DNA of 63,980 nucleotides, filler included, from Hausera hauseri (Eukaryota): the NCBI GenBank assembly GCA_046269625.1. It is 11 parts of 11 records of this genome, joined end to end, with 100 filler letters (N's around TTAATTAATTAA, not from the genome) between each part and the next. Parts side by side here need not be neighbours in the genome. Positions count along the whole stretch, not along the records: positions 15,742 to 20,888 come from JBJURY010322495.1; 10 more parts are not named here. One strand, given 5' to 3'. The notes beneath the pieces are model-generated. The model did no database searches. It saw nothing but the letters and a program-made list of their open reading frames with translations, and had not been told where the DNA came from. How positions within the stretch are numbered: position 1 is the first letter of the stretch; every line of letters starts with the position of its first letter. Shown one piece after another: positions 1-63,980 of this stretch. A program made the position numbers and the translations under genes.

Positions 1-14
1 ATCGCGCCATGTAG

Positions 15-532
15 ATGGTGATGGACGACACCCGCTTTCAAGCAAAATTGGAATCGTTACTTGGCGCTAACCACTATCAAAGAGTAACTTCAGAAATATT
101 ATATGAGATTTGGGGAAAATTTTTAATTTTCGGACAAGCCGCATCTGGATTTCTAGCTATCTACCTTTTAGTCCAATTAGTAAAAGCAGTAATCCAAGCC
201 ATCATAAACGGATATGAAATATTCACATTAACAGGGTTTTCCTGTAAAATTTTGACTGCAATTACCACACCATTTGGAAAAATGACGTGGAACGCCACGT
301 CGGGTACTATAACCGCAAACGACGAGGGAGGCCCTCGATTCTGTACAAACGCAAAAACAAGAAAATAATAACTCGGAAAGATGATTCAGATGATGACGAG
401 CCTAAGGGAGGAGAAAAGAGTTCTAGAAGTAAGATGCACAAGATGTATTCAGTGACAAACGCGCCAATACCCAACATGCCACCAACTGCGCCAATATATG
501 AGAACTGTGACCAGAAAGAAGTTATATCTTAA
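15..532 (+). pseudogene. C-terminus (membrane-proximal, TM, cytoplasmic tail) of a chuvirus-like class III fusion glycoprotein, frameshifted near 285
   Basis: IWGKFLIFGQAASGFLAIYLLVQLVKAVIQAIINGYEIFTLTGFSCKILTAI fits the W..FL.FG..SAG..GI..I...IK..I...I.GY......G[WF]S..LL.A pattern I recall for chuviral-type glycoproteins; a basic tail with PPTAP follows in the next frame. Confidence 0.7.
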
Positions 533-848
533 ATGTCCGACATCTACAGCAAACCCGTTAACTATGAAGACCCTTATGAAAAAACGAAACAATATGTAGT
601 AGTACGGAAAATGAATGTCGCCAAACAAGGACTAACAGAAAACGATCACGAGATATTGTACTTGAAAAGGATACCCCGTAAGTCAGTAATCTGGGCGAAT
701 CCGAAAATACTTTCGATCCCAGGTCTGCTACCTCGAGAATCGCTCATCAACCGTCGTGTCCACAAAATAGCGGATAATAATTTATACCAAAATAAAGAAT
801 TGAGACAACTAAGGGAAAATATCATTTCATCACCGGCAATAACGATAA

Positions 849-1260
849 ATGGACACAGTCTCTACTGTAAAACAGTCAACATCAAATTGTTATGAAGCAG
901 TAGTAGAGGGAAGACCCTTCGCTAAAATATACATTGAAGACTGGGAAGTATACGCCTTAATCGACACAGGATCAGAAAAGTCGTTTGTAAAATACGAATC
1001 AATACCAATCACGCTACGCAATCAACTATGCCCACCATTATCATCAGACCCTGGCAGCATAGGAGCACTTGGGCAAGTATCGAAGCCAAAATTTAAATAG
1101 ACGCCCACCGTTTATATGATGGGCCAAGCACTTCAACACGAATCTGCAATAATGGACCAATTAACAGACGATGTAGTACTGGGTTGTGACATATTAAAAC
1201 AGATACCAGGCATGGCAATTGATGTGCATAACGAGAAATAAATTGATCTTGAACTAATTA
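849..1260 (+). pseudogene. Retropepsin (aspartic protease) of Gypsy copy 1
   Basis: GRPFAKIYIEDWEVYALIDTGSEKSFV, then past a stop ...DVVLGCDIL. Confidence 0.85.
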
Positions 1261-1530
1261 AAGGAACAAAAATAATGAAAGAAAAGAAATCGGGCGAAGT
1301 ATGAATTCCAGTAGACGAGGATATTCCGCGCAGAACTGAAATGATAATTTTTGCGCAGATTCGTTAAGATGAAGATCTACCGGTATATTTCGAACCTCAA
1401 GAAAATATTGATCCAAACTTCATGCTTATTAATACTTTATGCAGAGTAGTGACGGGACGAATACCTATTAATTAGTGAACAATGCGCCAACTCCAGTGAA
1501 ACTGCACGCTGTCACTACTTTAGGTCACAC

Positions 1531-2630
1531 TTGCATAGTGTCGGCAATAACAATAGAAAACAACCATACAAGTGCACAGAATTCCAACCTCACGTCAAAA
1601 CCACATTTTTTCCTAAGGCTTATTGCAAGTTCTATGAATTATTATGCACATACAGTTCAATAATTGCACAAAACGAGGAAAACATAGGTAGAGCAAAAGC
1701 CCTGAAACTAACAATTCCAATAAGAAAGAAACTTGGCTCGAACGACAAAATGGATCTAGAAAAACAGAAAATGCCAAAGTGGTATTCACCTCCTCATTCA
1801 TTGAGGCCAGAGATAAATAAAGAGGTAGAGCGAATGTTAAAGGCCGATATAATTCGACCAAGCTACCGAACATGGTACTCACCTATAATAATTGCTAAAA
1901 AGAAGGGAACTACGAAACATAGATTTTGTATCGATTACAGGGCATTAAAAACGCTAACGATGAAAGACTCGTTCCCCCTACCGTTATTAAAGGAAGCTTT
2001 AGATAGATCATCGGGAGCAAAATGGTTTACAACTCTCGAATTACAATCGGGATACTGGCAAGTAGAAATTGAAGAAAAATATCGATATAAAACAGCATTT
2101 AAAACACACGATCGTGTATACAAATTTAATTTTATGCCTTTTGGCATCACCAGAGGACCAGCTATTTTTACCAGAATTATGAACAAGATGCTTATGGGAC
2201 TTGATCATGCATTCGCGTACTTAGAAAACGTAATGATAGCATCAAAAACAGAAGACGAACACTTAAAGGATATTGAAGATACAATCATGCGACTAGATCA
2301 AGCAGGATTAAAACTAAATCCAAAGAAATGTAAATTGGCACAGAACGCAGTATCATACCTCAGACATATAGTCGGAGAAGGAGGATTTAAACCAGATAAA
2401 TCATTGCTAAATAAAATATCTGATTGTATGGAACCGCAGAACCAAAAAGACTTAAAACACTGGTTGGGCCTATGTGGGTATTATGCCACTTACGTACCGG
2501 ATAATTCGAAAATTAACGCACCACTTTATCGACTACACTAAAAAGGAATTAAGTGGAGATGGACGGAAGTGGAGCAAAAAGCCTTCGACGAAATGAAGAA
2601 AATCTTTACAAGTGAACCCGTTCTGAAGAA
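1531..2630 (+). pseudogene. Reverse transcriptase of Gypsy copy 1 (RNase H apparently deleted after about 2625)
   Basis: WYSPIIIAKKK..HRFCIDYRAL..DSFPLP..SGYWQ..MPFG..AYLENVMI..WLGLCGYY; the paralog on contig 4 keeps an RNase H that is missing here. Confidence 0.92.
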
Positions 2631-2829
2631 ATTACCACAGTAAAAAGGCCGCAACTCAAACAACTGGTTGAACGACAAAGAACTCTAATATTGGACAAGA
2701 CGATTAGAATTGCATTTGAACAAGCTAAAGACAAGGTTATTTAGCAAATTATAGAGTTTGTACAAAACGATAAAATACCAAAGGGACGACAACTCAAGAA
2801 ACACCTACAGAAACACGGGCATAAATAGC

Positions 2830-3890
2830 GCACATCAAACCAAGATAACATCCTATATTACGAACAAAAAGAAAAAGGCTAATAGTTATTCCGAAAGTAG
2901 TACGAATCAAAGTACTCATGGCCGAACACGACTCATATTTAGCTGGACACATGTCCTGGAAAAAGACATTAGAAACAATATTTAATAAATAATATTGGCC
3001 AAGCATTTATATCGATATAAAAAAGTGGATAAGTGTTTGCTAAGTTTGCGTAACAAAGCAAAAGAAAACAAAAGGCTACGTAGCAGAATTAAGGCCCATA
3101 AATGTACCAGACAGGCCCATGCAAGCTATGCCCATGGATATAGCAGGATCCTTGGCTAAAACTTACAAAAATAACAGATATATTCTAACATGCGTGGATC
3201 AATTAACGCACTTCGTCGAACTGGTGGCACTATTAGATCAGAAGACGCGGTGGTAAGGAAAATTATCCGCAGATACGGACCACCAGAGCAAATCTTAACG
3301 GATAGATGAAGGAACTTCACGAGTGAATTATTCGAAAAAACAACCAAGATATTTGAAATCGAGCGTTTAACCACTACGAATGAACGCAACAGTCATTCGT
3401 ATACTATCAACAGTAGTAGCAAAGGATCAAAAGGATTTGGATGAATTCCTAGAAGGGAGACAGTTTGTGATCAATACGACCCCACATCCAGCAACAGGAT
3501 TCACCATTCTTTATGATGTATGGACGAGAAGCAATTTTACCTACGGATTTGGGTATGACACCATATAAAAAGAACCTCAAGGATCTGGAGCAAAACTTTG
3601 CTGAAATCTTACAGACAAGGTTGCAAAAGTGTTGTGAAGTTGCAAAAACATTATCACTCAAATACCAGGAACAATTTAAAAAACAATATGATAAAAAGGC
3701 TAAACTTTATGATCTAAAAAAAGGTAATTAAGTTTATATCCACTATCCAGTCGCGAAGAAAGGCACATCCTTGAAATTAACTCGTAACGGAAGAGGATGA
3801 CATGAAATCGACCGCACAACGCCAACCACGGTCTATATTAACAAAAACGGTAAAGATGAAGCCGTGTCAATCCAAAGAATAGTTTAGACA
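2830..3890 (+). pseudogene. Integrase of Gypsy copy 1
   Basis: EHDSYLAGHMSW..KYYWPS..C..C zinc finger, MDIAG, YGPPEQILTD, MMYGREAILPTD; multiple stops and frameshifts. Confidence 0.88.
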
Positions 3891-3959
3891 GATATAAGAC
3901 CAGCCAAACGCTACAATTTAAGACAGAGAGAAGCCAAGACATCGACAGTTGTCACCAGA

Positions 3960-5381
3960 CCGGTATCTTACGCACAGATAATAGTAGCCTTATCGCTGAC
4001 TGCTGTTTTAACACCCAAGTCTAACGCCCAATGGTGGGTCGACGAAACTTCGTTGAGCAATATATATGGAATCCGGAAAACCGGAGTAAAACCTTTGCCA
4101 CCAAAGGAGGGAACTTCAGAACACAAAGCAGAACAAAAAGACGGAAAATTTTTACTAGCAATAAAATTACATTATTTTTTACCAGAAACCCCATATGTCG
4201 GGTTTAGGATACCTGAACCATATGAAGGGCAAATCCAGATACTATTCCAGGACCTATTAAACCAAGCCAAGTCTGAATGTAAATTCGAATCAGGAGACGA
4301 TACAATTTGCTGCAAAGTAGAATACGGATACTCTTACGTTCTTAGATATCGTTCATATCTGTTGAACTGCAATGAAATACGCGCCGAAATAAAATTCAAT
4401 TCACATCTAGTTATACCACAAACTTATGGAGACTACCTTAATATAGAGTTAGAAGATATGCTCCAGTCCATTGACCCATTAAAACGGATGGTAGAGGAAA
4501 ATATAGCTAGTATAACAGAAAACCAAAAGTATAGCTATATCCAAATAAACATAAAGGGGCGGCTAAATAAAGGAGAAGTAATCACGATTCAATTCATAAA
4601 AGAGGACAAATCAGGTGATAGCCAACAATACTGTCAAATTGACGCAGAAAGATCAAATAAGTGTTGCAAGTTACATCAAAAACATAAATATAGACTTAGA
4701 CTAGATTTGTATAAAGTTCGACCAAGCCAGCCAAGTATCTTCTTATGACGTTACCAATTGGAAAATCTAATCCAAGAAGCTCTGCCTCAAATAACGACCA
4801 GTAGAATTACGAATACAAAATTAAATGTGACTATTTCAACTTCCACCAAACTCCTCCAGGGAAGTAGATTACCTAAGAAGAATCTAGAAATGATTCCTAT
4901 AAAATATTGGACACTACAACATGAAATATCGTTCATTGTGGAAGAAGCACTTAATTAAGACGTAGAAATAAGCTGCCAAACATTACACAATAATCAGAAA
5001 GTGACATTGGCTAATGGAAGCTATCGAATCAAATGTACCGGTTTGAAACAGAAAACGGACTACATAATACAAATGAGTGCAAAGAACAAACAAAGTAGAA
5101 CGTTTACGGTACGGACCCTAAACGAGCTTGTCTTAACGAAACCCTTAATTAACGAGAAAACGAAAGACAAAATTATGACTAACGTTAAAACGAAAAATTT
5201 AACTAAATGGACAACTTTGCCATTAATATCGATTATTGGAACGTCAACATTTGCTCTCATAACTTTGATTGCGTTTTGTCGATTGATTACCAAAAACGGT
5301 TTTAATATGCGTCATAAAATCACCGAGAGGGAATTAAGAGTAATGGTACCACAGGATGAAATCAATGATGGGGTAACCTGA
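3960..5381 (+). pseudogene. Type I membrane protein (internal signal peptide, about 3 FN3-like repeats, TM, short tail), in frame with the integrase C-terminus
   Basis: ORFs at 3513, 4053, 4758 and 5001 share one frame, broken only by point stops; SP-like YAQIIVALSLTAVLTPKSNA|QW; FN3-like CTGLKQKTDYIIQMSAKN; TM LPLISIIGTSTFALITLIAFCRL. Confidence 0.75.
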
Positions 5382-5480
5382 CAATTACAGGTCGGGTTAT
5401 TCCACCATCTAACAAAGAATTGGTTCAAATTTAGAACAATACTTTGTTATAAGATTAGCCCTTACTTTTTGTTTTTCAGA

Positions 5481-5988
5481 ATGGTAAGTTTGGATAGCCG
5501 ACTTAGCATCGACGAATATTTACGGAAACAGGCCACAGTATTCATCCCAAATTCCAAATCTATCTACAGACGCATAAACGATGCATTACAAGCAAAAACT
5601 TAATCGAAATTACAAAAGTCAGCGAAATTCCAAATGAGCTAAAAGGCATTACAGAGGAGAACCGAGCAGTTTACCTATACGCAATGCGTGAAGACAATCA
5701 AGCCAAAGCTTTATTCCCTAAAAGAATTGATCCGAAACCGACCAGCTAAAATACAGGATATATATATCCACGTAGCCGATGGAAAAATATATTATAGGAT
5801 AGAAAACCAAACTTGGAACTCAAATGAAGTGCATCAATATCGGTTCAGTACATTCAAAATAAGCGAAAGAGGACTAGAACCTATTAACTACGGCCTTGAC
5901 TTTCGAGTAGCATCCCTTCCTGTCAAACTTATGTTCGAAGTGACCTAAAAAGAGAACTGCAACCTAGGCTTGCCAGTTCTAAAGTTTG
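5481..5988 (+). pseudogene. Accessory ORF (N-terminal part), homologous to 20989-21437 and 18278-19399
   Basis: SIDEYLRKQATVF..SIYRRI..KVSEIPNELKGITEENRAVYLYAMR..DIYIHVADGKIYYR aligns by eye with the contig 4 ORF; frameshifted. Confidence 0.7.
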
Positions 5989-6088
5989 NNNNNNNNNNNN
6001 NNNNNNNNNNNNNNNNNNNNNNNNNNNNNNNNTTAATTAATTAANNNNNNNNNNNNNNNNNNNNNNNNNNNNNNNNNNNNNNNNNNNN
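5989..6088. other. Artificial contig linker (N44-TTAATTAATTAA-N44); the same linker recurs at 15642-15741, 20889-20988, 25275-25374, 35905-36004, 40473-40572, 44960-45059, 49305-49404, 53938-54037 and 58072-58171
   Basis: Ten identical 100-bp spacers with stops in all six frames; unrelated sequence on either side. Confidence 0.97.
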
Positions 6089-6285
6089 CAAAACGGCTCC
6101 AGGGGCCCACCCAGCCTCAAAAATGGGTACCAGAGAAATTCTCTGGGAAAGTAAAGGCGGCCTGGTGTTATGCTGACAACATAACCCAATTACGTGCCGA
6201 TGTCTAGGAAAATACGTGGACACTAACTCCACAATTACCTATACGCCTTCTTAGGCGTGTACAATGGACTTTACTTACTTAGATT
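6089..6285 (+). mobile_element. SINE, 3' part (same family as 6430-6709)
   Basis: Close match to 6523-6709 (caaaacggctccagg..cacccagcctcaaaaat..gaaagtaaaggcggcctgg..ggactttactta). Confidence 0.75.
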
Positions 6286-6329
6286 TACTCTACTGGTAGT
6301 GGCACGTGACATGTTACACACATCAGACC

Positions 6330-7011
6330 AAACGAACTAGCAGCTTTTGTCACAAACACAGATCCCAGTGATAAACCAGGTTCACGCACGTTGTGTGAGG
6401 CTTTATTATGATGGGCTAAGTACATTTCAGGAGCCACGGTGGCGTTGTGGTTAGTGCGGACATCTGCCGATCGTGTGGTTATGGGTTCAATACCAGTTGT
6501 GGGCACTGAATTTTTATTAAATCAAAACGGCTCCAGGAGCCACCCAGCCTCAAAAATAGGTACTGGAGCAATTCTCTGCGAAAGTAAAGGCGGCCTGGCG
6601 TTATGCTGACAACATAGCCCAATTATGTGCAGATGTCTAGGAAAATATGTGGAACTAACTCCACATTTACCTATACGCCTGCTTAGGCGTGTAAATGGAC
6701 TTTACTTAGGTACATTTCATTATTTGGACTCGTTTGGCTTACCCCCTTACATGCAGACATTGTGAATTTTATTCAACGAAATTCTAATAAACTCTATGTA
6801 TACAATTCCAAGATTTTTTAGTAATACTTGTGGGGTGTACGCCATTTATTTCATACTTATTAAAACCAGAGGCTTATCTACGAAGCGCGTCCTTGCAGCA
6901 TTTTCAAATCATAGACAATATGTTAATGATAGACAATATATTAATGACCTTATTATCATACGATTAGTGCGATTTTGGCTATGTAAACACAGATTTGACG
7001 TCTATAAATAG
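6330..7011 (+). pseudogene. Polinton/Maverick adenain-like cysteine protease, interrupted by the SINE
   Basis: AAFVTNTDPSDKPG before the SINE; HYLDSFGLPP and SNTCGVYAIYFI..RGLS..AFS..ND after it. Confidence 0.8.
6430..6709 (+). mobile_element. tRNA-derived SINE with 10-bp target-site duplication, inserted in a Polinton protease gene
   Basis: A box tggcgttgtgg, B box ggttcaatacc, ttac-type tail; TSD gtacatttca at 6420-6429 and 6710-6719. Confidence 0.85.
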
Positions 7012-7560
7012 CAATGATGTAAGAAATACTGATGATGTACTTAATCCGGTTTAAACCGGCTAAAAAGCTATATAAGAAGTGATCACAACTGAACCAATCC
7101 AAAATGGTGTAACTGACTTTTTACCGAACTTGTATGTTCAATCAACACAAATCGAGCACAAAATTAGTCCATTGTTGTCCAGTGAACCAACCTTGTACGA
7201 CCAGTCCACCAATCAGAACCTAATATTTTACTTTTCTACGACAAGTTCATTCAAACCGTGCAGAACATTAATCCCTTGGTGTCCAAACAAACTGAACATC
7301 CTTTTGTTCAAGTGTATGACAAGCAAAGCATCTCAAATATATATTTACAACTTCCACACAAGTCCACGCAGGCTGAATCGACACGTCGTTTTCATCTTTG
7401 TATGTTCAGTCCACGTCAAATGAACTTTTACAAATAAAGAAGAGAAGAAGAAAGCGAAGAATCCAAAACTTGAACATTTAACAAAGTTGTAAATTTAGTA
7501 TCATTGTTAGTTTAAAAAACAATGTAAATAAAACAACCTTTCTTGTTGTTGTTGTATTTT

Positions 7561-7562
<2 letters not shown>

Positions 7563-7640
<78 letters not shown>
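7563..7640. repeat. (GT)n microsatellite
   Basis: Perfect dinucleotide run. Confidence 0.98.
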
Positions 7641-7642
<2 letters not shown>

Positions 7643-8499
7643 CACAAAGTGTTCATCACAAGATTTCATAATTTTCTTCCGCTCTGACTGAAGTTAAAAG
7701 CACAAGAAAACAGCCCACTGAAGTAATTCCTTCTCAATTCTACACAAACATGGTAAACTATCAGTCTATGACTTTGCTGCCAACCTGTCTACAAATCTTT
7801 TTTAAATAATAATTGGAGCTAACGGCGTAAATTAGACACGGATATATGATTCGGGTACACACACATTTTGGTGCCAGTCTACAACGGCTAAATATTTTAA
7901 AACCTTTAAAAATCTATTTACACTTTCTCATACAAATTGAATCTAACATTGCCATTTAAAATCTTTTCTCCTAACATTTTATTTCAACTTGTCTAAAAAT
8001 ACGCTTTCTTAAAATACCACATCTTTAGTCGATCAGACATATTTGACAGGTATCTGTAACCTGATACATCGTAGCAGGGAAATTTCTCACGTGCTGCATT
8101 AGATAAGTTTGACAGGTAAACAGCCTTGCTGCACCTTTATCTCGGGAATCGTCAAAGCATGACACGCCGTAGCTCTGCCATTATCTAGGGAAATGTCAAA
8201 TCATGACACGCCGTATGAGATCAGCGGTTAATGAATCCGATACACGTCAGCGGGGCACACACACCACTTATCTGATCCCCGATTTCCCTGGTGACCAATT
8301 AAAATAGCGTCGGCAAGTCTAGACTCGCTAGCACCAACGCGGCGGGGTGACAAACACTGTGTGTATATAAACTGGACTTTTTGAGTACTAAGCCATTCGT
8401 TCTTCAGTACCACTAAACGCCTAGTGTTCAATTATTTCGCCGCCCTGCTTGCTGATTTAAAGTAATTATACTAGCCTTGTTTATTCTTTGCTAGAGTTT

Positions 8500-9000
8500 A
8501 TAGAAAAAAAAGAATTATTATATTTTAAATAGAAGTAATATTTTAGCTCCGGTTTTTTTTGTCCTTTAAGTAGTATGGGATGTGCAAAACACTTGGCTTT
8601 TTTTAAAGGCGTGATTTAGTATTTACTTTACACTAGAAGTGTTTATTATGCGCTGTAAAAAATTATTCTGTTTTAAATAGAATATTTAAGTTCCGGTTAC
8701 TTTAGTCTTATAAAGTAATATATAATGTGAAAATCAGGTGGCGTTTTTGAAGGTGTGATTAGTATTTATCCTATACTGGTCAATTATGTGCTGCAAAAAC
8801 AAATAATTTGTTTATATAGAATATTTTACAATCCCGCTTATTTTTGTATTATAAAGTAGTATAGGCTGTACCAAAAAGTGTGGCGTTTTAAATGGGATAT
8901 TTTCAGTCCCACTTATTTTTTGTCTTATAAAGTCATATAGGCTGTGTAAAACGTGTTGCGTATTAAAGGCGTGATTTAGTAGTAAATAAACTAGTATTTT
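8500..9000. repeat. Degenerate AT-rich tandem repeat inside the Polinton
   Basis: Recurring blocks aaatagaatattt / taaagtagtata / gtggcgtttt / aaggcgtgatttagta about 3-4 times. Confidence 0.55.
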
Positions 9001-9725
9001 ATGTGATGGTGTATTTTTAAAGTAATATGTTATGTGCAATCAAGTATCATAAAGACCATCTGTGGTAAAAATTTACTCCTGTCTAGTGATAACGATGAAA
9101 AGTATTAGCTGCAGCTCCTCTTGTGGTAGTATCTATATATTTTAATGTGCCAGTCTAGTAAGTTTATTTATGTGTTCCACAGATGGAAACAATTGTCAAG
9201 ACCCCCTGTTGTCTCTAATGTGGAACCAACTGGTGAGACCCTTGTTGTCTCTAATGGGTTACCAGCTGTTGAGAGACCTATTGCAGATAAGGTTCGTTAA
9301 TAATTTTTTTGTTTAGTCTAGTGAGCACAGATAGAACCAAGAGAGACAGCTAACTATCATTTTGTTTTAGCCTTTTAGAATACGGATATGTCAATTACCG
9401 AGTCATGTGTCATTATTTGTAACTTGGCTCTAAGACTATGTTTATCACAGATGTATTGGTTGTAATGATACTCGGGTGGTGGCCTAGGGAAATGTTAGGG
9501 GTTAAGTGGTTCTGTGACAGTGGGAAATATCGGATTAGGGAAGGCTGGAAGACAACAGTCCTGGGATTGTTAGAAAGCCTTGTAATATTGCCTGGAAGGA
9601 GTACATTGTCTGGAGGATTGACCCAGGTTGGAAGACATCAGTAATTGGAGTGAGGGTAGAGGGAACACAGTAATTGGGGTGAGGTTTGGAAGACAACATT
9701 ATTAAAAGTATGTAAACATATTATA

Positions 9726-12700
9726 GTGAAAATTGTTTTTCTTCCTATTCCACAGAGACAAAGACACACTTGTGGCATCTGCGATAGAGTCTTCACACTT
9801 GTTCATAACCTTAGACGTCATAATGACTCTGCACTGGGAAATAAAAACATACATGCAATATGCGCGGCAGAATATTTACCAGAAGTGTCAGCCTGTTGGT
9901 CCACGTACAAGGGGATCATTGTTACTCGCTAAAGAGGCCTGCTCCCTCCTATTTCAAGCGACACTGGCTACTGCTCCTTCCCAAGATAAAATACTGAGAT
10001 CTGCTCCTTCGAATAAGGGGGCTGCGCTAACTGGAAAAAAAACATAAACTGAACGAGGACCGGGTTGGTCCTTCCAAGAAAAAACAAAAAAAAAGCATCG
10101 GAATATGATTCGTTAATTGATTTACCCAATGATGTGAGAAACAGATATGATGACAATGAGGCATCTATAAAAACACACAGTATCATTGGCAAATACATTT
10201 CCACATATACTTATTTCCACAGACTAGACACTGAACACCGTTTGGACTGGAATTGTCTTTTAGACAACATATTTAATTGTCAGACACGTGGTTTAAAATT
10301 AACTACAGCCATCATTTCATTCGTAGGCACATCGAGACAGGGGATCTTAGATTTTATCATGCATTATATCAAACAATGCAGCAGTCTTAGAAACACCTAA
10401 ACATATCAAGAAACGGGCAGACTTTGTAGATTTCATTAAACATTTAGAGCCACAAGATCCAGTTAGCTTTGCATTACACAACAGGTCTAACACCAAATAC
10501 ACAATAGAAGCCATTCCTCCATATAATTTTTATATTTACCATTTAAAAGGATACCCGATTGGATGCACTCTAGACGAAATAACTGAACTCTTTACAAACA
10601 ACAAATCCATTTTTACACTAAAACACGACTCGTATACCACACTATATACAGATAATCTATGCTTCATTTGTTCTTTGGCAGTTTTTAGGGGTAGTGCCAT
10701 TAAAAACTTCAGTAAGTCGACACAACTCCTCAAGCATTGGTATGACTACCAGAGTCTCCAGCTCCTGGATAGTTTCCCCCGGAATTAGTTGAATAGATAT
10801 TCCCGATTTAGAAGAGTGTTTCCAGATAAATAAATATATATTTGAATTTGATGAGTACTTATACTTAAACTCGGAGGTAGCGGCGAATATACTCTGTTTA
10901 TTAGCGTATAGGAACCATTTTATGTATATTTCAAATATTGACCAAGCAGTACATGCTTTTTCGTGTAGCAAATGCAGCAAGCTTTTGCCCGTCCGCTGTA
11001 ATTTTATGAGACTCGAAAAGACATGTAATGGAGGCAACTCTGTCGATGTCTTTAAGGGTGGTGTTTACAGCCCACTCGAGACTATTTGTGAAGAAATCGA
11101 CCTGCTTGGAATATCAGTTGACACTAAGTTTATTTACTCATATCGAGCAAGATTTGATTTCAGACATATTCCCAAAAGACAAAGTTGGCTCCTGAGGCCA
11201 GTTCGACGACATTTGTCGCAAAGCACGTACCGTTATCGTGCTCTAGAGCTTCTAATGTGCATGGAATGACGGATTCCGTTTGCTTCGATTAAAACGGGAA
11301 TCATCGAGCCTTGGTTAATGACATAGTCGCCAATCTCCAAGAAATTTCGGAGATGGCTTATAGACTTTTAAAAAATCATTTGAGGACGTGCTTAACGTCT
11401 TGGGCAAGATAGAAGACAGAGCCCTCCTAGGTACGCTGATGCGTTTTTTGTACCAGCTCCCGGTCATAGGCATTAACTCGAGAAAACTTGACATTAACGT
11501 AATTAAACCATATCTCATAAGTGCACTCGCCACTCAAGGCGTGAATGGGGAAGCCGCTCAAGGAGGCAGCAATGGAGAAGAAAGTTTCCAAGAGAAGAAC
11601 CGAGCTGGAGCTGCCCAGGCTTCCGCCAAGCCTCATAATTTTATAGTTAAGTGTAACAATAACTTTATGTGCCTTTCTACACTAAAGTTGAAATTTTTAG
11701 ATATTTGTAATTTTCTGGCGCCGGGTTTTAGCTATAGCAGGTATTTAGCTGCGTGCAAGATAGAGGAAAGAAAGGGATATTTTTGTTATGAATATATTGA
11801 TGATTTAGCTAAATTAAATGAAACTAGTCTACCTCCCCACTCAGTGTTTTTCTTGTCCCTTAAGAATAAAATTTCAGATTCCAAATACTCATTTTTTCAG
11901 CACGCTTGGGGAGGAAACCACATGAAAACCCTTTAAGATTTTCACATTTGGTACAACTATAAGGATTAGTGCCCTTTTCAGATGCGTTAGAAAAACGATT
12001 GAATTTTATTCTAAGTTAGGATTCATATTTTCCGCAACGCGATTTCGGTCCCTGTCGTAACATTAAAGTATCTTTTTTAAAAATAAACCCACGGATGCAG
12101 CTTTTTATTTATATTAAAAGCGCGGGAAAGAAATCCATAAAGTGATTAGAGATAATATAGTGGGCAGGCCTCAAACGTATTCCATAGGTACCACGAAAAG
12201 GATGAGACGTGTATTAGGGGGAATACGTTAGTTCTGGAGATTAAAGGGTACGATGCTAAAGGCTATATTTATGGGCTTTAACGCAAGACATACCGACAGA
12301 TTTTGCTATATTTAGGAAGAGGGAAGACGGGTTTAAAGATGCATAAAGTTAATTATTATACAAGACAGTGTCGCCAGTGGTTAGCGTGGGTAGAACACAA
12401 GAATAAAATTACTTTAAAAACTGAATATAACGGTAGGGAAATGGCTTTAGGTTCCTTGTATAAAAGAGTAGATGGGTGGGATAAAAATTCGCGGAGTGCA
12501 TATCAATTTCATGGTTGTTATTTTCACGGACATTCGAATTGTCCCACCACCCGCTGTAAGGTGATTAATCCCGTCAGTAAGATACTGTTGGACAAGTTGT
12601 ATAAGAAACCTCTGACCATTCACGAGTGAATAGCTAAATATGCTAAAGTCGTGATGATGTGGGAATGTGAGAGGAAAGCTCTGAAAAAGTCAAATACATC

Positions 12701-13979
12701 AATAAAAGCTTTTCTGAGCACCATACCTTTTGTGGCGCGATCCACCTTCTAACGGCTACCGACAAAGACGAGAATTCTGAAAGCTGTAAAGGCCAAAAAG
12801 TGGCTTGGTCGAGTGTGAATTACACGTTCCCGAAAAATTGAAGGAGCATTTTTTTGAAATGACTCCAGTATTTAAAATCGTCGAAGTCTCTGGAGCCGAC
12901 ATAGGGGACTTTATGCGTAAATAGGCAATACAGAACAAACTCTTGACGAGTCCCCGTCCTACGCTGGTAAACAGTTACAAAGACGAAAAGATTCTTCTGA
13001 CCTCCTCATTATAAAGGTGGTACATGAACCACGGTCCACAAGTCACAAATGTGTACCGGGTCATCGAGTTTGGTGACAGCGCCGCAAATGCTCGGCGCCA
13101 GGGAGATACGCAATTTCGAATGAGACGCTAAAATTCTTGGGGAATGCTTATGGTACAATTCTTACCAATATAGCCAAACACTCTGATGTGTCTTATTGTA
13201 AGGGTGATGACACTGCCGATGCGGTTAATAGCCCCCTATTTAAAAAGATAACAGAAATTAGTAAGAATCTTTTTGAAGTACAAATGCATAAGGAAAAAAT
13301 AGTTTGGAATCTCCCGTTGCAGATAGGTTTTTTCGTATATCAATATGCAAAGTTAAGAATGTTATAATATTATTATGCTTTTATAGATAAATATGTAGAT
13401 AGGTCCGATTTTCAGCTATGTGAAATGGATACAGATAGTTTGTATTTGGCCCTTAGTAAGTGTGACCTAGCCGATGCAGTCAGAACCACAAATTAGAGAA
13501 GAATTTTGTAGCGTGTACGACATGTGGTTTCCTGCGGAAGTCTGTACCGCGCATAGGTCCATATTTGTTGGGTAAGGCGGGGGTAGATTGTCTGGCCTGT
13601 AGAAATAGGAAAGCATTCGATAATATAACTCCGGCCCTCTTCAAATTAAAATATGCAGGCGAAGGAATGATATTCCCTTGTAGTAAAACCTACCATTGCT
13701 TTGGGAGTTACAACAAAACCATTACAAAAGGCATAACAAAACAACACAGTTACAACAAAACCAGTATAAAAGGCATAACAAAACAACACAACACACTAGA
13801 CAAAGACAAATTCTTATCAGTTTTAGAGAAACAACAACCACAGGCAGGGACAAACACGGGGTTCAAACTACACAAATCCGCAGTATACACTTAAACACAA
13901 CTTAGGAACTCATTATCTTACTCTTATATCAAAAGACAGGTCCAGTCCGAAAAATTCACACCAAAACCACTCGACATTT

Positions 13980-13981
<2 letters not shown>
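9726..13981 (+). pseudogene. Polinton protein-primed DNA polymerase B with an N-terminal C2H2 finger and an inserted VSR-like nuclease; heavily decayed
   Basis: HTCGICDRVF..NLRRH; NSRKLDINVIK; KFLDICNFLAPGFSY; KGYFCYEY; RVDGWD..YQFHGCYFHGH; LGNAYG; QIGFFVYQYAKLRML; EMDTDSLY; CSKTYHC. Confidence 0.9.

Positions 13982-14017
<36 letters not shown>
13982..14017. repeat. (AC)n microsatellite
   Basis: Perfect dinucleotide run. Confidence 0.97.
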
Positions 14018-14019
<2 letters not shown>

Positions 14020-14589
14020 TTAAAATTGCTGTAAACGTTGTAAAATACCTGTTATGTCACTGTAAATACAAATATCTGTGAATAAAAGATGTATATAAAA
14101 ATATGTGAATAATGTGTTAAACTACGCCCTTTATGAAAACTATTTTTCTGATTGTGAATAATGTAAATACAAATATGATAATGAGACTATATATTATTCT
14201 TTGTTAATATATTGGTGACGAAGTAAATGATGAAAATATACATCGCCTTTTGTTTTTATTTGTACGTCTTTTTTAGTGTTAATTCTCTAAACACCTACTC
14301 TTGGAAAACATCTGGCTGCCTTTAACAGGAAAACGGGTGGGCACTATTATCACGCCACCCGAGAAAAAAGGGGAACCACTGAACACGCCAACAAAACACG
14401 TTTTGGAGCAAAACAAGTCTGGACACGTTTTAGAAATAGAGTAAGTCTGGACATGTTTGGGAAAATGACCCTGGGGAACCCTGTGCAGACGACTTCAATA
14501 ATTTGGTTGACCCAGCAGTGGGCATATCTGCCGGCGACCTGGCGGATGATCCTGCAACCCGGTGCACTGATGCCATCAATTACATAAAT

Positions 14590-15050
14590 TATACAAAGAA
14601 TTGTCTCCCTCTTATCAAACTGGAGCAATGACGACATTGCTCCAGCCTCTATTAGTGTCTCCATTTTTTCCTACGTGAATTCTCTGTTCCTTACTAAAAA
14701 TTATGAAAAGTTGTCTCCCCTTACCCGACTCCATCTTGCTCCACACTTGCTCCAGGTTTTTTCCTATGCTCCACTTACAAAAAAAAATTCCAAACAGCTG
14801 TCTCCCCCTTACCCGACTGGAGCAATGACGTCATTGTTCCAGTCTTCCTAATAAAAGATTTCGCAAGAATTACATAACAAAAACATACAATTATGCAATT
14901 TCTTACATAATCTTACGTCATCTTACATAATCGGATATGGCGTCATTGCCGGATATGACGTCATTGCTCCAGCCTTGCTCCAGGTTTTTCCTTAAATCCA
15001 CCGATTTAGCTCCAGAAATGATACCATGATTTTCACTCTATACTACTACT
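14590..15050 (+). repeat. Probable Polinton right terminal repeat region ending in (ACT)3
   Basis: Internal direct repeats (tgtctcccc-ttacccgact, ctggagcaatgacg-cattgctccagc, ttgctccaggttttt) ending at tactactact; many Polintons end in AGTAGT...ACTACT; partner TIR not in window. Confidence 0.6.
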
Positions 15051-15208
15051 AACGGATGTCTATTTAGCATTCTTGCCGCCATTCAAAATTATCTATTCGG
15101 CTCCATTGAAGCTACGCAGTCACTATTTCCTTTGAGAAATTTAGACGCCACGAGTACAGAGGTAAACTATTTCTTAATTTAGGTAATATAATTAAATAAT
15201 TTTAAATC

Positions 15209-15545
15209 CTGGTGAGAGCATTGGAAATTTGTTCTTCCGTTCGCCTCGAGTGCTAAAGGTACGGGGTTCGATTCCTGGTGGAAGCACTTGGGATTTTTTC
15301 TCCTGGATCTTCTAGTAATAAATTTCCCCGATCTCTGGGTAGTGAGATCGGACGTCCGTGTACATTGTCGTGCACGTAAAAAAATCCGTCGGCAGTTGAA
15401 AATCGAAAGAGAGTATTCTGTTAACGGCCGCTGTCCTGGAAAAATTCTAGGAAAAATCTACCCCAGGCAGAAATGTAAACAGACAACACTGCCTATTTCT
15501 CAACCCTGGTTAAATAAAGATCTTATCTTATCTTATCTTATCTAT
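15209..15545 (+). mobile_element. Second SINE family (tRNA-like B box, (TCTTA)n tail)
   Basis: ggttcgattcc at 15265-15275; aataaa followed by tcttatcttatcttatcttatct. Confidence 0.65.
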
Positions 15546-15751
15546 TAATCAATAATCGTAAGAACAAAACGAATCGCTGGAGGTGCTCAAGATTCATCCA
15601 TGTCACTGGATGGAATATACGAAATCAAGTGTTATGTATTCNNNNNNNNNNNNNNNNNNNNNNNNNNNNNNNNNNNNNNNNNNNNTTAATTAATTAANNN
15701 NNNNNNNNNNNNNNNNNNNNNNNNNNNNNNNNNNNNNNNNNTAAATATATT

Positions 15752-16480
15752 TTGGTATTTATTGATTATTTCACCAGATGGGTGGTGGCTTTACCAATGC
15801 CTGATATAAGGGCTGACACAATTGCTGAAAGATTTGTGGAAAATATAGTATTCAATTACGGAGCTCCAAGAATTCTGACAGGGACTGTAATGCAGTCCAT
15901 ATATGATATATTGAAAATATTAAAGTTACGGTCAACGCCCGCACATCCAAAGAATAATGGAATGGTTGAAAGGTATATTGGAGACCTAAAAGGTAAATTA
16001 CAAACAGTAGTAAATACTAGGCAGGATGACTGGGACGAATACATCAATGCATGTGTTTTCGTCAATCGGACATCAGTCCATGAGGCGACTAAAGAAACAC
16101 CCTTTTATATAATGTATTTGCGAGATGCAAGACTACCAATCGATTTAGATTTCAACGTAAAAACAATTTCACACTTAATGGAAATAGAAGACTATAAACA
16201 AGTAATGCAAGAACACCTCCAGTTGGCATACAAAATGATTGGTGATAACCAGAAAGATTATAAATTAAAATATAAGAAATACTATGACCAAAAGACGAAG
16301 CAGCCTAGAATCAAGATAGGCGACCAGGTGATGTTGCATTCTCCAACAATTAAAAAGGGTAAAACGTCTAAATTAGACAGACCATAAAAAGGACCATATG
16401 AGGTAGAAAAAATAGACCTACCGAATATTTGCCTAAAGAAAAATAATACTTCCGTAAAAGTACATATTAACAGATGTAAG
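15752..16480 (+). pseudogene. Gypsy integrase core + GPY/F C-terminus
   Basis: FIDYFTRW, YGAPRIL, HPKNNGMVER, ETPFYIMYLRD, KLDRP*KGPY..VHINRCK. Confidence 0.92.
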
Positions 16481-16579
16481 CCTGCTGCTAAGGAGAGTAA
16501 GTTAAGAGAAGGTAAAAAAGAGTTAGTAAACAGCATCAGTGAGAAGGAAATCGAAAAGGACTCAACGAATAAACTGCCT

Positions 16580-17965
16580 ATAAAGAAGATATTATTACTA
16601 GGCATCATTCTATTACTTCCCATAGTAGTAGGACAAATGTCGGATCAAAAAGTTCAAAAAGCCAAAATACGACATGCTACAGCCATAAACGAGGATCTAT
16701 GGTTAAAAATCTTAAAGTATCACATAACATATTCCATGCAAGGTCAAAAATGCATTACCTGGTATACTACGAGACAAATACCTGGTGATTATATCATAGA
16801 GATACAAATAACCCCAGTCAACGGTCACGAAAGAAACTCTGATGAGAGATATAATAGTTGCACCCTACGTTCAGTGACTAATAAAACGCAATGTCCAATA
16901 GACACTTCAGGGACACATAGGGTATACCTAACGCTTATAAAAAAGAAAGGAGGTTATTATTATAGTTTACATACTAAATTTTACAGGTATATACGAGTTC
17001 CCAATAGACAGGGAATGAATGAAACACTGCTTGATGAAATAATACTCGCTCAGAAAAAAATAAGATCAATAGAATTTAAAAGTGGACGAAGTTGTCTCGA
17101 AATAAGAAGTATGATAGAATTAGAATATATTCGATGGATAACGATATCCATAAAAGAAATAGGAGGCAAACAAAGATTATTGAAATGTGAATTAACCGAT
17201 GAACAGCAACAAGTTTGCTGCAACGTAACAAGAGGTAAAATATGCGAAGTAAAATATACTTTGTCACGAAAGGAACACGGAAAGCTCAAGAATAGAAGAC
17301 AGAAAAGGTCCGACAATGTTTATACGATATAACAATCAAAATGAGTATGATGATATACGAAGAAGAATCACGGTACCACCTGTGCAAGTCTCGCCTGATA
17401 CCAAGGAGATGACTATTCTAATTAAACCATATGCTTCTTATTACCGCCAAAAACGTTCTATCTGGGATAACGTAACTATTATAGCACTCCCACGGCACTA
17501 ATCATCTCTCTTAGACCAGATCTCGACTTCATAAAAATTAAATTTGTCTGTAAAAGACAAGACACCACAGTAGCAAAAGGAATAATAACTCCTGATGATC
17601 TGATAGTGCTGTGTGCGGCTTTAGAGACTAATACGAAATATACAATTATGTTACAATTATTAGACGTTAACGATAAAATAACCTCTACAAAAGTAATGTC
17701 TCCAATCACAAAAGGTACTAGAATCGAATCACCATACAGATTAAATACAATCATGAATAAGACAACTAAAAAGCCATTACGAGCAGGATATAAGTATTCC
17801 CGCCTAGAAATAATCATAATAGGTTCAATAACCCCTGTGGTCTTAATAATAATATTGTTAATAGTGAGTAAAATCTTATATTGGCGATACAAACGAAGAA
17901 GAAGCTGGGTCAGAATTGATATGCGAAATCTAGCGAATCCGTTAGATACGGACAACCCCAGCTGA
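16580..17965 (+). pseudogene. Type I membrane protein with signal peptide, FN3-like repeats, two RQKR furin-type sites and TM; starts in frame with integrase
   Basis: KKILLLGIILLLPIVVG|Q in the integrase frame; CCNVTRGKICEVKY; CAALETNTKYTIML; TM IIIIGSITPVVLIIILLIVSKILYW then RYKRRR; internal frameshifts near 17320-17500. Confidence 0.75.
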
Positions 17966-18277
17966 CGATTAATGTTGAGGATTGCAATATACGCAACCCT
18001 CAGTAAAGAGATAACCAAACAACATCGAGTTATCTTATACGTTAAAAATAGTTATAACGAAACCACAATGATTACCTCCCTCAGTTGTTTGATAACCGTT
18101 GTGTTGTATTTAAGTATCGTGATAAATGACGTTTTGACTCTTATTTTTACAGTCTCAGCTACAACGTTCCACTAGATCCAGTCTATTACTCATTCCAAAC
18201 ACTGGTACGGTAACGTAAAGAACCATATAATTAACGCCAATCCGTCCAATCAATACTACGTATCACACAATGATAAT

Positions 18278-19399
18278 GTGACCAGTTTAAACTACCCTCA
18301 GATTCAACAAATCCTTAACAATATAAAAGGATATAGTATGGCTAACCGATCTTTCGCCATAATGCAAATTACTAAAGCCACATCATTTCTCCTAGAGGAT
18401 ATAATAATCCTACCAGATCGATTCCATTCTATGAATTTGTACGGCGTTGTGGGTCAAATTCAGATAAAAACAACAGACAAAAAAACATCAATTAAAGGAG
18501 ATCTAATCTATGTCGATCCTGAACACGGTCTAGCTTTCGATTACACCTTCCTTAAAGACAATCTAATTAAAATTTGTTCGTGCACAAACCGGGTAATATT
18601 AGCAATGAAAATAATTAAACTAAAAAAATTCTTTCCCAGTCTGCCAGAAGGAAGATGCTTCAATCTCCCGGAGCCTGACTACGTCAAGTACAAAAGTATC
18701 CCTTATAGAAGATTGGACAAAGTTACAGATAAAGACATGGTCATAGCCGCCGTAAACTTGGCCTATGACCAATGGAACCAGCTTCAACCTATCGAAGCCT
18801 CGGTTCTAACAATGAATGGAGACACCTTGCTGTATGGAACCATTACCCCAAGGCAGCGTATTAACAATTTCGATACGCACATAACCGGCCTCACAGAGTC
18901 TAATATCAATAACCAAATCGATCCAGTGGATTTTTACCGAAAAGTGACAGAAGCAATAACTGACAAGGATGTTATCGGAGCCAACGTGGTTGAAATTGTT
19001 ACCAACCATTTCAAGTGTCCAATCCGACGGATAGCTGGAGTACGTGATATATTATATCACGAGGATGTTATCCGCCGGTATCAGTTAACAACTAAGACTT
19101 ATAAAGAATTGGCCCGCAAATTCTATTACACAAAGGGCTTTTCTCTACGAATCACTGCCTTAGCGCAGTGCTACCAATCTATCTACAAACAATTAAAGTG
19201 GTCAGATGAGCTCATCAACCAAAGCACGGCCTCCGATACGGTGCGAACAGCACCCACGACATCGCAATGTGGAAGGAAACGTAGAATTCAACTTGATGAA
19301 ACAGTCGTACTGGATGATAAAGTATACAAGCCCGAAGCCATCCGATATAAATCAACAACAGGAAAATATATCCATATGCCCTTGTCGTTCGACCAGTGA
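18278..19399 (+). CDS. Accessory protein: unknown N-terminal domain + degenerate DEDDh (ISG20/REX4-like) exonuclease domain; frame extends upstream to 17966 with one TAG at 18173
   Basis: Long open frame; ASVLTMNGDTLLYGTITPRQRINNFDTHITGLTESNI..KVTEAITDKDVIGANV..VRDI resembles the REX4/ISG20 core but lacks ExoI DxE and GH..D. Confidence 0.65.
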   Translation: MTSLNYPQIQQILNNIKGYSMANRSFAIMQITKATSFLLEDIIILPDRFHSMNLYGVVGQIQIKTTDKKTSIKGDLIYVDPEHGLAFDYTFLKDNLIKICSCTNRVILAMKIIKLKKFFPSLPEGRCFNLPEPDYVKYKSIPYRRLDKVTDKDMVIAAVNLAYDQWNQLQPIEASVLTMNGDTLLYGTITPRQRINNFDTHITGLTESNINNQIDPVDFYRKVTEAITDKDVIGANVVEIVTNHFKCPIRRIAGVRDILYHEDVIRRYQLTTKTYKELARKFYYTKGFSLRITALAQCYQSIYKQLKWSDELINQSTASDTVRTAPTTSQCGRKRRIQLDETVVLDDKVYKPEAIRYKSTTGKYIHMPLSFDQ

Positions 19400-20988
19400 T
19401 AAATTCGGGGCAATTTATTGAAGCCCTCGTCTAATTCTACAAACCATTTGGAACTTTGCCATTTTAAATGGATCATATACGATCACATAGTACAATATTT
19501 GATCACGCAATATATTATTGACTTCTATATATAATATACATTTAACATTGATAACTGAAAAATGATACGTGATTCTTCTTACGTGATACGTGATTTTCAT
19601 ATGACTTTAATGGAATTTTTTGAGTGAAAGTTGTTTTATTTATTTATAAAGGAATTATTGTATGTACTATATAAACCGTGATTTTCTTCATCACAACACA
19701 ATTTTTTTGCCATTACTGATGACATCACGTAAGTGTAATAATTTAATTATTACGTCTGTTTGTTAAATTGTCAATTTTTCTTTGGTAACTGTACGTGTAA
19801 TCAAATAGAGTTATTTATTTTATTTAAAAGGTTGTTGTGCTTTCCTTAAGTAATAAAAGTAATTAAGTAACTCAATTAAATCGGATAAATTCTTCGTCCA
19901 GGTTAAAGTTACCTGACGAAGGCCAAATTAACTCCTAAATAACGTATAAGATATTAATCCGTAAGTAAGTAATTTATTAACGTTACAACTATTCACCTTG
20001 CAACATATTACCTCTGCACAGCTAGGTAAGGACCGTTACAAACTTCCTCAAGGACAAAAGAAAGAATTGTCATACTCATTAATTAGTAAACCAAGACAAT
20101 AATTGTTATTATTAATGAGTATGGAACATTATTCGTGTAGGCTTAGTTTTGAAGTCGAACTCACTACAAGGCTAAGACTATCCCGACCTCCAACTGTTAA
20201 AGTAAATTTTAAAAGAATCCCAAATTTAGCATTTGTAATTTGATATAACACAACTTTTTTGATTATTATTCTCTGATTGGGTTAAATACATAATTCATTA
20301 ATGTAAAGAAGTTCAAGCAGAAACAAATATATTAAAATTTTATAAACAGGTTTTCATGGCAAATAATTGCAAAGTCAATATTTTTAGTCTGTTTACTACA
20401 TTGAATGAAACTTTATAAGCAGATCCGATTGATAAAGTCGGACAAATTTGAATCGTTTAAATTTCTGTTGACTTTGGCAATTGTGCAAAATAAGAAAATG
20501 TCACCCAGGATATTGATACTTGTTTTAAAGTATGAATCATTGTTACTTATATTTGAATAAATTAGTGCAATAAATATCTTTGTCCTTTAATAAAATGTTC
20601 CCTTAACTTTTAGTGTTTTACTTAAAGAAGTATCATTTATTTGTCTAATCATAACGGAGGTATATTCACTTTGTTTTTGAAAAGTCGAATATGTTTGGAA
20701 TAGTATCACATGTTTAAAAAAATAAGAAAACAATGGATATGGTTTTTACATATGTTCCAAGGGAACATTTCTAACTGTCACACAATGGTTTTTATAAGGA
20801 ATAGTCAGATACCCGCCTTCGCAAAATTCAGCAGTCAAGTATGAAATTGACATACTTTGGTATAATTATACATACAATACAAACGAGCNNNNNNNNNNNN
20901 NNNNNNNNNNNNNNNNNNNNNNNNNNNNNNNNTTAATTAATTAANNNNNNNNNNNNNNNNNNNNNNNNNNNNNNNNNNNNNNNNNNNN

Positions 20989-21437
20989 GCGGCAATCCTC
21001 AATTCCATTTCATTTTCGCATAAGCTTTTACGACACAACTTGAAGGTACTGAACTTGTATTTTCGTCCCTTGTTTGAGCTCCAGTTTTTTCCAACTAATC
21101 TGTAGTAAACCTCTCCTTCAGCCAAATGTACATACACATCGCATTGAGGTCTTATTTCGGATTTCAGTAATTTTTTTAAGTTGTATGATCGGGCATCTTC
21201 GTTGTTTCTCATGGCGTATAATAGCAGAACTCTATTTCCTTCCACGATTCCTTTCAAATTGTTAGGGATTTTGTCTACTTGATTATATTCCACTAGTGTT
21301 CTATTCTGCAGTTCTATGTGGACTTGACGATATATAGCGTTGGAATTATGTGTTATTATAGTCGCACTTTCCTGTAAGAATTCGTCGATGTCGGTCTGGT
21401 CACAGCATTTATTTCGATTTGCCATCTTACTTACCAA
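20989..21437 (-). CDS. Accessory ORF (partial; runs off contig end)
   Basis: Open frame, same frame as the upstream membrane protein; homologous to 5481-5988 and to the start of 18278-19399 (Y.Q...I.NN.KG....NR). Confidence 0.7.
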
Positions 21438-21536
21438 TCTGAAATAAAAGTAAATAAGTTTATTCCTAGGACAGAGTCGTATTTCAGAATGAAATATTTT
21501 TACTGTCTGATGACAGAATAACCCGACCTGTAATTG

Positions 21537-22910
21537 TCAGGTTATTTTATCATACGAATCACTTTGGTGTACCACCCTTATTTCTCCGTCATTAATTTTG
21601 CGCTGTTTTTTACAGTTTTTGGTAATTATATAAAATGGCGCCATTAATATTAATAAGACGAACACTGACATCACAATGATTAATAAAATAGGTAGAGTTG
21701 TTAATACGAATGGTTTTTGTGTTGTTGTAGTGGTAATTGTATTTTCTATGTCTCGATTTCTTTGCGAATCTGGGTAAATATTTTCCGTTAAAGTGTGTAA
21801 GGTGATTGTCCGATTTTGTTTTCCCGCTGCGTTAATTTGTATTATATACTCTATCTGAGATTTCAGTGATTTACATTCAGTCTGTTGCGTATTCTTTATA
21901 AGTATTACATTTTGTCTACTATATAAGGTTCGATAGTTTATCTCTATATCGTAGTTTAATTCTTCCTCGACGAAGAATATTACCTTGTTTCGCTGCAATA
22001 AGTATTTAATAGGAATACCTTCCGGTTGCTTTCTGGGTCTTTCACTAGTCATGATGATTTTAGTAGCAATACTAGACTTTGTCGTCGTTTCAAATGGGAT
22101 TTTTCAATTTGTCTTCCTAAACGATATCCTCTTAGGTATATATTTGGCTAATTTGGTCTGACCTTATATAGTAGAACTGTATCTCGTAACTGTATCCTTG
22201 GGTATTTTACAGCACGGTTTTGAGTTCCACTGGCTGATAGCGCAGTATTTTGCTGGCGGATTTGTTTCTTCAGACGGTATGAATCAAACCGATATCTGAT
22301 AGGATTTAGTTAAACTTGTTCTAGTTTTAATTTGAATACATGCATTTTTTAAATCCTTGGAGACTTCAACTATATTTTCATTTAATAACTTAATTTGAGG
22401 ATCAGTACTTTGAACTATGTCGGATAATTTTACTCTGTCCATTAGGACTTGCTTGGGCATAGCTATTTCGATCAGTGGTCGTATCTCTGCTCGAATGATC
22501 TCATAGGGGTAATAATACATAAGTATTACATATCTGTATGTTTGTCCGAAATCTAGTTAACAACATTTTTTATAAACTCCATATCCAAACTAACAATCTT
22601 TTATCCTTTCACTATTTCGATCGGTAAACTTTATACGAATTTTCATATATTCTCTTGTAGCCTTGTCGGTTTGAAACCAGATAAAGGGCTTTTTCTAACC
22701 TGCATCATATGCTTTCATTGTTTTTATATTTTCCTTCCAGGTGTTTTTGTTCCTCTTTGATTTTGGCTTCCCTTCCCTTTTGGCAATTGCATATATATAT
22801 CTACTAAACTGGATTCGCTTTCATCCCACTACTACGCTTTAGTCTTAGGAACATAAGAAGCGATTAATGATAGTGTTAAGATTATCTGTACGTAAGATAT
22901 TGGCCTATAA
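21537..22910 (-). pseudogene. Signal peptide / FN3-like / TM membrane protein, counterpart of 3960-5381
   Basis: RPISYVQIILTLSLIASYVPKTKA; IPIKY..FFVEEELNYDIEI; CKSLKSQIEYIIQINAAG; TTLPILLIIVMSVFVLLILMAPF. Confidence 0.75.
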
Positions 22911-22999
22911 ATTATACAAGATGTCCTTGTTTTTTTCTTTCCTTCACTTGGGTTAAAACTCTGATTTTTGTATCGCAAATTATAACGTCTTCCCTGTCG

Positions 23000-24130
23000 T
23001 ATTCCTGTTTTAACAACTCTGCATGGATACTACCGCTTCTTTGCCATTTTTATTAATGTAAACAGTGATTGGTGTGGTTCGAAAAAGTTCGTAGGGCCCT
23101 CGTCCGGTACGAGTAAGTTTTAACGATGTACCTTTCTTTTGATTGGATAGTGCACATAGATCCAGTTTCCTTCTCCTAAATCATGAGGTTTGGCCTTCTT
23201 ATCATACTGTTACTTAAACTGCTCTTGATACTCGAGAGTGAGCTTCTTAGCTATATCCCAACATCTTTGTAATCTCGTTTTTAGAACTTCTGCGAAGTTC
23301 GGCTCTAAATCTTCTGGATTAATGTGATACGGAGTCATTCCTAAGTCCGTAGGTAATACTGCTTCACGTCCATACATCATAAAAAATGGTGTAAATCCTG
23401 TGACGGGATGTGGGGTTATACTGATATCAAATTGCGTTCCTTCTAAGAATTTGTCCCAATCTTTTGATCCTTTGCGACTACCGTCGACAAGACTCGCAGA
23501 ACTGTTGCATTCATAATTTCGATCATTCCGTTGCACTGAGGGTGATATGAAGTAGTGGTCAAGCGTTCGATCTCAAAGATCTTGGAAATTTTATTAAATA
23601 ACTCACTCGTAAAATTTCTTCCTCTATCGATTAATATTTGATCAGGGGGTCCGTATCTACAGAAAACTTTTCTTACCACTGCATCTGCTAAAGTTTCTGC
23701 CTTCTGATCGATTAGTGTTATTAGTTCAACGAAGTGAGTTAAGCGATCCACACACGTTAGAATATATTTGATATTTTTGTGAGTCGTAGGTAAGGGTCCT
23801 ACTATATCCATAGACATAGCGTGCTTAGGCTTGTCTGGTATATTGATTGGTTTTAGTTCTGCTATATAATTTTTCGCCTTCTTTTGTTTTGTCGCACAGA
23901 CTTCACAAGCGTCCACCCAGTTTTTCACGTCAATATAAATACTTGGCCAGTAATACTTATTCAATATTCTTTTTAATGTTTTCTTCCATGACATATGTAC
24001 AGCTAAATGTGAATCATGTTCGGCCATTTATACTTCTGTTCGTAATCCCTTTGGAATAACTACTAGTTTCCGTCCCTTTCGTTCGTAATATAAAATATTG
24101 TCTTGATTCGATGCATAGTATTTATGCCCG
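23000..24130 (-). pseudogene. Gypsy integrase
   Basis: HDSHLAVH..YYWP..CEVC; MDIVGPLP; CVDRLTHF; DRGRNFTS; YHPQCNG; TGFTPFFMMYGRE. Confidence 0.92.
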
Positions 24131-24329
24131 TGTATTTGTATATGTTTCTTTAGCTGGCGTCATTTTGGTATTTCATCTCGCTCGGAAAATTTGATTACTT
24201 TTTTAATAACTTTATCTCTAGCTTGTTCTGCAGAAAATTTGATTGTTTTATTCAGCGTTAAGGTCCGTTGTCGTTCTATTAATTCTTCGAGTTGTGCCTT
24301 CTTCATAGTCGTAATCGTAATTGTCTTTG

Positions 24330-25274
24330 TCTTAAGTCTTGTTAACGCATCTGCGTCGATGTGTTTATTTCTGGGTTTATATTGAAATTCCATATTGTAT
24401 CGGGAGATTTTCTTGATCCATCAAGTTAGTCTACATGTCAGGTTACCGTCCCGTCCTTTTAACGTTGTAAGAGCCTTGTGATCGGTAACTACGCTAATTT
24501 TCTGTCCGTAGAAATAGACATTAAAATGCCTTTAAGCTTCTTTCACGGCTAATGTCCTCCATATGCGATTGGATGTTCCAATTCTTCATCGTCGCGTTTC
24601 TGAGCCAATTCACAGCCAATTCCTTCTTTACTTGCGTATGTTTTAATTATAAACGGTAAATTAAAATCAGGATATCTTAGCACTGATTCATTGGTTAAAA
24701 TTTTCTTCATTTCATCGAACGCCCTTTGTTCGATATCGGTCCATCTCCACTTGATTCCCTTTTTCAATAAACGATATAATGGTGCGTTTATTTTCGATTT
24801 GTCTGCCACATAAGTGGCGGAGTATCCACATAAGCCTAACCAATGTCTTATTTCCTTCTGATTTTGGGGCTCCATACAATCTGATATTTTGCTCAATAAG
24901 GATTTATCTGGTTTCGATCCTCCTTCTCCGACTATATGCCCTAGATAAGATACAGCTTTCTGTGCCCATTTACATTTCCTGGGATTTAGTTTCAATTCTG
25001 CCTGTTCTAACCTCATAAGAGTATTTTCGATGTCTTTTAGGTGTTCTTCTGTTTTCGATGCCATCACTACATTGTCTTAGTAGGCGAACGCGTGATCGAG
25101 ACCCATTAACATTTTATTCATCATTCTGGTGAAGATAGCTGGGCCGGTTGTTATACCGAACGTATTATGTTAAATTCGTAAACTGCGTCGTGCGTTTTAT
25201 ATTCTGTTTTATAACAATCGTTTCCTTCAATTTCTACTTGCCAGTATCCGAATTGTAAATCCAGCGTGGTAAAC
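24330..25274 (-). pseudogene. RT (C-terminal half) and RNase H
   Basis: LKLNPRKC..VSYLGHIV..WLGLCGY..LRYPDFNLPFIIKTYAS..HPIAY..VTDHKAL..ADALTR. Confidence 0.9.
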
Positions 25275-25374
25275 NNNNNNNNNNNNNNNNNNNNNNNNNN
25301 NNNNNNNNNNNNNNNNNNTTAATTAATTAANNNNNNNNNNNNNNNNNNNNNNNNNNNNNNNNNNNNNNNNNNNN

Positions 25375-28300
25375 AGACTTTCTGTCCCACGACAATTTAC
25401 TTGCAGACTGGAAACGATGTTTCTTAAAGAGCGAAAATAATTTTAATCAAATGAGCAGCATTTCGGTGACCACCCAGGCGATCGCTTCCACCAAGTCAAT
25501 ACTAAAGAAAACGACTTCCGATTTAAATTATTTTTATAATCCTTCATTATATAGAATTTTTTATTACGGCAACAAATACGATATTGTCAACTGCGTGGCA
25601 CCTATACTGATAATACAGTTGCCAACACAATCTTCAACTCGAACATCCTGCACCTAATACAACCTGGTCACAACACCTCGTCTACAACTCATACCTCAAC
25701 TGCATCCAGTCAGGATAAATCGACACCATCTGAAAAGTTTTTATCCTTGCCCGCTGACTTACAGCAATATATTTCGTCTTTCTGTACACGTCTATTGCAA
25801 AAGGACAAATCATTCGTACCACCTAAATCCACTTTTTATCACATAGTAACAGCACATCAAAGACCAATACGTCAAAAGATCCGCCCGCTATCGTCTCGTC
25901 GCAGACAGACAGTGGAGGCTGAGTTTCTCGAACTGGAAAAATCAGGAAAAATCAGAAGATCCAAATCCCCGTAGTCTTCAACACTGCATGTGGTTCCAAA
26001 AAAGATGGTACCTTTCGCCCATTCGGTGATTACTGCCAACTCAACATCATAACAACAATGGATGCCTATCCTTTACCATTAATCAACGGTATCCTTCACA
26101 GGCTCCATGGTTCGACCATTTTTTTCCTGCATTGATTTGCACAAAGCATACCGCCAAATTCCAGTGGCCCCAGCAGACATTCCGAAAACGGCTGTCATTA
26201 CACCTTTCGGCCTTTTTGTATACCTCTTCATGCTTTTTGGACTCCGCAGCGCTTCCCAGACCTTCCAAAGTCATATTGATACAGTTCTCTCAGGTTCAGA
26301 TTTTTGCTTATCCCTATACCGATGACATCCTAATTGCTCCATCTTCCTCGAAACAACACTCCGAGCGCGTATGTTTAATCTTCCAGCGCTTGCACCAAAA
26401 TAGCTTGCAAGTTAATTTCTGCAAATGCTCTTTTTTCAACATAAGGTCAACTTCCTAGGACATGTTATTAGCTTCTCCGGATATTCACCTCAGCCAGAGC
26501 GCTTCACACAGCTCAAAAACATACAGCTGCCACGTACATCAACAGAAATGCGTTCTTCCCTCGGAATTTTGCACTTTATTTATAAGTATATTCCACACTG
26601 CTCCACTCTAACCGCTTTATTTGCATCACTAAGCTCTGGCAAAAAAACAGCCTATTTTATGGACCGCCAAACTAGTTAACGCTTTCGATCACCTCAAAGA
26701 CAAACTAAAAACCGTGGAAATCCTGGCCTATCCCGACTCCCATGCAGAACTCTTCTTAACCACGGATGCATCCACAACACTTGCAGGTGCTGTCCTCCAC
26801 CAAGTCAAAAATGGATCCCATGAGCCATTAAAATTCTTTTCTCGAAAATTTACGGCACAAGAGCAAAGATATTCCACCTTTGACAGAGAGTTGCTTGCAA
26901 TGGTCCATACCGTAAAACACTTTAAGCCTCTGTTAACCGCACGAACCTTTACAATACAAACGGACCACATGCTCTTGCTTTAAATTCTCACCATGAAATC
27001 GCCTTTTCCACGTAAGGAGAGATAAATATCGTATTTGTCCACATTTTCTTTTGAAATTAAGCACCTAAGCGGAGTCGACAATTTAGTAGCTGACTTTTTG
27101 TCCTGATCGGTCAGCTCGATTGATTTCACACCAATTTTCCCTCAATCCAAACTTCAACAAAACCAGCCACCTGCTGACGTCCTTAAATCTTTTAAATTGT
27201 GCAAACCCATTGACGGTGTGGCCTTTGACACCTCCAAACCTAATAATCCTAAAGTCATCCTTTCTGAATCGCTTCAAAAAAAGCTTTCAGCAGCATCCAT
27301 TCGTTGCATCATCCCGGTACCAAGGCCACTTTTCGCCTCATACAACGCCAAGTAGTATGGTCGTCGATGCGCTCTGACCTGCAGGCATGGGTTAGGCAGT
27401 ATGTGGCATGCCAAAAATGCAAAAATTACTAAGTACTTAAAGCCACCACTATATCATTTTCCCTGCACGTCTCGTTTTGAATCTGTTCACATTGACCTTG
27501 TAGACCCACTACCTTTAGACAAGGGCCATCAGTTCATCCTCACAATGATGGACCATTCCTCGCGATGGCCAAAGGCTGTCCCACTTCGGAGCACCAACTC
27601 AGAAACAGTCGCAGACGTTTTCATCCGCACTTGGATCAGTAGGTTTGGATCACCTAGCCACATCATTTAGGACCAAGGTCCACAGTTCGAATCCAACCTG
27701 TTTAAAGCTCTTGTCAATCGATTGGGAATTAACCACATTCACACGTCACCAAATCATCCTCAATCAAATGGCCTTCTCGAACGCTTTAGCCGAATGATGA
27801 AAACGTCTCTCAAAATCCTTGCTGAGTCCAATCGCAGTTGGACCACACTCCTTCCGTACGTTCTGCTTGGCTGGCAGAAGGCACCATCTACGTCTACAAG
27901 TCACTTACATGCAGAAGCATTATTTGGTACTTCTATCAGACCATTAATCGAGCTGGCTGAGCTGGACAATATTCCTACGGACGAAACCATACAAGCGGAT
28001 CAGAGACACTTCGTTGACATCAGCAAAGACTCATTTTGTAGACTACTACACGGAAATAAACCTTACATACCCGACGATTTACATACTGTCAAGTTTGTAT
28101 GGCTAAAGAATCAGACGCCATGTGGTTTTCAAACTCAGTATGTTGACCCTTACAAAGTAATTCGTTTACACTCTCACAACATCATCATTGTCAAAGACGA
28201 CAAAGAAATAAAAGTCCACATCAACAACGCTAAGCCGGTTTTCTTTATTTACGATACGTCTTCCATCGAAAGCACTCCTCCACCAACATCTTTACACGAC

Positions 28301-28447
28301 GCGCAGCAATCCAACAATTCACCTTCCATCTCTGCTCAATTCTTTAACCCAATTTCCTCCACGTCTTCTCTCAAGATTTCTACTTCAATTTTTTCTGACA
28401 GTTCATCCCCTTTTTCCCCATCCGATTTTGCACCCCAAGTATTTTAA
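25375..28447 (+). mobile_element. Decayed Gypsy pol (RT-RH-IN), a second family, with a Ser/Pro-rich tail
   Basis: IDLHKAYRQIPV, YTDDILIA, TTDAS, YSTFDRELLA, QTDH, HIDLVDPLP, WISRFGSP, HPQSNGLLERF. Confidence 0.92.
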
Positions 28448-28925
28448 CACCTCCTCCACCCCCTCCTGTTACTAGACTTCTTCCGCCAAACACCACTCCG
28501 ACTTCACCAATCGCTCCATCTTCCTGCTTTTTTCCGCTTTATCCCTCTTCGCCGTCTTTTCTCTCTCTCTCTCTCTCTTTCTTCTTCCACCTTCCTCATC
28601 TTCAGCGCTTGCTTCCTCCCTCTCTCCTCACACACACCGTCTTTTACTTCTTTCATCTCCGCTTCGCAACTTCCTTCTCTCTCTACTCCTATCCCTATCT
28701 CTCTTCCTCTCTGTACTACTACCTCTGTTTCATCCTCTATTTCTACCCTTTCACCTAATACAATTTCAATTTCTACGTCACCTTTCGCCTGTCCTCCTTC
28801 ATCCGCCACTACACCTCTTTCCATTCCTTTGTCTTTCAACACTGTGTTGAACACCTTCAACCGTCTGTCTCCAACAACCTCTCTTCCTCCTTAACCTTCT
28901 TATTCTCTTTATTCTGACTCGTCAT
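28440..28925. repeat. Pyrimidine (CT)-rich low-complexity tract
   Basis: Strong C/T bias with (CT)n runs. Confidence 0.8.
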
Positions 28926-29783
28926 CACACGACACGTCATTCACAACAAAATCCGACAATGTTTTTCCGCAAACTTTAAACTCTGCAAGCAAACACATCG
29001 CATGAAGACAAAACACGCAGTCACATTTAGTAAGTATAGCAGGGAAAAATCAGTAGAAGGCACCGAACGTCTTGTCCACACTAAGATCAGCTGATACAGA
29101 CACTTTTTCGTTTAGCGATTTTTTCTTTCCGTCTATTTCGATGTTTATAGCTTTCACTTTGCCACGGGGGGTGTGATGCCGCGGCCGTGGGGGCGCTCGA
29201 GCTCCTCGCTGGAGTAGCTGGAGGTCAAATCTCAAATTTCTTTCATTGCAATCTCAACATTCTAATCTGTTTCAAGAGTCTCAATCAGTGGAAATTGCAA
29301 TTTCAATATTTCAATCCATTTCAGAAATCTCAAGAACTACGTCAGAGGATTATCTATGTATATTGTTGTCTATACGGATACTATAACTAGAAAATTGGTG
29401 TGCATGAACTGGAGCGATTTTTGACAAATTGAACTGGTGAAGTTGAGCCCACAATGTTTTATTATTTGTTTGTGTTTTGTTCGTGTAAAGCATTATGAAT
29501 TGATTAATGAAAATATGTAAATGTATCATTTTGCGACAATCCTTGGAATAACAATCTTGGAATGAGACGATAATTGCAGGTGGATGAAGTTTCACATCGA
29601 CTGAACTCATAAATATTTATCACGGTAATTTAATAACAACAGGGTAATCGAAAACGTTTTGATTGTTTTGTGGATTTTAAATAAGACTGATATATTATTT
29701 AAGTTGATGTATGGTGATATGTATAGAGATCGTGTCTGATATAAAAACTGATGTAAATAGATAAATCGATTGTAATTTCTAGT

Positions 29784-32470
29784 TTGAATATAACTTATGC
29801 TTTTGGATTTTGTCTATGTTACGGAATTACAAATTGGTGTCAGAAGATATTGTCTTCATTAAACGAATTCCATTGGATACCTTCTGTGAATCCTGATAGT
29901 ATTAAAAAGGAAAAGAGAATTCTTAATGATATTCGAAAGAAGCTTTATGGTATGTACGCTAAAATCATTCAATCCTCATTATGGAAAGGCCATTTTAGCA
30001 GAAAACAGCAACTTCAATTGTCAAGAAATTGAACTACTTAGTCGTAAAAGTTGCGGTTTTAATGCCTTCAATGTATACAACGTAGCTGTAAAAATCATAG
30101 ATGGTTTCATTCCAAAAATCCATGTCGAAAATGAACCGGGTAGACGACAATACGATTACGACTTGAAAGCGTCCGACAGGAAATCTTTGTCAAATGCCCA
30201 AATCATTCGGTGAACTCGAAAGAGCGTCTAGGAATTACGGCGATAATAAATACTACACAGTTTTTGAAGTATTAACAACAGAAGGTTCAATGAAACCAGA
30301 ATTTGTTGAACCACCCATCAATCTAATCTCATCAGAAACCTATTCGCATTTGTTTGTCGTATTCTATGAGTTCTGGGATCCACATTATATGTATCCAAAT
30401 GGGAAAATCCTTGCAACACCCTCGCAGTGTAACATTCTCTGACTCACTCCCTTTGATATCGTTATGTGTAATATTGATCCAGAAATTGGTGGTTTACAAG
30501 ATGAGATAAAAACTATTGGTCAATCTGTTAATGGTTTTCAACCAAGCGTAAAGTTTCCCGAAGGAACAATAATATTTACTGTGGACAATGAAGATACTGT
30601 GAACACTAAAGATACAAAAATTCCGCCGTCATACTTGTTTGATAGACGACTCCGTGGATTTATTTAGTTTGGTTCCTCATAAACCCAGAGCGGTAATTAG
30701 TGTTTTGTTCCAGTTCAGCAAGACGGATTTATTTAACAAATGTGACATACGGGGAATATGTCATTGTTTCAAAATATAAGTTGAATTATAGGCCAGTTAG
30801 TGCTTGTTTGAAATCCATAACAAACACCATTGATGTTTATGATGGTAAGTTAATTGAGGGTATAAGAGTTTGTTTCAATATAGCGAAGCAAATTCGTAGG
30901 AAGCGTTTGCCTGAATCGTACTTTGTTCGGCAAGCCGATCACGTCCGTTTCAATTACGATTATGACGATACGTTTGATGGTCATATTTTGGTGGAGGAAT
31001 TCATGTTATTGGCCAATGAGTATGTGGCTAAGGCTATTTATCAGAAATTGCCAAATTTGAGTTTGATACGAAGTCAGGAACCGATAACTGATGGAGATAA
31101 ATGGGCGAAACAGCTGTACAAACTTACAAACGTTAAGTTTTGTGCTTCGTTAGCAGACTATTGTTCGCTCCTGAATATCGCCGAAATCAATAATGACAAA
31201 AACAACTTAATTGTTAGTCGGACATTCTATGATTTCTTCTGCGAATATATCGAGTCGAATCTTTCTCATGCACGGAATATGCTACAGTACGACGAATTTT
31301 ACAACAAATTCTATTATCACTTATCCGAATGGTATAAGCAAAGTCAACCAGCATGTTACCAATGCAGCGAGTCGAATAGCCCGAGCAGTCGTCACTTCAG
31401 TTTCAACAAAAATCTATATACTCATTTTACAAGTCACATTCTTCGATTTACGGACCTTGTTATGCACATCCTTCTTCGATCTTTCATAACAAATTCCGAT
31501 AACGTAAATGCTATCGATAAATCAGAAATAAATGACGTTTGTTCGATTGCAAACGGCAAGAAGAAAGACCAAAAATTATTTGAAATGATATGTGGAACAT
31601 ATTCATTAATGGATACGAAATCCGGTACCCATTGCTTTATACTAGACTGCGTGGTAACGAATATTGAAAAGGATAAATTCCATTTTGACCATCCATTTTT
31701 GAGGAAATTCTCAACGAAATCATCCATCAAATTCAATCATCTATCGCTGACCCAATCCACAGTGGAGTTTATGACAATTCACGAAATACCCGGTTTGTGA
31801 TTTTCGATGGAGAAAAATCTTCTATTCTTGCAATATGACTTTACAAACTGTGTCGGACACGTGTATTGAAATTAAAATTAATCTCTTCGACGTTATTTTG
31901 AACTGTTATTCATGGATACTGTTGCGAAAAATTCGCCGTTCGTATCAGAATCCAGAGGACCTAATTGATGAATTACACGAATTAAAATTGAATTTTACGG
32001 TTAATGAAATTGGACGTATTTTATCAGATTGTAGTCCGTATAGCAATCCGGTTTTAGATATTAAATTATTCGTAAATCTAAAAAGTACTCTTAGAATTCA
32101 GTTCTGCAAATACCAATCAAACTGATTATGGAAAGACATTCCTGAGATATTAATTATTACTCCAACGTTCCATCTGTGTCTTCTCCATTATGAAGATTCC
32201 GTGATTTGTTTTGTTCCCGGCGGAAAACTAATGTTCGACTTTAATGATATTGAATGGGAATTTCAATCCAGCGATGATTATAAACGATATTTTGAGCCGA
32301 TGTTTCGATTCGAATCATTGATGGAAACACTGTACAATCCTAACATATTTAATATACAGGACACGCCTGTTGAATGGTTCCAAACGAATGTTATGGATTC
32401 AAAACCATATGGAACATTCGGCATTTTGAAGCTTGATTTTAATTTCTGTAAAGCTCGGATTATCAAGTTT
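29784..32470 (+). pseudogene. Intron-less RNase II (RNB) domain gene fragment, HELZ2-like
   Basis: IFTVD, HILVEEFMLLANEYVA, LIRSQ, RHFSFNKNLYTHFTSHILRFTDLVMH; downstream [27 protein letters not shown] resembles the post-RNB segment of HELZ2; several stops and frameshifts. Confidence 0.75.
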
Positions 32471-32479
32471 TACGGTTTA

Positions 32480-32870
32480 CTATTTATGTTTCAACATACA
32501 GAACAGGCTATTGCGGAACAAAGTTATTTAAGCCGGCACAAAGACATAACTAATTCAGACATTCCTATTCCCACAGAAAATTTTGGTGCTGACCTCTTCC
32601 GTTTTTCCAAAAAATTTAAATCACTTGACAGAATTTCACCAAAATTGATATTTTGTCAAATGACATCGTTGATGACATTAATTGGATATTATCTCAACTA
32701 TCGAGGTCTTAATTATTTGCGATTGGATGGACCTACCAAATCTGATGATAGAGGAGACCTGCTGGCTAAATTTAATAATCCAGACAATTATTTTATATTT
32801 ATGTTATTCACAAGAGCCGGAGCTCTAGGACTTAACTTGCAAGCTGCTGATACAGTCGTTATATTTTATC
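32480..32870 (+). pseudogene. Fragment of BRM/SMARCA2/4 (SNF2) helicase C-terminal lobe
   Basis: [81 protein letters not shown]. Confidence 0.88.
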
Positions 32871-33456
32871 CTAAAAAACAATTGCGACAAAAATCAAGTC
32901 CTACGTCGCCTAAATCTTGTAACAAAACACAAGGTCATCATGACAATTTTTTACACGCGCAATTATTTAAATTATGGGACGAATATAGACTAATCTACTT
33001 AGTTAATCTGTTTTTCTCAATCACCTTCACAAATCGGTTGTCCAACGTTTATACTTCAGATTTTGACAAACTACCTTTACTTATTGTATTGTTATCTGAT
33101 ATTATTAAACTTTGCGAAACTGTTTTTCAAACGAATGAAACCGACTGCCATCTTAATCTAAACGGTCAATTCATCGTTTTTTCAACTACCCATCTCTCAA
33201 AAATCATGTTTCATAGCCAGTGGCTGCAGCAACGGTTGGATCAATATTTGGCACATCAAAGATAGCTGCCTGTTGATCCACCATTCAATTTTAAACAAAA
33301 TTATGACGACTGTATCAATTGGTGAAATCAATCTGCAACCTACCATTTTAAAATCAAAATCACTATTCGCAATCAGTGAATGTTTGAATTTTTCACCTCT
33401 TACAATGTATCGAAATACTGGTCATCTTACGTCGATGATCACATACGAGGGATTTT

Positions 33457-35904
33457 TTGGTTGAGGATCTGAGCGTGCCCGCCCCCATTGCGCCATGTCA
33501 TCTCTCTTTTCTTATCCTTTCCAATAACACAAATGTCCTCACATTAAGGGCTACACACAGTCAATCACTTCATATTCTTTATACCGAATTGTCCTCTTAC
33601 TTCGGCACCTCTGATTTTTACCTTATGCACAACGGTCTAATTCTGCAACCTTACGACTCTCTTTCATCCTTTGCACCCGAGAAATATTCTATCACTCTCA
33701 CTGTCCATTTTCACGTCCGTGGTGGATCAGACCTTGATCCTTCTACCGAACACTTAACAAAAACTAAATCTAGTCGTCGTCCTGTCGATACCGCGCCAAC
33801 AACTTCTCCAAATGTCCCCTGCATGGATTTTTTTCTAGACAAGACGAACTCTAGTAGTACCTGGCTGCAGTTCCATTTGCAATGGCTTAAAGCTAATCAT
33901 ATTACAGATCCCTTTCTGCGGGCTAACATTTGCTGCTATTACTCCTAGCCAGCATCAAACAGCAGATAAGTAATCTGGCTGACATACTCTCCTCTTTAAG
34001 CCCATATGATATGCTGTACGAAAACTCTACATATCACCGACCCTTCCATCGACAGCATAATCTAGAAGTACTTTAACGAACACGCCACTGGAAATCAAAA
34101 ACCATCGGATTTCTTTAAAACGGCCATCTGACAACTGAGCTTTTTAGGCGTGACTCCCACAAACAATGCTGATCTTCTTCGTCGGTACCTTCTCTCGTCT
34201 TTGCCAACCTCCATTCGAGCTTTGTTTACTGTAGTAGATGACTCCACTGCCTTCGAAAAGCTCGCCTTATTGGCAGACAAAAGCTTTGATATTCTGCAGT
34301 CAAATAACTCGCAGCCTATAGCCGCAGAAACTGCTCACACACTGCCAGACAACACCTTATTTTTACAACAACTGCACATGATGCAGAAACAGTGCGACAC
34401 ACTCCTACAAGCAATCTCTGCGATCACAGCTCAACTCAGTGACTTATCCGTGCCTCGAGGAAACGAAAATCGTATTTCTCGAAATCGCAGTTTTTTCAGG
34501 CACTCTTCTCGTTCTAAATCTAGAGATAGTAAAATGATGTGCTTTTATCACAACAAATTCCGCAGAGATGCATGGGAATGTGTTTTAGGCTGTCGATTCT
34601 ACGATGCACGATATACCGTAGGCAATCCAATCTGCATCTATCACGCAAAGTACCAGTCCAAGGCTAAGTCATGCGTGCCAGAATGTAAACATTATAAAAG
34701 TAGTCCTAGTTCTTCTCCATTTTCTTCGCCTCCGCACAATCACCATTCTTCCTCTTCTTACCAACAAGTCTCAAAAACCAATAATGCCACCAGATGCTAC
34801 GGCACATTCTGGTACAGGCAATATCCTTCAAACTACTGGCCGTTTCAACACCGCTACTGCAGTCTTTCTGTTGACTGCTGAAATTTGATTTGGATACATA
34901 TCACAAATAGATTTCCTTATCGATTCAGGAGCTGCTTTTTCACTTCTTCCTTTGTCTTTCGCTCCTACGTCTAACATAGTTTTCTCTCCTCCACTTTTCA
35001 CTGCCTGTGGTCGACCTTTGAACATTGTAGGTACCACAAAACTGACCTTCACCTTCTCCAACCTACCAGGGAAATTCTCCTGGAATTTTCACAGAGCCAA
35101 CATTAGATCGCTTATAATAGGCTCCGATTTTTTGGCTGCATATGATATGCTATTCGATTGCTAGCATAAATGCCTCCTGCGCAGAGATTTCCTTGAAAAT
35201 TCTAGCAAATGCTCACAAAACTACCAGTCGGTCAATTTATTTTCCTCTGCTTATTCAAATGTCAATTTGACATCCTGTTTATCGGTTGACAATAACACAC
35301 TTAACATTTCATCAATATTTTTAACCTCGGCAAGTGGGAATAAATCAATCCTGAAGCACTCGGCCGAACTAAATGTCGTTAATGAAGCATTTAGTCATTC
35401 TGCATTAATTACAGCAAATGACTCTTATGATGATATGCCATCATCATTCTTATCGTTGGGTTCTGACCTTAAATCCTACATTAAGATTTTTTGTTCCCGT
35501 ACTTTTAAGAAGGACATCAATTTCAAACCGCATTCTGCAACATATCATTACATAGTCACCGAACACCAAAGACCTATTAGACAAAAGGTCAGACCACTGT
35601 CACTTCGCAGACGAAAAGCCGTTGAATCAGAGTTCAACAAACTCGAAAAGGCGGGAATTATTCGACGATGCAAATCACCATGGGCTTTGCCTTTGCATGT
35701 TGTGACAAAGAAAAATGGCACATACATACCATGCGGTGATTATCAGCATTTAAATAATCTAACAGTCATGGATGCTTATCCTTTACCGCTTATAAATGAC
35801 ATTCTGCACAGCCTTACCAACACTAATACGTACTCCACAATTGACTTGCATAAAGCATATCATCAAATTTCTGTTGCACCTGATGATATTCCAAAAACTG
35901 CTAT
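33457..35904 (+). mobile_element. Gypsy element 5' part: ubiquitin-like domain - Gag - protease - RT start (same family as 25375-28447 and 50681-53470)
   Basis: ..HNGLILQ..HVRGG; LLRRYLLSSLP..LALLADK; CFYHNKF..C; FLIDSGAAFS; IIGSDFL; SPWALPLHVV..CGDY..IDLHKAYHQI. Confidence 0.88.
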
Positions 35905-36004
35905 NNNNNNNNNNNNNNNNNNNNNNNNNNNNNNNNNNNNNNNNNNNNTTAATTAATTAANNNNNNNNNNNNNNNNNNNNNNNNNNNNNNNNNNNNNNNN
36001 NNNN

Positions 36005-36083
36005 GTGCCCTTAGCAACGGTGACTAACGGCACCGTTGCTAGGCACCTTATGGATCGATAGTGCACAGTGTGCACTATCGATC
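36005..36083. repeat. Two adjacent palindromes at the contig start
   Basis: tagcaacggtg/caccgttgcta (36012-36041) and perfect 15-bp arms gatcgatagtgcaca-g-tgtgcactatcgatc (36053-36083). Confidence 0.85.
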
Positions 36084-37832
36084 GGCACACGTGCAAAATC
36101 GATTTATCCATTCCCCTCCCCTTCCGGGGTGGGACAGAAAGCACATTTTCCCCCTACTTATAAAATAGTTGGAAACGTTAAATGTAGTTTAATGGTACAT
36201 AATAATTAATATATAGTAACAAAGAATTGTATGTATGAGAAACAATTGCAAAAAGGAGATATAAAAAGATAATTAAACCAAACAGTCGGTCTACACAGAA
36301 TTATATATGGAACGAAATAAGAGAAGACTACGTAGATTCGAAGAAATTGTGGTTGAAATTGCGAAAGACTTGTTCCTTCATTAACTGTTTCATTGATTTG
36401 TTGATATTCCGTGTCGTGTAATCAGCAACTGGTAAAATTTTATTTATTAAAAATTGTATTACTCGCTAATTTTCTACATAGTTTTTAACCGCTCCTTAAG
36501 AGTGGTTTGACGTCCACTAAGTGTTAAATCAGAGCAAAATATATAGATAAAACTAGAGTCTGATTAAACTCGCACGCAATTACCAGCACCACTGTTTATA
36601 ATATCATCATAAGTAAGGCACAATCTGTCTATCCGAGAACGGTAGAGCTTACCTGTAAGAAATATTAAATTCAAGTGTAACTACTGCTATATAGTGGGAG
36701 AGCGCGTAAGGGCCACCACAATATATAACAAGATCATTTTAATTTTTCCGTAACCTAGTAATTGGTCGGACCACACCTGTCCGGCTATAACAATCGGGTA
36801 TGCTGCCAAGTCAAGTCTGAATCGAACATTTATTTCCCTTTGTTTTGTACAACAACAACAACAATTAAATCGTTTTTAATGAATGTTAGGAGTACACAAA
36901 CCACATGGGTTAACCAATTCCGTAGGAGATTGAGAGAGTCCATCGGAATTAGTTACATTGCAATGTTGCTTGAAACAAATCCGATCTGCTGACTGCCAAA
37001 GTGGAATGTAATCACCTTTGACAAAATCTTTCACGAGCCGTATTTGACATGGATTGCCATCCAACGCATAGTAATCCGCCAATTTCCGATAGGTGCGAAA
37101 CAAGTGACCGAATATTATATCCATGTCAACAAGAACTTGCTTCATATGTCGTAGATAAGGTTCTCGTGACCTCTAATTCTCCTCAGCACGCCGGAGTACC
37201 TGTTCGGGAGAATAGTATCGTGCATCATGTAAAGGTCGATCAAGAGTGTAAAAGTGATTCCGGAGACCGTCGAACAAGTGATATAAATGAATGAGTTCTG
37301 TTAAATGGGATATGCCATAATGTCATACCGTAAAGAAGCGCATGTATTTATACTGAAATGTAACAACAGCAAAGACACGTGAAATAAATTGTATTGATTC
37401 AAGAAAACAAACATAGCAAAATAATACATATTTGTGATTATATACGGTCAATCAACATTTTCATTACAATACAAAACGAAGCAGAAAATACAAGTACAAT
37501 GAAAAAATTAATCCGTCGTTGTTGTTGTCGTTTTCGTCTCATTTCATCTTTGATACGTTGTATGAACATAGATCTTACTAGTAACTTAATATACTCTCGC
37601 CTGCTCATTATTCTAGTTTCTGTGAGCTCACATAAAAACTGTACATCAAACACATGTCCTGTCAAAATACAGTAATGGGAATAAGTTGTGGTGTATTGTA
37701 ATTAAATTTATTTATTTATAATTAATACATTTTCATTTATTTTTAGTTTAACATTTACTTTAATTTGTTTATCATTCACAAATGTTTGCAATATCCTATA
37801 TATTGCGTAACTCGCATACATGAGGGTGGACA

Positions 37833-40472
37833 GTGCCACAAGGAAATGGCCGAATATTATTTAGTGGCAAGGACACGTACCTATGTCCCGTGTGTTTTAT
37901 TCAAAACACATGCCCGTACACCGAATTTTATGAGATACACAAGCACCATCTCGGTCCGTTCACGCGGTCCAAGAAGATGATGGTTGTGCATTGCCCCACA
38001 TACCCGCAATATTGTAGTTGTAGTAAAGTGCATGACGTTGATGGTTTCCATAGTGTAATGGAGCAGTACTATGGCGCCACAAAGGTGCATGGTAAACGGG
38101 CCAACGTTTCTCCCGGTTGTTCTATAGTTGATGAAATCAACTATGAACAATTCTGCAACATTCACAAGGACAACTTTAACCAGTTTCAGCAGTCCAAAAA
38201 GGAAATAGTTATGGCGCCAAGAAAAACCAGTATCCTCCCAACAAGCAGGAAACATCAATCATCCACAAGTCTTGACGAATACGTCCGAAACAGCACCGAT
38301 CATCATCATCAGCAGCAGAAGCAGATGCTACAGCAGGAGTCTTCCATTACTGTCAAGTACGATCTAAACAAATCGTATGTGGACGTGAAATTAAACATGT
38401 CGGGTTCAATAACACTACAACTGAAACACGTTCCGTCCAGCGTGCGCAACCAATTGGAATTAGAAATGGAAAAATTCAAACGCAACAACATCAAGGTGCA
38501 ATATCATGCACTTGCACAATTTGAAAACTTTGAAGGTGACTGGAAACAATGGTATGTGTCACATCGAGCCGCACCGTATTCAGAAGATTTTATTGTCGAT
38601 GTAGGCGAAAAGTTGGATGAGGAAATCGCCAACTACACGGAAAAGGGTAGTAAATGGCGAATTATACGAATTGTTACACTCGGCTTTATCGTAATAAAAT
38701 CGAGTGACGCGGTATATTTGTCTGGACGGTCATTCATACCGACACCTGCATCTCTAAGGCATTTGCTGGTGGTAGTAAATGTACAAAATACTGACGATGA
38801 CGACGAATACTATTTTCTGTACAGTATTTCGGCTGTATTGAAGTACAACGAAGTGAACTGATATCATGCAAATCATCCAAATCAGCATCGGCAGTATTTT
38901 TTCGAATTGCAATTTGATGAATGCTAGATGCCGATAGAACTGAAAACTTTTTCGGCTTTTGAACGGCGTAATTCGACGCTGTCAATTAACGTTTACCGGT
39001 ACAACACAATAGTTTAAATACCGGAAGACGAAGAAATTTATAAGAACCCCCATGTAGACATAATTTATCGCAGTCGGAACCCGAATGGACGCTCGGTAAA
39101 TTTGTTGTTTTTGGAGCAGGCTGAAAAATTTCATTACGTGTCAGTGACAAATCTGGATAAACTGTTGAACATGGAGCATGACCAGTTAATTAAAAAGTGA
39201 ATACGATGCAAATAGTTTCCTGTATCTCTGCATGGATTCAGATCGGAAACAACGTAAGAGAAATATGTCACGCTATGCAGACAAAACGCATCAAAGACAA
39301 CAGTGTACGTCATGCCCGTCAAAAAGGAACTCAGATTCAGTGATTGGTCTAAAACGGACAGTCCGGCATATGTTCCCTATGCCGATATCGAAACAGTTCT
39401 ACCACCACACAATGTATACTATCAAAAGCACGTTCAAATAGCCGTCGGCATGTTACTAGTACCAATAAAAGCCGCCGGACAAGCACAGTATTACGTTTTC
39501 CATGGTTGGAACTGTGTGCGTGATTTCCTGCAGCAGTTGGAAACCATAGTGGAAACGGAAATGGCGCCGTGGTATCGCAACAATTGCAATAAGCCATTGA
39601 TTGTGGCAGACGAATAACAACCGTTGCTTTTCACTGTCACCGATGAATGTTATCTGTGCCACAAAATAATACAGTTTGATGCACAGGAACGGCTCGTATA
39701 GGATTACGACCATTTCACCGGTCGATACTTGGAAGTAGCATGTAATTCATGCAATTTAGCAAGGCGGGTGCGACCATTCTTGCCGGTGATTTTTCATAAT
39801 TTCCGAGGTTATGAGTGTCACTATATTCTCAAATGGGTCATTAACGGCTTTTGGCACTAAAAGCTGTCAATAATCCCATTGACAATGGAGAAATACTTGT
39901 ATCTGCCGGCACGCATAAACCGATTCCAGGTACGCTTCCTTGATTCATTGCAATTTCTTAATGAATCATTGGCAAAGCTGGCAAATGTGTTGCCAAATGT
40001 GCCGATAGCACTGACACAGTTCCCTGCACATATTGTACGCAGCAAAGGCGTATTTCAGTAACTTTGCAACATCGCATGAGCGACTCCGGACAGCAGAGAA
40101 ATTACCGCCGCTATGGACAGGTATTACAGAAAATGAATATCGGAGAGCACAAGAATTTTGGACAGAACTGGACTGTAGAAACATGTTGGATTACATGCTC
40201 CAGTATTTTAAACTGGACGTGTACTTATTAGCCGACGTGTTTCAAGCATTTCGGACCAAAGCGCTAAAAGAAGATAGGTTGGAACCACTCAACTTTTATT
40301 CCATACCGGGAATGAGTTGGGCGTCGGCTCTAATGTCACTGGATCGAGACATTGAGCTGCAAAAAGATCCGGAAATGTACCGGCTGTTTGATGTCGGTAT
40401 TCGCGGCGGCATGACATTTGTCAACAAACATCAGGTCAGTGCTACCGCCGATACCACATCACTGCTGTATAT
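37833..40472 (+). pseudogene. Polinton pPolB (N-terminal/exonuclease half) with an endonuclease VII/HNH insertion
   Basis: YTEKGSKWRI; VNVQNTDD; PYADIET; CYLC..DHFTGRY..ACNSCN..VIFHNFRGY; RFLDSLQFL; LDVYLLADVF; YSIPGMSW; GIRGG. Confidence 0.88.
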
Positions 40473-40649
40473 NNNNNNNNNNNNNNNNNNNNNNNNNNNN
40501 NNNNNNNNNNNNNNNNTTAATTAATTAANNNNNNNNNNNNNNNNNNNNNNNNNNNNNNNNNNNNNNNNNNNNGATTTTACGAAGAATTAATTGACGAAAA
40601 CTTAAAAGTGGCCTATGAAAATAAGCCACAACCAAAAAGACATCTAACT

Positions 40650-41623
40650 ATTCAAAATGGCGACATAAATGTTAGCAAATTCGATAGAAACCCAGAGATG
40701 TTGTTCTTATTTTTTAAGAGTTACAAATCTCAAAGTATCGCAATGGGTTTAGAAAAAAAGACATGATTCGGAGATTGCCTCTATACCTAATTGATATAGC
40801 TGTAGACGCTTTCAGTGGATTAACAGGCGGCGGAAATAATAAATGGAACAATGTGCAAACAGCTTTTAGCGATTGATTTTATACGACATTACCACCTCAT
40901 CAACAATTGATCAAGCTACAAAATAGATATCAACAATATGATGAAAATGCTACACAGTACGGATATGCCTTACGACAAATCGTTGCCCAATATGTTGAAG
41001 CAGTACGACTAGATGCAACAAAAAAGGATAATGAATTTAACGAAAAAGAATTAAATACAGATGTGTTACTGCTCACACAATTTCTGAATGGATTAATTCC
41101 AGAATTGCGATATAAAGTACAAGCAAAATACCCTAGCGATTTCTTAGATGCATTAAAAACAGCACAAATGATAGAATCATTCTCACCACCAAAGACAGAA
41201 ATGATAAAATTCATGATAATGATACACGTAGAAATAACAGCCCACGTCCAGAAAATGAATTTCAAAGAAATGATAACAGACGAAATGATCAAAGAAATCG
41301 AAAATATATTGACGTTGACTATGACAGAGATGACTACAAGAAAAAATGCAATCAGAGAAACCTTAGCGATAATCGAATTCAAATGCCGATGAAACAAGAA
41401 AATGTCACACATTATGAACACTTTGACTCTCCTCGAAGTGAACAGAGTTCGGTTTAGTCCTGAAACTCAGTACCAAAGAGACGGAAGACAAGACCTAAAC
41501 AAAATCGGAAGGATGCCAATATGTTATAGATGTAACAAAGTTGGACATTATGCCAATATCTGCCGAACTTCGGCTTTCAAATTGCCTATGCGGACAGAAA
41601 AAAAATCCAGTGCACAAAGTTAA
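40650..41623 (+). pseudogene. Gypsy-type Gag with CCHC zinc knuckle
   Basis: LLTQFLNGLIPELR..DALKTAQMIE; PICYRCNKVGHYANIC. Confidence 0.8.
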
Positions 41624-41899
41624 AACACGATACCTCAGAATATTTTTTGAAAAGAGTTGCCGAATTAACGCCTGATGAAAGGAACATTACAGCTAGCGCT
41701 CTGAGAAAAATGGATGCCGACGTTGACCGAATTTTTGGACGATATAATGTTGATACTAGTTTTAATTTGCCTCAGTGCCAAGGAATTTTTGATGATTTAA
41801 AGATAATTAAACTTTTGAATTGAATAAAAATGAACCTGTTGCAGAACCAGTGCAGGCTAAACGTATTACTGAGTCGGTAATCAAAGAAGCTCGGACGGA

Positions 41900-43700
41900 A
41901 GCTAAGAACATATTTCTTCTTGGTGAACCTCTTTGAAATAGATGAGTTTATGCTCGAATGCTTTCCAGTAGATCCACAAATTGCAGTATGCACTCGGACA
42001 AAAAAGGATTTTGATAAAGACAAAATTTATCGAGAGAACAAATTTACGAATTATCGAATATCTAAAAAGAAATCAAAAGAAACCCAGAAATCACGTGTCA
42101 CGAAATGGGATATTGAATATGAACAGACACATCAAAACCAGACGAACCCATGGCATCCACATCTAGACAAAGCGAGTTATGCGCATCATGTCCTGAACTA
42201 CAAAATATTGGAAGAGATAATTTATTTAAAATCGCAGATAAGGAACTTAATGAACAATTACAACCAAGAATCAGAGAACGAATACAAAAAGATTTAAAGA
42301 AAATAGACCAAGGAAAAATTCCCGAAAATTAAAACAATCAAAATTGGTCAATACTTATACCCGAAGAGATTGTTTAGGTACGCTCGACAAAACTGATAAA
42401 GACAAGCTAATTAAAGAGATTTATCGAATTTAAAAAAAAGAATTGGTTACTTCGCAGAAAGAACCAAGATACTTAATGGATAGAGAAAAAAAAGAAAAAC
42501 TAAACAAATAAATCGATGAAATAATTGATGAAGTACTCGGTCAAAATAGGGAATCATCTCCTATAATTAGCAGTGAGAACAGCACTAGTGCAACACCTAT
42601 TATGGCAGATAGAAATTCCCAAACTGCAGCTGAACCTGACATTGGAAAATTGATAGAAGAAGGTCAAAACGTATTACTCACAGAATGTAACGTAGCCAAT
42701 AAAAACGAGTATTTAGATAGATTATGCCTTTTGCTCTTAAAAATAAAGAAAATGAAACCTGAATACAAGAATCAGTTAAAAGAAATCCGAACTGATATGG
42801 AATTATGGCTAACTCAGACCTATGAATCTCAAACAAAAATTGAATTGAAAAAGATCAACGATATCCTAGATCAAAATTTAGAAGAAAATGACAAATCATT
42901 TTGGACAGAACAAAAGAGAATTATGGAAATCGCAATAAAACCACAAAGTACTTTAGAAAAGAAAAAAGTCATAAACGAAATGCGCGAATAAAATTGAGTC
43001 AAATAATGGTTAATCATTTGTTCAAGATATTAGAATAAAAATCCATATGTAAAAGACTACAAGACAATTCAATAATGAACCAATCACCACGTGTAAAGGC
43101 AAGAATTGACCTCCTCATTCGTAGTTTACAGGCCTTAGGCATTAAAAGTACAGAAGAAAATGAGAAGGAATTAACAGAAATTCTCAATGAACTAAATGAA
43201 TTACATCAATGTTTGGCAGACAGTATTTACCTTGACAAAAAACCCACGGATTTGATAGAAAAGTTAATCGAAATTTCTAAACAATACATAAACGATAATG
43301 ATTATCCTCCCATGGTACTTCTAATGACCATTAACGAACTAATAAAAGGAGTAACCACGGTAGATGATTTAATTAACCGGTTAGAAGGAATAAAACAATC
43401 ACCCAAGTTTCAGAAGTTTATAGATAGAAAAAGAAAACAAAGAGATTCACCAGAATCATGATTAATTATTGATGAAGATTTACCGCAAATTACCCTTATA
43501 CCTTACCAAGATAGAGAAAAGGATATTCAAGAACCATTAGAAAAATTAAAATGATCGACCCTAAATCAAAGGAAAACGATAATGAAACACCCAGTTTTTG
43601 GATAAAAATGAGAAATTAGACATTGCAAATGAAACGCCATCAGTAGTGAAAGGAAAACCAATAATAAGAGTTAGAAAATGTGATAATTTGTTTGAATAAT
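41900..43700 (+). pseudogene. Decayed charged/helical ORF region downstream of Gag, product unknown
   Basis: Series of same-strand E/K/L-rich ORF pieces; no recognised motif. Confidence 0.4.
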
Positions 43701-45689
43701 GTCAATTATATATTAGAAATATAAATGGATATGGAATCTTCTAGTTCTCTTACTGATAAATACAGAATGTATATTAATTTAGTTAAACAAAGCAATATTT
43801 TGAAAATATTTTATGTTGCCGCGGAGTTATTACATTTTATTCAATTATCTTGTTAAGTCCTTATAATTTTTGCCGATGCTGTAAATGAATTAATGTACAT
43901 ATTGATACACACAATCATCTAGTGAGATATCTTTTTAAATTGTAGAATTCTCCTGAAATAGCGTAGTTATTTGTATCGCCAAATTTTGTACCATAATGCA
44001 TGCTGGAAATAATATGAAACTGTTTAATTAACTCTGGAATTCGGTTTTCTGGCTTAAAATTATTAAGTATTTTTAATTTTGTTTTCAGTATCATTCACTG
44101 AACCAAAGTGGAGTTTTTACATTTGGTGATTAACCACACATAATTAATAACCAGGCTTATCCATACATTTTACATATTTCGTAATCCATACACGCCACAA
44201 TTGGCCAAATGCTGCCATCGATAAGGTTTAGTCTGACGAATATAAATTATGACAATTTTCAGCATAAATGATCAAACTGTGCATGCCTTGTGTGAAGAAG
44301 CAGAGTAATACTGTATCATATTGTTGTGGTATCTATGTTAGCAGCTCGCTTTCCAAAATGCCAAGAAATAAACTCTTGATTTTATATAACATCCTTTGGG
44401 ATAAAAAGACGAAATTAGTTATTCTCTTAGCATAATTATATTTATCAATTATTCTACTCGTTAATCTCGTATTGCAAGACTCTTGCGTTACGGCCTTCCT
44501 ATGACTAAATTTTTTGGACGAAAATCATTTGTGAAATTCCTTTTACGCGAATCTCACAGCTTCTTTATTTACAGTAACGCTTTTATTCACATTTAAATTT
44601 ATAAGTATCACGTTTTCCGTAAAGTTTAAAGTACAAATCAGGCAAGTATTACAAGTTATTATAAACAACGTCAAACGACTATACCTTTTACAACTCCACT
44701 AAGAAATCCAGGCATAGCAGCAACCCAATGGACGTCATTGTTCATAAAGAAATCATCACAGAATGATGTTTTATTTTGAATGCAATACTCTTGGAATAGA
44801 ATGGTTTTGTTGCATGCTAAACTTCCATTTATTTTGAAAAATGTTTGTTTTAATAATCGGTCTCCAAGGAAACAAACTCTAAAATTAAATTAGGTTTAAC
44901 AAAATTGTATGAAATATTTCCGATTATTTAGTCAGAAATTCGAAAAAAAAAACAAATTTNNNNNNNNNNNNNNNNNNNNNNNNNNNNNNNNNNNNNNNNN
45001 NNNTTAATTAATTAANNNNNNNNNNNNNNNNNNNNNNNNNNNNNNNNNNNNNNNNNNNNCGCAGTATATTGATGTGAGACAGTGTAGAAACAGACCAACA
45101 TTTGATAGAGTATTCAGACAAAGAACAACTTCTGAATTTGGAGAAAACTCAATTTCATATTTGCAAGCTTCACACAAGGCGCTGATGTTTGCCTGAGTCC
45201 ATGCGGGAATTGTCATTACGCTTGATTGGTCTACATGTAAACAAAGCAAGGCAAACTCCTTTTCAGGATTACTGACGAGAGTGGGCCACATGTCAAAAGG
45301 AACATGCTTTTCCATTTTCAAATGCACCAACAACGTACCGATATTATTTGATAAATTTGGCTTTATACATCGTATTAACAACAATAACGTAAAGTTTTCT
45401 CCATTATCTTCAAAGAAATCTTCAGAAATAAAATTCATTTTTAAAGCATAAAAAATCTTTTATTTCGTTCAAAAAATTTATTTCTTTCTATTTCGCGTTA
45501 CCGCGTTATTTTAACAAACAATATCACTGTACAGAATATATATAGAACATACCGGGGTGAATCCGATCTCTGTTTAAAAAAATCCCACACGGTTATAATG
45601 AATGATTGGATTATTTTAATATTTTCTATGATGCCAAATTTAGTTACTATTATTATTAACTGCAAAGAGTTTAGATGTACGTTTTCAGC

Positions 45690-46140
45690 TGTTGGAATGA
45701 TATACGTTTAAATTAAAAATGTGTCTGATCGATTAAAGTGTGTCATATGCCATAAGCTTCTTAATAATGCTAAACAAGCTCCATGTGGATGTAAAGTTTG
45801 TTCTAAATGCATTCCTATATATTTGGGTGGTGATAGTAAACCATGTCCTAGTAAACAAATGGAATGTGAGAATATCATATCCACTGTTGATTTAAATACG
45901 GATAATGCTACAAATCGAGAAATTTTAAACTTGAAAACAAGTTGCCCATTTGAAGGATGTAAGTTTTCTGATGTGCTTAAAATGATGGTTGGTAACATTG
46001 ACCAGTGTGATTTTCGGGAGGTTAAGTGCGAAAAATGTGGTGTGCTATATAAAGCTAACGAAAAATTAAGCACGATGGAAATTATTGTGAAATGAGAATT
46101 GTTAGTTGTGCTCATTATGAAGAAAAAATGAAATTCAAGG
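45690..46140 (+). pseudogene. TRAF-like N-terminal RING + zinc finger fragment
   Basis: LKCVICHKLL..AKQAPCGCKVCSKCI..PCP..DNATNREILNLKTSCPFEGC..CDFREVKCEKC. Confidence 0.75.
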
Positions 46141-46817
46141 ATTATACAAAAAAAAACATAAAATAAATCCAATTGAGCACTACACCATTCATATATTCTT
46201 TGAAAAGCTAGTCTGATTTTTGAACGACTGCTTATGGTAGTTATGAACTGATATGTAGAAACTGCAGTTCATGGTGCATATTTATATTTAATCTCAGTCC
46301 ACTGTTTTATACGCACACAAAATATTTGGAAAACCACCAAAATTTTAGAAATATAGATTGTCAACTGCAACCTATAGATGGCTATATTCGAAAAGATAAA
46401 TAACGTGGATGTCGTGAATTGGTCATATCATCCTTTGGTTGATGAATACATACTCTTTATTCACTAAGAAAGCTTCATTTACGGTCGTCTTTCGTAACTT
46501 TTGAAAGTATAAGTACGTTTAGTCTATGTGATGACAATTTACCGGCCACTTGTTCTTTTCAATGCTATGACATTTCCGAAATTTTTAGTAATTTCCACCG
46601 TTTGAATTTGAAGAATTCACCGGTGAAATCTCGAACCGAATTACACGTTATGAAATATTCTTATCCTCTGTACACATTCCACGTTCCAACGTGTACATAT
46701 TCCAACAATTTTGTTGGAATGTAATGTTCCCAATGGATTTTGAGCAGAACAAAAATAAACGTATTTGACGTATTTACGCTCGGATTCTCGTTCATCAATT
46801 ATTAGTGACTTTGTGTT

Positions 46818-46960
46818 TCAAGTTTTAACTTTTCCAAATGTTATCTCTTCAATAACTGTACATGTATCAAGGACTTCCGAAACTGAAATGAACCACTGAT
46901 AAACAAGCGTTGGATTGCCCTTGATATTGCACGTCAATGTGATTTTAGAAAAAATTTTAA
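46818..46960 (-). pseudogene. Immunoglobulin-domain fragment
   Basis: KITLTCNIKGNPTLVYQWF (Ig I-set B/C strand motif). Confidence 0.5.
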
Positions 46961-47214
46961 TTTCAGATGGTAAATCTTCCTCGACTGTTGATGGAGATTT
47001 ATCTCGAATGGTGTTTTCTGCTGCTGATTTACTGTTATCGAAAAAATATTTCACAAGTGAAAGTCTGGGCGAGAAACACGTACTATGGCGGAAACAAAGA
47101 TTCAGAAAACCGGGCCCAACTATGGATCTTACGCGGCGACGGCGGACGCCCGGCAGCGCCCAACCACATGGGCGAAAGGGCACCGGCCGCGGTGGGTACC
47201 ACACATGGATCTTA

Positions 47215-48071
47215 GCATATTAACGCCAACAATTTCACACGATGTTTTGTATGTGTCAGAATCCAGTTCGATAGAAGCCAGTAGTTGTTTACGTCCTCCA
47301 GCAACAAGTACGGATTCGGTTAAGTCCGTTAAAATGTTGATTCCGTGAAATGCTCCATAGAGTTATGGTTTGTATTTGGTAACAATAAATCATCCAACAG
47401 TGTTTTGATAGAATTCGCGTTTTGAAAAACCCAGATTCCTAGCCAGTATTTCGTAAAACGCAAAATATGTAACATTGTCATGTGGTATAATCGAAATATG
47501 ACCATCTGCGTCTATTTCTCATGTCTTTACAGCTAATGTAGCCATTTTCTTGACGTACTCACACCATTCCATTCCGTTTCCATGAATATCGGATTCCGCA
47601 TTGGATGAAAGGCCCAATTTTCACCAATTATAACATGGCCACCTAGCCGTAGACGTTTTGAGTGTATATTGATTAATTGAAAACCCCATGTTTAAACATC
47701 AGCTATAGAATTAAACTGCATTTCAATGTAATTTCAATGCATTAGTTTCATACGGTAGTTTGACAAATAAGCATAAACCGAAAAATGTTGTCGCGAATAA
47801 TTGCGAAGATTATATCGGTCATTGTGTCGGATTGTCCGCAAACGACTTGAAATAGGGTACGTTTCTTGTCGGATAAAGTAAATACCACTGTTCTGACGTA
47901 TTGTCATTGGTGAAAATGTAAATGTGAATTCCGTCAAAGCTACTTCCCAGGATCCGTTGCGTAAATCAACCGGTTGGTCCAAGTCACGGTAAACTGTTTA
48001 GCGGTATTTCCGTCATTGTCGTCATGTTCTGATAATGATCTGTTACTATCAAGTACCAAATAAATGTTCAT
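47215..48071 (-). pseudogene. Polinton minor capsid (penton-like) protein
   Basis: MNIYLVLDSN..NT..FTV..PVDL..GSWEVALTEF; near the end INILTDLTESVLVAG..QLL. Confidence 0.65.
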
Positions 48072-48199
48072 CACCCAATGTGCGATGCAAAAATCCAATT
48101 GGTGTAGTGTATCCGTGTCACTTGACGAGATATTGTTTATTGGAACCTTTGCCACGTGAACGTAGAATTTCCTGAATGCAATATACATCGGGTTTCTCA

Positions 48200-49050
48200 G
48201 ACAGGACCTGCAGTTCCTGTTCGTAGAATTTATCGCGTATTTCCTAACCGTTTTCGTCCTCTAAAACGTACATGACAGGTGTATGTTTTATGTTGATTGC
48301 CGAAATGCGGAAAACCTCGTCGCTCTAGTTCTGATTAAAATACTTAATGAATGGCGTCGTACTTATTTTTGAAATACGTACATAATCACCCATTTTATAT
48401 TTTGAGCGTTTAATTGCCTGTCGTCCTTGTCGATTCTGATAATGCCACATGTCCAAATCACGGATTACGTCAACCGGCCGTAATTCATTGATGCCACGAT
48501 GTGTCGAATGATTGTATGCATGAATAATATCCGGCATTACATCTACCCAGCGTTTGTTGCCTTGCTTCGCAAAGAATTTGTTTAGGCGACCGCGCAATGT
48601 TTGATTAAATCGTTCAACGAGTGTAGCTTTGTATTGGGAAAACACTGGGTAGTGGTTTACGCCAAACCCTTTCAAGAACGCTGCAACGTTGGTGTTGTAG
48701 AATTACTTACTCAAATCCGTTTGTAAATACTTCGGTTGTTGTTGTTTTTGTTGTTGCATCAGAGTCTGAACAGCGTTGGCAATCTCTATACCGGATTTAG
48801 ATTTTACGACAATTGCACGTGCAAAACTACTAAACACATCAACGCATGTCATCACGTATTGATACCCATCGTTGATGCTGGCGTACGGAATCATTTCCAT
48901 CAGATCCATTTTCCATGCGTTATTTACACCGGCAGCACGGTATGCACGAGTTGGAAACCGCCTTCTTATCGGTTTGTTTAGGCTTTATGCTAACTGTTTC
49001 CCGAGACAAAGTTGGGTCTGTTGCCGAGTCTGTTTGACAGTCTTTGCCAG
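48200..49050 (-). pseudogene. Polinton retroviral-like (c-)integrase
   Basis: MDLMEM..NDGYQYVMTCVDVFS; LQTD; KATLVERFNQTL; YNHSTHRGI; GDYVRISK; FYEQEL. Confidence 0.88.
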
Positions 49051-49404
49051 TTTGTCGAAGCCAGTATACCAGACAGGATGACCCGAGTCCAACCACATGT
49101 CGCCAATCGGCACCGTCGATGGTGCCGGTTTTGCTTGCATTGCAACAATTAGAACGAAAGGTAAATGAAAGATTCTGTAAACTGGGAAAAATGATGAAAA
49201 TTATGCACCCATATTGCCGAATCATCATATACTTACCGTCCTTATTTATACTATGCTGTAGAACCAATGAGTTTACCCAGTAATGACTTGACAATCGGTA
49301 GAATNNNNNNNNNNNNNNNNNNNNNNNNNNNNNNNNNNNNNNNNNNNNTTAATTAATTAANNNNNNNNNNNNNNNNNNNNNNNNNNNNNNNNNNNNNNNN
49401 NNNN

Positions 49405-50122
49405 CTGAAGCAGTTTCTGCTTTTTTGTCAGGCGTGTGGTCGTCAACGCCTCCTTTTAGTTTCGGAGTCGCCAGTATGGTGGTATTTTCTACCAAAATAG
49501 TATTGATTGCGCAATTATTCTTGTGTAATAGTTTTCCATTATGAGAAAATGTATGCTCGGAATACTGTTGGTTTAAAACTTCCAGCATTCTCGACATAAC
49601 TAGAGTGGATGGAAAGCGATTAGTTTTTGTATGACGCCAATTTTGTACAATAAGGTGTACTTCGTTTGGCGTACAATCGGTCGATGTTGTTTCACCATAG
49701 TAAATTTTGTTGGTTATGTCAATCGACTGACGATTGGATGAATTGTTGAGTAGCGAATTTTCGTTTGTTTTGTGTGCTATTTTGGCACGGTTCGTATAAT
49801 CGGGTTTGTATTCCGATTTGATGGTGTTGACGCATGTGTTAGTGCTAGAATATATTGGTACTTGTTCAATATCACGCGTTGTAATTTTCTGGTTGCAGTT
49901 GGTTTTGGTGATACAACTGTCAGTGGGTATTACGTGATTATGTTTGGTGATGCATGAATGTGTGACCGGATTAATTTCGACAGCACTTGTGTGAATTTGA
50001 GCCTGACTGCTATCAATGGCTGTGTGAAGTGTTTGAGCCGGATTTATTTGAACGGCTGCGTTTGAGTTATAGGACGTGAATGCGGTAACCGCTGCCACTA
50101 TTTTAGTGAGTTTAGTTTTCAA
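49405..50122 (-). CDS. Thr/Asn-rich ORF ending in a ubiquitin-like domain (..HNGKLL..PKLKGG), probable retroelement Gag leader; runs off contig end
   Basis: Open frame; Ubl-like C-terminal segment similar in pattern to 33457-33726. Confidence 0.5.
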
Positions 50123-50680
50123 AAAGTTATTGAATAAAACACATAATGTAAAACAAGCAAAATAAAGATCAAATAAAATTCAGAACATTTATTTTGTTTC
50201 ATGTCAAACTCGTTCATCGAAGCGTATGATTCATCTGTACTGGATAGGGACGGTTCCGTCCTCATGAGTCGACGAGGTGGAGCCGGCTGACCGTTAGAGC
50301 CGGAGCTGTGCACCATGACTCGTCGTGATTCGGAGATTCTCTGGTTCAGAATCAACTGGCTCTCAGATAAAACCAGTGATTCGAACATCCGGTCTGCAGC
50401 CGACATCAAACTTCTAAAGACCGATACGAAGGCGGAGGAGTCGAACAGCCGTCGGCTGTCTCAGTTGGCATAAAACCTTCGGAGATGTCCGTGAGGGAAA
50501 CAATACGGATCGTTCTCGGACAACCGGGTGAGGTGCCGCACGAATCTACTCCGTTGCAGTAGCCCTCGCACCGTCATATAATCTGAATATGAACGGCACG
50601 GAGCTTGGCGGCTTCTCGGACGGTTTTTTCAAATTTTAAGGGGAATAAATTTTAAATTCGTGGTTTCTTTTTGATTTTAT

Positions 50681-53470
50681 TTATTTTTTTGTAAGGTGGA
50701 ACCTTACACTAAGCATATCGGTAGTAGTTTTTGGTAGCTCGATGTTTCGTAGTTGATGGATTCTATAAGGCTCTGGACTGTGGCCGTCAGGTGTGATGAT
50801 GTGGCCAAGGAAATTTACCTTTTTCTGAAAGAATGCACATTTAAAAAAGTTCGCTTTTAAATTGTAGTTGTGCAAGAGTTGGAAAACTATTCTGAGATGT
50901 TCTTCGTGTTGTTTTGGTGATGCTGATGCGACTAGTATGTAATCAATGTATGGATATGCAAATGACAAGCCTAAAAGAACTGAACCGATGTGCCGTTGGA
51001 AAGTTTGTGCTGCGTTCTTTAAACCGAACGTTATGAATGCGTACTCGAAAAGACCAAACGGTGTTATTATGGCCGTTTTGGGGATGTTTTTTGCTGCTAC
51101 CGGTATTTGGTGGTAGGCTTTTTCGAGGTCTATGGTTGAATAAATCGTAGTCTTGTGTAAAGAATGCAATATATCCTTAATCAACGGTAGAGGATAAGTG
51201 TCAATGGTTGTGACATTATTAAGTTGTCGATAGTCGCCGCATGGACGGAGTGTGCCATCTTTCTTTGGGACGACGTGGTGTGGTGATGCCCATGGTGATA
51301 TAAAGCGCTTTATGATTCCGGCTTGCTCGAGGGCAGAGAATTCCGCTTGTACTGCCTGTCGACGGCGTGGTAAAAGTGGACTGAGTTTCTGCCTAACGGG
51401 CCTAAGGTTTTCTGTGACGATATGATGAAACGTCGTGTTAGTCGGTCGAAGTGCTGGATCTTTTTTAATTGTATGAAAACAAGACTTGGTTAGATATTGC
51501 TGCATTTCTTGGCTAAGCATAGTAAAGGATGTTGTTGTCGCGACAGTGGTTTAATTGGACTTATTGTGTAAAATGCTAGAGATGGAATCGCCTAAATCGT
51601 CCTTGTGAACGCTTTTTTGTTTCTCTATTACTGGACTGTAACAAAATGTTTGATTATTTATATGGGTATTAATGACGTTCTTATTTGCAAAGGTTCTTTT
51701 AATATCGATTTTATAAGTGAAATAAGTTACGTGATTTGTTGATTATTTGAAGAGGTGGGTTTTGTTGGACTTCTCTTGATGATCTGACGTTGTCTACAAT
51801 CTACAAGGAGGTTGTAAAAAGATAGGAAATCAGATCCGAGTATTGGCAATTGTGTCGGCAACGGTAAATGTCCACTTGAAAATGTCGGAGAATTGTGGTA
51901 ATGTGAATGAAACTTTGGATGTGCCGAAAATGCGTAAGGCTTGGCCGTTTGCTGTGTACAGTTTAGTGTTAGACGGTGAGATAGATAGTGTTTTGATGGA
52001 TGGCGGTAATAAGGAAACGGCAGCCCCTGAGTCAATGAGGAAGTTGATTGATTGACTTGGATTGGATGTTAAGGAGGATTTTAATGTGAAGACAGCATTT
52101 GTGCGGCTGTAGCAATGTCGAGAGTAACCTTTGCCAGCATGCGCTGGAACATCTGGCGGCTTCATTAGTTCTTTAGATAGAAGGATTTGGGGAGTCAGGA
52201 GAATTACGATGGAATTGTTTAAGTCGACTGGAAAACGTGAAACCGTCGACGCAGTTTCGGGCTCTGTTACCGAACCCATTATGGTAAATGCAAACGACGT
52301 CGGGTTTTTGAAAGGCTGGTGTATAGAGTTTGCACCCCAAGCAACATTTGATGGATTGGTTTTTGAATTTATTGTGACAATAGCACACTATAGGTCGAGT
52401 AGGGGACCTAGAGGATCTAGAATTTTGCGGTGAGGCACGGCTGTGATTAGGTGTGAATCGATTTCGTCGCAGCATGGATAAATAGTCCAGTTTGAAAGTT
52501 AGAGCAAAAATGGTTTGGTGTATTGCCGTGTTTTCAGCTCGGAGAGTGTTTATTTGATTACTCAGCGCTACGATTTCATCATTGTGTGGTGTTATAAGAG
52601 GTTGCAATGCGACTGCGACGATAGGAGTATGATGTGTATTTAGTATATCGTAACTTTTATCAGCCAGTTGTGCTAACTTTTCTAACGTAGTGGTATCTTC
52701 AACTACTGTTAGTAAAGTGCGTATTTCTTTCGGTAGTGATTGAAGGAAATATCTGCGCAATAAGTCGGCGTTGTTGGTTTGAGTCAAAGATGTTTGTAAA
52801 AATTCAGAGGGTTTTAGTATGCCTATTGTTTTCATTGAAATATTTCTGGACAATGTTATCCAGAGAAGGCTCGGTGAGTTTAAGTACGGCGTTGAAGTGT
52901 TTCGTATGGGTCTACTGTCTGAAAAATATCGGAAAGATTTGGTAGTAGTGACTTAAGGTTGGCTAGTAAAAGTATTAATAGGCTATTGGCTTTGAAGAAA
53001 GGGTCAGTGATCTTATTCGATTTTAACCACTGCGCATAGAATTCTAGCCATGTACGACTGGAGTGTTGTTTATCTGTAAAATAGTCGTCACAATGGAAAT
53101 TGACCGAAGAGGGTGCTGCCAGTGGGACTAAAAAAGACGGCTTTAGCGGAACATGTATGGTTGGAATGTCAATAAAATCTTTTTGGTCCTGAGAAGATGC
53201 TTTTGGGTCAGATCCGCCTTGTAAACAGTAATGTGCAGTTAGTATAGGCGTCTAAGATAAGCGTGTGTAGTTGGTGATAATATCGGATTGCTGCAAAAAG
53301 AATTCATTAAATCTGAGACGGAAATTAGTCGGTAATGCTTCTCGTTGTACAGCCGCGAACAAATGTGCGATGGTTGCTGTTTAAAGTCTATAGTATGCGT
53401 ATGTGCGTTTATTTCCAAGTGAAAGAGGTAAAAATATGAAGTTTCCAGATATGTCGGGTGTACAGACATG
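50681..53470 (-). mobile_element. Gypsy element 5' part: Ubl - Gag - protease - RT (truncated)
   Basis: LTAHYCLQGG|SDP; NNADLLRRYFLQSLP; CYCHNKF; FLIDSGAAVS; RT 50681-51520 with PCGDYRQLN, IDLEKAYHQI, FGLKNAAQTFQR, YIDYILVAS. Confidence 0.9.
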
Positions 53471-54037
53471 TTTATTTTGTATGAGAAGAGAAATAGAGAT
53501 GAAAGTGTGTCACTTCAGGGGTACAGTGCGCCACCGGGGACACGGTCGCACCCAAAGTCCCTATATTATAATGACTGACCTTTCTAACCAGGGAAATCGG
53601 AACGGCAGTTGAGCACGAGATCATTGGGTTTATTTGTTGTACATCACGTGACCGAATTGTTATTAACTGAATGTAATAAATTTGAGGTTGAATAAACCGT
53701 TTTTGAAATTTTTAAATTATCTTCAGTTTCGATAGTGGATTTCGAAGTTTCGGGATCGTTTATTCTAAAATTCGATCGAAAATATCCAAAAGCAGTTAGA
53801 AATTCAATAATTTCAACATGGTATGAATATTCACGGATATATATATTTAGCAAATGCCAAATATTTCGTTTGAGAATAGTTCCATTAATGTATATATCTC
53901 CATTTGATGGCAAACATTTTTCTGAAATAACATTTAANNNNNNNNNNNNNNNNNNNNNNNNNNNNNNNNNNNNNNNNNNNNTTAATTAATTAANNNNNNN
54001 NNNNNNNNNNNNNNNNNNNNNNNNNNNNNNNNNNNNN

Positions 54038-54703
54038 CTCCTATGGTAACTGTTCCTGAGTGGTCTTCAAGTGCATCAGACATGATTTTTTCTAGGAAGA
54101 TGTTAAATAGTGTTTGGGATAGTATGCATCCTTGTCTAACGCCTGTGGATGTGTGGAACCATTCACCTATGTTGTTGTTAGTGAAACTGCACTAGCTGCT
54201 TTGGTATACAGTTGTTCTATAACTTGAATGAGATGTTCATCGATGTTATAATTAATCATAGTTGCCCATAAGGCGGCATGCCAGACTCTGTCAAATGCTT
54301 TCTTGTAGTCTATGAAGACGTATAGCAGGTCTTGTTGGTATTGCTGGTAATTCTCGCTCACTATCCTTAGATTAAAGACTTGTTCAGCGGTGCTCCTTCC
54401 TGCTCTAAAACCAGCCTGTTCTTTTGCGATGATGGTTTCTGCAACGTGTAGCAGTATTTTTAGTATTATCTTAAGCATGACTTTGCTTGCGTGGCTGATG
54501 AGACTAATGGTGCGATAATTTTGGCACAGTTGAAGGTTCCCTTTTTTGGTAACGGGATAATTAAGGATTGAGTCCAAGATGTGGTCCACTCTTTAGTTTT
54601 CAATATTTTATTACAAATCTGTGTTAAGATTTCAATCATTGACTCTCATCCAGCCTGGATAAGTTCGGCTGGTATGTTGTCAGCTCCAGCAGTCTTTCCT
54701 TTT
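54038..54703 (-). mobile_element. Non-LTR retrotransposon RT fragment (RTE-like)
   Basis: KKGKTAGADNIPAELI; KKGNLQLCQNYRTISLISHASK; EQAGFRAGRST; FIDYKKAFDRVWH; GVRQGCILS. Confidence 0.9.
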
Positions 54704-54707
54704 TTAA

Positions 54708-57435
54708 CACGTTCGCTGCTGCCCACTGAAATATCAGTGTCCCAGTTTATTCTCTGTACGCGGCTCACTGATATATCAGTGGCCCAGCGATAGCAGTTTT
54801 ATAGACGAATACATGGAGTCTGCTAGCTGAAAGTCAGTTTGTTACCCATTTCTTACTAGCAAGTAGCAGTATTATAGTCAAATACAAGTGGTATTTGTAG
54901 TTTTACTAGATGGGAAACGCGATAAAGTGACTTTTAGTGGTACACACTGTCCGAGTGTTATAGTTATTCTGTGTACTGTCCAGTTAGCTGCGATCTGATT
55001 GGTGACACGTGACACACTGACCGCGTGGGTTTTTCTACGGCCGTAGTAACGGGTAGCGGGTACATTTGAGAGTGCCTGAGTTTTGTTGTGACTTACAAAT
55101 TTGTTTGTATACTTTTGTCGCATTTTCATCGTTTCATTGTCATTTTATTATCATGGCTGCAAAGCGTAAAATTACCGAAGAGGAATTTATGCATGATTCC
55201 GATTCAATGGAATTTTCTTCATGTGATAGCAGCCGAGAAAGTGGTTTAGGAGAAAATAATGATAGCGAAAGCGAAAATTTAGATGGGCCAAGTGCCGTGT
55301 CGGAGGTTGTAGTTGGCAGTCAGAACGACAACTGGGAAAATATTTCACCAGATTACCACGCATTGCTGCCTACTTTCACGGCAGAGTCAGGTATTTCACC
55401 AATGTCAGGATTGTCGGCGCAGTCGTCTCCGTTGGATTATTTCAAATGTTTTATAACTGATTCAGTTATAGATCTCATGGTCACGGAAACAAATCGATAT
55501 GCGCGACAGTCTATTGAACAGTCGGAACTGAAGTGTCACAGCCGTGCGAGGAGGTGGAAAGAAACAGATGGTCTCGAAATGCACAAATTTCTAGGTGTTA
55601 TAATGCACATGGGGTTGGTAAAAAAAACCATCCATTGAATGCTATTGGTCAACGCATTTTGCATTAGCAACACCTGGAATCAATGCTGTAATGCCACGAG
55701 ACAGATTTCAGTTACTGCTGAAATACTGGCACTTTTCAAATTCTGAGACTTCTCCCGAGGGTGACCGTTTGTATAAACTTCGGGAAATAGTCACCAAGAT
55801 TACTGACGGGTTTGTAAGCACTTACAGACCAGGTCAGAATTTGTCTATTGATGAATCCATGGTGCTGTGGCGAGGACGGTTGATTTTTAGGCAGTACATC
55901 CCAGGAAAACGCCATAAGTATGGTGTAAAGTTATACATGCTATGTGAATCTGGGGGGTATGCTCTAAAGATCATTCCTTATTGCGGTAAACTGGATGTTC
56001 ATGCTGGCTTTGGTCATGCAGAATCTGTCGTTCTACACTTGTTACAAGGGCGTTTGAACAGAGGACACTGTCTCTTTCTGGACAACTTTTATACAAGTGT
56101 ACCGCTGGCGGAGAAACTTCTGCAAGAAGGCACCCATATCTGTGGGACAATAAGGTCAAACAGAAAATATCTGCCTGACACTGTGAAAAATACGAAACTG
56201 GCAAAGGGTGAAATGGTCCGCAGGCATAAACGAAATATAATGGTCATGAAATGGCACGACAAACGAGATGTGCTTATGCTGTCAACATTTCATCGTGGTG
56301 ATATAGTGGAGACCGCAAAGCTGAACAAAAATCGGCAAATAATAAAGAAACCCGATTGCGTTCTTCACTACAACACCAATATGAGAGGCATTGATCATTG
56401 TGACCAGCTGACATCATACTACGACCCGCTGAGGAAGACTGTGAAGTGGTACCGAAAGGTTGTCATTCGCACAATTGACATTGCAATTACAAATGGTTAT
56501 TTGTTGTATAGGAAGAACGGCGGGACACGGGACCAGAAATGGTTCCGGCTGGAACTAATAAGTAGTTTGTTCCATATGGATGGGCGTCTGCAAGAGCTAC
56601 CAGTTGCACCTACACAATTTTTAGCTCATCACAAATCGTCAGACACCACACGTCTTGTTGGACAACACTACATGGACATCCTACCAGTTGCAGATGGCAG
56701 CAAAAGGCGCACTAGCAGGAACTGTGTTGTGTGTACCAAACGTGGACAAAGGAAACAGTCTGTTTATTTTTGTAAAACGTGTACTTCAAAGCCGTCTTTG
56801 TGTGTGACGCCGTGCTTTGAGATCTTTCATAAAGAAAAGAATTTAGAATGATTCATAATGTAATATAACGTGAATGTTGTGCTGTATTGTTTAGTGAGTT
56901 GCTGTGTTATACTGGATTTTTTTCATGAATATTTTTGGTGGAATTCTTAGACTGTTTCCAGAGTTGAAATACGTGTGTCCGTTGATTTCACTTTCTAGAA
57001 CACAGCTTGATCACTTTTTTATGTCAGGTTGGTTTACATATTATAAGTACACATTTTCTGCCTGTGAGTATGAAGTCTGCTGTGTGTCCATATGAAAGCG
57101 TGCATATATGTTCGTGAGTGTGACAGATGTATGTATAGACGTATGTATTGTAGTGTATAATATTGCATCATTTTTTCACAAATGTTTTTTTGTGTATATA
57201 AAACCATGAATTAGATTGTGACGAAATATTCTAGTAAATTCATAAAATAAATACCGGTTACAAGTAAACACAATACTAAAATGTAGTTCTGACGTGGCTT
57301 TGAACATTCAGCCATGTAGCAGTAATACTGTCTTAGGTACTATGTATTGGAAGCCCAGGTCAAGCAGACTACACATTTTTTTACCTGCGCATCTTGGCTA
57401 GCGTGGAAGTAATTTTTCCGTTAGCAGCGAATGTG
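54708..57435 (+). mobile_element. Full-length piggyBac transposon with TTAA TSDs and 13-bp TIRs
   Basis: TTAA(54704-07)-cacgttcgctgct ... agcagcgaatgtg-TTAA(57436-39), 12/13 match; subterminal palindromes cactga-NNNN-tcagtg at 54724 and 54766. Confidence 0.93.
55153..56851 (+). CDS. piggyBac (PGBD4-like) transposase with a single +1 frameshift in an A8 run at 55620-55627
   Basis: ETNRYA; removing one A restores VKKPSIECYWST..MPRDRF; catalytic SIDESM, LDNFY, GIDHCDQ; C-terminal Cys-rich domain. Confidence 0.92.
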
Positions 57436-57607
57436 TTAATAGATGAGTGTTGTGAAAATGGCGCTGTGGCTATTTGCTGTTAGTGTCATGTTATTTGTAA
57501 CCTTATTTGAATAATGTGTTTATTAATAATAATGTTATAAATCATTTTATATAATTAATAATATATGAATAATTGTAATGGTAAATCTTACATTGTTTTT
57601 TCATCAG

Positions 57608-57732
57608 ATTGCACAGCTTGAGGAGAAACTAGAAATGTTGAAAAAACAGAAGTCAGAGCTTTTTTCACAGCTGAAGAAAGTTTTATATCAGGAAGAGGAG
57701 ACAAGACGCAGAGCGCAGCAAAAGGAACAGAA
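57608..57732 (+). CDS. GPS2: Single exon of a G protein pathway suppressor 2-like gene
   Basis: Polypyrimidine-cag acceptor and gt donor; IAQLEEKLEMLKKQKSELFSQLKKVLYQEEETRRR resembles the GPS2 coiled coil (LEEKL..K..LF.QLKKVL.EEE.RRR). Confidence 0.65.
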
Positions 57733-58171
57733 GTAAAATAACCTTTTTTTTTTTTTTAAAATGAAATATTTCAGTGTTATCAGGATTCTATTATTTCTGA
57801 AGAGGTTACATATTGATGTTTGGGAAGGCGATACACACGCGGTCTCACCTCTGCAGGCATATCCGTACTGCATGTGTATATCTCCTTCATTGTTTTCTTT
57901 CCTTCCTTTTGTCTGACCATCTTTCTTTCTTGCTAGTAGGCCAAGCATTGCATTACTGACTGTAAGGCCTCAGTTTACCCTCCTGGGTACCCACTGGGGC
58001 AGCAAGAAAGCTCAGGCTACTTCCTGTCATAGTCCGTTTCAGGATTAAAACAGCCTTTCTCAGGGATTGGGNNNNNNNNNNNNNNNNNNNNNNNNNNNNN
58101 NNNNNNNNNNNNNNNTTAATTAATTAANNNNNNNNNNNNNNNNNNNNNNNNNNNNNNNNNNNNNNNNNNNN

Positions 58172-58197
58172 GTCTGAAGCTGACCAAGACTTTCTAA
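58172..58197 (+). CDS. Last codons of a porin paralog (..LKLTKTF*), cut by contig start
   Basis: Near-identical to the C-terminus LKLTKAF* of the porin at 61055 and followed by the same 3' UTR. Confidence 0.75.
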
Positions 58198-58237
58198 TTT
58201 GACGCTGGGGTAACCCAGCAGAATTGATGAAGAAAGT

Positions 58238-58270
58238 AAAAACCCACCGTGGCAACACGGTGGGTTTTTT
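58238..58270 (+). terminator. Rho-independent terminator of the left porin
   Basis: aaaacccaccgtg-gcaa-cacggtgggtttttt. Confidence 0.9.
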
Positions 58271-58317
58271 GCATTCAAGCTCCTATACTGGCACCCACAA
58301 CATCGGGTGCATGCTTT

Positions 58318-59814
58318 ATGAATCAGCAGCAAAAGACTTCGCGTTATTGTCGTCGTGTGGGGTTTGGCTGTTCGCCTATGCAGGCCTTGCCGCAAGACCC
58401 TGTGGCCTGGGCGCAGGGGCAGGTGGAGCGGGTGCCGCCTATTGACCTGATGGAGCGCGATGGCAGTCGCACCCCGGGCACAGAAAAACTGCCATTGCTC
58501 TCGAAGATGGACGCGGTCATGACCGCCTTCCATCAACACCAGGAAACCGAGCGGGCTTCGTTTGCCAAATCCAGGGAGATGGGCAACCGCGAGTACGAGC
58601 AATGGCGTCGCCGCGAGATGCACCCCTACTGGCAGCTGGAACATTGGAAAGAGGTCCAGGCCCGCACCAGCACCGCGCGTTTTGGACAACAACCCGTATT
58701 CGAAAAACTCTGGCACTTCTGGGCCAACCATTTCATGGTTGCTCCGGGCAACCAGAAAAACGACACCTTGGTGGGGCCTTACCAGCGCATGCTGCGCACC
58801 CACATGACGGGGCAGTTTCGCGATTTGTTGTGGAACGCCGTCACCCACCCAGGCATGCTGGTGTACCTGGACAACAACCGCAACACCGGGCCCAACTCGA
58901 TTGCCGCCAAGCGCGGCTGGACCAAGGACAGCGTCAACGAAAATCTGGGCCGCGAGTTGCTGGAGCTGTTTACCCTTTCGCCCGCCGCAGCTTACACCCA
59001 GAAGGATGTGGAAGAAACCACCCTCATCCTGACCGGTTGGCGCGACAAAAAGCCCGACAAGTGGCACAAGCCCGGCGAGCCCTTGGGCACGTTTTTTGAC
59101 TTCAACCACCACGAGGCAGGTAGCCAAACTGTTTTGGGCAAGAAATACTCCGCCTTTTTTCGGCCAGACGGCAAGCTGCAAGACCTGGTGGACGATTTGG
59201 CGGTTCACCCCGCAACCGCAAAGCACATGGCACACAAGATGTGCGTGTACTTCATGGACGACACGCCCCCCGCCGCTGCTGTGGCTGCGGTGGAACAAGC
59301 CTTCGTGGCCAGCAAGGGGCACTTGCCCTCAGTGCACAAAGCCTTGCTGGAGCAGTGCTGGGTGCACCTGGAGGGCACACGTAAACTGGGTTCGCCCGAG
59401 GCGTGGTTGCTGCAAACCCTGGTCTATGGCGACGCGGACTTGCCAGCGACCATTCCGTGGGAGCCCGATACCCGGGGCATGAAAACGCATCACCTTCTGG
59501 GTGACTTGGGGCAAGAGCTGCCGCGTTGCCCGCAGCCCAACGGCTGGTTCATCAAGTCCAGCGACTGGATCTCCAAAGAAACGCTGGATCGCCGCGCCCG
59601 CGTCGCGCAACACTTTGCGCGCCAGTGGGCACGCGATATCGGGGCTGACCCCGCCAAACGACTCGCTGTGCGCGAGCGTATCCAGACCATTCTGGCGCGC
59701 GATTTTTCGCCCGGCCAGCCAGACCACCAGGTGGTGCAAGCGGCCTGGTCAGAACGGGACCTGATCAAGACCCTGGTGTTGATGCACGTCTCCCCCTCTT
59801 TGTTGTGGAGCTGA
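58318..59814 (+). CDS. DUF1800 domain protein
   Basis: EKLWHFWANHFMV, AVTHPGMLVYLDN, NENLGRELLELFTL, YTQKDV, LTGW, HPATA, LGQ..PQPNGW; start assigned to MNQQ downstream of the terminator. Confidence 0.9.
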   Translation: MNQQQKTSRYCRRVGFGCSPMQALPQDPVAWAQGQVERVPPIDLMERDGSRTPGTEKLPLLSKMDAVMTAFHQHQETERASFAKSREMGNREYEQWRRREMHPYWQLEHWKEVQARTSTARFGQQPVFEKLWHFWANHFMVAPGNQKNDTLVGPYQRMLRTHMTGQFRDLLWNAVTHPGMLVYLDNNRNTGPNSIAAKRGWTKDSVNENLGRELLELFTLSPAAAYTQKDVEETTLILTGWRDKKPDKWHKPGEPLGTFFDFNHHEAGSQTVLGKKYSAFFRPDGKLQDLVDDLAVHPATAKHMAHKMCVYFMDDTPPAAAVAAVEQAFVASKGHLPSVHKALLEQCWVHLEGTRKLGSPEAWLLQTLVYGDADLPATIPWEPDTRGMKTHHLLGDLGQELPRCPQPNGWFIKSSDWISKETLDRRARVAQHFARQWARDIGADPAKRLAVRERIQTILARDFSPGQPDHQVVQAAWSERDLIKTLVLMHVSPSLLWS

Positions 59815-59815
59815 C

Positions 59816-60973
59816 ATGAAGCGCAGACACTTTTTGCAAGGCTGCCTGGGTGGCGTGGGTTTAAGCCTGGCGGGGGCGCCCGCTGCTTGGGCGCAACAGG
59901 CGCCCAACACTCGCCTGTTGCTGGTGTTGCTGCGCGGCGGTATGGATGGCTTGTGTGCTGCCCCACCCTTGCAAGACAGCGACTACACCCGCATCCGGCC
60001 CAACACCGCTGTCAGCAACGCGCTGCCCTTGGCACAAGGGTTTGGCTTGCACCCTGCCTTGGCTGGTGTGCACGGTCTGTGGCAAACGGGGCAATTGGCG
60101 GTGGTGCACAACACCGGCTTCAAGTACACCGGCCGCTCGCACTTCGAGGGGCAAGACATCATGCAATCGGGTGTGCTCAAAGCCTACGCCTCGGGCACTG
60201 GCTGGGTGGGCCGCGCCATGGAGGCGGCCCAAAGCAGCGCTGGCGTGTCGATTTCCATACCCATGCCTTTGATCCTGCGCGGCAACCCCAATGCCACCAC
60301 ACAGTTTCCGAACTGGATGCCGCCGCTCAACGCCAGCACGACGGACCAGTTGCAGCAACTGTGGCAAAACGATGCTGCGCTGGCCCCTTATGCCAAGCCG
60401 ATTCAACTGGCCAACCAGCAACAAATGCAGGCTGGGCAGGCAGACTTCAAGGAAGCACGCACCTTGCAAGCCCTGGCGCGGCTGGCCGGGCAGGAAATGG
60501 CCTTGGACGAGGGCCACCGCGTGGGCTTGCTGGATTCGCGCCCCGGCTTTGACACCCACGCCAGCCAGGGCGCCAATACGGGCAGCCACGCAGAACGGCT
60601 CAAGGAATTGGACCAAGCCATCGTCCAATTCAAGCAAGCCGTGGGTGCCCAGTGGAAAAACACCCTGGTGCTCACCGTGACGGAGTTTGGCCGCACCGTG
60701 GCCGAAAACGGCACCACCGGCACCGACCACGGCGTGGGCTCTTGTTGCTTCCTGGCAGGAGGCTTGCTCACCGAGTCCAAGGTGTACGCCGATTGGCGGG
60801 GCCTGAAAGAAAAAGACCTGTTCGAAGCGCGCGACCTGCCCATCACCATTGATGTGGCCGCCGTTTATGCCCTGGCCCTGGAGCGCGTGTTTGGCTTGAG
60901 CGCAAAACACATCCAGAGCAAAGTGCTGGAGCACGAGCCCAGCGTGCACTTGAAGGGCTTGTTGGGGGTGTAA
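59816..60973 (+). CDS. DUF1501 domain protein with Tat signal peptide
   Basis: MKRRHFL; LLRGGMDGL; FGLHPAL; RSHFEGQD; GFDTHASQ; TEFGRTVAENGTTGTDHG; canonical partner of DUF1800. Confidence 0.92.
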   Translation: MKRRHFLQGCLGGVGLSLAGAPAAWAQQAPNTRLLLVLLRGGMDGLCAAPPLQDSDYTRIRPNTAVSNALPLAQGFGLHPALAGVHGLWQTGQLAVVHNTGFKYTGRSHFEGQDIMQSGVLKAYASGTGWVGRAMEAAQSSAGVSISIPMPLILRGNPNATTQFPNWMPPLNASTTDQLQQLWQNDAALAPYAKPIQLANQQQMQAGQADFKEARTLQALARLAGQEMALDEGHRVGLLDSRPGFDTHASQGANTGSHAERLKELDQAIVQFKQAVGAQWKNTLVLTVTEFGRTVAENGTTGTDHGVGSCCFLAGGLLTESKVYADWRGLKEKDLFEARDLPITIDVAAVYALALERVFGLSAKHIQSKVLEHEPSVHLKGLLGV

Positions 60974-60981
60974 CAGAGATT

Positions 60982-61013
60982 AAAAAACCCACCGTGTTGC
61001 CACGGTGGGTTTT
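60982..61013. terminator. Bidirectional terminator between DUF1501 and the right porin
   Basis: aaaaaacccaccgtg-ttgc-cacggtgggtttt, inverted copy of 58238-58270. Confidence 0.9.
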
Positions 61014-61054
61014 GACTTTCTTCTTCATCCGAGCTGGGTTACCCCAGCGTCAAA

Positions 61055-61886
61055 TTAGAAAGCCTTGGTCAGCTTCAGGCGGCTGGTGTTGCCACTGGTT
61101 GTGTTACCAACGCTGAGGTTGATGCTGGTGGTTTTGCTCAGACTGTACACAGCGGCAACAGCGGTGCCATTAGCAGCACCTTTCTTGCCATAGTGCAGAC
61201 CCAGAGTCACGGCACCCATAGGAGCGGTCACAACCACTTCAGTTTGCTTGTTGGTGTCGCTACCAGCTTGGAGCTTCATAACGCCCAGGTCATAAGCGGC
61301 GGTGTAGCGGCTACGCTTGTCGCTGGGACGATAGCTGTAGGAGGTGGACAGAGGACCGTTTGCATAGGCCGCGGCGTAAGTAGTACCGCCAGCATCCTTG
61401 AGCAAGTTAGATGTGCTGAGACCGGCAAATGCTGTGCCTGTGTTGCCACCAGTCAGCTCGGAGCCACTGACAGAAAGTGTCACGCCTTTGAACAAAGATG
61501 GCAGGGTGTAGCCCCAGGCTTGAATGGTGACATCGCCACCCAGAGCACCGTTGATGTCGGTGGGCAGGCTCTCCAGACCGCCGAGCATGAGCTGGCCAGA
61601 GTTGACCTGCTTGTATTCAACCTTACCGAAGCCACCTTCCAGTGCCATCAGGATGTTTTCAGAAGAGGTAGAGGTTGTATTGCGAGCATCGCTCACCAGA
61701 TCGAAAGAGCCAGAAACCTTCAGACCGCCACCCAGATCTTCAACCACAGCAAAGTTGACTTTGGCATCGGTTTTGTCGATTTTGGTGCCAGCGCTGGTGT
61801 TGTTGAAACCAACACCGATAGCGCCAGACAGGGTCACAGAAGATTGAGCGAAGGCGGTACCAGCAACTGCCAATGTAGCCAGAGCA
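61055..61886 (-). CDS. Betaproteobacterial general (trimeric) porin, intact except that the signal peptide lacks its Met/basic N-region (possible silent cassette)
   Basis: ALATLAVAGTAFA|QSSVTLSG, VEDLGGGLK, GGFG, YSLSKTT, terminal F; upstream of ALATL the sequence turns abruptly AT-rich and unlike porin leaders. Confidence 0.85.
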
Positions 61887-61999
61887 TCTACGTTATTTAT
61901 CAAAAGTAAACTAATATGTATTACAATAACAGATACGCAGATCATTCCAAACATTATGGTTTTTTATTTTGCGCATATGACATACATTGGACTTCAAAT

Positions 62000-63301
62000 A
62001 TGCATCCGCCGATAGAAATGACGCTTCGACCCATTCGAGCTGATCTAGGCACCAGCCTGGAAGATTTCTTGGCCAACCCCGTGCAGGTGGTGGGCCAGGC
62101 GGGCTCGCGTGCAGTGGCCGTCATGAGCAACGATCGAGTGGTGTTTTATGTGCATCCAGTCGATTTTGTCGATGCCATTGCTTCAAACGATTCTGTAGGT
62201 GACGTCATCTCTCTGGAGCGTGCCGTTTTGCCGGTTGAACGGTCCCACAGCCGTTCTGAAAGTTACCGAGACCGTTTTGAGTGGTTGGCTGGAGAACTTG
62301 TCAATGTAGAAAGCCAGCGCGCCAAACGCGGCGAGCTCAGCAAGGCCAGCCTGGGCATTTTGCGCAATCGTCTGGACGCGCATGTGTTGCCGCATTTCCG
62401 CGATGTTCGCCCCAGCCAGATCAAGCCGCGGGATCTGGATGCGTTTGTGCAGCGCCTGTCGGCGCAGAACATGTCCACCACCACCATTTCGCAGTACCTG
62501 GTGATTGTGCGCAAGTTGCTCAAGCTGGCGCGGCGCCAGGAGTTGATTCGCGATTTGCCCGAGATGCCGCTGGTCAAGGTCACGAGCCGCCCGCGCGCGA
62601 TGCTGAACGTGGACGAGTACCGTCGCGTGGTGCAGGCGGCTTTGCGTTTGTCGCGCACGGGCAGTGCAGCGCCAGAGGTCAAGGCGACCGAGGGCGAGCG
62701 TGAGCGTTTTTGGGTGCAGCCGCGCAATCGCACGCTGCCGCCGGACATGGCGTGGGCGATTCGCTTCATGGTCAACAGTTTTGTGCGCCCGGGCGATGTG
62801 CGCCAGTTGCGCCACAAGCATGTGCAGGTGGTTCGCAGCGAGAGCCTTTACTTGCGCCTGACGCTGCCCGAGACCAAGCGTCACGACACGCCCATGGTCA
62901 CGTTGCGCCCGGCGGTGCAGGTGTACGAGCGTTTGCTGGCGCAGGCGAAGGCGCAGGGCCTGGGCGGGCCGGAGGACTATGTGTTTTTACCGGCCGAGCA
63001 GGACCGCAATTACGCGCTGGCGGTGTTGGGCTTCTGGTTCAAGTGGGTCTTGCGCGAGGCGGGCGTGGCCACGGATGACACCTTTGGCCGCCCGCGCACG
63101 CTGTACTGTTTGCGGCACACGTCCATCATGTTCCGCTTGTTGTACGGCCAGGGCATCGACATGCTGACCTTGGCGCGCAATGCCCGCACCTCGGTGCAGA
63201 TGATCGAGAAGTTTTACGCCAGCGCGCTGAGCGGCGAGATGAACGTGGCCCTGCTGCAAAGCAAAAGAACTTTGACAAATTTTGCCAAGATGGTATCGTG
63301 A
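62000..63301 (+). CDS. Tyrosine recombinase/integrase with an N-terminal Phd/YafN(StbD)-like domain
   Basis: Core-binding region (HVLPHF..IKPRDLDAFVQRL..STTTISQYL); FVRPGD, ETK, LYCLRHT, ARNARTSVQMIEKFY; start could be 62000 or 62018. Confidence 0.88.
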   Translation: MHPPIEMTLRPIRADLGTSLEDFLANPVQVVGQAGSRAVAVMSNDRVVFYVHPVDFVDAIASNDSVGDVISLERAVLPVERSHSRSESYRDRFEWLAGELVNVESQRAKRGELSKASLGILRNRLDAHVLPHFRDVRPSQIKPRDLDAFVQRLSAQNMSTTTISQYLVIVRKLLKLARRQELIRDLPEMPLVKVTSRPRAMLNVDEYRRVVQAALRLSRTGSAAPEVKATEGERERFWVQPRNRTLPPDMAWAIRFMVNSFVRPGDVRQLRHKHVQVVRSESLYLRLTLPETKRHDTPMVTLRPAVQVYERLLAQAKAQGLGGPEDYVFLPAEQDRNYALAVLGFWFKWVLREAGVATDDTFGRPRTLYCLRHTSIMFRLLYGQGIDMLTLARNARTSVQMIEKFYASALSGEMNVALLQSKRTLTNFAKMVS

Positions 63302-63546
63302 CCTCCATGTCCACCATGAACATTTCTTTGCCTGAACCTCTCAAGCGCTTTGTGGATGAGCAGGTCAGCGATCGAGGTTATGGCACCAGCAGTGAGTATG
63401 TGCGCGAGCTCATCCGCAAAGACCAGGATCGACAACATTTGCGTGGCTTGTTGCTGGCGGGGGCTGCGTCCCCAAGGGTGGCCGAGCCGGACGCCTCCTA
63501 CTTTTCTGCTTTGCGCCGCAAGGTCAAGTCGGCTTCAAGTCAATGA
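63298..63546 (+). CDS. parD: ParD-like ribbon-helix-helix antitoxin
   Basis: MSTMNISLPEPLKRFVDEQV..GYGTSSEYVRELIRKDQDR..LRGLLLAGAAS; alternative start ATG 63307. Confidence 0.88.
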   Translation: MTSMSTMNISLPEPLKRFVDEQVSDRGYGTSSEYVRELIRKDQDRQHLRGLLLAGAASPRVAEPDASYFSALRRKVKSASSQ

Positions 63547-63713
63547 CTGTAGCCAAGGTGCACTTGCGGGCTTTGGCGCGGCAAGACGTAGAACAGGCGG
63601 TCGAGTTTTATATTCTCGAGCAGGCGCCGCAATCAGCCTTGGACTTGATCGACGAGGTCGAGCGCGCGTTCAAGCGCGCCCTGCGCGATGCTCATCTCCT
63701 CTCGCGACTGTAG
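63543..63713 (+). pseudogene. parE: ParE/RelE-family toxin, N-terminal half only
   Basis: ATGA overlap with parD; MTVAKVHLRALARQDVEQAVEFYILEQAPQSALDLIDEVERAF, then unrelated sequence and a stop. Confidence 0.75.
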
Positions 63714-63800
63714 TAGGCGTAAGTAGGTGCTCGCGACGTCGAGGAGCACCTGGCGTGCAATCCGTTCCTGAAGGCGCGGGTCGACGCGATGCTCCGCTCC
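63675..63800 (-). other. Unrelated very GC-rich fragment, possibly an outer-membrane efflux (TolC-like) helix
   Basis: RQVLLDVASTYLRLLQSREEMSIAQ pattern; abrupt GC rise in the middle of parE. Confidence 0.4.
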
Positions 63801-63980
63801 CGGCCCGTGCCGACCGAGGTGAGGCCGGCCTCCGACGCCTGGTGGGTGCCTCCGCCGGGACTGGCGTGGCGGGCTCGCGCGGCGCTGCCGGCCGTGATGG
63901 CCGCCCGCGGTGTGAAGGTGGGCGAGCGCTTCCAGATCCACCTCCAGCGCCCGCCCGACGATCGCGACCGGGTCCTGCTG

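Follow-up and report, generated by a model that had tools for sequence, protein, structure and literature searches.

A Decayed Gypsy Element of Hausera hauseri Whose Polyprotein Very Probably Carries a gB-Type Envelope and a Second, FN3-Bearing Membrane Protein

The DNA described here very probably contains a decayed, very high-copy Ty3/Gypsy retrotransposon, related to Burro and the GAG-ENV-POL elements, whose polyprotein carries a gB-type envelope protein (env) and, in addition, a second membrane protein with fibronectin type III (FN3) modules. In intact relatives, the order is Gag, signal peptide, Env, transmembrane (TM) helix, linker, protease(s), dUTPase-like region, reverse transcriptase (RT), RNase H (RH), integrase (IN), signal peptide, FN3, stalk, TM helix and tail; accessory ORFs follow the polyprotein. 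The same order is present in the DNA studied, from the env TM helix through the second TM helix.

The Window and Its Elements

The window, i.e., the whole stretch of 64 kb that was analysed, is made of 11 short contigs joined by N-linkers. Contigs 1-10 are AT-rich, transposon-filled, animal-like DNA, and contig 11 has a bacterial composition (GC 0.60). Contig 1 (window 1-5988) finishes 40 nt past an accessory ORF and starts inside env, so that it shows neither gag nor the env ectodomain nor the 5' LTR. This copy is dead, as it bears stops, frameshifts, a degenerate RT motif and an RNase H deletion. The features considered are the following.

15-284 (+): membrane C-terminal region of a gB/chuvirus-type env (PF24664), frame 3, from Pfam and hydrophobicity
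About 126-206 (+): TM helix of env, with a second hydrophobic/amphipathic segment at about 198-275
275-284 (+): break from frame 3 to frame 2, a short deletion relative to sister contigs
248-532 (+): cytosolic tail or first half of the linker, frame 2, with a basic patch (314-331), an acidic patch and a Pro-rich segment
482-493 (+): PTAP, candidate TSG101-binding late domain, within PPTAP 479-493 and followed by a Tyr motif at 494-505
533-895 (+): open stretch in frame 2, probable second half of the linker, with Tyr motifs at 542-604 and poor sister-contig cover at 601-800
909-1250 (+): retropepsin protease (PR), stop-interrupted, triad at 963-971, RVP E 0.011
1250-1560 (+): probable dUTPase-like spacer between PR and RT, aligning weakly with the same region of relatives
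1636-2632 (+): RT and connection (PF00078, E 2e-28), catalytic motif degenerate
2864-3950 (+): integrase, with H2C2 zinc finger, core and C-terminal part, many stops and frameshifts
3969-4028 (+): internal signal peptide in the same frame as the IN C-terminus
4029-5216 (+): ectodomain of Cys-marked FN3-like modules (about 4134-4400, 4497-4745 and 4911-5120) and stalk, two stops
5217-5381 (+): TM helix (5217-5276) and short cytosolic tail
5382-5948 (+): broken accessory ORF, shared with the contig-4 copy, weakly matching the N-terminus of the contig-3 exonuclease-like ORF
20989-25274 (-): second copy of the same family in contig 4, RT to accessory ORF, 70-77% nucleotide identity, also with signal peptide, FN3 and TM
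15742-19399 (+): remoter relative in contig 3, with integrase, signal peptide, FN3-like modules, TM, tail and exonuclease-like ORF

The order PR-RT-RH-IN is that of a Ty3/Gypsy-type pol. About 360 nt, comprising most of RNase H, are absent after 2632 in comparison with the contig-4 copy, in which RH is kept. The relatives described below carry the Gypsy-type Pfam families PF17917/17919/17921. Peptidase_A17 is a marker family of BEL/Pao elements; scans of the window ORFs and of the relatives yielded no BEL/Pao-typical Pfam family. Window 912-1469 aligns with positions 2121-2298 of relative P0144, i.e., the protease and the start of the spacer (E 1e-5), and Pfam gave no match for 1453-1800 in the spacer region. 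The dUTPase label is our assumption, taken from position and sequence pattern.

A DEDDh-type exonuclease ORF is located after the polyprotein at window 18176-19399 (+) and at 12085-13473 of a relative, L001. The L001 ORF matches RNase_T (E 0.0011) and is itself matched by the window ORF (E 7e-9), while the broken ORFs at 5382-5948 and 20989-21536 weakly match the exonuclease-like N-terminus (E 0.009 and 0.005, respectively).

Several other features were observed in the window. In contig 5 (30697-34881, +), RNB (DIS3-like) and Helicase_C fragments, possibly captured host genes, immediately precede a ubiquitin-like segment and a Gypsy gag-pol. A piggyBac-type transposase with one stop is found at 55057-56851 (+; PF13843, E 2e-74). 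Fragmented ORFs occur at 10053-12000 and 37824-40524; Pfam gave no relevant match on three pieces of them, and by eye we take them to resemble Polinton/adintovirus-type DNA polymerase B regions. Contig 2 starts with a direct repeat of about 200 nt and 90% identity (6089-6286/6523-6717). Judged by eye, the bacterial contig (58172-63980) holds one porin-like and one integrase-like ORF, and probably a pair of ParD/ParE type. No tRNA genes were found in the 64 kb window.

The Envelope Fragment and the Linker to the Protease

A reading made earlier from the sequence only had placed a glycoprotein-type membrane C-terminus at the beginning of contig 1, and the profile check against the chuvirus-type family bears this out. 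Residues 10-86 of the frame-3 ORF 15-368 match positions 518-594 of the 653 in the Monjiviricetes_fusion profile (PF24664, E 2e-15), with 56.2 bits against a curated cut-off of 27; relatives score 85-328 bits. The hydrophobic peak of the fragment is 2.2, at residues 46-64. Env is labelled a class III fusogen after the available text of PMC13524379, with its ectodomain lying outside the window.

The same reading had proposed a frameshift between the TM helix and a basic tail, and this, too, is real. Sister copies were collected by placing 13,050 contigs on contig 1 at 80% likeness or more (run X1). Four of the resulting rows that span the joint have extra letters at 275-284, the lengths of which bring frames 3 and 2 into register; a stop is present in one of the four. 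The frameshift is therefore due to a deletion in this copy, and the PTAP segment is the true continuation of env.

Moreover, the basic tail with PPTAP was said to lie about 400 bp ahead of a protease on the same strand. The distance was found to be about 420 bp, with the protease starting at ~909. The motif is a consensus PTAP downstream of the env TM helix, presumably on the cytosolic side. P[TS]AP is produced in 0.12% of shuffles of the tail 248-532, and all six frames of the 64 kb window contain only two such motifs. Five Tyr-based motifs are clustered around PTAP at 443-604 (+, frame 2); we assume a resemblance to SH2-binding or sorting motifs.

In the window copy, a stop at 530-532 and a shift of frame near 850-909 lie between env and pol. 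Frame 2 of 248-895 contains one internal stop in 215 codons, as compared to a shuffle mean of 13.6 stops per frame; one stop or fewer was reached in 2 of 5000 shuffles, which is a generous test, the boundaries having been chosen at stops. The stop that closes the frame-2 ORF 248-532 may be a lesion, and the env tail probably does not end at 532. Since env is in frame with the protease in relatives, a single linker is the more likely status of 248-895.

Relatives Carrying Env and Pol in One Chain

Among 1.84 billion representatives, phmmer found 120 matches to the env fragment, 115 of them env-like; a word-index protein search with the same fragment gave no match. The order in other copies had been named as a check, and it held: in eight of the ten best env-like matches, PF24664 is followed by a retropepsin within one ORF. 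Altogether, env runs into the protease in 12 of the 90 tails scored. The best env matches are the pol-fused ones, with E values of about 5e-10 for LTR-borne envs versus about 2e-5 for chuvirus G. On the env tree, the pol-fused clade has the window fragment as its sister (SH-aLRT 85, from 26% of columns).

Gag is found upstream of env in L001, P0012 and P0032. L001 was the sole locus from JGI metagenomes in a broader env alignment, which had no locus in viral or GTDB contigs. It is an intact ORF of 3,703 codons, in which a gag-like start, two CCHC knuckles, a weak ubiquitin match, a signal peptide, env and a TM helix are followed by two proteases, RT, RH, IN, another signal peptide, two FN3-like modules and a final TM helix. 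The polyproteins P0126 and P0122 fall, by size, in the 4,000-4,800-aa Burro class. A Bcl-2 match was seen in P0004 (E 1e-3) and a weak ubiquitin match in P0144 (E 0.018). Thus, the order (gag)-env-pol-FN3 proposed from the sequence is found in the relatives and, as far as it is in view, in the window; in intact relatives, however, env, pol and the FN3 protein belong to one polyprotein and do not form separate genes.

The window RT is 42-47% identical to that of these relatives and sits on a long branch, with its position unresolved in the RT tree. The locus scans with the window env and RT recovered, in viral and metagenome contigs, no close relative spanning env to pol, and the in-frame env-pol of the window family is, for this reason, inferred from the relatives at 42-47%.

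In summed contig depth, which is not copy number, run X1 covers positions 1-600 at 12-22k, the protease at 36k and RT at 32-44k; the depth is 328 at 601-800, in the middle of the env-protease linker, and 200-2,450 across the FN3 ectodomain of contig 1. The env end, PR and RT are similar in depth (12-44k), and env is therefore part of the multicopy family. No long direct repeats were found in contigs 1, 3 and 4 or in L001, nor any repeat or LTR between env and the protease.

Further observations concern the make-up of individual relatives. P0122, P0008, P0126 and P0012 contain two to six retropepsin domains, and in three relatives an extra protease separates IN from the second signal peptide. 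Ankyrin repeats, C2H2 fingers and an additional hydrophobic segment ahead of RT are present in P0122 (4,844 aa). An intact element of this kind, P0003 (HBK71150.1), is recorded as a hypothetical protein in a Flavobacteriaceae MAG and is evidently animal DNA binned into a bacterial genome.

The Second Membrane Protein

The expectation that one element would carry two membrane proteins was supported. In contig 1, frame 3 is unbroken by any frameshift from the IN C-terminus to the second TM helix, with the hydrophobic signal at 3969-4010, and the unit of signal peptide, FN3 and TM helix occurs in three elements of the window (contigs 1, 3 and 4). All six relatives that reach beyond IN (P0003, P0008, P0122, P0126, P0142 and P0144) carry a second membrane unit in frame, in which a hydrophobic signal segment is followed by one or two modules marked by Cys, then by a stalk, a TM helix and a short tail.

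An HMM was built from nine modules of the six relatives only and run on all six frames of the window. Its top three hits are the membrane-proximal modules of contigs 1, 3 and 4 (iE 1e-4, 4e-4 and 1e-3), with the next locus at 0.87. This ranking shows the window modules to be homologous to those of the relatives.

The fold was approached through an AF2 model of the L001 module (8-row alignment), which is a seven-stranded sandwich with pLDDT 84. The top Foldseek matches of this model are all FN3 domains (best E 6e-4). In a wide fold search, the best match was fibronectin with Z 10.0 (rmsd 3.2, 91 residues), and an Ig-like DUF3244 ties at 9.8. The model and the fold searches alike support an FN3 fold for the L001 module. 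For window 4029-4745, a single-sequence AF2 model reached pLDDT 39 and was not informative. In the ESM Atlas, the window segment was matched to FN3+TM proteins at 0.90-0.92 and L001 at 0.89, where the recognition scores (2298 and 1486) are at or below the threshold of 2300 and shared features number fewer than 170.

Pairwise BLAST showed no significant similarity between the second membrane proteins of different lineages, a search with the FN3 region of P0003 matched only P0003, and sequence searches of PDB yielded no significant match to the FN3 modules or to the env ectodomain of L001. The ectodomain of this protein diverges rapidly. Between P0144 and P0142, identity is 32% in the FN3 ectodomain as against 77% in env, 88% in RT and 87% in IN. 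Among 15 of the 20 members of the P0126 cluster, variable sites make up 5.1% of the FN3 ectodomain versus 0.6% of env, and the window copies are about 30% identical to each other in the FN3 ectodomain versus 82% in RT. Divergence faster than that of env suggests a host-contact role for the FN3 ectodomain; relaxed constraint can also produce such divergence.

In the literature searched, no paper joined a retrotransposon with fibronectin type III; other descriptions of Burro, or Repbase entries, may already include TM or FN3 annotation. This conserved and rapidly evolving membrane protein would be a new element of these polyproteins, putative in its function and possibly annotated before.

Late-Domain Motifs across the Glycoprotein Family

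Motif counts were based on 90 tails of at least 30 residues each. From the 120 phmmer matches, five false ones of WD40 type were removed (two by Pfam and three by match pattern), and a further 25 with tails of fewer than 30 residues were left out. P(T/S)AP occurs in 8 of the 90 tails versus 0.56 expected from a global shuffle. Local shuffles raise the expectation to 0.72-0.76 tails, and none of 500 attained eight; each of 11 anagram patterns of the motif is seen in zero to two of the tails. This amounts to an enrichment of about tenfold across the tails of the PF24664-type family, which are related to one another and hence not independent trials. YPxL is found in 15 of the 90 tails versus about 1.1 expected, and PPxY is not enriched in them (2 versus 1.4 expected).

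The position of PTAP within the tail varies between family members. The carriers of P(T/S)AP comprise 7 of the 78 unfused tails and 1 of the 12 pol-fused tails. Named chuvirus glycoproteins are among them: PTAP was observed in the cytoplasmic tails of two that have no protease, and the tails with P(T/S)AP or YPxL words include those of Fushun oxya chinensis chuvirus 1 and Wufeng shrew chuvirus 2. P0048 and P0068 are among the unfused PF24664 proteins concerned. The env-PR linkers of ten long polyproteins were scanned, and P(T/S)AP was present in none. Some of these linkers have PPxY or YPxL in its place, which could also be sorting signals or retropepsin cleavage sites.

For the earlier idea of a tail-borne late domain, the evidence is equivocal. 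It agrees with the enrichment across the family; the motif itself is not conserved among the pol-fused relatives, of which only one in 12 has it. Among the matches listed, there was no literature on late domains of chuvirus tails. The family-wide enrichment of P(T/S)AP and YPxL, as a pattern in sequences, appears to be new, and its bearing on budding is putative.

Comparison with Known Systems

Arkhipova & Yushenova (2019; PMC6431247) described Burro/GYPSM1, giant planarian Gypsy elements of more than 30 kb with an in-frame env between gag and pol, and the available text states that Burro polyproteins bear BCL2, BIR, MATH and Ubi domains. The elements described here resemble Burro, as far as that text goes, in an env homologous to mononegavirus-type fusion glycoproteins and placed in frame between gag and pol (in frame in 12 relatives here), in the probable dUTPase-like PR-RT region, in very high copy number, in the BCL2/Ubi domains of P0004 and P0144, and in polyproteins of 4,000-4,800 aa (P0126 and P0122). 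They differ in that the same text mentions neither fibronectin nor a second membrane protein downstream of IN, nor any late domain. The window lineage is also distant, its RT being 42-47% identical to that of the relatives.

Chary & Hayashi (eLife 2026; PMC13524379) reported GAG-ENV-POL elements of Gypsy type with a gB-type env in Nematoda, Bryozoa and Platyhelminthes, and their available text states that how most such elements choose target cells remains elusive. The Ty3/gypsy pol, the gB-type, Chuviridae-like env and its place ahead of pol are shared with these errantiviruses. By eye, the env motifs of the relatives match the Schmidtea 'Platyhelminthes_C1a' ENV rows in the available part of the supplement, in which the word YQES is found only in four such rows. 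On the other hand, the main text, so far as available, does not contain fibronectin, FN3, PTAP, late domain, ESCRT, polyprotein or in-frame, and describes no second membrane protein. Thus, the env-before-pol order is already published for planarian Burro and the GAG-ENV-POL errantiviruses in the available texts of PMC6431247 and PMC13524379.

Anakin (Dezordi 2020; PMC7642597), in its available description, is likewise an LTR element with a glycoprotein of the same family; unlike the present element, it has a BEL/Pao backbone and occurs in mosquitoes, whereas here the pol is Gypsy-type and env is in frame ahead of the protease. The likening of env to BEL/Pao Anakin and chuvirus G in the sequence-only reading needs correction: the element is Gypsy, and its env is closer to the LTR-borne envs of the planarian GAG-ENV-POL group than to chuvirus G. 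Chuviridae/Jingchuvirales G shares a homologous membrane-proximal region, and P(T/S)AP and YPxL are enriched in the tails; it differs as the free ORF of an RNA virus, and no N or L gene is present here. Troyka was rejected as a match, being without env.

Herpesvirus gB and paramyxovirus F act together with separate host-contact glycoproteins. The pairing of gB with its receptor-binding partners, or of F with HN/G, is similar to a fusogen accompanied by a separate host-contact glycoprotein, as an analogy only.

Proposed Mechanism and Alternative Explanations

In the proposed mechanism, the polyprotein would thread the ER membrane twice by means of two internal signal peptides and two anchors, such that both ectodomains would face the lumen, with Gag, Pol and the linker remaining in the cytosol. 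The parts would then be released by signal peptidase and by the retropepsin(s). Env would serve as a class III fusogen, and the FN3 protein as a rapidly diverging, host-facing surface protein. PTAP would be one of several interchangeable motifs and not a lineage-defining one.

Whether env belongs to the element at all was weighed against chance adjacency or nested insertion, in which a chuvirus EVE or the env of another element would have come to lie beside an env-less Gypsy. The contig does start inside env, and sister contigs are thin over the linker middle. Nevertheless, this is very unlikely, to the point of being scarcely credible, because the same order is found in single ORFs of 12 relatives, the fragment is placed with pol-fused envs in the tree and among the best matches, and env and protease are not separated by any repeat or LTR; env and pol are also similar in depth. 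The same evidence upholds the original claim of glycoprotein and pol in one Gypsy element. An env encoded as a separate ORF truly ending at 532, with pol expressed from the adjoining ATG, by splicing or by readthrough, has more to recommend it and is still improbable. It would suit the ATG at 533 immediately after the stop, the PTAP near the free tail end in 7 of 78 unfused relatives and the distance of the window lineage from the fused relatives. Yet one stop in 215 codons is in line with the frequency of lesions in another part of this copy (5 in 637 codons, frame 3, 3471-5381), and the linker of about 230 codons falls inside the range of 53-260 in fused relatives. The single env-protease linker is hence preferred.

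The functions assigned to PTAP and to the FN3 protein are less secure. That the window PTAP, in the cytosolic env tail or linker, recruits TSG101 as a working late domain of the window subfamily is rather unlikely. It is probably instead a Pro-rich linker word of one subfamily, any budding proceeding via Gag or other motifs. Retroviral proteases cut aromatic-Pro bonds, and the YPxL-like words of relatives would, in the same account, be Tyr-Pro cleavage sites of the retropepsin or YxxPhi sorting signals. The linker shows some of the lowest conservation (40%), which, along with the near-absence of P(T/S)AP from pol-fused tails (1/12) and long-polyprotein linkers (0/10), favours a non-functional PTAP; the excess of P(T/S)AP (8/90 tails versus 0.56-0.76 expected) and YPxL (15/90 versus about 1.1), at varied tail positions and including the two protease-less chuvirus glycoproteins, speaks against it. 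For the FN3 protein, an attachment or tropism factor on the particle is the most likely role, proposed tentatively. Somewhat less probable is a role off the particle, as a cell-surface decoy, in superinfection exclusion or in modulating host signalling. Such a role would be in keeping with the Tyr motifs of several tails, with the Bcl-2 match of P0004 and the weak ubiquitin match of P0144, and with the BCL2, BIR, MATH and Ubi domains of Burro (available text of PMC6431247); fast divergence suits either kind of arms race. Against it, the FN3 protein and env are in one chain, owing to which both would be in the same membrane and in the same amount, and herpesvirus gB requires partner glycoproteins for entry (PMC8262866, abstract). 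The broadest picture has two parts held jointly: enveloped particles would bear a gB-like fusogen and a diversifying FN3 attachment protein from one membrane-recrossing polyprotein, and PF24664 glycoproteins, chuviruses included, would drive ESCRT-dependent budding via P(T/S)AP/YPxL in their tails. The conjunction is a speculative proposal and, as a whole, decidedly unlikely.

Implications

For envelope-bearing retrotransposons, it is usually assumed that a single env suffices. A conserved second surface protein that outpaces the fusogen in its divergence is a pointer to a possible seat of host specificity and of the host-element arms race. The FN3 protein is a concrete candidate for the means by which these elements choose their target cells. 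In a similar manner, the late-domain words in chuvirus-type tails offer a testable budding route for a large and little-studied group of viruses.

Follow-up and report, generated by a model that had tools for sequence, protein, structure and literature searches.

The place behind integrase, framed by a signal peptide and a transmembrane (TM) helix, is the usual position of Env in LTR elements. Ty3/gypsy copies in the genome of Hausera hauseri carry a protein with these features there, which raises the question of whether it is a fusogen or something else, and of how it and the open reading frame (ORF) behind it would be made. We refer to the membrane protein as the cargo and to the ORF as the accessory ORF. 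The window, i.e., the whole stretch of DNA analysed (63,980 nucleotides, assembly GCA_046269625.1), consists of 11 joined contigs, and cargo copies lie on contigs 1 (+), 3 (+), and 4 (-), after which they are numbered (Table 1).

Three broken copies share one architecture

The three copies are diverged and broken, and we read from them with high confidence the same order of integrase, internal signal peptide, ectodomain, TM helix, short tail, stop, and accessory ORF. This collinearity bears out the earlier note, which had described three diverged copies with a shared post-integrase membrane protein and accessory ORF. None of the three is intact, and in copies 1 and 4 the contig breaks off before the accessory ORF reaches its C-terminal half. 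Neither LTRs nor PBS, PPT, or gag are reached by the contigs; one purine run of at least 11 nt lies in the 3' flank of copy 3.

Copy 1 (1-5988, +) has the gene order env-PR-RT-IN-cargo-accessory. The order PR-RT-RNase H-IN is represented by PR, RT, and IN in copy 1 and by RT, RNase H, and IN in copy 4; the RNase H region of copy 1 is absent after about 2632, where it is ~356 nt shorter than copy 4 (blastn blocks 2025-2632 and 2631-3919 versus 25274-24672 and 24315-22977). The best PDB matches of the copy 4 RT are Ty3 RT (E 4e-17) and a caulimovirus-type "enzymatic polyprotein" (E 1e-16). Directly upstream of pol, where one of the three copies extends, lies a fusogen matching PF24664 (Monjiviricetes_fusion, E 2e-15, 56 bits versus a cut-off of 27, profile positions 517-594 of 653). 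The stretch between it and the protease has no Pfam match at E 0.01; near 480 it encodes a tetrapeptide that we take to be a Tsg101-type late-domain motif. Judged by these matches, the element belongs to Ty3/gypsy and has a gB-type env before pol and a second membrane protein after integrase. The linkage of env and cargo is seen on one contig (copy 1), and the homologues P0005-P0007 are known as proteins alone.

Table 1. Coordinates of the element features in the window.
Copy	Feature	Position	Strand	Basis and remarks
1	Env, C-terminal, membrane-proximal part, chuvirus/gB-type (class III-like)	39..272	+	PF24664; cut by contig start
1	Broken coding-like stretch from env to protease, probable env tail	365..895	+	Translation
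1	Aspartyl protease	909..1205	+	PF00077, E 9.9e-5
1	Reverse transcriptase	1897..2361	+	PF00078, E 2.8e-28
1	Integrase (zinc finger, core, GPY/F-type tail), with stops and frameshifts	2888..3950	+	PF17921, E 3.5e-14; alignment to copy 4 integrase
1	Predicted internal signal peptide	3957..4028	+	Hydrophobic core 3972-4010; frame shared with integrase tail
1	FN3-like domain 1 (Cys-rich)	4179..4418 (approximate)	+	Aligned to P0006 residues about 75-160, pLDDT 72-87
1	FN3-like domain 2 (Cys-rich)	4497..4727 (approximate)	+	Aligned to P0006 about 190-262, pLDDT about 70
1	Membrane-proximal FN3 domain 3	4887..5120	+	VIA structure matches, profile matches; in-frame stop at 4956
1	TM helix	5223..5279	+	Hydropathy 2.18; helix 430-457 in P0006 model
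1	Conserved hairpin spanning the cargo stop (5379-5381)	5365..5408	+	Fold z; blastn to copy 4
1	Open in-frame linker after the stop	5382..5480	+	Pyrimidine tract and AG (5478-5479), then in-frame ATG at 5481
1	Accessory ORF N-domain, frameshifted	5481..5988	+	Alignment with copies 3, 4, and P0005; cut by contig end
3	Integrase core and tail	15743..16582	+	tblastn to copies 1 and 4; rve E 0.065; contig begins within integrase
3	Signal peptide, three FN3-like modules, TM (17810-17866), stop (17963-17965)	16583..17965	+	Translation, hydropathy, profile alignment
3	Open linker and accessory ORF	17966..19399	+	69 codons, stop at 18173, then 407-aa ORF
4	Open linker, acceptor-like AG (21439), in-frame ATG (21425), accessory N-domain	20989..21536	-	Translation, alignment; cut by contig end
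4	Signal peptide, FN3-like ectodomain, TM (21695-21639), stop (21539-21537)	21537..22906	-	Translation, hydropathy, alignment
4	RT, RNase H, integrase in Ty3/gypsy order	22907..25274	-	PF00078, PF17919 E 4e-17, PF17921, rve E 9e-13; contig begins within RT

In copy 1, a single frame runs from the C-terminal region of integrase via signal peptide, ectodomain, and TM to the cargo stop and continues to 5600, with five further in-frame stops (3729, 3798, 3885, 4746, and 4956), of which that at 4746 belongs to a Thr/Ser-rich linker after domain 2. The signal peptide had been reported as in frame with integrase in copies 1 and 3. The shared frame is there in both, but in copy 1 it is not open, as the stop at 3885 sits between integrase and signal peptide. 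Copy 3 (15742-20888, +) has the signal peptide (about 16583-16633) in the integrase frame, one stop at 16385, and an out-of-frame stretch at about 17300-17450 in the ectodomain; frame changes separate integrase tail, signal peptide, and ectodomain in copy 4 (20989-25274, -). Small residues at -3/-1 and a Gln at +1 of the copy 1 signal peptide are matched in copy 3 and in P0006, an uninterrupted 479-aa homologue of the cargo. Hydropathy and these residues, together with the fact that none of the three copies has a Met from integrase tail to signal peptide, suggest that the cargo is likely freed by signal peptidase, and it is probably produced as the end of the Pol polyprotein. A length-free profile search gave no long Pol-cargo fusion among its five matches, which bears neither way on the polyprotein.

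Within the cargo, tblastn aligns copy 1 with copy 4 (4230-5876 versus 22643-21021, 32% over 565 columns). Sequence comparison picks up the cargo of copy 3 only weakly (E 7e-4 in tblastn with P0006); a profile built without it matches it at E 0.013 over positions 47-444, the best non-self match among 66 frames, and it is collinear with the others, sharing their conserved Cys and Leu-x5-Tyr positions. In copy 1, the TM helix is followed by basic residues and a ~33-residue tail, and an alignment of copies 1 and 4, P0006, and P0007 puts the end of the cargo in one shared column.

The ectodomain resembles tandem FN3 domains

The earlier note had proposed a Cys-patterned, FN3-type ectodomain that is receptor-like and not a fusogen, and structural modeling supports this reading; an ectodomain folding as a known Env class, which the note had named as refuting, did not appear. 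The fold model is that of P0006 (32% identical to copy 1), made from a six-row alignment, with a mean pLDDT of 61.7 and a pTM of 0.37. It has three tandem FN3 domains, with a best Foldseek E of 9e-13 and about 340 columns spanning all three. All 42 of the Foldseek PDB matches listed are FN3-containing proteins. The fold matches include gp130 D4-6, contactin FN1-3, IL-22R1, IFNAR1/2, IFNGR, Tie2, NCAM, RPTP, and fibronectin, at 7-18% identity. The best VIA Z is 10.4. Domain 3 fits a seven-stranded FN3 sandwich with a Leu-x5-Tyr EF/F motif, reaching Z 9.4-9.6 and an rmsd of 2.2-2.6 over 76-79 residues against single FN3 domains (rmsd 2.2-2.9 across its VIA matches), and two FN3-repeat proteins matched in profile searches (E 5e-6 and 2e-4) give an independent sequence link; domains 1 and 2 are supported solely within multi-domain alignments. 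Pfam fn3 reaches E 0.1 on the cargo (13.3 and 13.0 bits versus a cut-off of 25); the cargo FN3 is recognised by fold, as a diverged match, and falls short of membership at profile level. The predicted protein comprises three FN3 domains, a mucin-like linker and stalk, one TM helix, and a short tail. A single-sequence AlphaFold model of the copy 1 ectodomain (pLDDT 34) was discarded.

Few relatives were found. The word-index homologue search, confined to the shorter lengths, returned none for the copy 1 cargo and P0007 alone with the cargo alignment; P0008 (E 3e-7 in the profile search) was dropped as a low-complexity repeat. Atlas gave no usable match on the copy 3 ectodomain, and neither the cargo profile nor the accessory ORF as a single sequence matched a PDB sequence at E 10.

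On this model the cargo looks receptor-like and is almost certainly not a fusogen, and the separate fusogen gene upstream of pol strengthens that reading. An unrecognised fusogen, i.e., a second Env, would fit the post-integrase position with signal peptide and TM, but it is highly improbable given the predicted fold of three separate FN3 sandwiches and the fusogen already recognised upstream. FN3 proteins fill the lists of structure matches, which include no fusogen but by themselves leave room for a family outside them; the positive FN3 match argues against a fusogen fold. An R-x-[K/R]-R site is absent from the cargo of copy 1, P0006, and P0007 (copy 3 has one, beside its out-of-frame stretch), and the hydrophobic segments are signal and TM only, with no internal fusion segment.

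The cargo diverges fast and is partly under selection

Between copies 1 and 4, amino-acid identity is 82% in RT and 68-70% in IN versus 32% in FN3 domains 1 and 2, 45% in domain 3, and 46% in TM and tail, so the cargo is more diverged than RT/IN, as had been stated from the sequence. Domain 3 and the TM/tail are under purifying selection (pN/pS 0.42 and 0.53, versus a 2.5% bound of 0.59 in codon-shuffled controls; shifted frames are near 1). The values for domains 1 and 2 (0.65, equal to their null's 2.5% bound) and for the last accessory block (0.62 versus 0.59) are borderline. A captured host FN3 gene carried as a functionless passenger would suit the broken state of every copy in the window and the borderline selection on domains 1 and 2. 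This is very unlikely, as architecture and Cys pattern are retained at 16-19% identity, selection acts on domain 3 and TM/tail, and P0006 is uninterrupted.

The cargo stop has a readthrough context

All three cargo stops have the context TGA-C[A/G]A-TTA-xxG, which reads TGA CAA TTA CAG in copies 1 and 4 and TGA CGA TTA ATG in copy 3. The pattern stop-C[A/G]A-TTA-xxG occurs at 4 of the 6,619 stop triplets in the window, three of them the cargo stops, for a pattern defined after seeing these stops and with copies 1 and 4 not independent. CAA-TTA fits the stop-CAR-YYA consensus, and the CGA-TTA of copy 3 has one mismatch. The tobamovirus stop context is conserved as UAG-CAA-UUA-xxG, and a reporter with UGA-CAA-UUA showed 5.8-10.1% readthrough (PMC3159437). 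The cargo UGA is thus in a textbook readthrough context, and from the sequence we lean towards readthrough being used. The accessory ORF had been described as following the cargo in frame. This is so for the linker, which has no in-frame stop in any copy (1-10 in the other frames); beyond it, copy 3 has a stop at 18173 and copy 1 is frameshifted. When shuffled, the linkers stay open in 582, 566, and 25 of 5000 cases, the last being the 69 codons of copy 3. The shared end column of the cargo and a low synonymous divergence of the linker between copies 1 and 4 (pS 0.38 versus 0.53-0.89 elsewhere) also favour readthrough.

Several observations speak against readthrough. The strongest hairpin of copies 1 and 4, in a region identical at 29 of 29 nt (blastn), buries the stop and hexamer, so their conservation could have another cause. 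Its fold z is -5.2 and -6.0 in the two copies, with 34 of 36 cells paired and one compensatory pair; with two sequences, 243 of 500 shuffles reach the observed covariation, which is thus without power. The CGA of copy 3, where a hairpin (z -3.1) begins 8-9 nt downstream of the stop, lies outside CAR-YYA. The linker has a pN/pS of 0.95 between copies 1 and 4, i.e., no protein-level constraint. It is hydrophobic in copy 3 and P0005, where after readthrough it would form a second TM or signal and bring the nuclease-like domain to the lumen. Good acceptor-like sites precede the accessory ORF.

Alternatively, splicing might yield a subgenomic mRNA for the accessory ORF, whose product would then be a separate protein of the nucleus or cytosol; translation of the cargo would truly end at the UGA, and the hairpin would serve packaging or regulation. 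We consider this possible but the less probable reading. By a score that is a crude pyrimidine count, the acceptor-like YAG comes first of 65 in copy 1, joint first of 56 in copy 4, and joint fifth of 59 in copy 3 (at 18152). Copy 1 has an in-frame ATG immediately after the acceptor and copy 4 has one 13 nt further on, a Met stands at the corresponding place of P0005, copy 3 and P0005 carry an NLS-like basic cluster, and the linker pN/pS also fits. Copy 3, however, has no in-frame ATG near its acceptor, and splicing leaves unexplained its long open linker and the readthrough-type context of all three copies, including copy 3, which lacks the hairpin of copies 1 and 4. Splicing and readthrough could coexist, and the splice reading is independent of the role of the FN3 protein. 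The conserved 29-mer was rejected as a branch point, its AG being too close and followed by more AGs, and two mir-239 matches in an Rfam search over 5250-5600 fell far under the gathering score and were taken as chance.

The accessory ORF encodes a putative pseudo-nuclease

The accessory ORF of copy 3 comprises an N-domain, a DEDDh-like pseudo-nuclease (about 18698-19285), and the basic cluster near its end. Its N-domain matches those of copies 1 and 4 at E 5.5e-4 and 2.9e-4; that of copy 1 has no Pfam match at E 10. P0005, 55% identical to the copy 3 ORF, is the sole homologue found in the word-index search. Atlas scores the copy 3 ORF at 0.92 for RNase_T and 0.90 for arenavirus NP, with all ten best family matches in one clan; the RNase_T match shares 160 features, under the 170 typical of true members. 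The top PDB match is weak (ISG20L2, E 0.045), and Pfam has none. The catalytic D-E-D-D-h residues are absent at their expected places in copy 3 and P0005: in both, the motif I acidic pair is replaced by Asn and Ala and the motif II His by Ala, with motifs I and III placed where we presume them from the consensus. These weak matches suggest an ISG20/RNase T-like DEDDh domain that is probably inactive, and we give a slight preference to its binding RNA.

An attachment partner, a decoy, or a block to superinfection

In large viruses, gB-type fusogens act together with other proteins that bind the receptor, and attachment proteins accompany herpes gB and paramyxovirus F. By analogy, the FN3 protein may assist the fusogen at the surface in attachment or adhesion, a role to which we give close to an even chance. 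Co-translation with Pol would bring it into one membrane with Env, and its variable outer FN3 domains could there bind a host-cell molecule. A minority of ribosomes would pass the UGA and append the accessory N-domain and the catalytically dead DEDDh domain, which might bind RNA instead of cutting it and so tether or shield the element RNA. For this explanation as a whole, a polyprotein-end FN3 protein freed by signal peptidase as partner of a gB-type Env and extended by readthrough, the chances seem evenly balanced. Rather unlikely is its boldest form, an invertebrate endogenous retrovirus lineage with two-component entry by a gB-type fusogen and a captured FN3 attachment glycoprotein, in which readthrough into the dead domain would couple the membrane protein to RNA or shield RNA from host silencing.

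The same protein could block superinfection by occupying or down-regulating the entry receptor; such receptor interference would suit a type I membrane protein whose outer domains are lineage-specific. As interference is normally the work of Env itself, we regard this as improbable.

A decoy or modulator of a host cytokine or immune receptor on the infected cell (gp130/Domeless- or interferon-receptor-like) is a better rival, if still a doubtful one. The receptors among the structure matches, the paired Cys in domains 1 and 2, a tail too short for signalling, and the fast divergence of the outer domains would suit it, and Burro elements have host-interfering domains (PMC6431247). The receptor matches tie, however, with fibronectin, contactin, NCAM, and RPTP, so no ligand is indicated, and the profile search found no host paralogue beyond generic FN3 repeats.

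Relation to known elements

ENV-before-POL gB-type elements are a known layout (PMC13524379; PMC6431247). The GAG-ENV-POL HSV/gB-type errantiviruses of Nematoda, Bryozoa, and Platyhelminthes (Chary and Hayashi, PMC13524379) share the Ty3/gypsy pol and the gB/chuvirus-type env before it; the main text of that survey, which covered gag, pol, and env only, describes no post-integrase cargo, unlike the copies here. Burro/GYPSM1, the giant planarian gypsy element (Arkhipova and Yushenova, PMC6431247), has a mononegavirus-fusion-related env between gag and pol and captured polyprotein accessory domains; the extras listed there are BIR, BCL2, MATH, ankyrin, SUMO-like, and dUTPase, not an FN3 membrane protein. 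Burro-type elements exceed 30 kb and encode a single gag-env-pol polyprotein, and copy 1 covers the broken 3' 6 kb of its element. In copy 1, the partly scanned stretch between PR and RT had no dUTPase match. The bdelloid rotifer LTR retrotransposons Juno and Vesta (PMC5408684) also have a non-env post-pol ORF, with DEDD exonucleases and small TM proteins among the products. The exonuclease of these elements belongs to the DEDDy/RNase D-like type and keeps its catalytic residues, whereas the domain here is DEDDh/ISG20-like, apparently dead, and sits behind an FN3 membrane protein in an env-bearing element. These precedents support the earlier placement in a "complex" invertebrate lineage, and with them the backbone and the wealth of accessory genes are known; the novelty is the FN3 cargo, not complexity as such. 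In the literature searched, we found no FN3 cargo in an LTR element; OVEX1 (PMC2717909) was a false lead, fibronectin there being a tissue stain.

Stop-CAA-UUA with an in-frame downstream ORF is shared with the soybean copia element SIRE1 (PMC2194720) and with tobamoviruses (PMC3159437). SIRE1 reads pol into an env-like ORF, whereas the candidate leaky stop here is a UGA between two accessory genes. FN3 receptors and viral mimics (gp130 D4-6, contactin FN1-3, Tie2, interferon receptors, and cyprinid herpesvirus ORF129A) likewise have a tandem FN3 ectodomain and one TM helix; the cargo differs in its low identity to them, in lacking a signalling domain, and in being encoded by an LTR element. 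ISG20/REX4-type DEDDh exonucleases and the arenavirus NP exonuclease domain have weak sequence and language-model similarity to the accessory domain, in which the catalytic residues are replaced.

A fast-evolving FN3 surface protein beside env is a candidate for the receptor-binding partner by which gB-type errantiviruses would choose their target cells; alternatively, if it is a decoy, it would be the first retroelement-borne receptor decoy. For transposable element annotation, the cargo shows that a signal peptide and TM behind integrase need not mark an env. The short list of accessory genes in invertebrate LTR elements gains a candidate recoding site and a pseudo-nuclease.

Searches for further copies found no related loci in the viral and metagenome contigs searched, and no RNA runs were among the sequencing-run matches listed. 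One sequencing run (X1, share 0.39), which may itself be the source, had 13,050 matching contig pieces over all 30 bins. Its summed depth hints at a large family with the stop/hairpin region as the most conserved 3' part, contig depth being unable to rank parts of one gene: it is 10-44 thousand across much of env/pol, 212-881 at 4001-5200, and 11-13 thousand at 5201-5600. One X1 contig skips 4078-5177.

Architecture and divergence of the element copies

Related LTR elements are represented by their 3' parts on contigs 1, 3 and 4 (copies 1, 3 and 4). The earlier note had proposed that this gypsy family encodes a membrane protein after integrase, and the proposed order is found in all three copies: 3' of the integrase tail lie a hydrophobic signal-like segment, a Cys-patterned ectodomain of ~370-400 residues, one TM helix, a tail of 31-34 residues, and, after a stop, an accessory ORF in the same frame. 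We refer to the membrane protein as the cargo. Homology between copies 1 and 4 is clear along their full shared length. Copy 3 is only distantly related, at 16% identity over the alignment. It is matched by a database homologue of the cargo, P0006 (tblastn E 7e-4), and by a profile built without it (E 0.013), and its accessory N-domain ties it to copies 1 and 4 (profile E 3-6e-4). Because position and collinearity agree with two separate weak links, homology of copy 3 is very likely from sequence comparison. Stops or frameshifts interrupt every copy, and copy 1 lacks ~356 nt covering RNase H at 2632, relative to copy 4, and is thus dead. No Met lies between the integrase tail and the signal segment in any of the three, which leaves the cargo without an obvious separate start. 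P0006, known from protein alone, starts with Met residues just 5' of the signal segment.

Between copies 1 and 4, RT is 82% identical (pN/pS 0.12) versus 32-46% across cargo parts, in keeping with the claim that the cargo is the more diverged. FN3-1+2, the outer two of its three predicted domains, are 32% identical (pN/pS 0.65-0.67), FN3-3 45% (0.42), TM plus tail 46% (0.52-0.53), and the accessory blocks 40-50% (0.41-0.62). With synonymous sites close to saturation, these ratios are read against codon-shuffled partners (median 0.72-0.82), relative to which FN3-3 and TM plus tail are clearly under constraint; constraint on FN3-1+2 and the last accessory block is borderline.

The cargo is predicted to consist of FN3 domains

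Pfam gives a hint of fn3 (E 0.1). A profile of the three copies searched against 1.84 billion representatives returned five matches: P0006, a homologue of 479 aa without interruptions; P0007, a C-terminal fragment of 189 aa; two FN3-repeat proteins matching module 3; and a fifth, rejected as a low-complexity artefact. The AlphaFold model of P0006 (6-row alignment, mean pLDDT 61.7, pTM 0.37) has three beta domains (pLDDT 70-88), with a disordered Thr-rich linker separating domains 2 and 3, then a stalk and TM helix. The PDB matches listed by Foldseek are FN3 proteins, including fibronectin 10-12 (E 9e-13), contactin FN1-3, gp130 D4-6, and Tie2, as the earlier note's FN3-like ectodomain anticipated, and viral matches are mostly FN3/Ig-repeat proteins. 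In VIA-align, Z reaches 10.4, and domain 3 taken singly gives rmsd 2.2-2.9; the low global TM-scores (0.13-0.20) reflect the lack of predicted domain orientations. The cargo is thus predicted to be three FN3 domains plus TM, a modelled fold that specifies neither ligand nor donor gene.

Over its first 270 nt, contig 1 matches the C-terminal region of the PF24664 Monjiviricetes fusion glycoprotein (E 2e-15), 5' of protease, RT, and integrase. The element therefore has a fusogen gene already, separate from the cargo, a linkage seen in one of three contigs, as copy 1 alone extends far enough 5'. Copy 1, P0006, and P0007 all lack a furin site and any internal segment resembling a fusion peptide, and we consider it highly improbable that the cargo is a second fusogen. 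A tetrapeptide near 480 (+), within the stretch between env and protease of copy 1, is presumably late-domain-like. In planarian Burro elements, env likewise sits between gag and pol, alongside many captured domains (PMC6431247).

Cargo stop and accessory ORF

The cargo ends at a single aligned column shared by copies 1 and 4, P0006, and P0007, and the tail of copy 3 is of comparable length. At the stop, copies 1 and 4 read TGA CAA TTA CAG, and copy 3 reads TGA CGA TTA ATG. The pattern stop-C[A/G]A-TTA-xxG, defined only after the sites were known, fits 4 of the 6,619 stop triplets counted over the two strands of the window, three being these cargo stops; the prior consensus stop-CAR-YYA fits 12 of the 6,619. 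UAG-CAA-UUA-xxG is reported to be invariant in tobamoviruses and UGA-CAA-UUA to give 5.8-10.1% readthrough in a VEEV reporter (Firth et al., PMC3159437), and the env-like ORF of SIRE1 is reportedly reached by stop suppression (PMC2194720). The linker between cargo stop and accessory ORF is open in frame in all three copies, and in copy 3 a hairpin lies 8-9 nt 3' of the stop (z -3.1). UGA readthrough is, judging by this context, reasonably probable. Counting against it are an 18-pair hairpin common to copies 1 and 4 that encloses stop and hexamer (z -5.2, -6.0; 34/36 cells paired) and a linker pN/pS of 0.95, at low pS. Splicing to the accessory ORF is a possible, less probable route, consistent with an acceptor-like site 5' of that ORF (rank 1/65 in copy 1, joint 1/56 in copy 4, joint 5/59 in copy 3) and an in-frame ATG there in copies 1 and 4; both routes may operate.

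The copy 3 accessory ORF has 407 open codons, and a database homologue, P0005, is 55% identical across 99%. The N-domain has no family match in Pfam. A DEDDh-like domain is predicted in the C-half, whose language-model features resemble RNase T/ISG20-type DEDDh exonucleases (0.92) and the arenavirus NP exonuclease (0.90); its first PDB match is ISG20L2 (E 0.045). The catalytic residues are absent from both copy 3 and P0005, so the C-half is probably a pseudo-nuclease; copies 1 and 4 reach contig ends just before this domain. In contrast, the DEDDy exonucleases after pol in bdelloid Juno/Vesta are intact (PMC5408684). Copy 3 and P0005 have a hydrophobic stretch 5' of the N-domain, which may act as a signal or a second TM helix, or may simply result from T-rich DNA.

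Possible role and relation to known elements

Beyond the observed gene order, homology, stop context, and open linker, we propose that the cargo would be translated together with Pol, freed from the polyprotein by signal peptidase, and displayed in the same membrane as Env. Its variable outer domains may bind the host surface, and occasional readthrough would append an RNA-binding module. Attachment or adhesion is the role we tentatively favour, at close to an even chance; a receptor decoy is rather unlikely, a superinfection block distinctly unlikely, and a passenger more improbable still. Ty3/gypsy elements with a gB-type env before pol are already known (PMC13524379), as are accessory-rich invertebrate gypsy elements, DEDD cargo, and readthrough in LTR elements. 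A full-text literature search, mostly without subscription papers, found neither an LTR element whose cargo is an FN3 membrane protein nor a three-part 3' cassette of this kind; Repbase, Dfam, GyDB, and the PMC13524379 deposits and supplements could list the family under a plain 'env' label.

Other content of the window

Ten of the 11 contigs have 32-40% GC and are full of broken transposons; the other is bacterial-like, and the assembly is therefore mixed. The host is probably an animal, judging from the piggyBac transposase, the gypsy elements, and the presumably GPS2-like exon listed below.

Features of the window outside the cargo cassette, and small features near it
Feature	Position	Strand	Remarks
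Coding-like stretch between env and protease, copy 1	365-895	+	Acidic patch, Tyr motifs; no Pfam match; could be long env tail or Pol leader
Donor-like GTAAGT (perfect), 4 nt past acceptor-like AG, copy 1	5479-5489	+	Possible micro-exon or coding coincidence
Same, copy 4	21439-21429	-	As for copy 1
Direct repeat, 198 nt (90%), contig 2	6089-6286, 6523-6717		Either side of tRNA-like or SINE-like segment
Unrelated env-less gypsy family, two or three copies, contigs 5 and 9	25375-35904, 49405-53937		Presumably Mag-like
RNB-domain ORF, contig 5, between env-less gypsy copies	30697-31800		E 3.7e-23
Helicase_C ORF, contig 5, between env-less gypsy copies	32126-33265		E 5e-12
Broken ORFs	36005-40472	+	No Pfam match at E 0.001
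Decayed gag-like ORF, CCHC knuckle	40573-43700	+	E 5e-4
piggyBac-type transposase	55057-56851	+	PF13843 E 2e-74
Intron-flanked exon adjoining the transposase	about 57600-57730		Presumably GPS2-like
Bacterial-type contig, GC-rich (59.5%)	58172-63980		DUF1800, DUF1501, phage-integrase-like ORF
Flanking inverted repeat, 97 nt, bacterial-type contig	58174-58270 / 60982-61078

The gag-like ORF has a long charged coiled-coil-like extension on a contig without pol, and might be the 5' part of the FN3-cargo family or of another. Motifs in the broken ORFs suggest a protein-primed DNA polymerase B like those of Maverick/Polinton elements or adintoviruses. The RNB and Helicase_C ORFs, which we assume to be HELZ2-like, are apparently intron-poor.

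Follow-up and report, generated by a model that had tools for sequence, protein, structure and literature searches.

A conserved UGA-CAA-UUA junction, a candidate site of programmed readthrough, between a membrane protein and an accessory ORF in a gB-env Ty3/gypsy element of Hausera hauseri

Introduction

Does the stop codon that parts a membrane protein from an accessory ORF in a retroelement of Hausera hauseri simply end translation, or do some ribosomes read through it? Retroelements are known to use readthrough at gag-pol and pol-env junctions. In the present case it would append an accessory effector to a surface protein, and the short cassette in which the stop lies poses a question of its own: what is the role of a hairpin enclosing a leaky stop? 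The original prediction for this locus was that programmed readthrough adds the accessory domain to the cytoplasmic tail of a fraction of the molecules. Here, we analyzed the whole stretch of DNA concerned (the window; 63,980 nt of assembly GCA_046269625.1), which consists of 11 contigs joined by N spacers, and focused on three copies of the element, numbered 1, 3, and 4.

Results

The three copies lie on three separate contigs, each of which carries a portion of a Ty3/gypsy element, and every copy is decayed (Table 1). The contigs end inside elements, those of copies 3 and 4 beginning further 3' than that of copy 1. The order in copy 1 is a C-terminal piece of a gB-type env, protease, RT, RNase H, integrase, membrane protein, TGA, and accessory ORF. 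The Ty3/gypsy pol order PR-RT-RH-IN is thus present (for RNase H and integrase, the domain scores come from copy 4, which is homologous), and the pol of copy 1 is interrupted by stops and frameshifts. The gB-type env upstream of pol was seen in copy 1 only. The closest among 91 pol matches in databases show 37-43% identity, and the membrane/accessory cargo is absent from all 91 pol relatives examined. Copy 1 encodes a membrane protein on either side of pol, the gB-type env piece adjoining the protease (15-1250, +), and the env tail contains, near 480, what we take to be a PTAP-like motif. The segment at 1260-1600 (+), between protease and RT, resembles by eye the dUTPase-like insert of some gypsy elements.

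The membrane protein downstream of pol in copy 1, which is disrupted near 4746 and at 4956-4958, has a signal sequence, an FN3-like ectodomain, a TM segment at about 5217-5288, and a short basic tail, and is predicted to be of type I. The FN3 likeness of the ectodomain (fn3 E 0.04, Atlas score 0.87) is only a lead. The membrane protein of copy 3 gave no match to a profile of the membrane protein from the other copies.

Table 1. Positions of the element features, counted along the window.
Feature	Copy	Position	Strand	Evidence or remark
Contig	1	1-5988	+	5988 nt
gB-type (class III) env, C-terminal piece, upstream of protease	1	15..368	+	Pfam Monjiviricetes_fusion E 2e-15
Ty3/gypsy pol (protease, RT, RNase H, integrase)	1	882..3959	+	RVP E 7.6e-6; RVT_1 E 2e-28
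Predicted type I membrane protein, in the frame of the integrase C terminus	1	3960..5381	+	Sequence; relatives P0003, P0005
18-pair hairpin around the stop, loop AAUUACAG	1	5365..5408	+	Folding, shuffles, pS
TGA-CAA-TTA, candidate readthrough site	1	5379..5387	+	
33-codon open linker	1	5382..5480	+	No frame-0 stop; 1 and 3 stops in the other frames
Weak donor-like CAG/GTCGGG	1	5388..5396	+	6/9 consensus positions; candidate only
Pyrimidine tract and acceptor (AG ends 5479), with a GTAAGT donor 4 nt on, at 5484	1	5462..5489	+	pS 0 vs copy 4
Accessory ORF, N-terminal part	1	5481..5948	+	Frameshift near 5597; contig end 5988
Contig	3	15742-20888	+	
TGA-CGA-TTA plus stem-loop (17975-18003, from 10 nt after the stop)	3	17963..18003	+	Fold, context chance
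Linker, 69 sense codons then in-frame TAG at 18173-18175	3	17966..18175	+	Acceptor-like site ending 18152
Accessory ORF, 407 aa, DEDDh-like domain without motif-I acids	3	18176..19399	+	E 2e-12 to P0004
Contig	4	20989-25274	-	4286 nt
Linker and accessory ORF, open to contig end	4	20989..21536	-	
Acceptor (AG ends 21439), 4 nt, then GTAAGT	4	21429..21456	-	
Hairpin around the stop	4	21510..21553	-	TGA-CAA-TTA at 21539-21531
Membrane protein, C-terminal half	4	21537..22103	-	39% identity to copy 1

Elsewhere in the window, an ORF with an RNB (RNase II) domain, followed by helicase C-terminal pieces, lies between gypsy fragments (30697-33265, +). At 40573-43461 (+), a gag-like frame with a CCHC knuckle precedes a long coiled-coil-like frame; the sense strand is rich in A, as it is in copies 1, 3, and 4, and the segment may represent the 5' region of a related element. 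Decayed frames at 9700-13900, 36005-40472, and 45060-49304 are Polinton-like by eye (DNA polymerase B, integrase), and a piggyBac-like transposase is found at 55057-56851 (+; DDE_Tnp_1_7 E 2e-74). The high-GC bacterial contig at 58172-63980 (DUF1800, DUF1501, porin, integrase-like) shows that the assembly is mixed.

The central observation is a 29-nt block around the stop, which shows no differences between copy 1 (5374-5402, +) and copy 4 (21544-21516, -). As originally predicted, this identity coexists with diverged flanks: pS between the two copies is 0.67-0.74 in the four flanking coding pieces and falls to 0.27 over the hairpin codons, which indicates that the block is under selection at the nucleotide level. 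It is the longest exact word common to the two contigs, the next-longest (25 and 22 nt) both being in RT, and 3' of integrase there is no other common word of more than 12 nt. A 26-nt core, searched at up to 3 mismatches, matches these two places only (0/100 shuffles). On sequence comparison, therefore, the stop/hairpin junction is a real, selected feature.

The block is part of a hairpin that encloses the stop. The stem had been described as 11-13 bp; the hairpin and its exchanges of G-U for A-U (two pairs) are real, but the stem is longer, with 18 pairs, of which 17 are standard in each copy and one is an A.C mismatch. From copy 1 to copy 4, two G-U pairs become A-U, one U-A becomes U-G, and one G-C becomes A-U, i.e., three one-sided changes and a single two-sided one, and covariation has no statistical support from these two sequences (248/500 shuffles). 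The hairpin, with z of -4.5 in copy 1 and -7.2 in copy 4, is the most stable 45-nt window of both contigs. The stop codon is in the 5' arm and CAAUUA extends into the loop, where the unpaired bases AAUUA are conserved, which pairing does not explain. From this position of the stop, and from established ribosome geometry, we infer that the hairpin must be open while a ribosome holds its 5' arm; it would have to be melted during decoding of the stop and is thus not a standard 3' stimulator. We considered a conserved switch, with later linker sequence pairing to the 3' arm once this is released, and found no support for it (123/2000 and 1035/2000 shuffles). No Rfam family reached its gathering score in 5200-5700, where there were four weak matches. 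A second long hairpin in the copy 1 linker (5401-5458) has a weak mir-239 match below the gathering score, and copy 4 folds differently there.

Downstream of the stop, the predicted 33 in-frame sense codons before the accessory ORF are present in both copies, but the start is an ATG in copy 1 and a TTG in copy 4, in which the first ATG is at 21425, 4 codons past the end of the linker. By itself, a frame open over 33 codons has a P of about 0.08 per copy, and linker codons 10-31, with pS 0.47 and pN 0.51, show no protein-level constraint. The linker ends in candidate splice signals, which were scored by a simple consensus count rather than by a trained model. On the sense strand of the 5988-nt and 4286-nt contigs this is the sole acceptor with at least 12/15 pyrimidines, and it lies at +101 in both. 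The donor-like CAG/GTCGGG lies at the boundary of loop and arm, its intronic part being paired in the 3' arm. As read from the sequence, excision of the 89 nt from CAG/GT to the acceptor would shift the frame into a nearby stop. Joint use of this donor and the acceptor would thus close the frame, which is a reason to mask that donor. A -1 frameshift was rejected, as no slippery heptamer could be seen by eye upstream of the stem and, within the linker, the -1 frame is closed.

In the more distant copy 3, the predicted TGA-CGA-TTA is real and in frame with the accessory ORF, but an in-frame TAG intervenes. Eight of nine context bases are kept (chance about 0.003), and the linker has one stop where 4.8 are expected (P 0.04). 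A search for a stop-enclosing hairpin found no significant fold (232/500 shuffles), and the region 3' of the stop has a z of about -4.4, against about -3 in copy 1 and about -1.4 in copy 4. The accessory protein is distant, with 21% identity. Part of the copy 3 linker (18068-18172, +) has a hydrophobic translation, but its sequence also resembles the T-rich 3' terminus of an intron. A TAA-CAA-TCA at 17330-17338 (+) in the membrane gene of this copy, followed by three open codons, was taken as a chance match at a frameshift.

With the copy 4 junction as query (X in place of the stop), a full search of 1.84 billion representatives returned four matches, P0002-P0005, all single-contig proteins, none of which is a fused form with a sense codon. 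Two of them, P0003 and P0005, are membrane proteins whose last residue coincides with that of the window copies, in an R-I-T ending; judged from the protein, these residues would fit codon sets that could form pairs with the 3' arm. The other two, P0002 and P0004, are accessory proteins, and their N termini extend back into the linker. That of P0002 fits the linker in frame with a one-codon gap (1/2000 shuffles; 10/2000 without the pyrimidine tract), and a start in the -1 frame of the block was rejected (753/2000 shuffles vs. 20/2000 for frame 0). The N terminus of P0004, however, fits the copy 1 linker best at +1 nt (5.5 vs. -0.9 bits; 46/2000 shuffles without the pyrimidine tract, 119/2000 with it). 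This is modest evidence. P0003, which probably belongs to the same element (to judge solely from the 16242-nt size of the contig that carries both), is N-terminally short, so that this copy may be decayed. An F-rich plus V-S pattern recurs in P0002 and P0004, and these two proteins share with copies 1 and 4 an in-frame Met between the acceptor site and the conserved domain.

The accessory-protein profile matches PolC exonuclease (E 3.6e-5), ISG20L2 (3.6e-4), and DnaQ (1.1e-3), and in Atlas RNase_T comes up as a lead at 0.89, under its threshold of 0.9. The protein thus has the DnaQ-like domain of an active DEDDh exonuclease and lacks the motif-I Asp and Glu, which are replaced in all three sequences that span the motif. 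This makes the domain a probable DEDDh-like pseudo-nuclease, with catalysis presumably lost. P0004 (870 aa), the one long relative, is homologous to the copy 3 ORF and carries a RING finger (E 2.6e-7). The two predicted structures were of low quality (mean pLDDT 30.9 and 35.5), and the fold search gave nothing at E 0.001 or better, the DEDDh nucleases among its weak rows standing beside unrelated folds and not being counted. P0004 had no match among phage records. A word-based search of proteins of 1524-4350 aa added nothing, which is a weak negative, as this range misses the size of a membrane-accessory fusion; so is a second such search, which returned P0003 only and missed P0002 although it was in the query.

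Discussion

The best single explanation of these findings, and in our judgment a probable one, is programmed low-level readthrough of a stop codon that lies in the 3' cargo carried by a gB-env Ty3/gypsy element. The predicted fusion to the cytoplasmic tail is still the best reading, and type I topology would place the extension in the cytoplasm; the hairpin, however, does not qualify as a standard 3' stimulator, and the splice signals offer an alternative route. Most ribosomes would stop at the UGA and yield a surface protein of type I, whose tail would be some 30 residues long, while a minority, aided by CAA-UUA, would insert a residue there and cross an unconstrained spacer. The accessory protein would in this way be added to the tail of a minority of molecules, the added part comprising an N-terminal domain and a DEDDh nuclease fold that is probably inactive, together with a RING finger in the long relative. 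The hairpin of copies 1 and 4 would most likely act on untranslated RNA, by masking CAG/GUCGGG so that the spacer stays in the message, and the acceptor at the end of the spacer would probably also yield, in parallel, a free accessory protein from its own AUG.

Several observations argue for readthrough. UGA-CAA-UUA, including the unpaired AAUUA, has been kept through saturated synonymous divergence, and of the 12 stop-CARYYA matches in the window only two, the copy 1 and copy 4 sites, are flanked on both sides by more than 30 open codons. Copy 3, which is without the hairpin, keeps UGA-C.A-UUA, the frame, few stops, and a stem at +10, and the frame is maintained in copies 1, 4, and 3 and in P0002. 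The common end point of P0003 and P0005, and the in-frame match of P0002 to the linker, also speak for it. According to the available text of PMC3542737, CARYYA stimulates readthrough at UGA as well as UAG; in that of PMC3159437, an alphavirus stem-loop reporter with UGA-CAA-UUA showed 10.1% readthrough in cells, and the known position of 3' stimulator stems matches the +10 stem of copy 3. Against readthrough stand the near equality of pN and pS in linker codons 10-31, the modest improbability of the open frame, the +1 fit of P0004, the copy 3 TAG, the missing fused form among the four matches, and the lack of support for a conserved replacement 3' stem. Stops or frameshifts in the linkers of other copies, which had been named as evidence against the original prediction, are partly encountered here, the TAG being in a decayed copy and P0004 fitting best at +1. 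A stop-plus-structure junction can also fail to direct readthrough in a reporter, as reported for Tca2 in the accessible part of PMC2194720.

Splicing that yields a free accessory protein competes seriously with readthrough as an explanation, or may operate alongside it. Were splicing the only route, which strikes us as rather unlikely, the stop would be an ordinary terminator, the accessory ORF would be expressed from a spliced subgenomic RNA via the acceptor at 5479 and its own AUG, GTAAGT and the hairpin would tune splice-site use, and CAAUUA would be a conserved loop or protein-binding motif. The uniqueness of the acceptor in both contigs, its constant distance from the stop, and the GTAAGT 4 nt on all fit this account, as do the recurring F-rich plus V-S pattern and the in-frame Met, and it predicts both the +1 fit of P0004 and an unconstrained linker; bdelloid ORF3s, moreover, are described as spliced units in the available text of PMC5408684. 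It leaves unexplained, however, the context and +10 stem that copy 3 has without a hairpin, as well as the frame kept in copies 1, 4, and 3 and P0002; in copy 3 the first in-frame AUG after the acceptor is well inside the domain, and the 89-nt removal would run into a stop. A spliced membrane fusion, in which a donor in the TM-coding region joins the accessory ORF in frame and bypasses the stop, is suggested by copy 3, where ATA/GTGAGT at -99 is in phase 0 and, joined to the phase-0 AGs at 18175 or 18181, would skip both stops. Yet the best copy 3 acceptor is in phase 1, that of copies 1 and 4 is in phase 2, and an upstream phase-2 donor (6/9 matches) occurs in copy 4 only, so that we hold such a fusion to be very unlikely.

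Two further explanations deal with the hairpin itself. The position of the stop within a long helix would suit A-to-I editing in the 18-pair stem, converting UGA to a tryptophan codon, for which the amber/W site of hepatitis delta is a precedent. The A of the stop is, however, paired and preceded by a 5' G, a poor context for A-to-I editing, CAAUUA would be unnecessary, and copy 3 has no significant stop-enclosing fold; we find editing the least credible of the explanations. Alternatively, the hairpin could be a replication, packaging, or RNA-stability signal with a coincidental stop context, the accessory ORF being expressed by reinitiation or from an internal promoter. The incompatibility of the stem with a ribosome on the stop and the 12 occurrences of stop-CARYYA in the window would agree with this, and Tca2 has a junction promoter, according to the available text of PMC2194720. 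Such an unrelated signal is nonetheless highly improbable given the register of the hairpin on the stop codon, the copy 3 context, and the conservation of frame.

Beyond readthrough as such, we tentatively propose, as a possibility that we rate well below readthrough itself, a dual-output switch of 125 nt. One hairpin would hide both a donor and a stop; readthrough would yield a pseudo-nuclease/RING ubiquitin ligase tethered to the tail of the surface protein, splicing would yield a free effector, and the envelope would consist of two proteins, a gB fusogen and an FN3-like surface protein. If so, the balance between recoding and splicing would let the element determine where an effector that counters the host is located. 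The readthrough mechanism is itself already known, and what would be new is its place after a post-pol membrane protein, its anatomy (a UGA with CARYYA, an enclosed stop, and flanking splice signals), and its cargo. No description of this cargo, a second membrane protein and a catalytically eroded nuclease with RING, was found in the literature searched, which omits most subscription journals and Repbase. The cargo suggests that gB errantiviruses carry herpesvirus-like accessory machinery.

As in Type I readthrough (tobamovirus, benyvirus, pomovirus, Providence virus), CAA-UUA directly follows the stop in copies 1 and 4, while copy 3, with CGATTA, matches CARYYA at 5/6 positions. A single in-frame stop lies between the ORFs in copies 1 and 4, and P0002 is in frame over the visible part, whereas copy 3 has a second stop and P0004 a possible +1 shift. 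Unlike in Type I, where the usual natural stop is UAG, the stop is UGA in all three copies, a hairpin encloses it, the spacer ends in splice signals, and the host element is an animal retroelement. With Type II (alphavirus, coltivirus; UGA-C plus a 3' stem), the copies share UGA-C, and the copy 3 stem starts at +10, Type II stems beginning about 8 nt 3' of the stop, but the next codon is CAA, CAA, and CGA rather than CUA or CGG, and copies 1 and 4 are without a significant conserved 3' stem. Among retroelements, SIRE1 reportedly has a stop-CARYYA readthrough signal between pol and an env-like gene. In SIRE1, Tca2, and MuLV, two ORFs are parted by one in-frame stop, and papers citing the SIRE1 work speak of "stop codon suppression" (available text of PMC2194720 and PMC2829016). 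Their stop follows gag or pol, whereas that described here lies between a post-pol membrane protein and an accessory domain.

As for the element, copy 1 resembles gB errantiviruses and planarian Burro elements in having a gB-type env upstream of a Ty3/gypsy pol. The former, from nematodes, bryozoans, and flatworms, have the order GAG-ENV-POL (available text of PMC13524379), and the latter, with RING-related accessory motifs (available text of PMC6431247), are marked as Burro by BIR, BCL2, MATH, or ankyrin domains between gag and env. The available text of these two sources describes no 3' membrane protein, nuclease-like cargo, or readthrough for either group, and readthrough, fibronectin, and exonuclease have 0 occurrences in the main text of PMC13524379 as available. 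Bdelloid Juno and Vesta elements likewise have a DEDD-superfamily ORF downstream of pol, but their ORF3 exonucleases are DEDDy enzymes with intact catalytic residues in separate spliced units (available text of PMC5408684), whereas the accessory domain here is DEDDh-like, without the motif-I acids, and lies behind a membrane protein. In benyvirus and pomovirus, readthrough gives a structural protein a C-terminal extension (available text of PMC3542737). The junction would thus be comparable to plant viruses that extend their coat proteins, here in an envelope-bearing element of the invertebrate type.

Follow-up and report, generated by a model that had tools for sequence, protein, structure and literature searches.

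A Gypsy-type retroelement gene of Hausera hauseri joins a predicted AlkB-type fold to an ISG20-type exonuclease domain without its usual catalytic residues

We analyzed a window of 63,980 nucleotides of Hausera hauseri DNA, made up of 11 contigs separated by spacers (N44, 12 fixed bases, N44); the element types suggest an invertebrate animal as host. On the contig at 15742-20888, an accessory gene lies downstream of a Gypsy-type integrase and on the same strand, which bears out the retroelement location given in a preliminary description of this DNA. Homologs of its N-terminal domain were found on two other contigs. Features are listed below by window position and strand, with residues counted from the first codon of the accessory frame; X1 and X2 are two public runs.

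5382-5945 (+): homolog of the AlkB-like domain in a second element (contig 1), frameshifted, after a transmembrane gene, cut by the contig end.
15743-16570 (+): Gypsy-type integrase, of which the contig, starting within it, has only the 3' part; an in-frame stop lies at 16385-16387.
16388-17965 (+): membrane-protein (putative env-like) gene, frameshifted, in three pieces (16388-17332, 17253-17501, and 17471-17965).
18135-18152 (+): candidate splice acceptor, just 5' of where the conserved part of the accessory gene begins.
18173-18175 (+): copy-specific in-frame stop that breaks the leader of the accessory gene; 17 of 17 X1 and 5 of 5 X2 contigs covering it read otherwise.
18176-18634 (+): N-domain, residues 1-153, a predicted AlkB-type double-stranded beta-helix (pLDDT 87-98 per block).
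18635-18733 (+): linker, residues 154-186 (pLDDT 60-66 over residues 151-180).
18734-19213 (+): C-domain, residues 187-346, a predicted DEDDh fold of the ISG20/REX4 type that keeps none of the five catalytic residues.
19214-19399 (+): tail, residues 347-407, modeled with low confidence; it contains the basic run RKRR (19274-19285) and a short beta motif.
20991-21425 (-): homolog of the AlkB-like domain in a third element (contig 4), after a transmembrane gene, cut by the contig end (19.1 bits).

The integrase piece fell below the Pfam cut-off (rve, E = 0.0089), and phmmer matched it to the integrase of contig 4 (E = 2.4e-10), a contig on which reverse transcriptase, RNase H, and integrase follow in Gypsy order. 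By hydropathy, the membrane-protein gene has a signal-like stretch (~16574-16630) and a C-terminal transmembrane stretch (~17810-17866); it carries indels relative to other copies near 17300 and 17486. The label env-like is putative. The order of integrase, membrane-protein gene, and accessory gene repeats in window contigs 1, 3, and 4. Two of the three pieces of the contig-1 homolog scored 13.8 and 12.4 bits with the profile of the accessory-protein family described below (shuffled maximum 2.5), the first piece giving no reported match, and the contig-4 homolog aligns closely with family member P0011. Of 11 JGI loci of members with an intact catalytic site, four (L003, L005, L006, and L011) extend far enough upstream, and in each of these a membrane-protein gene lies 5' of the accessory gene; in sequence, these membrane proteins have no significant similarity to those upstream in the window. 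Copies matching the 5.1-kb contig were found in 6375 X1 contigs and 850 X2 contigs, most of them <95% alike. The contig is without the 5' half of the element, and no LTR pair was found on it; multi-copy DNA resumes at 19870-20213 and depth is low beyond ~20214, possibly a 3' LTR and its flank.

Some loci have further genes beside this pair. L006 (3-1679) is pol-less in layout: retropepsin and membrane protein form one in-frame fusion, reverse transcriptase and integrase are absent between them, and an intact-site accessory gene comes next. Extra coiled-coil-like ORFs lie between the membrane and accessory genes at L011 1773-3058 and L010 588-1166, those of L011 being duplicated (94-nt repeat). 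On window contig 1, the C-terminal part of a Monjiviricetes-type fusion glycoprotein (15-365, +; PF24664, E = 2e-15) lies 5' of the protease; the second membrane gene is on this contig too, as is the homolog of the accessory gene. Elsewhere the window holds a piggyBac-type transposase (55057-56851, +; PF13843, E = 2e-74), an RNB domain followed by a Helicase_C fragment (30697-33265, +; E = 3.7e-23 and 5e-12), and further reverse transcriptase fragments of other elements (35165-35956, +; 50681-51550, -). Fragments at 10351-13894 and 37824-40524 have only a weak PF03175 match (E = 0.094), and we take them to resemble the protein-primed DNA polymerase B of polinton-like elements. The last contig (58172-63980) has a GC content of 0.56-0.62 vs ~0.37 and long ORFs on both strands, and is probably from another organism.

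The accessory frame spans 18176-19399 (+), and its translation contains every peptide stretch quoted in the preliminary description. The 373 open codons reported there hold as a count from a GTG at 18278, as against 407 codons between stops and 353 when counting starts at the first ATG. Two other points did not hold. The frame is not a complete ORF: columns 11 and 46-51, which the family conserves, precede the first ATG (codon 55), and the GTG too is preceded by column 11; nor does it end in the DEDDh-like segment, which is followed by a tail of 61 residues. The basic stretch of this tail is common to P0001, the single close homolog found (55% identical), and is a possible nuclear localization signal. 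Conserved columns start at residue 11, upstream of every start codon 3' of the stop at 18173-18175, and P0001 has no stop across the matching stretch. The copy in the window is therefore broken whichever start applied, spliced or unspliced, and is likely a decayed one.

The acceptor-like site ending at 18152 has the top ad hoc score among the 300 AG sites of its contig. Similar sites lie 1 and 13 nt 5' of the start ATG in contigs 1 and 4, where an equal or higher score is reached by 0.3% and 0.7% of random windows. Among the JGI loci this share was below 5% in only three of nine, and the signal was weak in several. On balance, the gene is probably spliced. The alternative is an unspliced start at the upstream in-frame ATG 17972 or 18068, which would give a hydrophobic leader like the one called for P0001.

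Folding from the single sequence was unusable (pLDDT 31), and we worked with an alignment-based model (mean pLDDT 84.8), in which the two domains are predicted to hold a fixed mutual arrangement (pTM 0.73). As the preliminary description supposed, the C-terminal domain of this model has an ISG20/REX4-type fold: residues 187-346 match ISG20 (Z = 17.4, rmsd 2.6 Å, 156 residues aligned), followed by ISG20L2 (Z = 16.5), SDN1 (Z = 12.8), and Exuperantia (Z = 9.8), and the Foldseek search likewise returned a DEDDh match (E = 1.3e-7). The resemblance extends to sequence. A profile of 15 catalytically intact relatives, from which the window ORF and P0001 were left out, gave the ORF 66 bits, whereas 300 shuffled sequences (287 reported) gave at most 2.5. 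The ORF alone returned nothing useful, with no match to Pfam RNase_T or to PDB sequences. The profile of 36 family rows matched ISG20L2 (E = 8.7e-26), ISG20 (E = 3.1e-13), SDN1 (E = 3.7e-11), and also PAN2, and 14 of the 36 rows matched RNase_T among the Pfam matches listed. These comparisons show residues 187-346 to be a homolog of the ISG20/REX4 clade of DEDDh exonucleases. An atlas match to arenavirus nucleoprotein (0.86) is a lead only.

Because SDN1 is a small-RNA-degrading nuclease, both its profile and its model match would suit a small-RNA sponge whose dead exonuclease binds piRNAs or siRNAs by their 3' ends and thereby suppresses silencing directly, in line with the silencing suppressor suggested in the preliminary description, intact members degrading such RNAs instead; a silencing role was raised for element-borne DEDDy genes by Rodriguez et al. 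(PMC5408684, available text). ISG20 and ISG20L2 outscore SDN1, however, and such a sponge leaves the AlkB-like domain unexplained, and we regard it as improbable.

The catalytic residues of ISG20 are D11, E13, D94, H149, and D154 (PMC9157404, available text). All five corresponding columns (192, 194, 274, 324, and 329) are replaced in the window copy and in P0001. As first described, the ExoI DxE is gone (A192 and N194, 18749-18757), as is GH..D of ExoIII (L324 and L329). The ExoII column reads I274, and an acidic residue (E273, D in P0001) stands one column earlier with an indel after it, so the loss of ExoII is less certain than that of ExoI and ExoIII. Judged from sequence, this is a DEDDh 3'-5' exonuclease domain without its usual catalytic residues, predicted to be dead.

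To place this loss within the family, we searched with a profile of the ORF and P0001, which matched 36 cluster representatives (E ≤ 0.001). Two of these, P0031 and P0035, resemble typical host proteins of the REX4 type and form no part of the family alignment. All five columns are covered by 26 of the 36 rows, the 10 partial rows being left out of this count and of the tree. Fifteen rows have all five residues and 11 have none or one (five of these 11 have Glu at the last column, which was not counted as catalytic). Loss of the catalytic site is thus shared by relatives, P0001 among them (11 of the 26 rows), and not by the 15 that keep the full DEDDh site. For this lineage, neither outcome that would have counted against the preliminary description (no DEDDh fold match, or catalytic residues kept) was observed. 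With so many intact relatives, it is most likely that the element family carried an active exonuclease whose activity was lost later. The earlier idea of a captured host exonuclease kept dead in a retroelement therefore stands as to the Gypsy-type element and the selection on the gene, and most likely fails as to capture followed by inactivation within the window element. The tree of full-coverage rows did not place the host donor. In this tree, a branch with support of 31/70 separates the 11 dead rows from the rest, which fits one loss or several; shared replacements (Ala at 192 in seven of the 11 and Asn at 212 in eight) make us lean to a single loss.

The dead rows all retain the noncatalytic P225, R226, D249, and G288 (11/11 each). 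Conserved acidic residues raise the question of a nuclease site rebuilt on other positions, e.g., E207, D249, E273, and D291. Maelstrom is a reported case of a nuclease with a rebuilt site. D249 is present in 11 and D291 in eight of the 11 dead rows, and the acidic residue beside the ExoII column is found here and in P0001. However, D249 and D291 are invariant in all 15 intact members too and hence look structural, and small or hydrophobic residues occupy the ExoI and ExoIII positions; a rebuilt site is very doubtful.

Selection on the dead domain was assessed over 18735-19185 from the best-supported 40 of 170 differing places, which are not a random draw, with changes classed singly. Of the differences shared among copies, 28 of 34 were synonymous (neutral expectation 0.34, for transitions; P = 7e-9), which indicates that the dead domain is under selection, whereas none of the six differences private to the window copy was synonymous. 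These results are consistent with constraint on the gene across the element family and with neutral decay of the window insertion. Compared with P0001, the dead domain is 60% identical (96/160), the N-domain 56% (85/153), and the tail 43% (25/58). A functionless relic drifting since activity was lost would account for the private stop, the private amino acid changes, and the frameshifted neighbor genes of the window copy. It is already largely refuted, and hardly credible, given the excess of synonymous shared differences, the open 447-residue frame of P0001 with the same replaced ExoI stretch, and the structural residues retained in 11 divergent dead members.

On structure alone, residues 1-153 are predicted to adopt an AlkB-type dioxygenase fold. 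In the model they match ALKBH6 (Z = 13.8, rmsd 3.3, 148 aligned), ALKBH5 (Z = 13.2), AlkB (Z = 12.3), and ALKBH7 (Z = 12.3), and not far below come prolyl hydroxylases at Z = 10.8 and, over 98 residues, plain cupins at Z = 10.1. Foldseek listed the CENP-C cupin and ALKBH6, and its best matches in a viral library were closterovirus replicase polyproteins and 2OG-Fe(II) oxygenases. Closterovirus replicases carry AlkB. At the sequence level, hhalign gave probabilities of 0.07 and 0.18% against E. coli AlkB and a shallow profile of seven bacterial sequences, the only two targets, and no 2OG family occurred among the 25 of 46 Pfam families listed for the 36 members scanned. An early guess of a dUTPase-like N-domain and weak atlas matches to RNase_T (0.82) were dropped after the fold searches.

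Active AlkB proteins require HxD/E..H and RxxxxxR (PMC9289625, available text). We inferred the register of the N-domain to AlkB from strand order. Among 29 N-domain rows, HxD/E has no conserved instance, its matches being scattered, and RxxxxxR is found in the last strand of none, all its matches falling in residues 1-58. Conservation is seen at Y11, an IPN motif at 46-48, K51, R58, His 89, and G93. His 89 is the sole conserved His column (24 of 29 rows; Tyr here and in P0001), and the last strand has an acidic residue in 26 of 29 rows. With neither motif conserved, the N-domain looks dead across the whole family; His 89 and the acid could pair to form some other pocket.

The accessory protein belongs to an unnamed element-borne family that fuses a predicted dead AlkB fold to an ISG20-type domain. 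Of 21 clusters looked up, none was in NCBI or UniRef and none had an informative name, and the N-domain is invisible to Pfam, so standard annotation misses the family. In word-based searches, the 36-row alignment yielded only two members, both already known, and P0021 yielded six, two of them new; no relatives were found in viral contigs or phage records.

Several known systems resemble parts of this protein. With the ISG20/ISG20L2/REX4 clade (PF00929) it shares fold and profile homology, and differs in having none of the five catalytic residues, in being fused behind an AlkB-type fold, and in being element-borne. The ORF3 of bdelloid Juno and Vesta LTR retrotransposons and of Terminons is likewise an accessory exonuclease-family gene 3' of pol in LTR elements, and ORF3s of this kind are typically expressed from spliced messages (PMC5408684, available text). 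That ORF3 is RNase D-like DEDDy with an intact site, and the available text reports no AlkB domain, whereas the window protein has a dead DEDDh domain of the ISG20 clade; the intact relatives of the window ORF have His in ExoIII and an ISG20-clade match, and so look distinct from the DEDDy type. The available text of PMC6338049 and PMC6431247 cites the rotifer case only. Gypsy elements of Phalaenopsis likewise have an AlkB-type domain, an m6A demethylase, in an extra ORF (PMC9289625); there the domain keeps HxD/E..H and RxxxxxR, is near plant ALKBH5 homologs, and is active, whereas the window N-domain has neither motif conserved, has structural likeness only (5-10% identity), and is attached to an exonuclease fold. 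Exuperantia and the PXL of PML are likewise DEDD folds without catalytic residues (PMC13659232, available text), but are host proteins with a SAM-like partner domain, and the window protein is far nearer ISG20. KolobokD also carries a DEDDh gene, but is a DNA transposon with a TREX/ERI1/Exu-like enzyme, and AlkB is unmentioned in the available text (PMC9587614). Nidoviruses have ExoN and, in some, also AlkB, as separate domains (PMC11848433, available text). In the available text of a metazoan errantivirus survey, the terms 'nuclease' and 'dioxygenase' are absent (PMC13524379). Retroelements with active DEDDy or active AlkB genes are thus already known, and an AlkB-DEDDh fusion in a transposon was not found among the papers listed in our searches of largely open-access literature.

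The usual catalytic residues of both folds are gone, yet the protein is conserved between copies, which suggests that it shields RNA and is not an enzyme. Our favored, though tentative, reading is a cofactor that binds the RNA of the element and protects it against host decay and silencing. It is favored because both folds come from families that act on nucleic acids, because RNA-binding DEDD pseudo-nucleases exist (PXL and Exuperantia are such proteins, and PXL binds RNA and does not cut it; PMC13659232, available text), and because the host couples an m6A reader with ISG20 for viral RNA degradation (PMC7046284, available text). Under this reading, the protein would be expressed from a spliced subgenomic RNA and its basic tail would drive nuclear import. 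The ancestor may have had a dead AlkB fold guiding an active 3'-5' exonuclease, and later loss of the cutting site would have left a binder of RNA 3' ends or methylated bases that does not cleave. Several points count against this reading. Splice acceptors are weak in several JGI loci, and no LTR pair was found on the contig. The AlkB assignment lacks sequence support, with prolyl hydroxylases and cupins not far behind in structure. The dead DEDDh domain has no net excess of basic residues to speak of (19 K+R vs 18 D+E), unlike PXL, which requires a positive surface (PMC13659232, available text).

A further point against it comes from P0011, a dead member with a C-terminal RING finger (residues 744-794, zf-C3HC4, E = 2.6e-7). 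Its N-domain is close to the window copies in contigs 1 and 4, both of which are cut before the RING position. The RING finger indicates a protein-adaptor role, in which the two dead folds would bind a host silencing or decay factor and block it or send it for degradation, RNA binding being minor. The charge-neutral DEDDh domain and the long, variable tails of family members agree with such an adaptor or decoy. Nevertheless, a RING finger occurs in only one of the 36 rows scanned (among matches listed), and both folds derive from nucleic-acid-acting families; we consider this alternative rather unlikely, and keep RNA shielding as the preferred reading.

To our knowledge, most accessory genes of animal LTR elements have no assigned function, and animals have few known element-encoded proteins that counter silencing. 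Because one two-domain protein occurs naturally in this family in both intact and dead form, catalysis can be separated from binding with no need for engineered mutants. Should the AlkB fold prove to read methylated RNA, RNA modification would be tied to invertebrate transposon counter-defence, and a new reader fold would be added. A bolder proposal, which we put forward as a long shot, is that animal Gypsy elements carry an undescribed epitranscriptomic counter-defence family, its members joining a dead AlkB fold, as the reader of methylated RNA, to an ISG20-type exonuclease: the intact branch would destroy marked or silencing RNAs, and the dead branch would cap or hide the methylated RNA of the element or recruit a RING ligase. 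If true, the family would be a single-chain, element-owned mirror of the host YTHDF2-ISG20 pathway, with a new m6A-reader fold.

What the first reader, a model, noticed from the sequence alone, without database searches (positions are those of the whole stretch)
58172..63301. Candidate invertible porin-switching cassette: two convergent porin paralogs, one headless, beside a tyrosine recombinase
Seen: the contig opens with the 3' end of a + strand porin. About 100 bp (last codons, 3' UTR hairpin gctggg-gtaa-cccagc, terminator; 58173-58270) recur inverted at about 60982-61079 as the end of a - strand porin, and the pair brackets DUF1800-DUF1501. The right porin is otherwise intact, but its leader starts mid-signal-peptide (..VD|ALATLAVAGTAFA, no MKK-type start), about 110 bp from a divergent tyrosine recombinase gene. 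Known: inversion systems such as Moraxella pilin tfpQ/I, the R64 shufflon and Campylobacter fetus sap swap a silent partial gene behind one expressed 5' end, and porins are common phage receptors. Inference: recombination between sites inside the signal-peptide codons flips the whole cassette and changes which porin is expressed. I know of no described porin switch with this layout.
Basis: partly seen in the sequence, partly recalled or inferred. Interest (0 to 1): 0.85.

Follow-up and report, generated by a model that had tools for sequence, protein, structure and literature searches.

The report
Silent porin cassette beside dedicated recombinase
A porin gene lacking its start sits next to a chromosomal tyrosine recombinase; across many freshwater Burkholderiales the same recombinase family is tied to a conserved 25-bp site inside porin signal-peptide codons, which looks like an undescribed DNA switch for changing the cell's major surface pore, though switching itself was not observed.

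Summary
A 97-nt, 92% inverted repeat (58174-58270 / 60982-61078) is the shared 3' end and terminator of two convergent porins that bracket DUF1800-DUF1501. The right porin (61055-61888, minus strand) has no start codon and breaks at ..VD|ALATL. It lies 114 bp from a divergent tyrosine recombinase (62000-63301).

Related loci give the meaning. In 57 of 70 loci that encode this recombinase family, a headless porin lies directly upstream. The break always falls at an invariant GCTCTGGCT inside a 9-7-9 palindromic site; the window's copy is at 61871-61895. In 16 of 17 loci that also hold a complete porin (MKKSL..), that porin lies inverted to the headless one, often sharing only 9-15 identical bases. 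Headless bodies are intact (61 of 63) and under purifying selection (dN/dS 0.06-0.19). The recombinase keeps a fixed place beside tctA and has no viral relatives.

Its details for this locus are not supported. The 3' repeat is not the recombination site. In the nearest relatives the left porin also lacks a working start and has its own second recombinase. No inversion was seen, because only assembled contigs were available, not raw reads.

The parts
58174..58197 (+). Last 7 codons and stop of the left porin (..LKLTKTF*); the rest is cut off by the contig edge
   Evidence: The same C-terminus occurs in protein P0123, a 68% relative of the right porin.
58174..58270 (.). Left arm of the 97-nt inverted repeat: porin 3' codons, 3' UTR hairpin 58204-58219, bidirectional terminator 58238-58269
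   Evidence: I1, 92% complementary; I21. Conserved 93% in L001.
58318..59814 (+). DUF1800 gene, a passenger between the two porins
   Evidence: Pfam PF08811, E 1.3e-80. 96% identical protein in L001.
59816..60973 (+). DUF1501 gene, a passenger between the two porins
   Evidence: Pfam PF07394, E 6.8e-28. In 50 more distant relatives the DUF1800-DUF1501 pair has no flanking porins or recombinases.
60982..61078 (.). Right arm of the inverted repeat: terminator 60984-61013, 3' UTR, last codons of the right porin
61055..61888 (-). Right porin body, headless: intact barrel that ends ..LKLTKAF, signal peptide truncated to ALATLAVAGTAFA, no start codon of its own
   Evidence: Pfam Porin_4, E 4e-18. 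Frame read. No promoter-like site. Nearest database relative is only 76% identical, and that one has an MKKTLI head.
61871..61895 (-). Proposed recombination site, 9-7-9: TAACGTAGA | TGCTCTG | GCTACATTG on the porin's sense strand; family consensus CAATGTAGC | TGCTCTG | GCTACATTG
   Evidence: Junction alignment of 88 sites and position frequencies. It is the only exact TGCTCTGGCT in the piece. Homology between loci breaks here.
61889..61999 (.). A+T-rich spacer (about 38% G+C) between the site and the recombinase start; not conserved between close relatives; probably holds the recombinase promoter and accessory sites
62000..63301 (+). Tyrosine recombinase of a porin-linked family: Phd/YefM-like N-terminus, SAM-like core-binding domain, divergent catalytic domain (..LRHT.. 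and ..KFY)
   Evidence: 81% identical protein at the same place in L001.
63298..63546 (+). ParD antitoxin gene
   Evidence: NCBIfam TIGR02606, E 2.9e-13. 96% identical in L052 and L120.
63543..63672 (+). 5' part of the ParE toxin gene; the true continuation is replaced in this contig
   Evidence: L052 and contigs of runs X20 and X21 continue ..FTHLAQFPATG after 63672.
63673..63980 (.). Foreign 78% G+C tail, probably an assembly chimera; not part of the system
   Evidence: Composition. No run covers 63798-63980, and contigs diverge at 63672. L052 goes on to ParE and tctA.

Best explanation
The right porin is a silent cassette of a site-specific porin-switching system, of the shufflon or expression-site type.

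Proposed mechanism:
- A resident chromosomal tyrosine recombinase (62000-63301) acts on a 25-bp site with 9-bp inverted arms around the 7-bp spacer TGCTCTG. The site lies in the Ala-Leu-Ala codons of porin signal peptides; here it is at 61871-61895.
- One site in the genome carries the promoter, 5' UTR and first six codons (MKKSLI/V).
- Recombination between that headed site and a headless site in inverted orientation puts a different porin body behind the single head. The previous body is then parked, headless, next to the recombinase gene.
- In this genome the locus is of the double type: two convergent silent bodies with DUF1800-DUF1501 as passengers, and most likely a second recombinase module on the missing left side. 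The expressing head is therefore probably elsewhere.

Shown: the site, its invariance at the DNA level, the linkage of recombinase and headless porin, the inverted head/headless geometry, the intactness of the bodies and the selection on them.

Inferred: that the recombinase cuts this site, that inversion happens, and that it serves to change a phage or predator receptor.

The 97-nt repeat at the 3' ends is the common 3' UTR and terminator of the cassettes. At most it serves as an anchor for homologous replacement of bodies.
For: 1. Linkage. Among 80 metagenome loci fetched with the recombinase alone, 57 of the 70 with enough upstream DNA have a porin directly upstream on the other strand. At 64 such junctions, counting L001's two and second modules in some loci, the frame lacks an MKK start and breaks at x|ALA(A/T)LA.

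2. Site. GCTCTGGCT is 96-100% invariant, third codon positions included, while later signal codons vary. The non-coding side keeps ..TGTAGCT. Together these give CAATGTAGC-TGCTCTG-GCTACATTG.

3. Geometry. Headed and headless porins are inverted in 16 of 17 loci, 1.6-6.4 kb apart, in three layouts. Exact identity is often only 9-15 bp, too short for RecA-type recombination.

4. Hybrid sites. 42% of the sites next to a recombinase carry the right arm typical of headed sites (GCTGCC). 16% of headed sites carry an A at position 9, the GCTACA-type arm. This is what exchange within the spacer predicts.

5. The bodies are kept. 61 of 63 complete headless bodies are intact and end in Phe. dN/dS between headless orthologues is 0.06-0.19.

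6. The recombinase is resident, not mobile. It lies between the porin and tctA in about 25 loci, with TctA 86-100% identical while the recombinase ranges from 55 to 99%. In L001 its stop codon abuts that of tctA. It has no relative in 2.9 million viral contigs.

7. Breakpoints in nature. L055 and L096 share 99% identical porin and flank, but their recombinase modules differ, and identity ends at the core. L062 (head on the left) and L119 (second recombinase on the left) share passenger DNA and recombinase at 88-90%.

8. This sample. Contigs of runs X19 (no differences from the window in most pieces) and X20 leave the right porin at 61856. They continue with a head-type junction, reverse complement GATT|GCTCTGGCT|GCCCTGGCATCCGTTAG. 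A headed porin with the same mature 5' end therefore exists in the same samples.
Against: - No inversion was observed. Read laying had only assembled contigs and reported no joints.
- No pair of related loci shows both orientations at 85-88% identity or more. No body was found in both states at 80% identity or more over most of its length.
- The head-type contig in X19 and X20 differs from the window between the core and 61856. It is therefore more likely a paralogue than the switched state of this body.
- In L001, L053 and L119 both porins lack a working start, and no head lies within 8-10 kb. Switching there would need long-range inversions, which cost more.
- Headed sites favour GCTGCC and headless sites favour GCTACA, so exchange cannot be frequent and unbiased.
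- One locus (L123) has head and headless copies in direct orientation.
- L052's headed site has a changed spacer (GCCCTG), which may lock it.
- The catalytic domain of the recombinase is recognised only weakly (PF00589, E 0.003-0.04), and the structure model was poor at pLDDT 52.
Confidence: 0.6

Rival explanations
1. Cassette replacement rather than reversible switching. The recombinase and the conserved ends serve to capture or exchange porin bodies between cells or loci. Exchange would run integron-like, or by homologous recombination on the conserved signal-peptide and 3' UTR segments. The result would be strain-to-strain porin diversity, not phase variation within a clone.
For: - Porin bodies differ completely between genomes whose flanks are 93% identical, as in window versus L001.
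- L104 and L105 share everything except the silent body.
- Signal-peptide segments and mature bodies are mosaics. L052's headed signal equals L001's headless signal, on unrelated bodies.
- The X19/X20 contig branches at 61856, where the conserved AFAQSSVTL codons begin.
- The 3' UTR and terminator are conserved.
- One locus is in direct orientation (L123).
Against: - Homologous replacement needs no dedicated recombinase.
- It does not explain an invariant palindromic core, the near-universal inverted geometry, or a silent copy kept under purifying selection next to the recombinase.
- No tandem arrays of cassettes in direct orientation, as in integrons, were seen.
- The two processes may well coexist.
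Confidence: 0.17
2. A relic at this locus. The family may be, or may have been, a switch, but in this genome the two convergent porins and their recombinases are a locked or decaying remnant that no longer changes porin expression.
For: - Both porins lack a working start in L001, L053 and L119, and no head lies within reach.
- The left modules carry degenerate heads: an out-of-frame ATG in L001, a stop codon in L053 and L119.
- The left arm of the window's site matches the consensus at only 6 of 9 positions.
- The spacer holds no promoter-like site.
Against: - The right porin frame is intact over 277 codons, with the C-terminal Phe.
- The recombinase frame is intact and 81-99% conserved in L001, L052 and L120.
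- The 7-nt spacer and the right arm are perfect.
- Silent bodies elsewhere show dN/dS of 0.06-0.19.
- A headed paralogue is present in the same samples.
Confidence: 0.12
3. Ordinary att disruption. An integrative element or island whose integrase targets the 5' end of a porin gene has split the porin, and the missing head lies at the island's far end.
For: - A tyrosine recombinase next to a truncated gene, an A+T-rich junction and a ParDE addiction module downstream are typical of island ends.
- One related locus (L123) has head and headless copies in direct orientation with the recombinase between them.
Against: - In L001 the recombinase is followed at once by tctA, with no cargo.
- The same porin-recombinase-tctA order holds in about 25 loci over a wide range of recombinase divergence. 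That points to vertical inheritance at one chromosomal place.
- Head and headless copies are inverted in 16 of 17 loci, whereas integration gives direct repeats.
- No relatives were found among viral contigs.
- The split genes stay intact and under selection.
Confidence: 0.06

Closest known systems
Mycoplasma surface-lipoprotein inversion systems (M. pulmonis vsa with HvsR; M. agalactiae vpma with Xer1; M. bovis vsp with Mbr)
   Same: In both, a tyrosine recombinase gene lies beside a family of surface-protein genes. One promoter-bearing expression site serves the family, and the other copies are silent. Short specific sites at the 5' ends of the genes mediate inversion that brings a silent copy behind the expression site. 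Xer1 knock-out locks the phase (PMC2268961). That the vsa site lies within the 5' coding region is from my own knowledge.
   Different: The host here is a Gram-negative betaproteobacterium, and the target is a general porin (PF13609) rather than a lipoprotein. The recombinase is of a different family, with a Phd/YefM-like N-terminus and a poor match to PF00589. The site is a 9-7-9 palindrome in the Ala-Leu-Ala codons. Several layouts exist, some with two recombinase modules and passenger genes. No experimental proof exists for the system described here.
Bacteroides SusC/SusD (TonB-linked outer-membrane protein) shufflons
   Same: Outer-membrane channel genes have their 5' part and promoter swapped between paralogues by inversion, with a tyrosine recombinase nearby. 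The class is listed among known targets of gene-altering programmed inversions (PMC9881135).
   Different: The phylum, protein family (22-strand TonB-dependent transporters against 16-strand porins), recombinases (Tsr family) and repeats all differ. Porins are not mentioned at all in that survey's main text.
R64 shufflon (Rci) and Moraxella tfpQ/tfpI (Piv)
   Same: One expressed constant 5' part is joined to alternative variable 3' parts by site-specific inversion. Rci is a tyrosine recombinase. This comparison is from my own knowledge; Shufflon PilV is listed in PMC9881135.
   Different: Those systems swap C-terminal parts of pilins and keep most of the protein constant. Here only six codons and the promoter are constant and the whole mature protein is exchanged. 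Piv is not a tyrosine recombinase.
Campylobacter fetus sap inversion
   Same: Silent surface-protein genes that lack a promoter are placed behind a single promoter by inversion (own knowledge).
   Different: The sap system relies on RecA and about 600 bp of conserved 5' sequence. Here many loci share only 9-15 bp, and a dedicated recombinase is present.
Integrative elements that insert into genes (att disruption)
   Same: A tyrosine recombinase lies next to a truncated gene, with an A+T-rich junction.
   Different: Here there is no cargo, the chromosomal place is fixed, the partner sites are inverted and there are no viral relatives.

Membership tests
Tyrosine recombinase superfamily | Core-binding (SAM-like) domain followed by a catalytic domain with the R-K-H/Y-R-H/W-Y residues | tested here: inconclusive
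   All 13 aligned members hit the SAM-like domains (best E 9e-6) and hit PF00589 weakly (best E 0.003; window E 0.04), below Pfam's cut-off. The core-binding domain matches PDB 2kd1 at E 1.6e-5. Invariant R263, K293, R372-H373 and Y406 lie in motifs FVRPGD, ETKRH, LRHT and KFY. ESM Atlas neighbours are tyrosine recombinases. The AlphaFold model was too poor for a fold search (pLDDT 52).
Gene-altering programmed inversion (shufflon / expression-site switching) | Inverted copies of a short specific site inside or at the 5' end of paralogous genes, with one copy bearing promoter and start | tested here: met
   Met for the family: 16 of 17 head/headless pairs are inverted and share the core. For the window itself only the headless site (61871-61895) is in the piece. 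A head-type junction is present in the same runs.
Gene-altering programmed inversion (shufflon / expression-site switching) | A site-specific recombinase encoded at the locus | tested here: met
   The recombinase lies next to the headless site in 57 of 70 loci and in the window.
Gene-altering programmed inversion (shufflon / expression-site switching) | Both orientations coexist in a clonal population | tested here: inconclusive
   Only Logan contigs were available, with no joints. No opposite-state pair was found among 81 loci. L111 versus L112 is suggestive only.
Gene-altering programmed inversion (shufflon / expression-site switching) | Inversion depends on the recombinase | not testable with these tools
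   This needs a knock-out or an in vitro or two-plasmid assay.
Gram-negative general porin (Pfam Porin_4, PF13609) | Match to the family model over the full barrel, a C-terminal Phe, and a Sec signal peptide | tested here: met
   Model match E 4e-18, covering 2-308 of 310 positions, and the protein ends ..TKAF. The signal peptide is present only from its hydrophobic core onward, so the gene as it stands cannot be translated from a normal start.
Integrative mobile element (att site in a gene) | Direct repeats of the core at both ends, cargo genes between them, and empty sites in relatives | tested here: not met
   Partner sites are inverted in 16 of 17 loci. There is no cargo in L001. The position beside tctA is fixed across about 25 loci. 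No viral relatives were found.
Integron | IntI-type integrase with its extra domain, an attI site, and tandem promoterless cassettes each ending in an attC site | tested here: not met
   There is no significant match to integron-integrase models; the NF040815 match (E 0.0016, 18 bits) falls far below its 220-bit cut-off. Cassettes are not in tandem direct arrays. The recombination site lies at the 5' end, inside the coding sequence.

The most novel reading that the evidence does not exclude
A widespread, undescribed porin shufflon of freshwater Burkholderiales. Its features would be as follows.
- A dedicated, vertically inherited tyrosine recombinase family, with more than 2000 protein clusters and more than 500 metagenome loci.
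- The recombinase recombines a 25-bp site inside the signal-peptide codons.
- Whole porin barrels are thereby swapped behind one six-codon head.
- Some genomes, this one included, keep several silent cassettes with two different recombinase modules and may shuffle them over long chromosomal distances.

This would give abundant planktonic bacteria a programmed way to change a major phage or grazer receptor.
Probability: 0.5. Interest if true: 0.85.

Novelty: new variant of a known kind. Interest (0 to 1): 0.75.

Why it matters
General porins are the most abundant outer-membrane proteins and common phage receptors. In well-studied bacteria they vary by mutation, by regulation or by slipped-strand phase variation, not by programmed DNA rearrangement.

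If this system works as its anatomy suggests, it would be a new target class for gene-altering inversions. It would also define a new recombinase family with a short, clearly defined site. And it would offer an explanation for hypervariable porin loci in very abundant freshwater bacteria, which bears on phage-host dynamics in lakes and rivers.

The idea is directly testable, because the site is short, the recombinase gene is adjacent, and cultured Comamonadaceae/Burkholderiaceae relatives may carry such loci.

Nine full-text searches of the held paper library found no description of such a system. The systematic survey of programmed inversions (PMC9881135) does not mention porins in its main text. 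The library lacks most subscription journals, so earlier work cannot be excluded.

Tried and rejected
- The 97-nt repeat as the crossover site: rejected. It is a 3' UTR and terminator, and in L001 the repeat starts only at the stop codon.
- An invertible promoter in the A+T-rich spacer, of the fimS type: rejected. No flanking inverted repeats were found, and the spacer is not conserved even between close relatives.
- Expression from the upstream ATG at 61954: unlikely. The leader is not conserved in L001, L052 or L053, and there is no promoter-like site.
- Prophage or island integrase: rejected (see rival explanations).
- A search for natural inversion variants among 81 loci found none. The trio L108/L111/L112 gave a mosaic picture. 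A 440-bp flank lies beside the silent body in L111 but beside the headed body, inverted, in L112. The bodies themselves are not orthologous, so this is not counted as proof.
- A search for the head-type junction of runs X19/X20 in the fetched loci found no match.
- Protein search with the right porin: the best relative is 76% identical and has a head. The exact body was not found in the switched state.
- Structure prediction of the recombinase from 13 sequences gave a poor model (pLDDT 52). No fold search was run on it. A profile search of the PDB found only the core-binding domain.
- Synteny of DUF1800-DUF1501 in 50 other genomes: no porins or recombinases, so the pair is a passenger, not part of the system.

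Full report
**1. The observation**

The piece 58172-63980 was read directly and its frames listed.
- It opens with the last codons of a + strand porin (..LKLTKTF, stop at 58195-58197).
- The repeat finder reports inverted arms 58174-58270 and 60982-61078, 97 nt and 92% complementary. Each arm holds the last porin codons, a small hairpin (GCTGGG-GTAA-CCCAGC, 58204-58219) and a strong bidirectional terminator (58238-58269; 60984-61013).
- Between the arms lie DUF1800 (58318-59814) and DUF1501 (59816-60973).
- The right porin (61055-61888, minus strand; Porin_4, E 4e-18) is intact and ends ..LKLTKAF. Its signal peptide begins in the middle (..VD|ALATLAVAGTAFA|QSS).
- Beyond the break comes a 111-bp stretch of about 38% G+C. 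Then follows a divergent gene (62000-63301) with integrase SAM-like domains.
- A ParD gene and the start of a ParE gene come next.
- One correction: from 63673 on, the contig (78% G+C) is foreign. The close relative L052 and contigs of two public runs continue the ParE gene there, and no run covers the last 180 bases.

**2. The nearest relatives**

A scan of reference genomes with the DUF1501 protein gave 51 loci.
- Only one, L001 (a river MAG, 93% nucleotide identity), has porins and recombinases around the DUF1800-DUF1501 pair. The other 50 have the pair alone. The pair is therefore a passenger.
- L001 matches the window from 58192 to 61012 and again over the recombinase. Both porin bodies are unrelated to the window's: the right porins are 37% identical over their first 129 residues.
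- The right porin of L001 breaks at the same point (..YVD|ALATL..), followed by a different A+T-rich spacer.
- The left porin of L001 has no usable start either. Its upstream region resembles a porin 5' UTR, but the ATG sits two bases out of frame. It is flanked by a second, divergent recombinase that is 46% identical to the first.
- The right recombinase of L001 is followed at once by tctA-tctB, with stop codon next to stop codon.

**3. The recombinase family and its constant neighbour**

- The recombinase has more than 2000 relatives at E below 1e-5 in the protein collection. Most are about 60% identical, unnamed or called 'integrase'.
- An alignment of 13 members (A1) was used to fetch 80 metagenome loci (515 confirmed relatives in all).
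- Porins in these loci were found with an iterated profile search.
- In 57 of the 70 loci with enough upstream DNA, a porin lies directly upstream of the recombinase on the other strand.
- At 64 such junctions, counting L001's two and second modules in some loci, the open frame shows no MKK start and reads x|ALA(A/T)LA...
- The remaining loci belong mostly to a shorter subfamily in which the porins lie downstream.

**4. The site**

- When all junctions are lined up on the porin sense strand, GCTCTGGCT is invariant in 96-100% of 69 distinct headless sites. This includes the three third-codon positions, whereas third positions further into the signal peptide vary freely.
- On the non-coding side the bases ..TGTAGCT are conserved (87-93% at the best positions).
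- Together they form CAATGTAGC | TGCTCTG | GCTACATTG: 9-bp inverted arms around an asymmetric 7-bp spacer. This is the usual build of a tyrosine-recombinase core. Many loci carry it perfectly, for example L055.
- The window's copy is TAACGTAGA | TGCTCTG | GCTACATTG at 61871-61895, with the spacer and right arm perfect and the left arm matching at 6 of 9 positions. It is the only exact TGCTCTGGCT in the piece.

**5. The partner**

- Nineteen distinct porins in the same loci are complete. A conserved leader (..CCTTGGAGAAACTTGCA) is followed by ATG AAA AAA TCy CTr rTy and then the same GCTCTGGCT. Their arms are weaker, as in an attB-like site.
- Head and headless copies lie in inverted orientation in 16 of 17 loci. 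Three layouts occur:
  - head-porin and headless porin convergent, with the recombinase outside (L052, L054, L061, L062, L071);
  - headless porin, then recombinase, then head-porin, so that the invertible segment carries the recombinase and the head (L098, L103-L105, L108, L112, L114);
  - two divergent bodies around a short segment that carries the head (L118, L129).
- In each layout, inversion between the two cores would move the head to the other body and leave the former body headless beside the 5' end of the recombinase gene. That is exactly the state seen everywhere.
- In many loci the two sites share only 9-15 identical bases, which argues for site-specific rather than homologous recombination.
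- Hybrid sites occur on both sides: 42% of headless sites have the right arm typical of headed sites, and 16% of headed sites carry an A at position 9, the GCTACA-type arm.

**6. Are the headless copies junk?**

No. Of 63 headless bodies complete at the 3' end, 61 are intact, have a median of 361 codons and end in the C-terminal Phe of porins. dN/dS between headless orthologues is 0.06-0.19. A gene that is never expressed would not be kept like this.

**7. Is it a mobile element?**

This is unlikely.
- The recombinase sits between the porin and tctA in about 25 loci. TctA is 86-100% identical across them while the recombinase itself ranges from 55 to 99%.
- In L001 there is no room for cargo.
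- The family has no relative in 2.9 million viral contigs.
- The partner sites are inverted, not direct.
- ParDE, present in the window, L052 and L120, is an optional insert between the recombinase and tctA.

**8. Traces of exchange in nature**

- L055 and L096 share porin and flank at 99% identity, but their recombinase modules differ (76% over the gene, spacers unrelated). Identity ends at the core.
- L062 (head on the left) and L119 (second recombinase with a degenerate head on the left) share the passenger region and the right recombinase at 88-90%. The single-head and double-recombinase forms are therefore alternative states of one chromosomal locus.
- Bodies are also replaced between conserved ends, as in window versus L001 and in L104 versus L105. 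Signal segments and bodies are mosaics. Homologous replacement therefore goes on alongside.

**9. This genome**

- The relatives with the same layout (L001, L053) have the second recombinase there.
- P0123 is a 68% relative of the right porin that ends LKLTKTF like the window's left porin. It carries the leader typical of that second module.
- The window locus is therefore most likely two silent cassettes between two recombinase modules.
- Public runs: 24 held parts of the stretch, all as assembled contigs. Four were laid.
  - No joints were reported.
  - In X19 (no differences from the window in most pieces, so probably the source or the same strain) and in X20, a contig follows the right porin up to 61856. 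It then continues with the reverse complement of GATT|GCTCTGGCT|GCCCTGGCATCCGTTAG, a head-type left flank with another signal-peptide middle.
  - A headed porin with the same mature 5' end therefore exists in these samples.
  - Because that contig differs from the window between the core and 61856, it is more likely a paralogue than the switched form of this body.
  - The middle of the right porin (61276-61663) is not covered in three of the four runs, in line with strain-variable bodies.

**10. What it most likely is**

It is a shufflon-like, expression-site porin switch run by a dedicated resident tyrosine recombinase.
- Shown: the site, the linkage, the geometry and the selection.
- Inferred: catalysis at this site, actual inversion, its frequency, and its purpose (escape from phages or grazers that use the porin).
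- For the window locus I add the inference that neither cassette is expressed at present.

**11. Comparison with known systems**

- The closest are the Mycoplasma vsa, vpma and vsp systems. They have a tyrosine recombinase beside the locus, one expression site, and silent copies activated by inversion at short sites at the 5' ends. Xer1 was proven essential by knock-out (PMC2268961).
- Next come the Bacteroides SusC/SusD shufflons (PMC9881135).
- The differences here are the target (a general porin), the host group, the recombinase family (a Phd/YefM-like N-terminus in 5 of 13 members, and a catalytic domain barely recognised by PF00589), the site, and the variety of layouts, including double-recombinase loci with passenger genes.
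- Nine full-text searches found no report of a porin inversion system. The systematic survey of programmed inversions does not mention porins in its main text. The library lacks most subscription journals.

**12. Verdict**

- The system is a new variant of a known kind.
- Confidence in the switching model is 0.6. Interest is 0.75.

Noticed in passing
window 63673-63980: The last 308 bases (78% G+C) replace the 3' two thirds of the ParE gene. L052 (96.6% identical up to 63672) and contigs of runs X20 and X21 continue ParE normally, and no run covers 63798-63980. This is probably an assembly chimera.
   Followed up: yes
window 62000-62200 (recombinase residues 1-60); alignment A1: The N-terminus of the recombinase resembles a Phd/YefM antitoxin fold (PF02604 hit in 5 of 13 family members, best E 8e-4). 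This is an unusual extra domain for a tyrosine recombinase and may bind arm-type or operator DNA.
   Followed up: partly
window 61973-61978 / 61998-62003; similar places in L054, L062, L089-L096: A short inverted repeat (GCATAT..19 nt..ATATGC) overlaps the recombinase start codon. Other loci have different 6-7 bp palindromes (TAGATTG/CAATCTA, ACAGAC/GTCTGT) about 50-60 nt from the core. These may be operators or accessory sites. The repeats are short, so chance is not excluded.
   Followed up: no
L001 7250-7400; L053 1270-1345; L119 3660-3720: The second recombinase type (46% identical, always next to a DUF6641 gene) is followed by a degenerate copy of the porin 5' UTR and head. In L001 the ATG is two bases out of frame, and in L053 and L119 a stop codon precedes the core. 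Homology between L001 and L053 ends about 75 nt before the core, not at it.
   Followed up: partly
window 61055-61888 versus L001 11247-12392; window 58172-58197 versus L001 7390-8385: Genomes with 93% identical flanks carry unrelated porin bodies between a conserved signal-peptide 5' end and a conserved 3' UTR and terminator. This points to cassette replacement, probably by homologous recombination.
   Followed up: partly
L052 330-350: The headed site of L052 reads GCCCTGGCG instead of GCTCTGGCT. A mismatch in the presumed 7-nt overlap could lock this switch.
   Followed up: no
L123 187-7742: This is the only locus with head and headless porins in direct orientation, sharing 48 identical bases. 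Recombination there would excise the recombinase and one body as a circle instead of inverting. The 'headless' copy has its own in-frame ATG (MQNVHV..).
   Followed up: no
window 61005 (run X19): A contig follows DUF1501 and its terminator up to 61005, then continues for 146 nt with unrelated sequence (CGTCACTGAGTTCGCG..). In that sample a co-occurring strain or arrangement lacks the right porin at this position.
   Followed up: no
L115 11627-16980: This locus holds three porin bodies and one head (headless +, headed -, headless +), so it is a multi-cassette version of the system.
   Followed up: no
L111 1335-1771 versus L112 7494-7931: A 440-bp flank (87% identical) lies beyond the silent porin in L111 but beyond the headed porin, inverted relative to the recombinase, in L112. 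Inversion of the recombinase-plus-head segment would give this pattern. The adjoining bodies are not orthologous, so it is only suggestive.
   Followed up: partly
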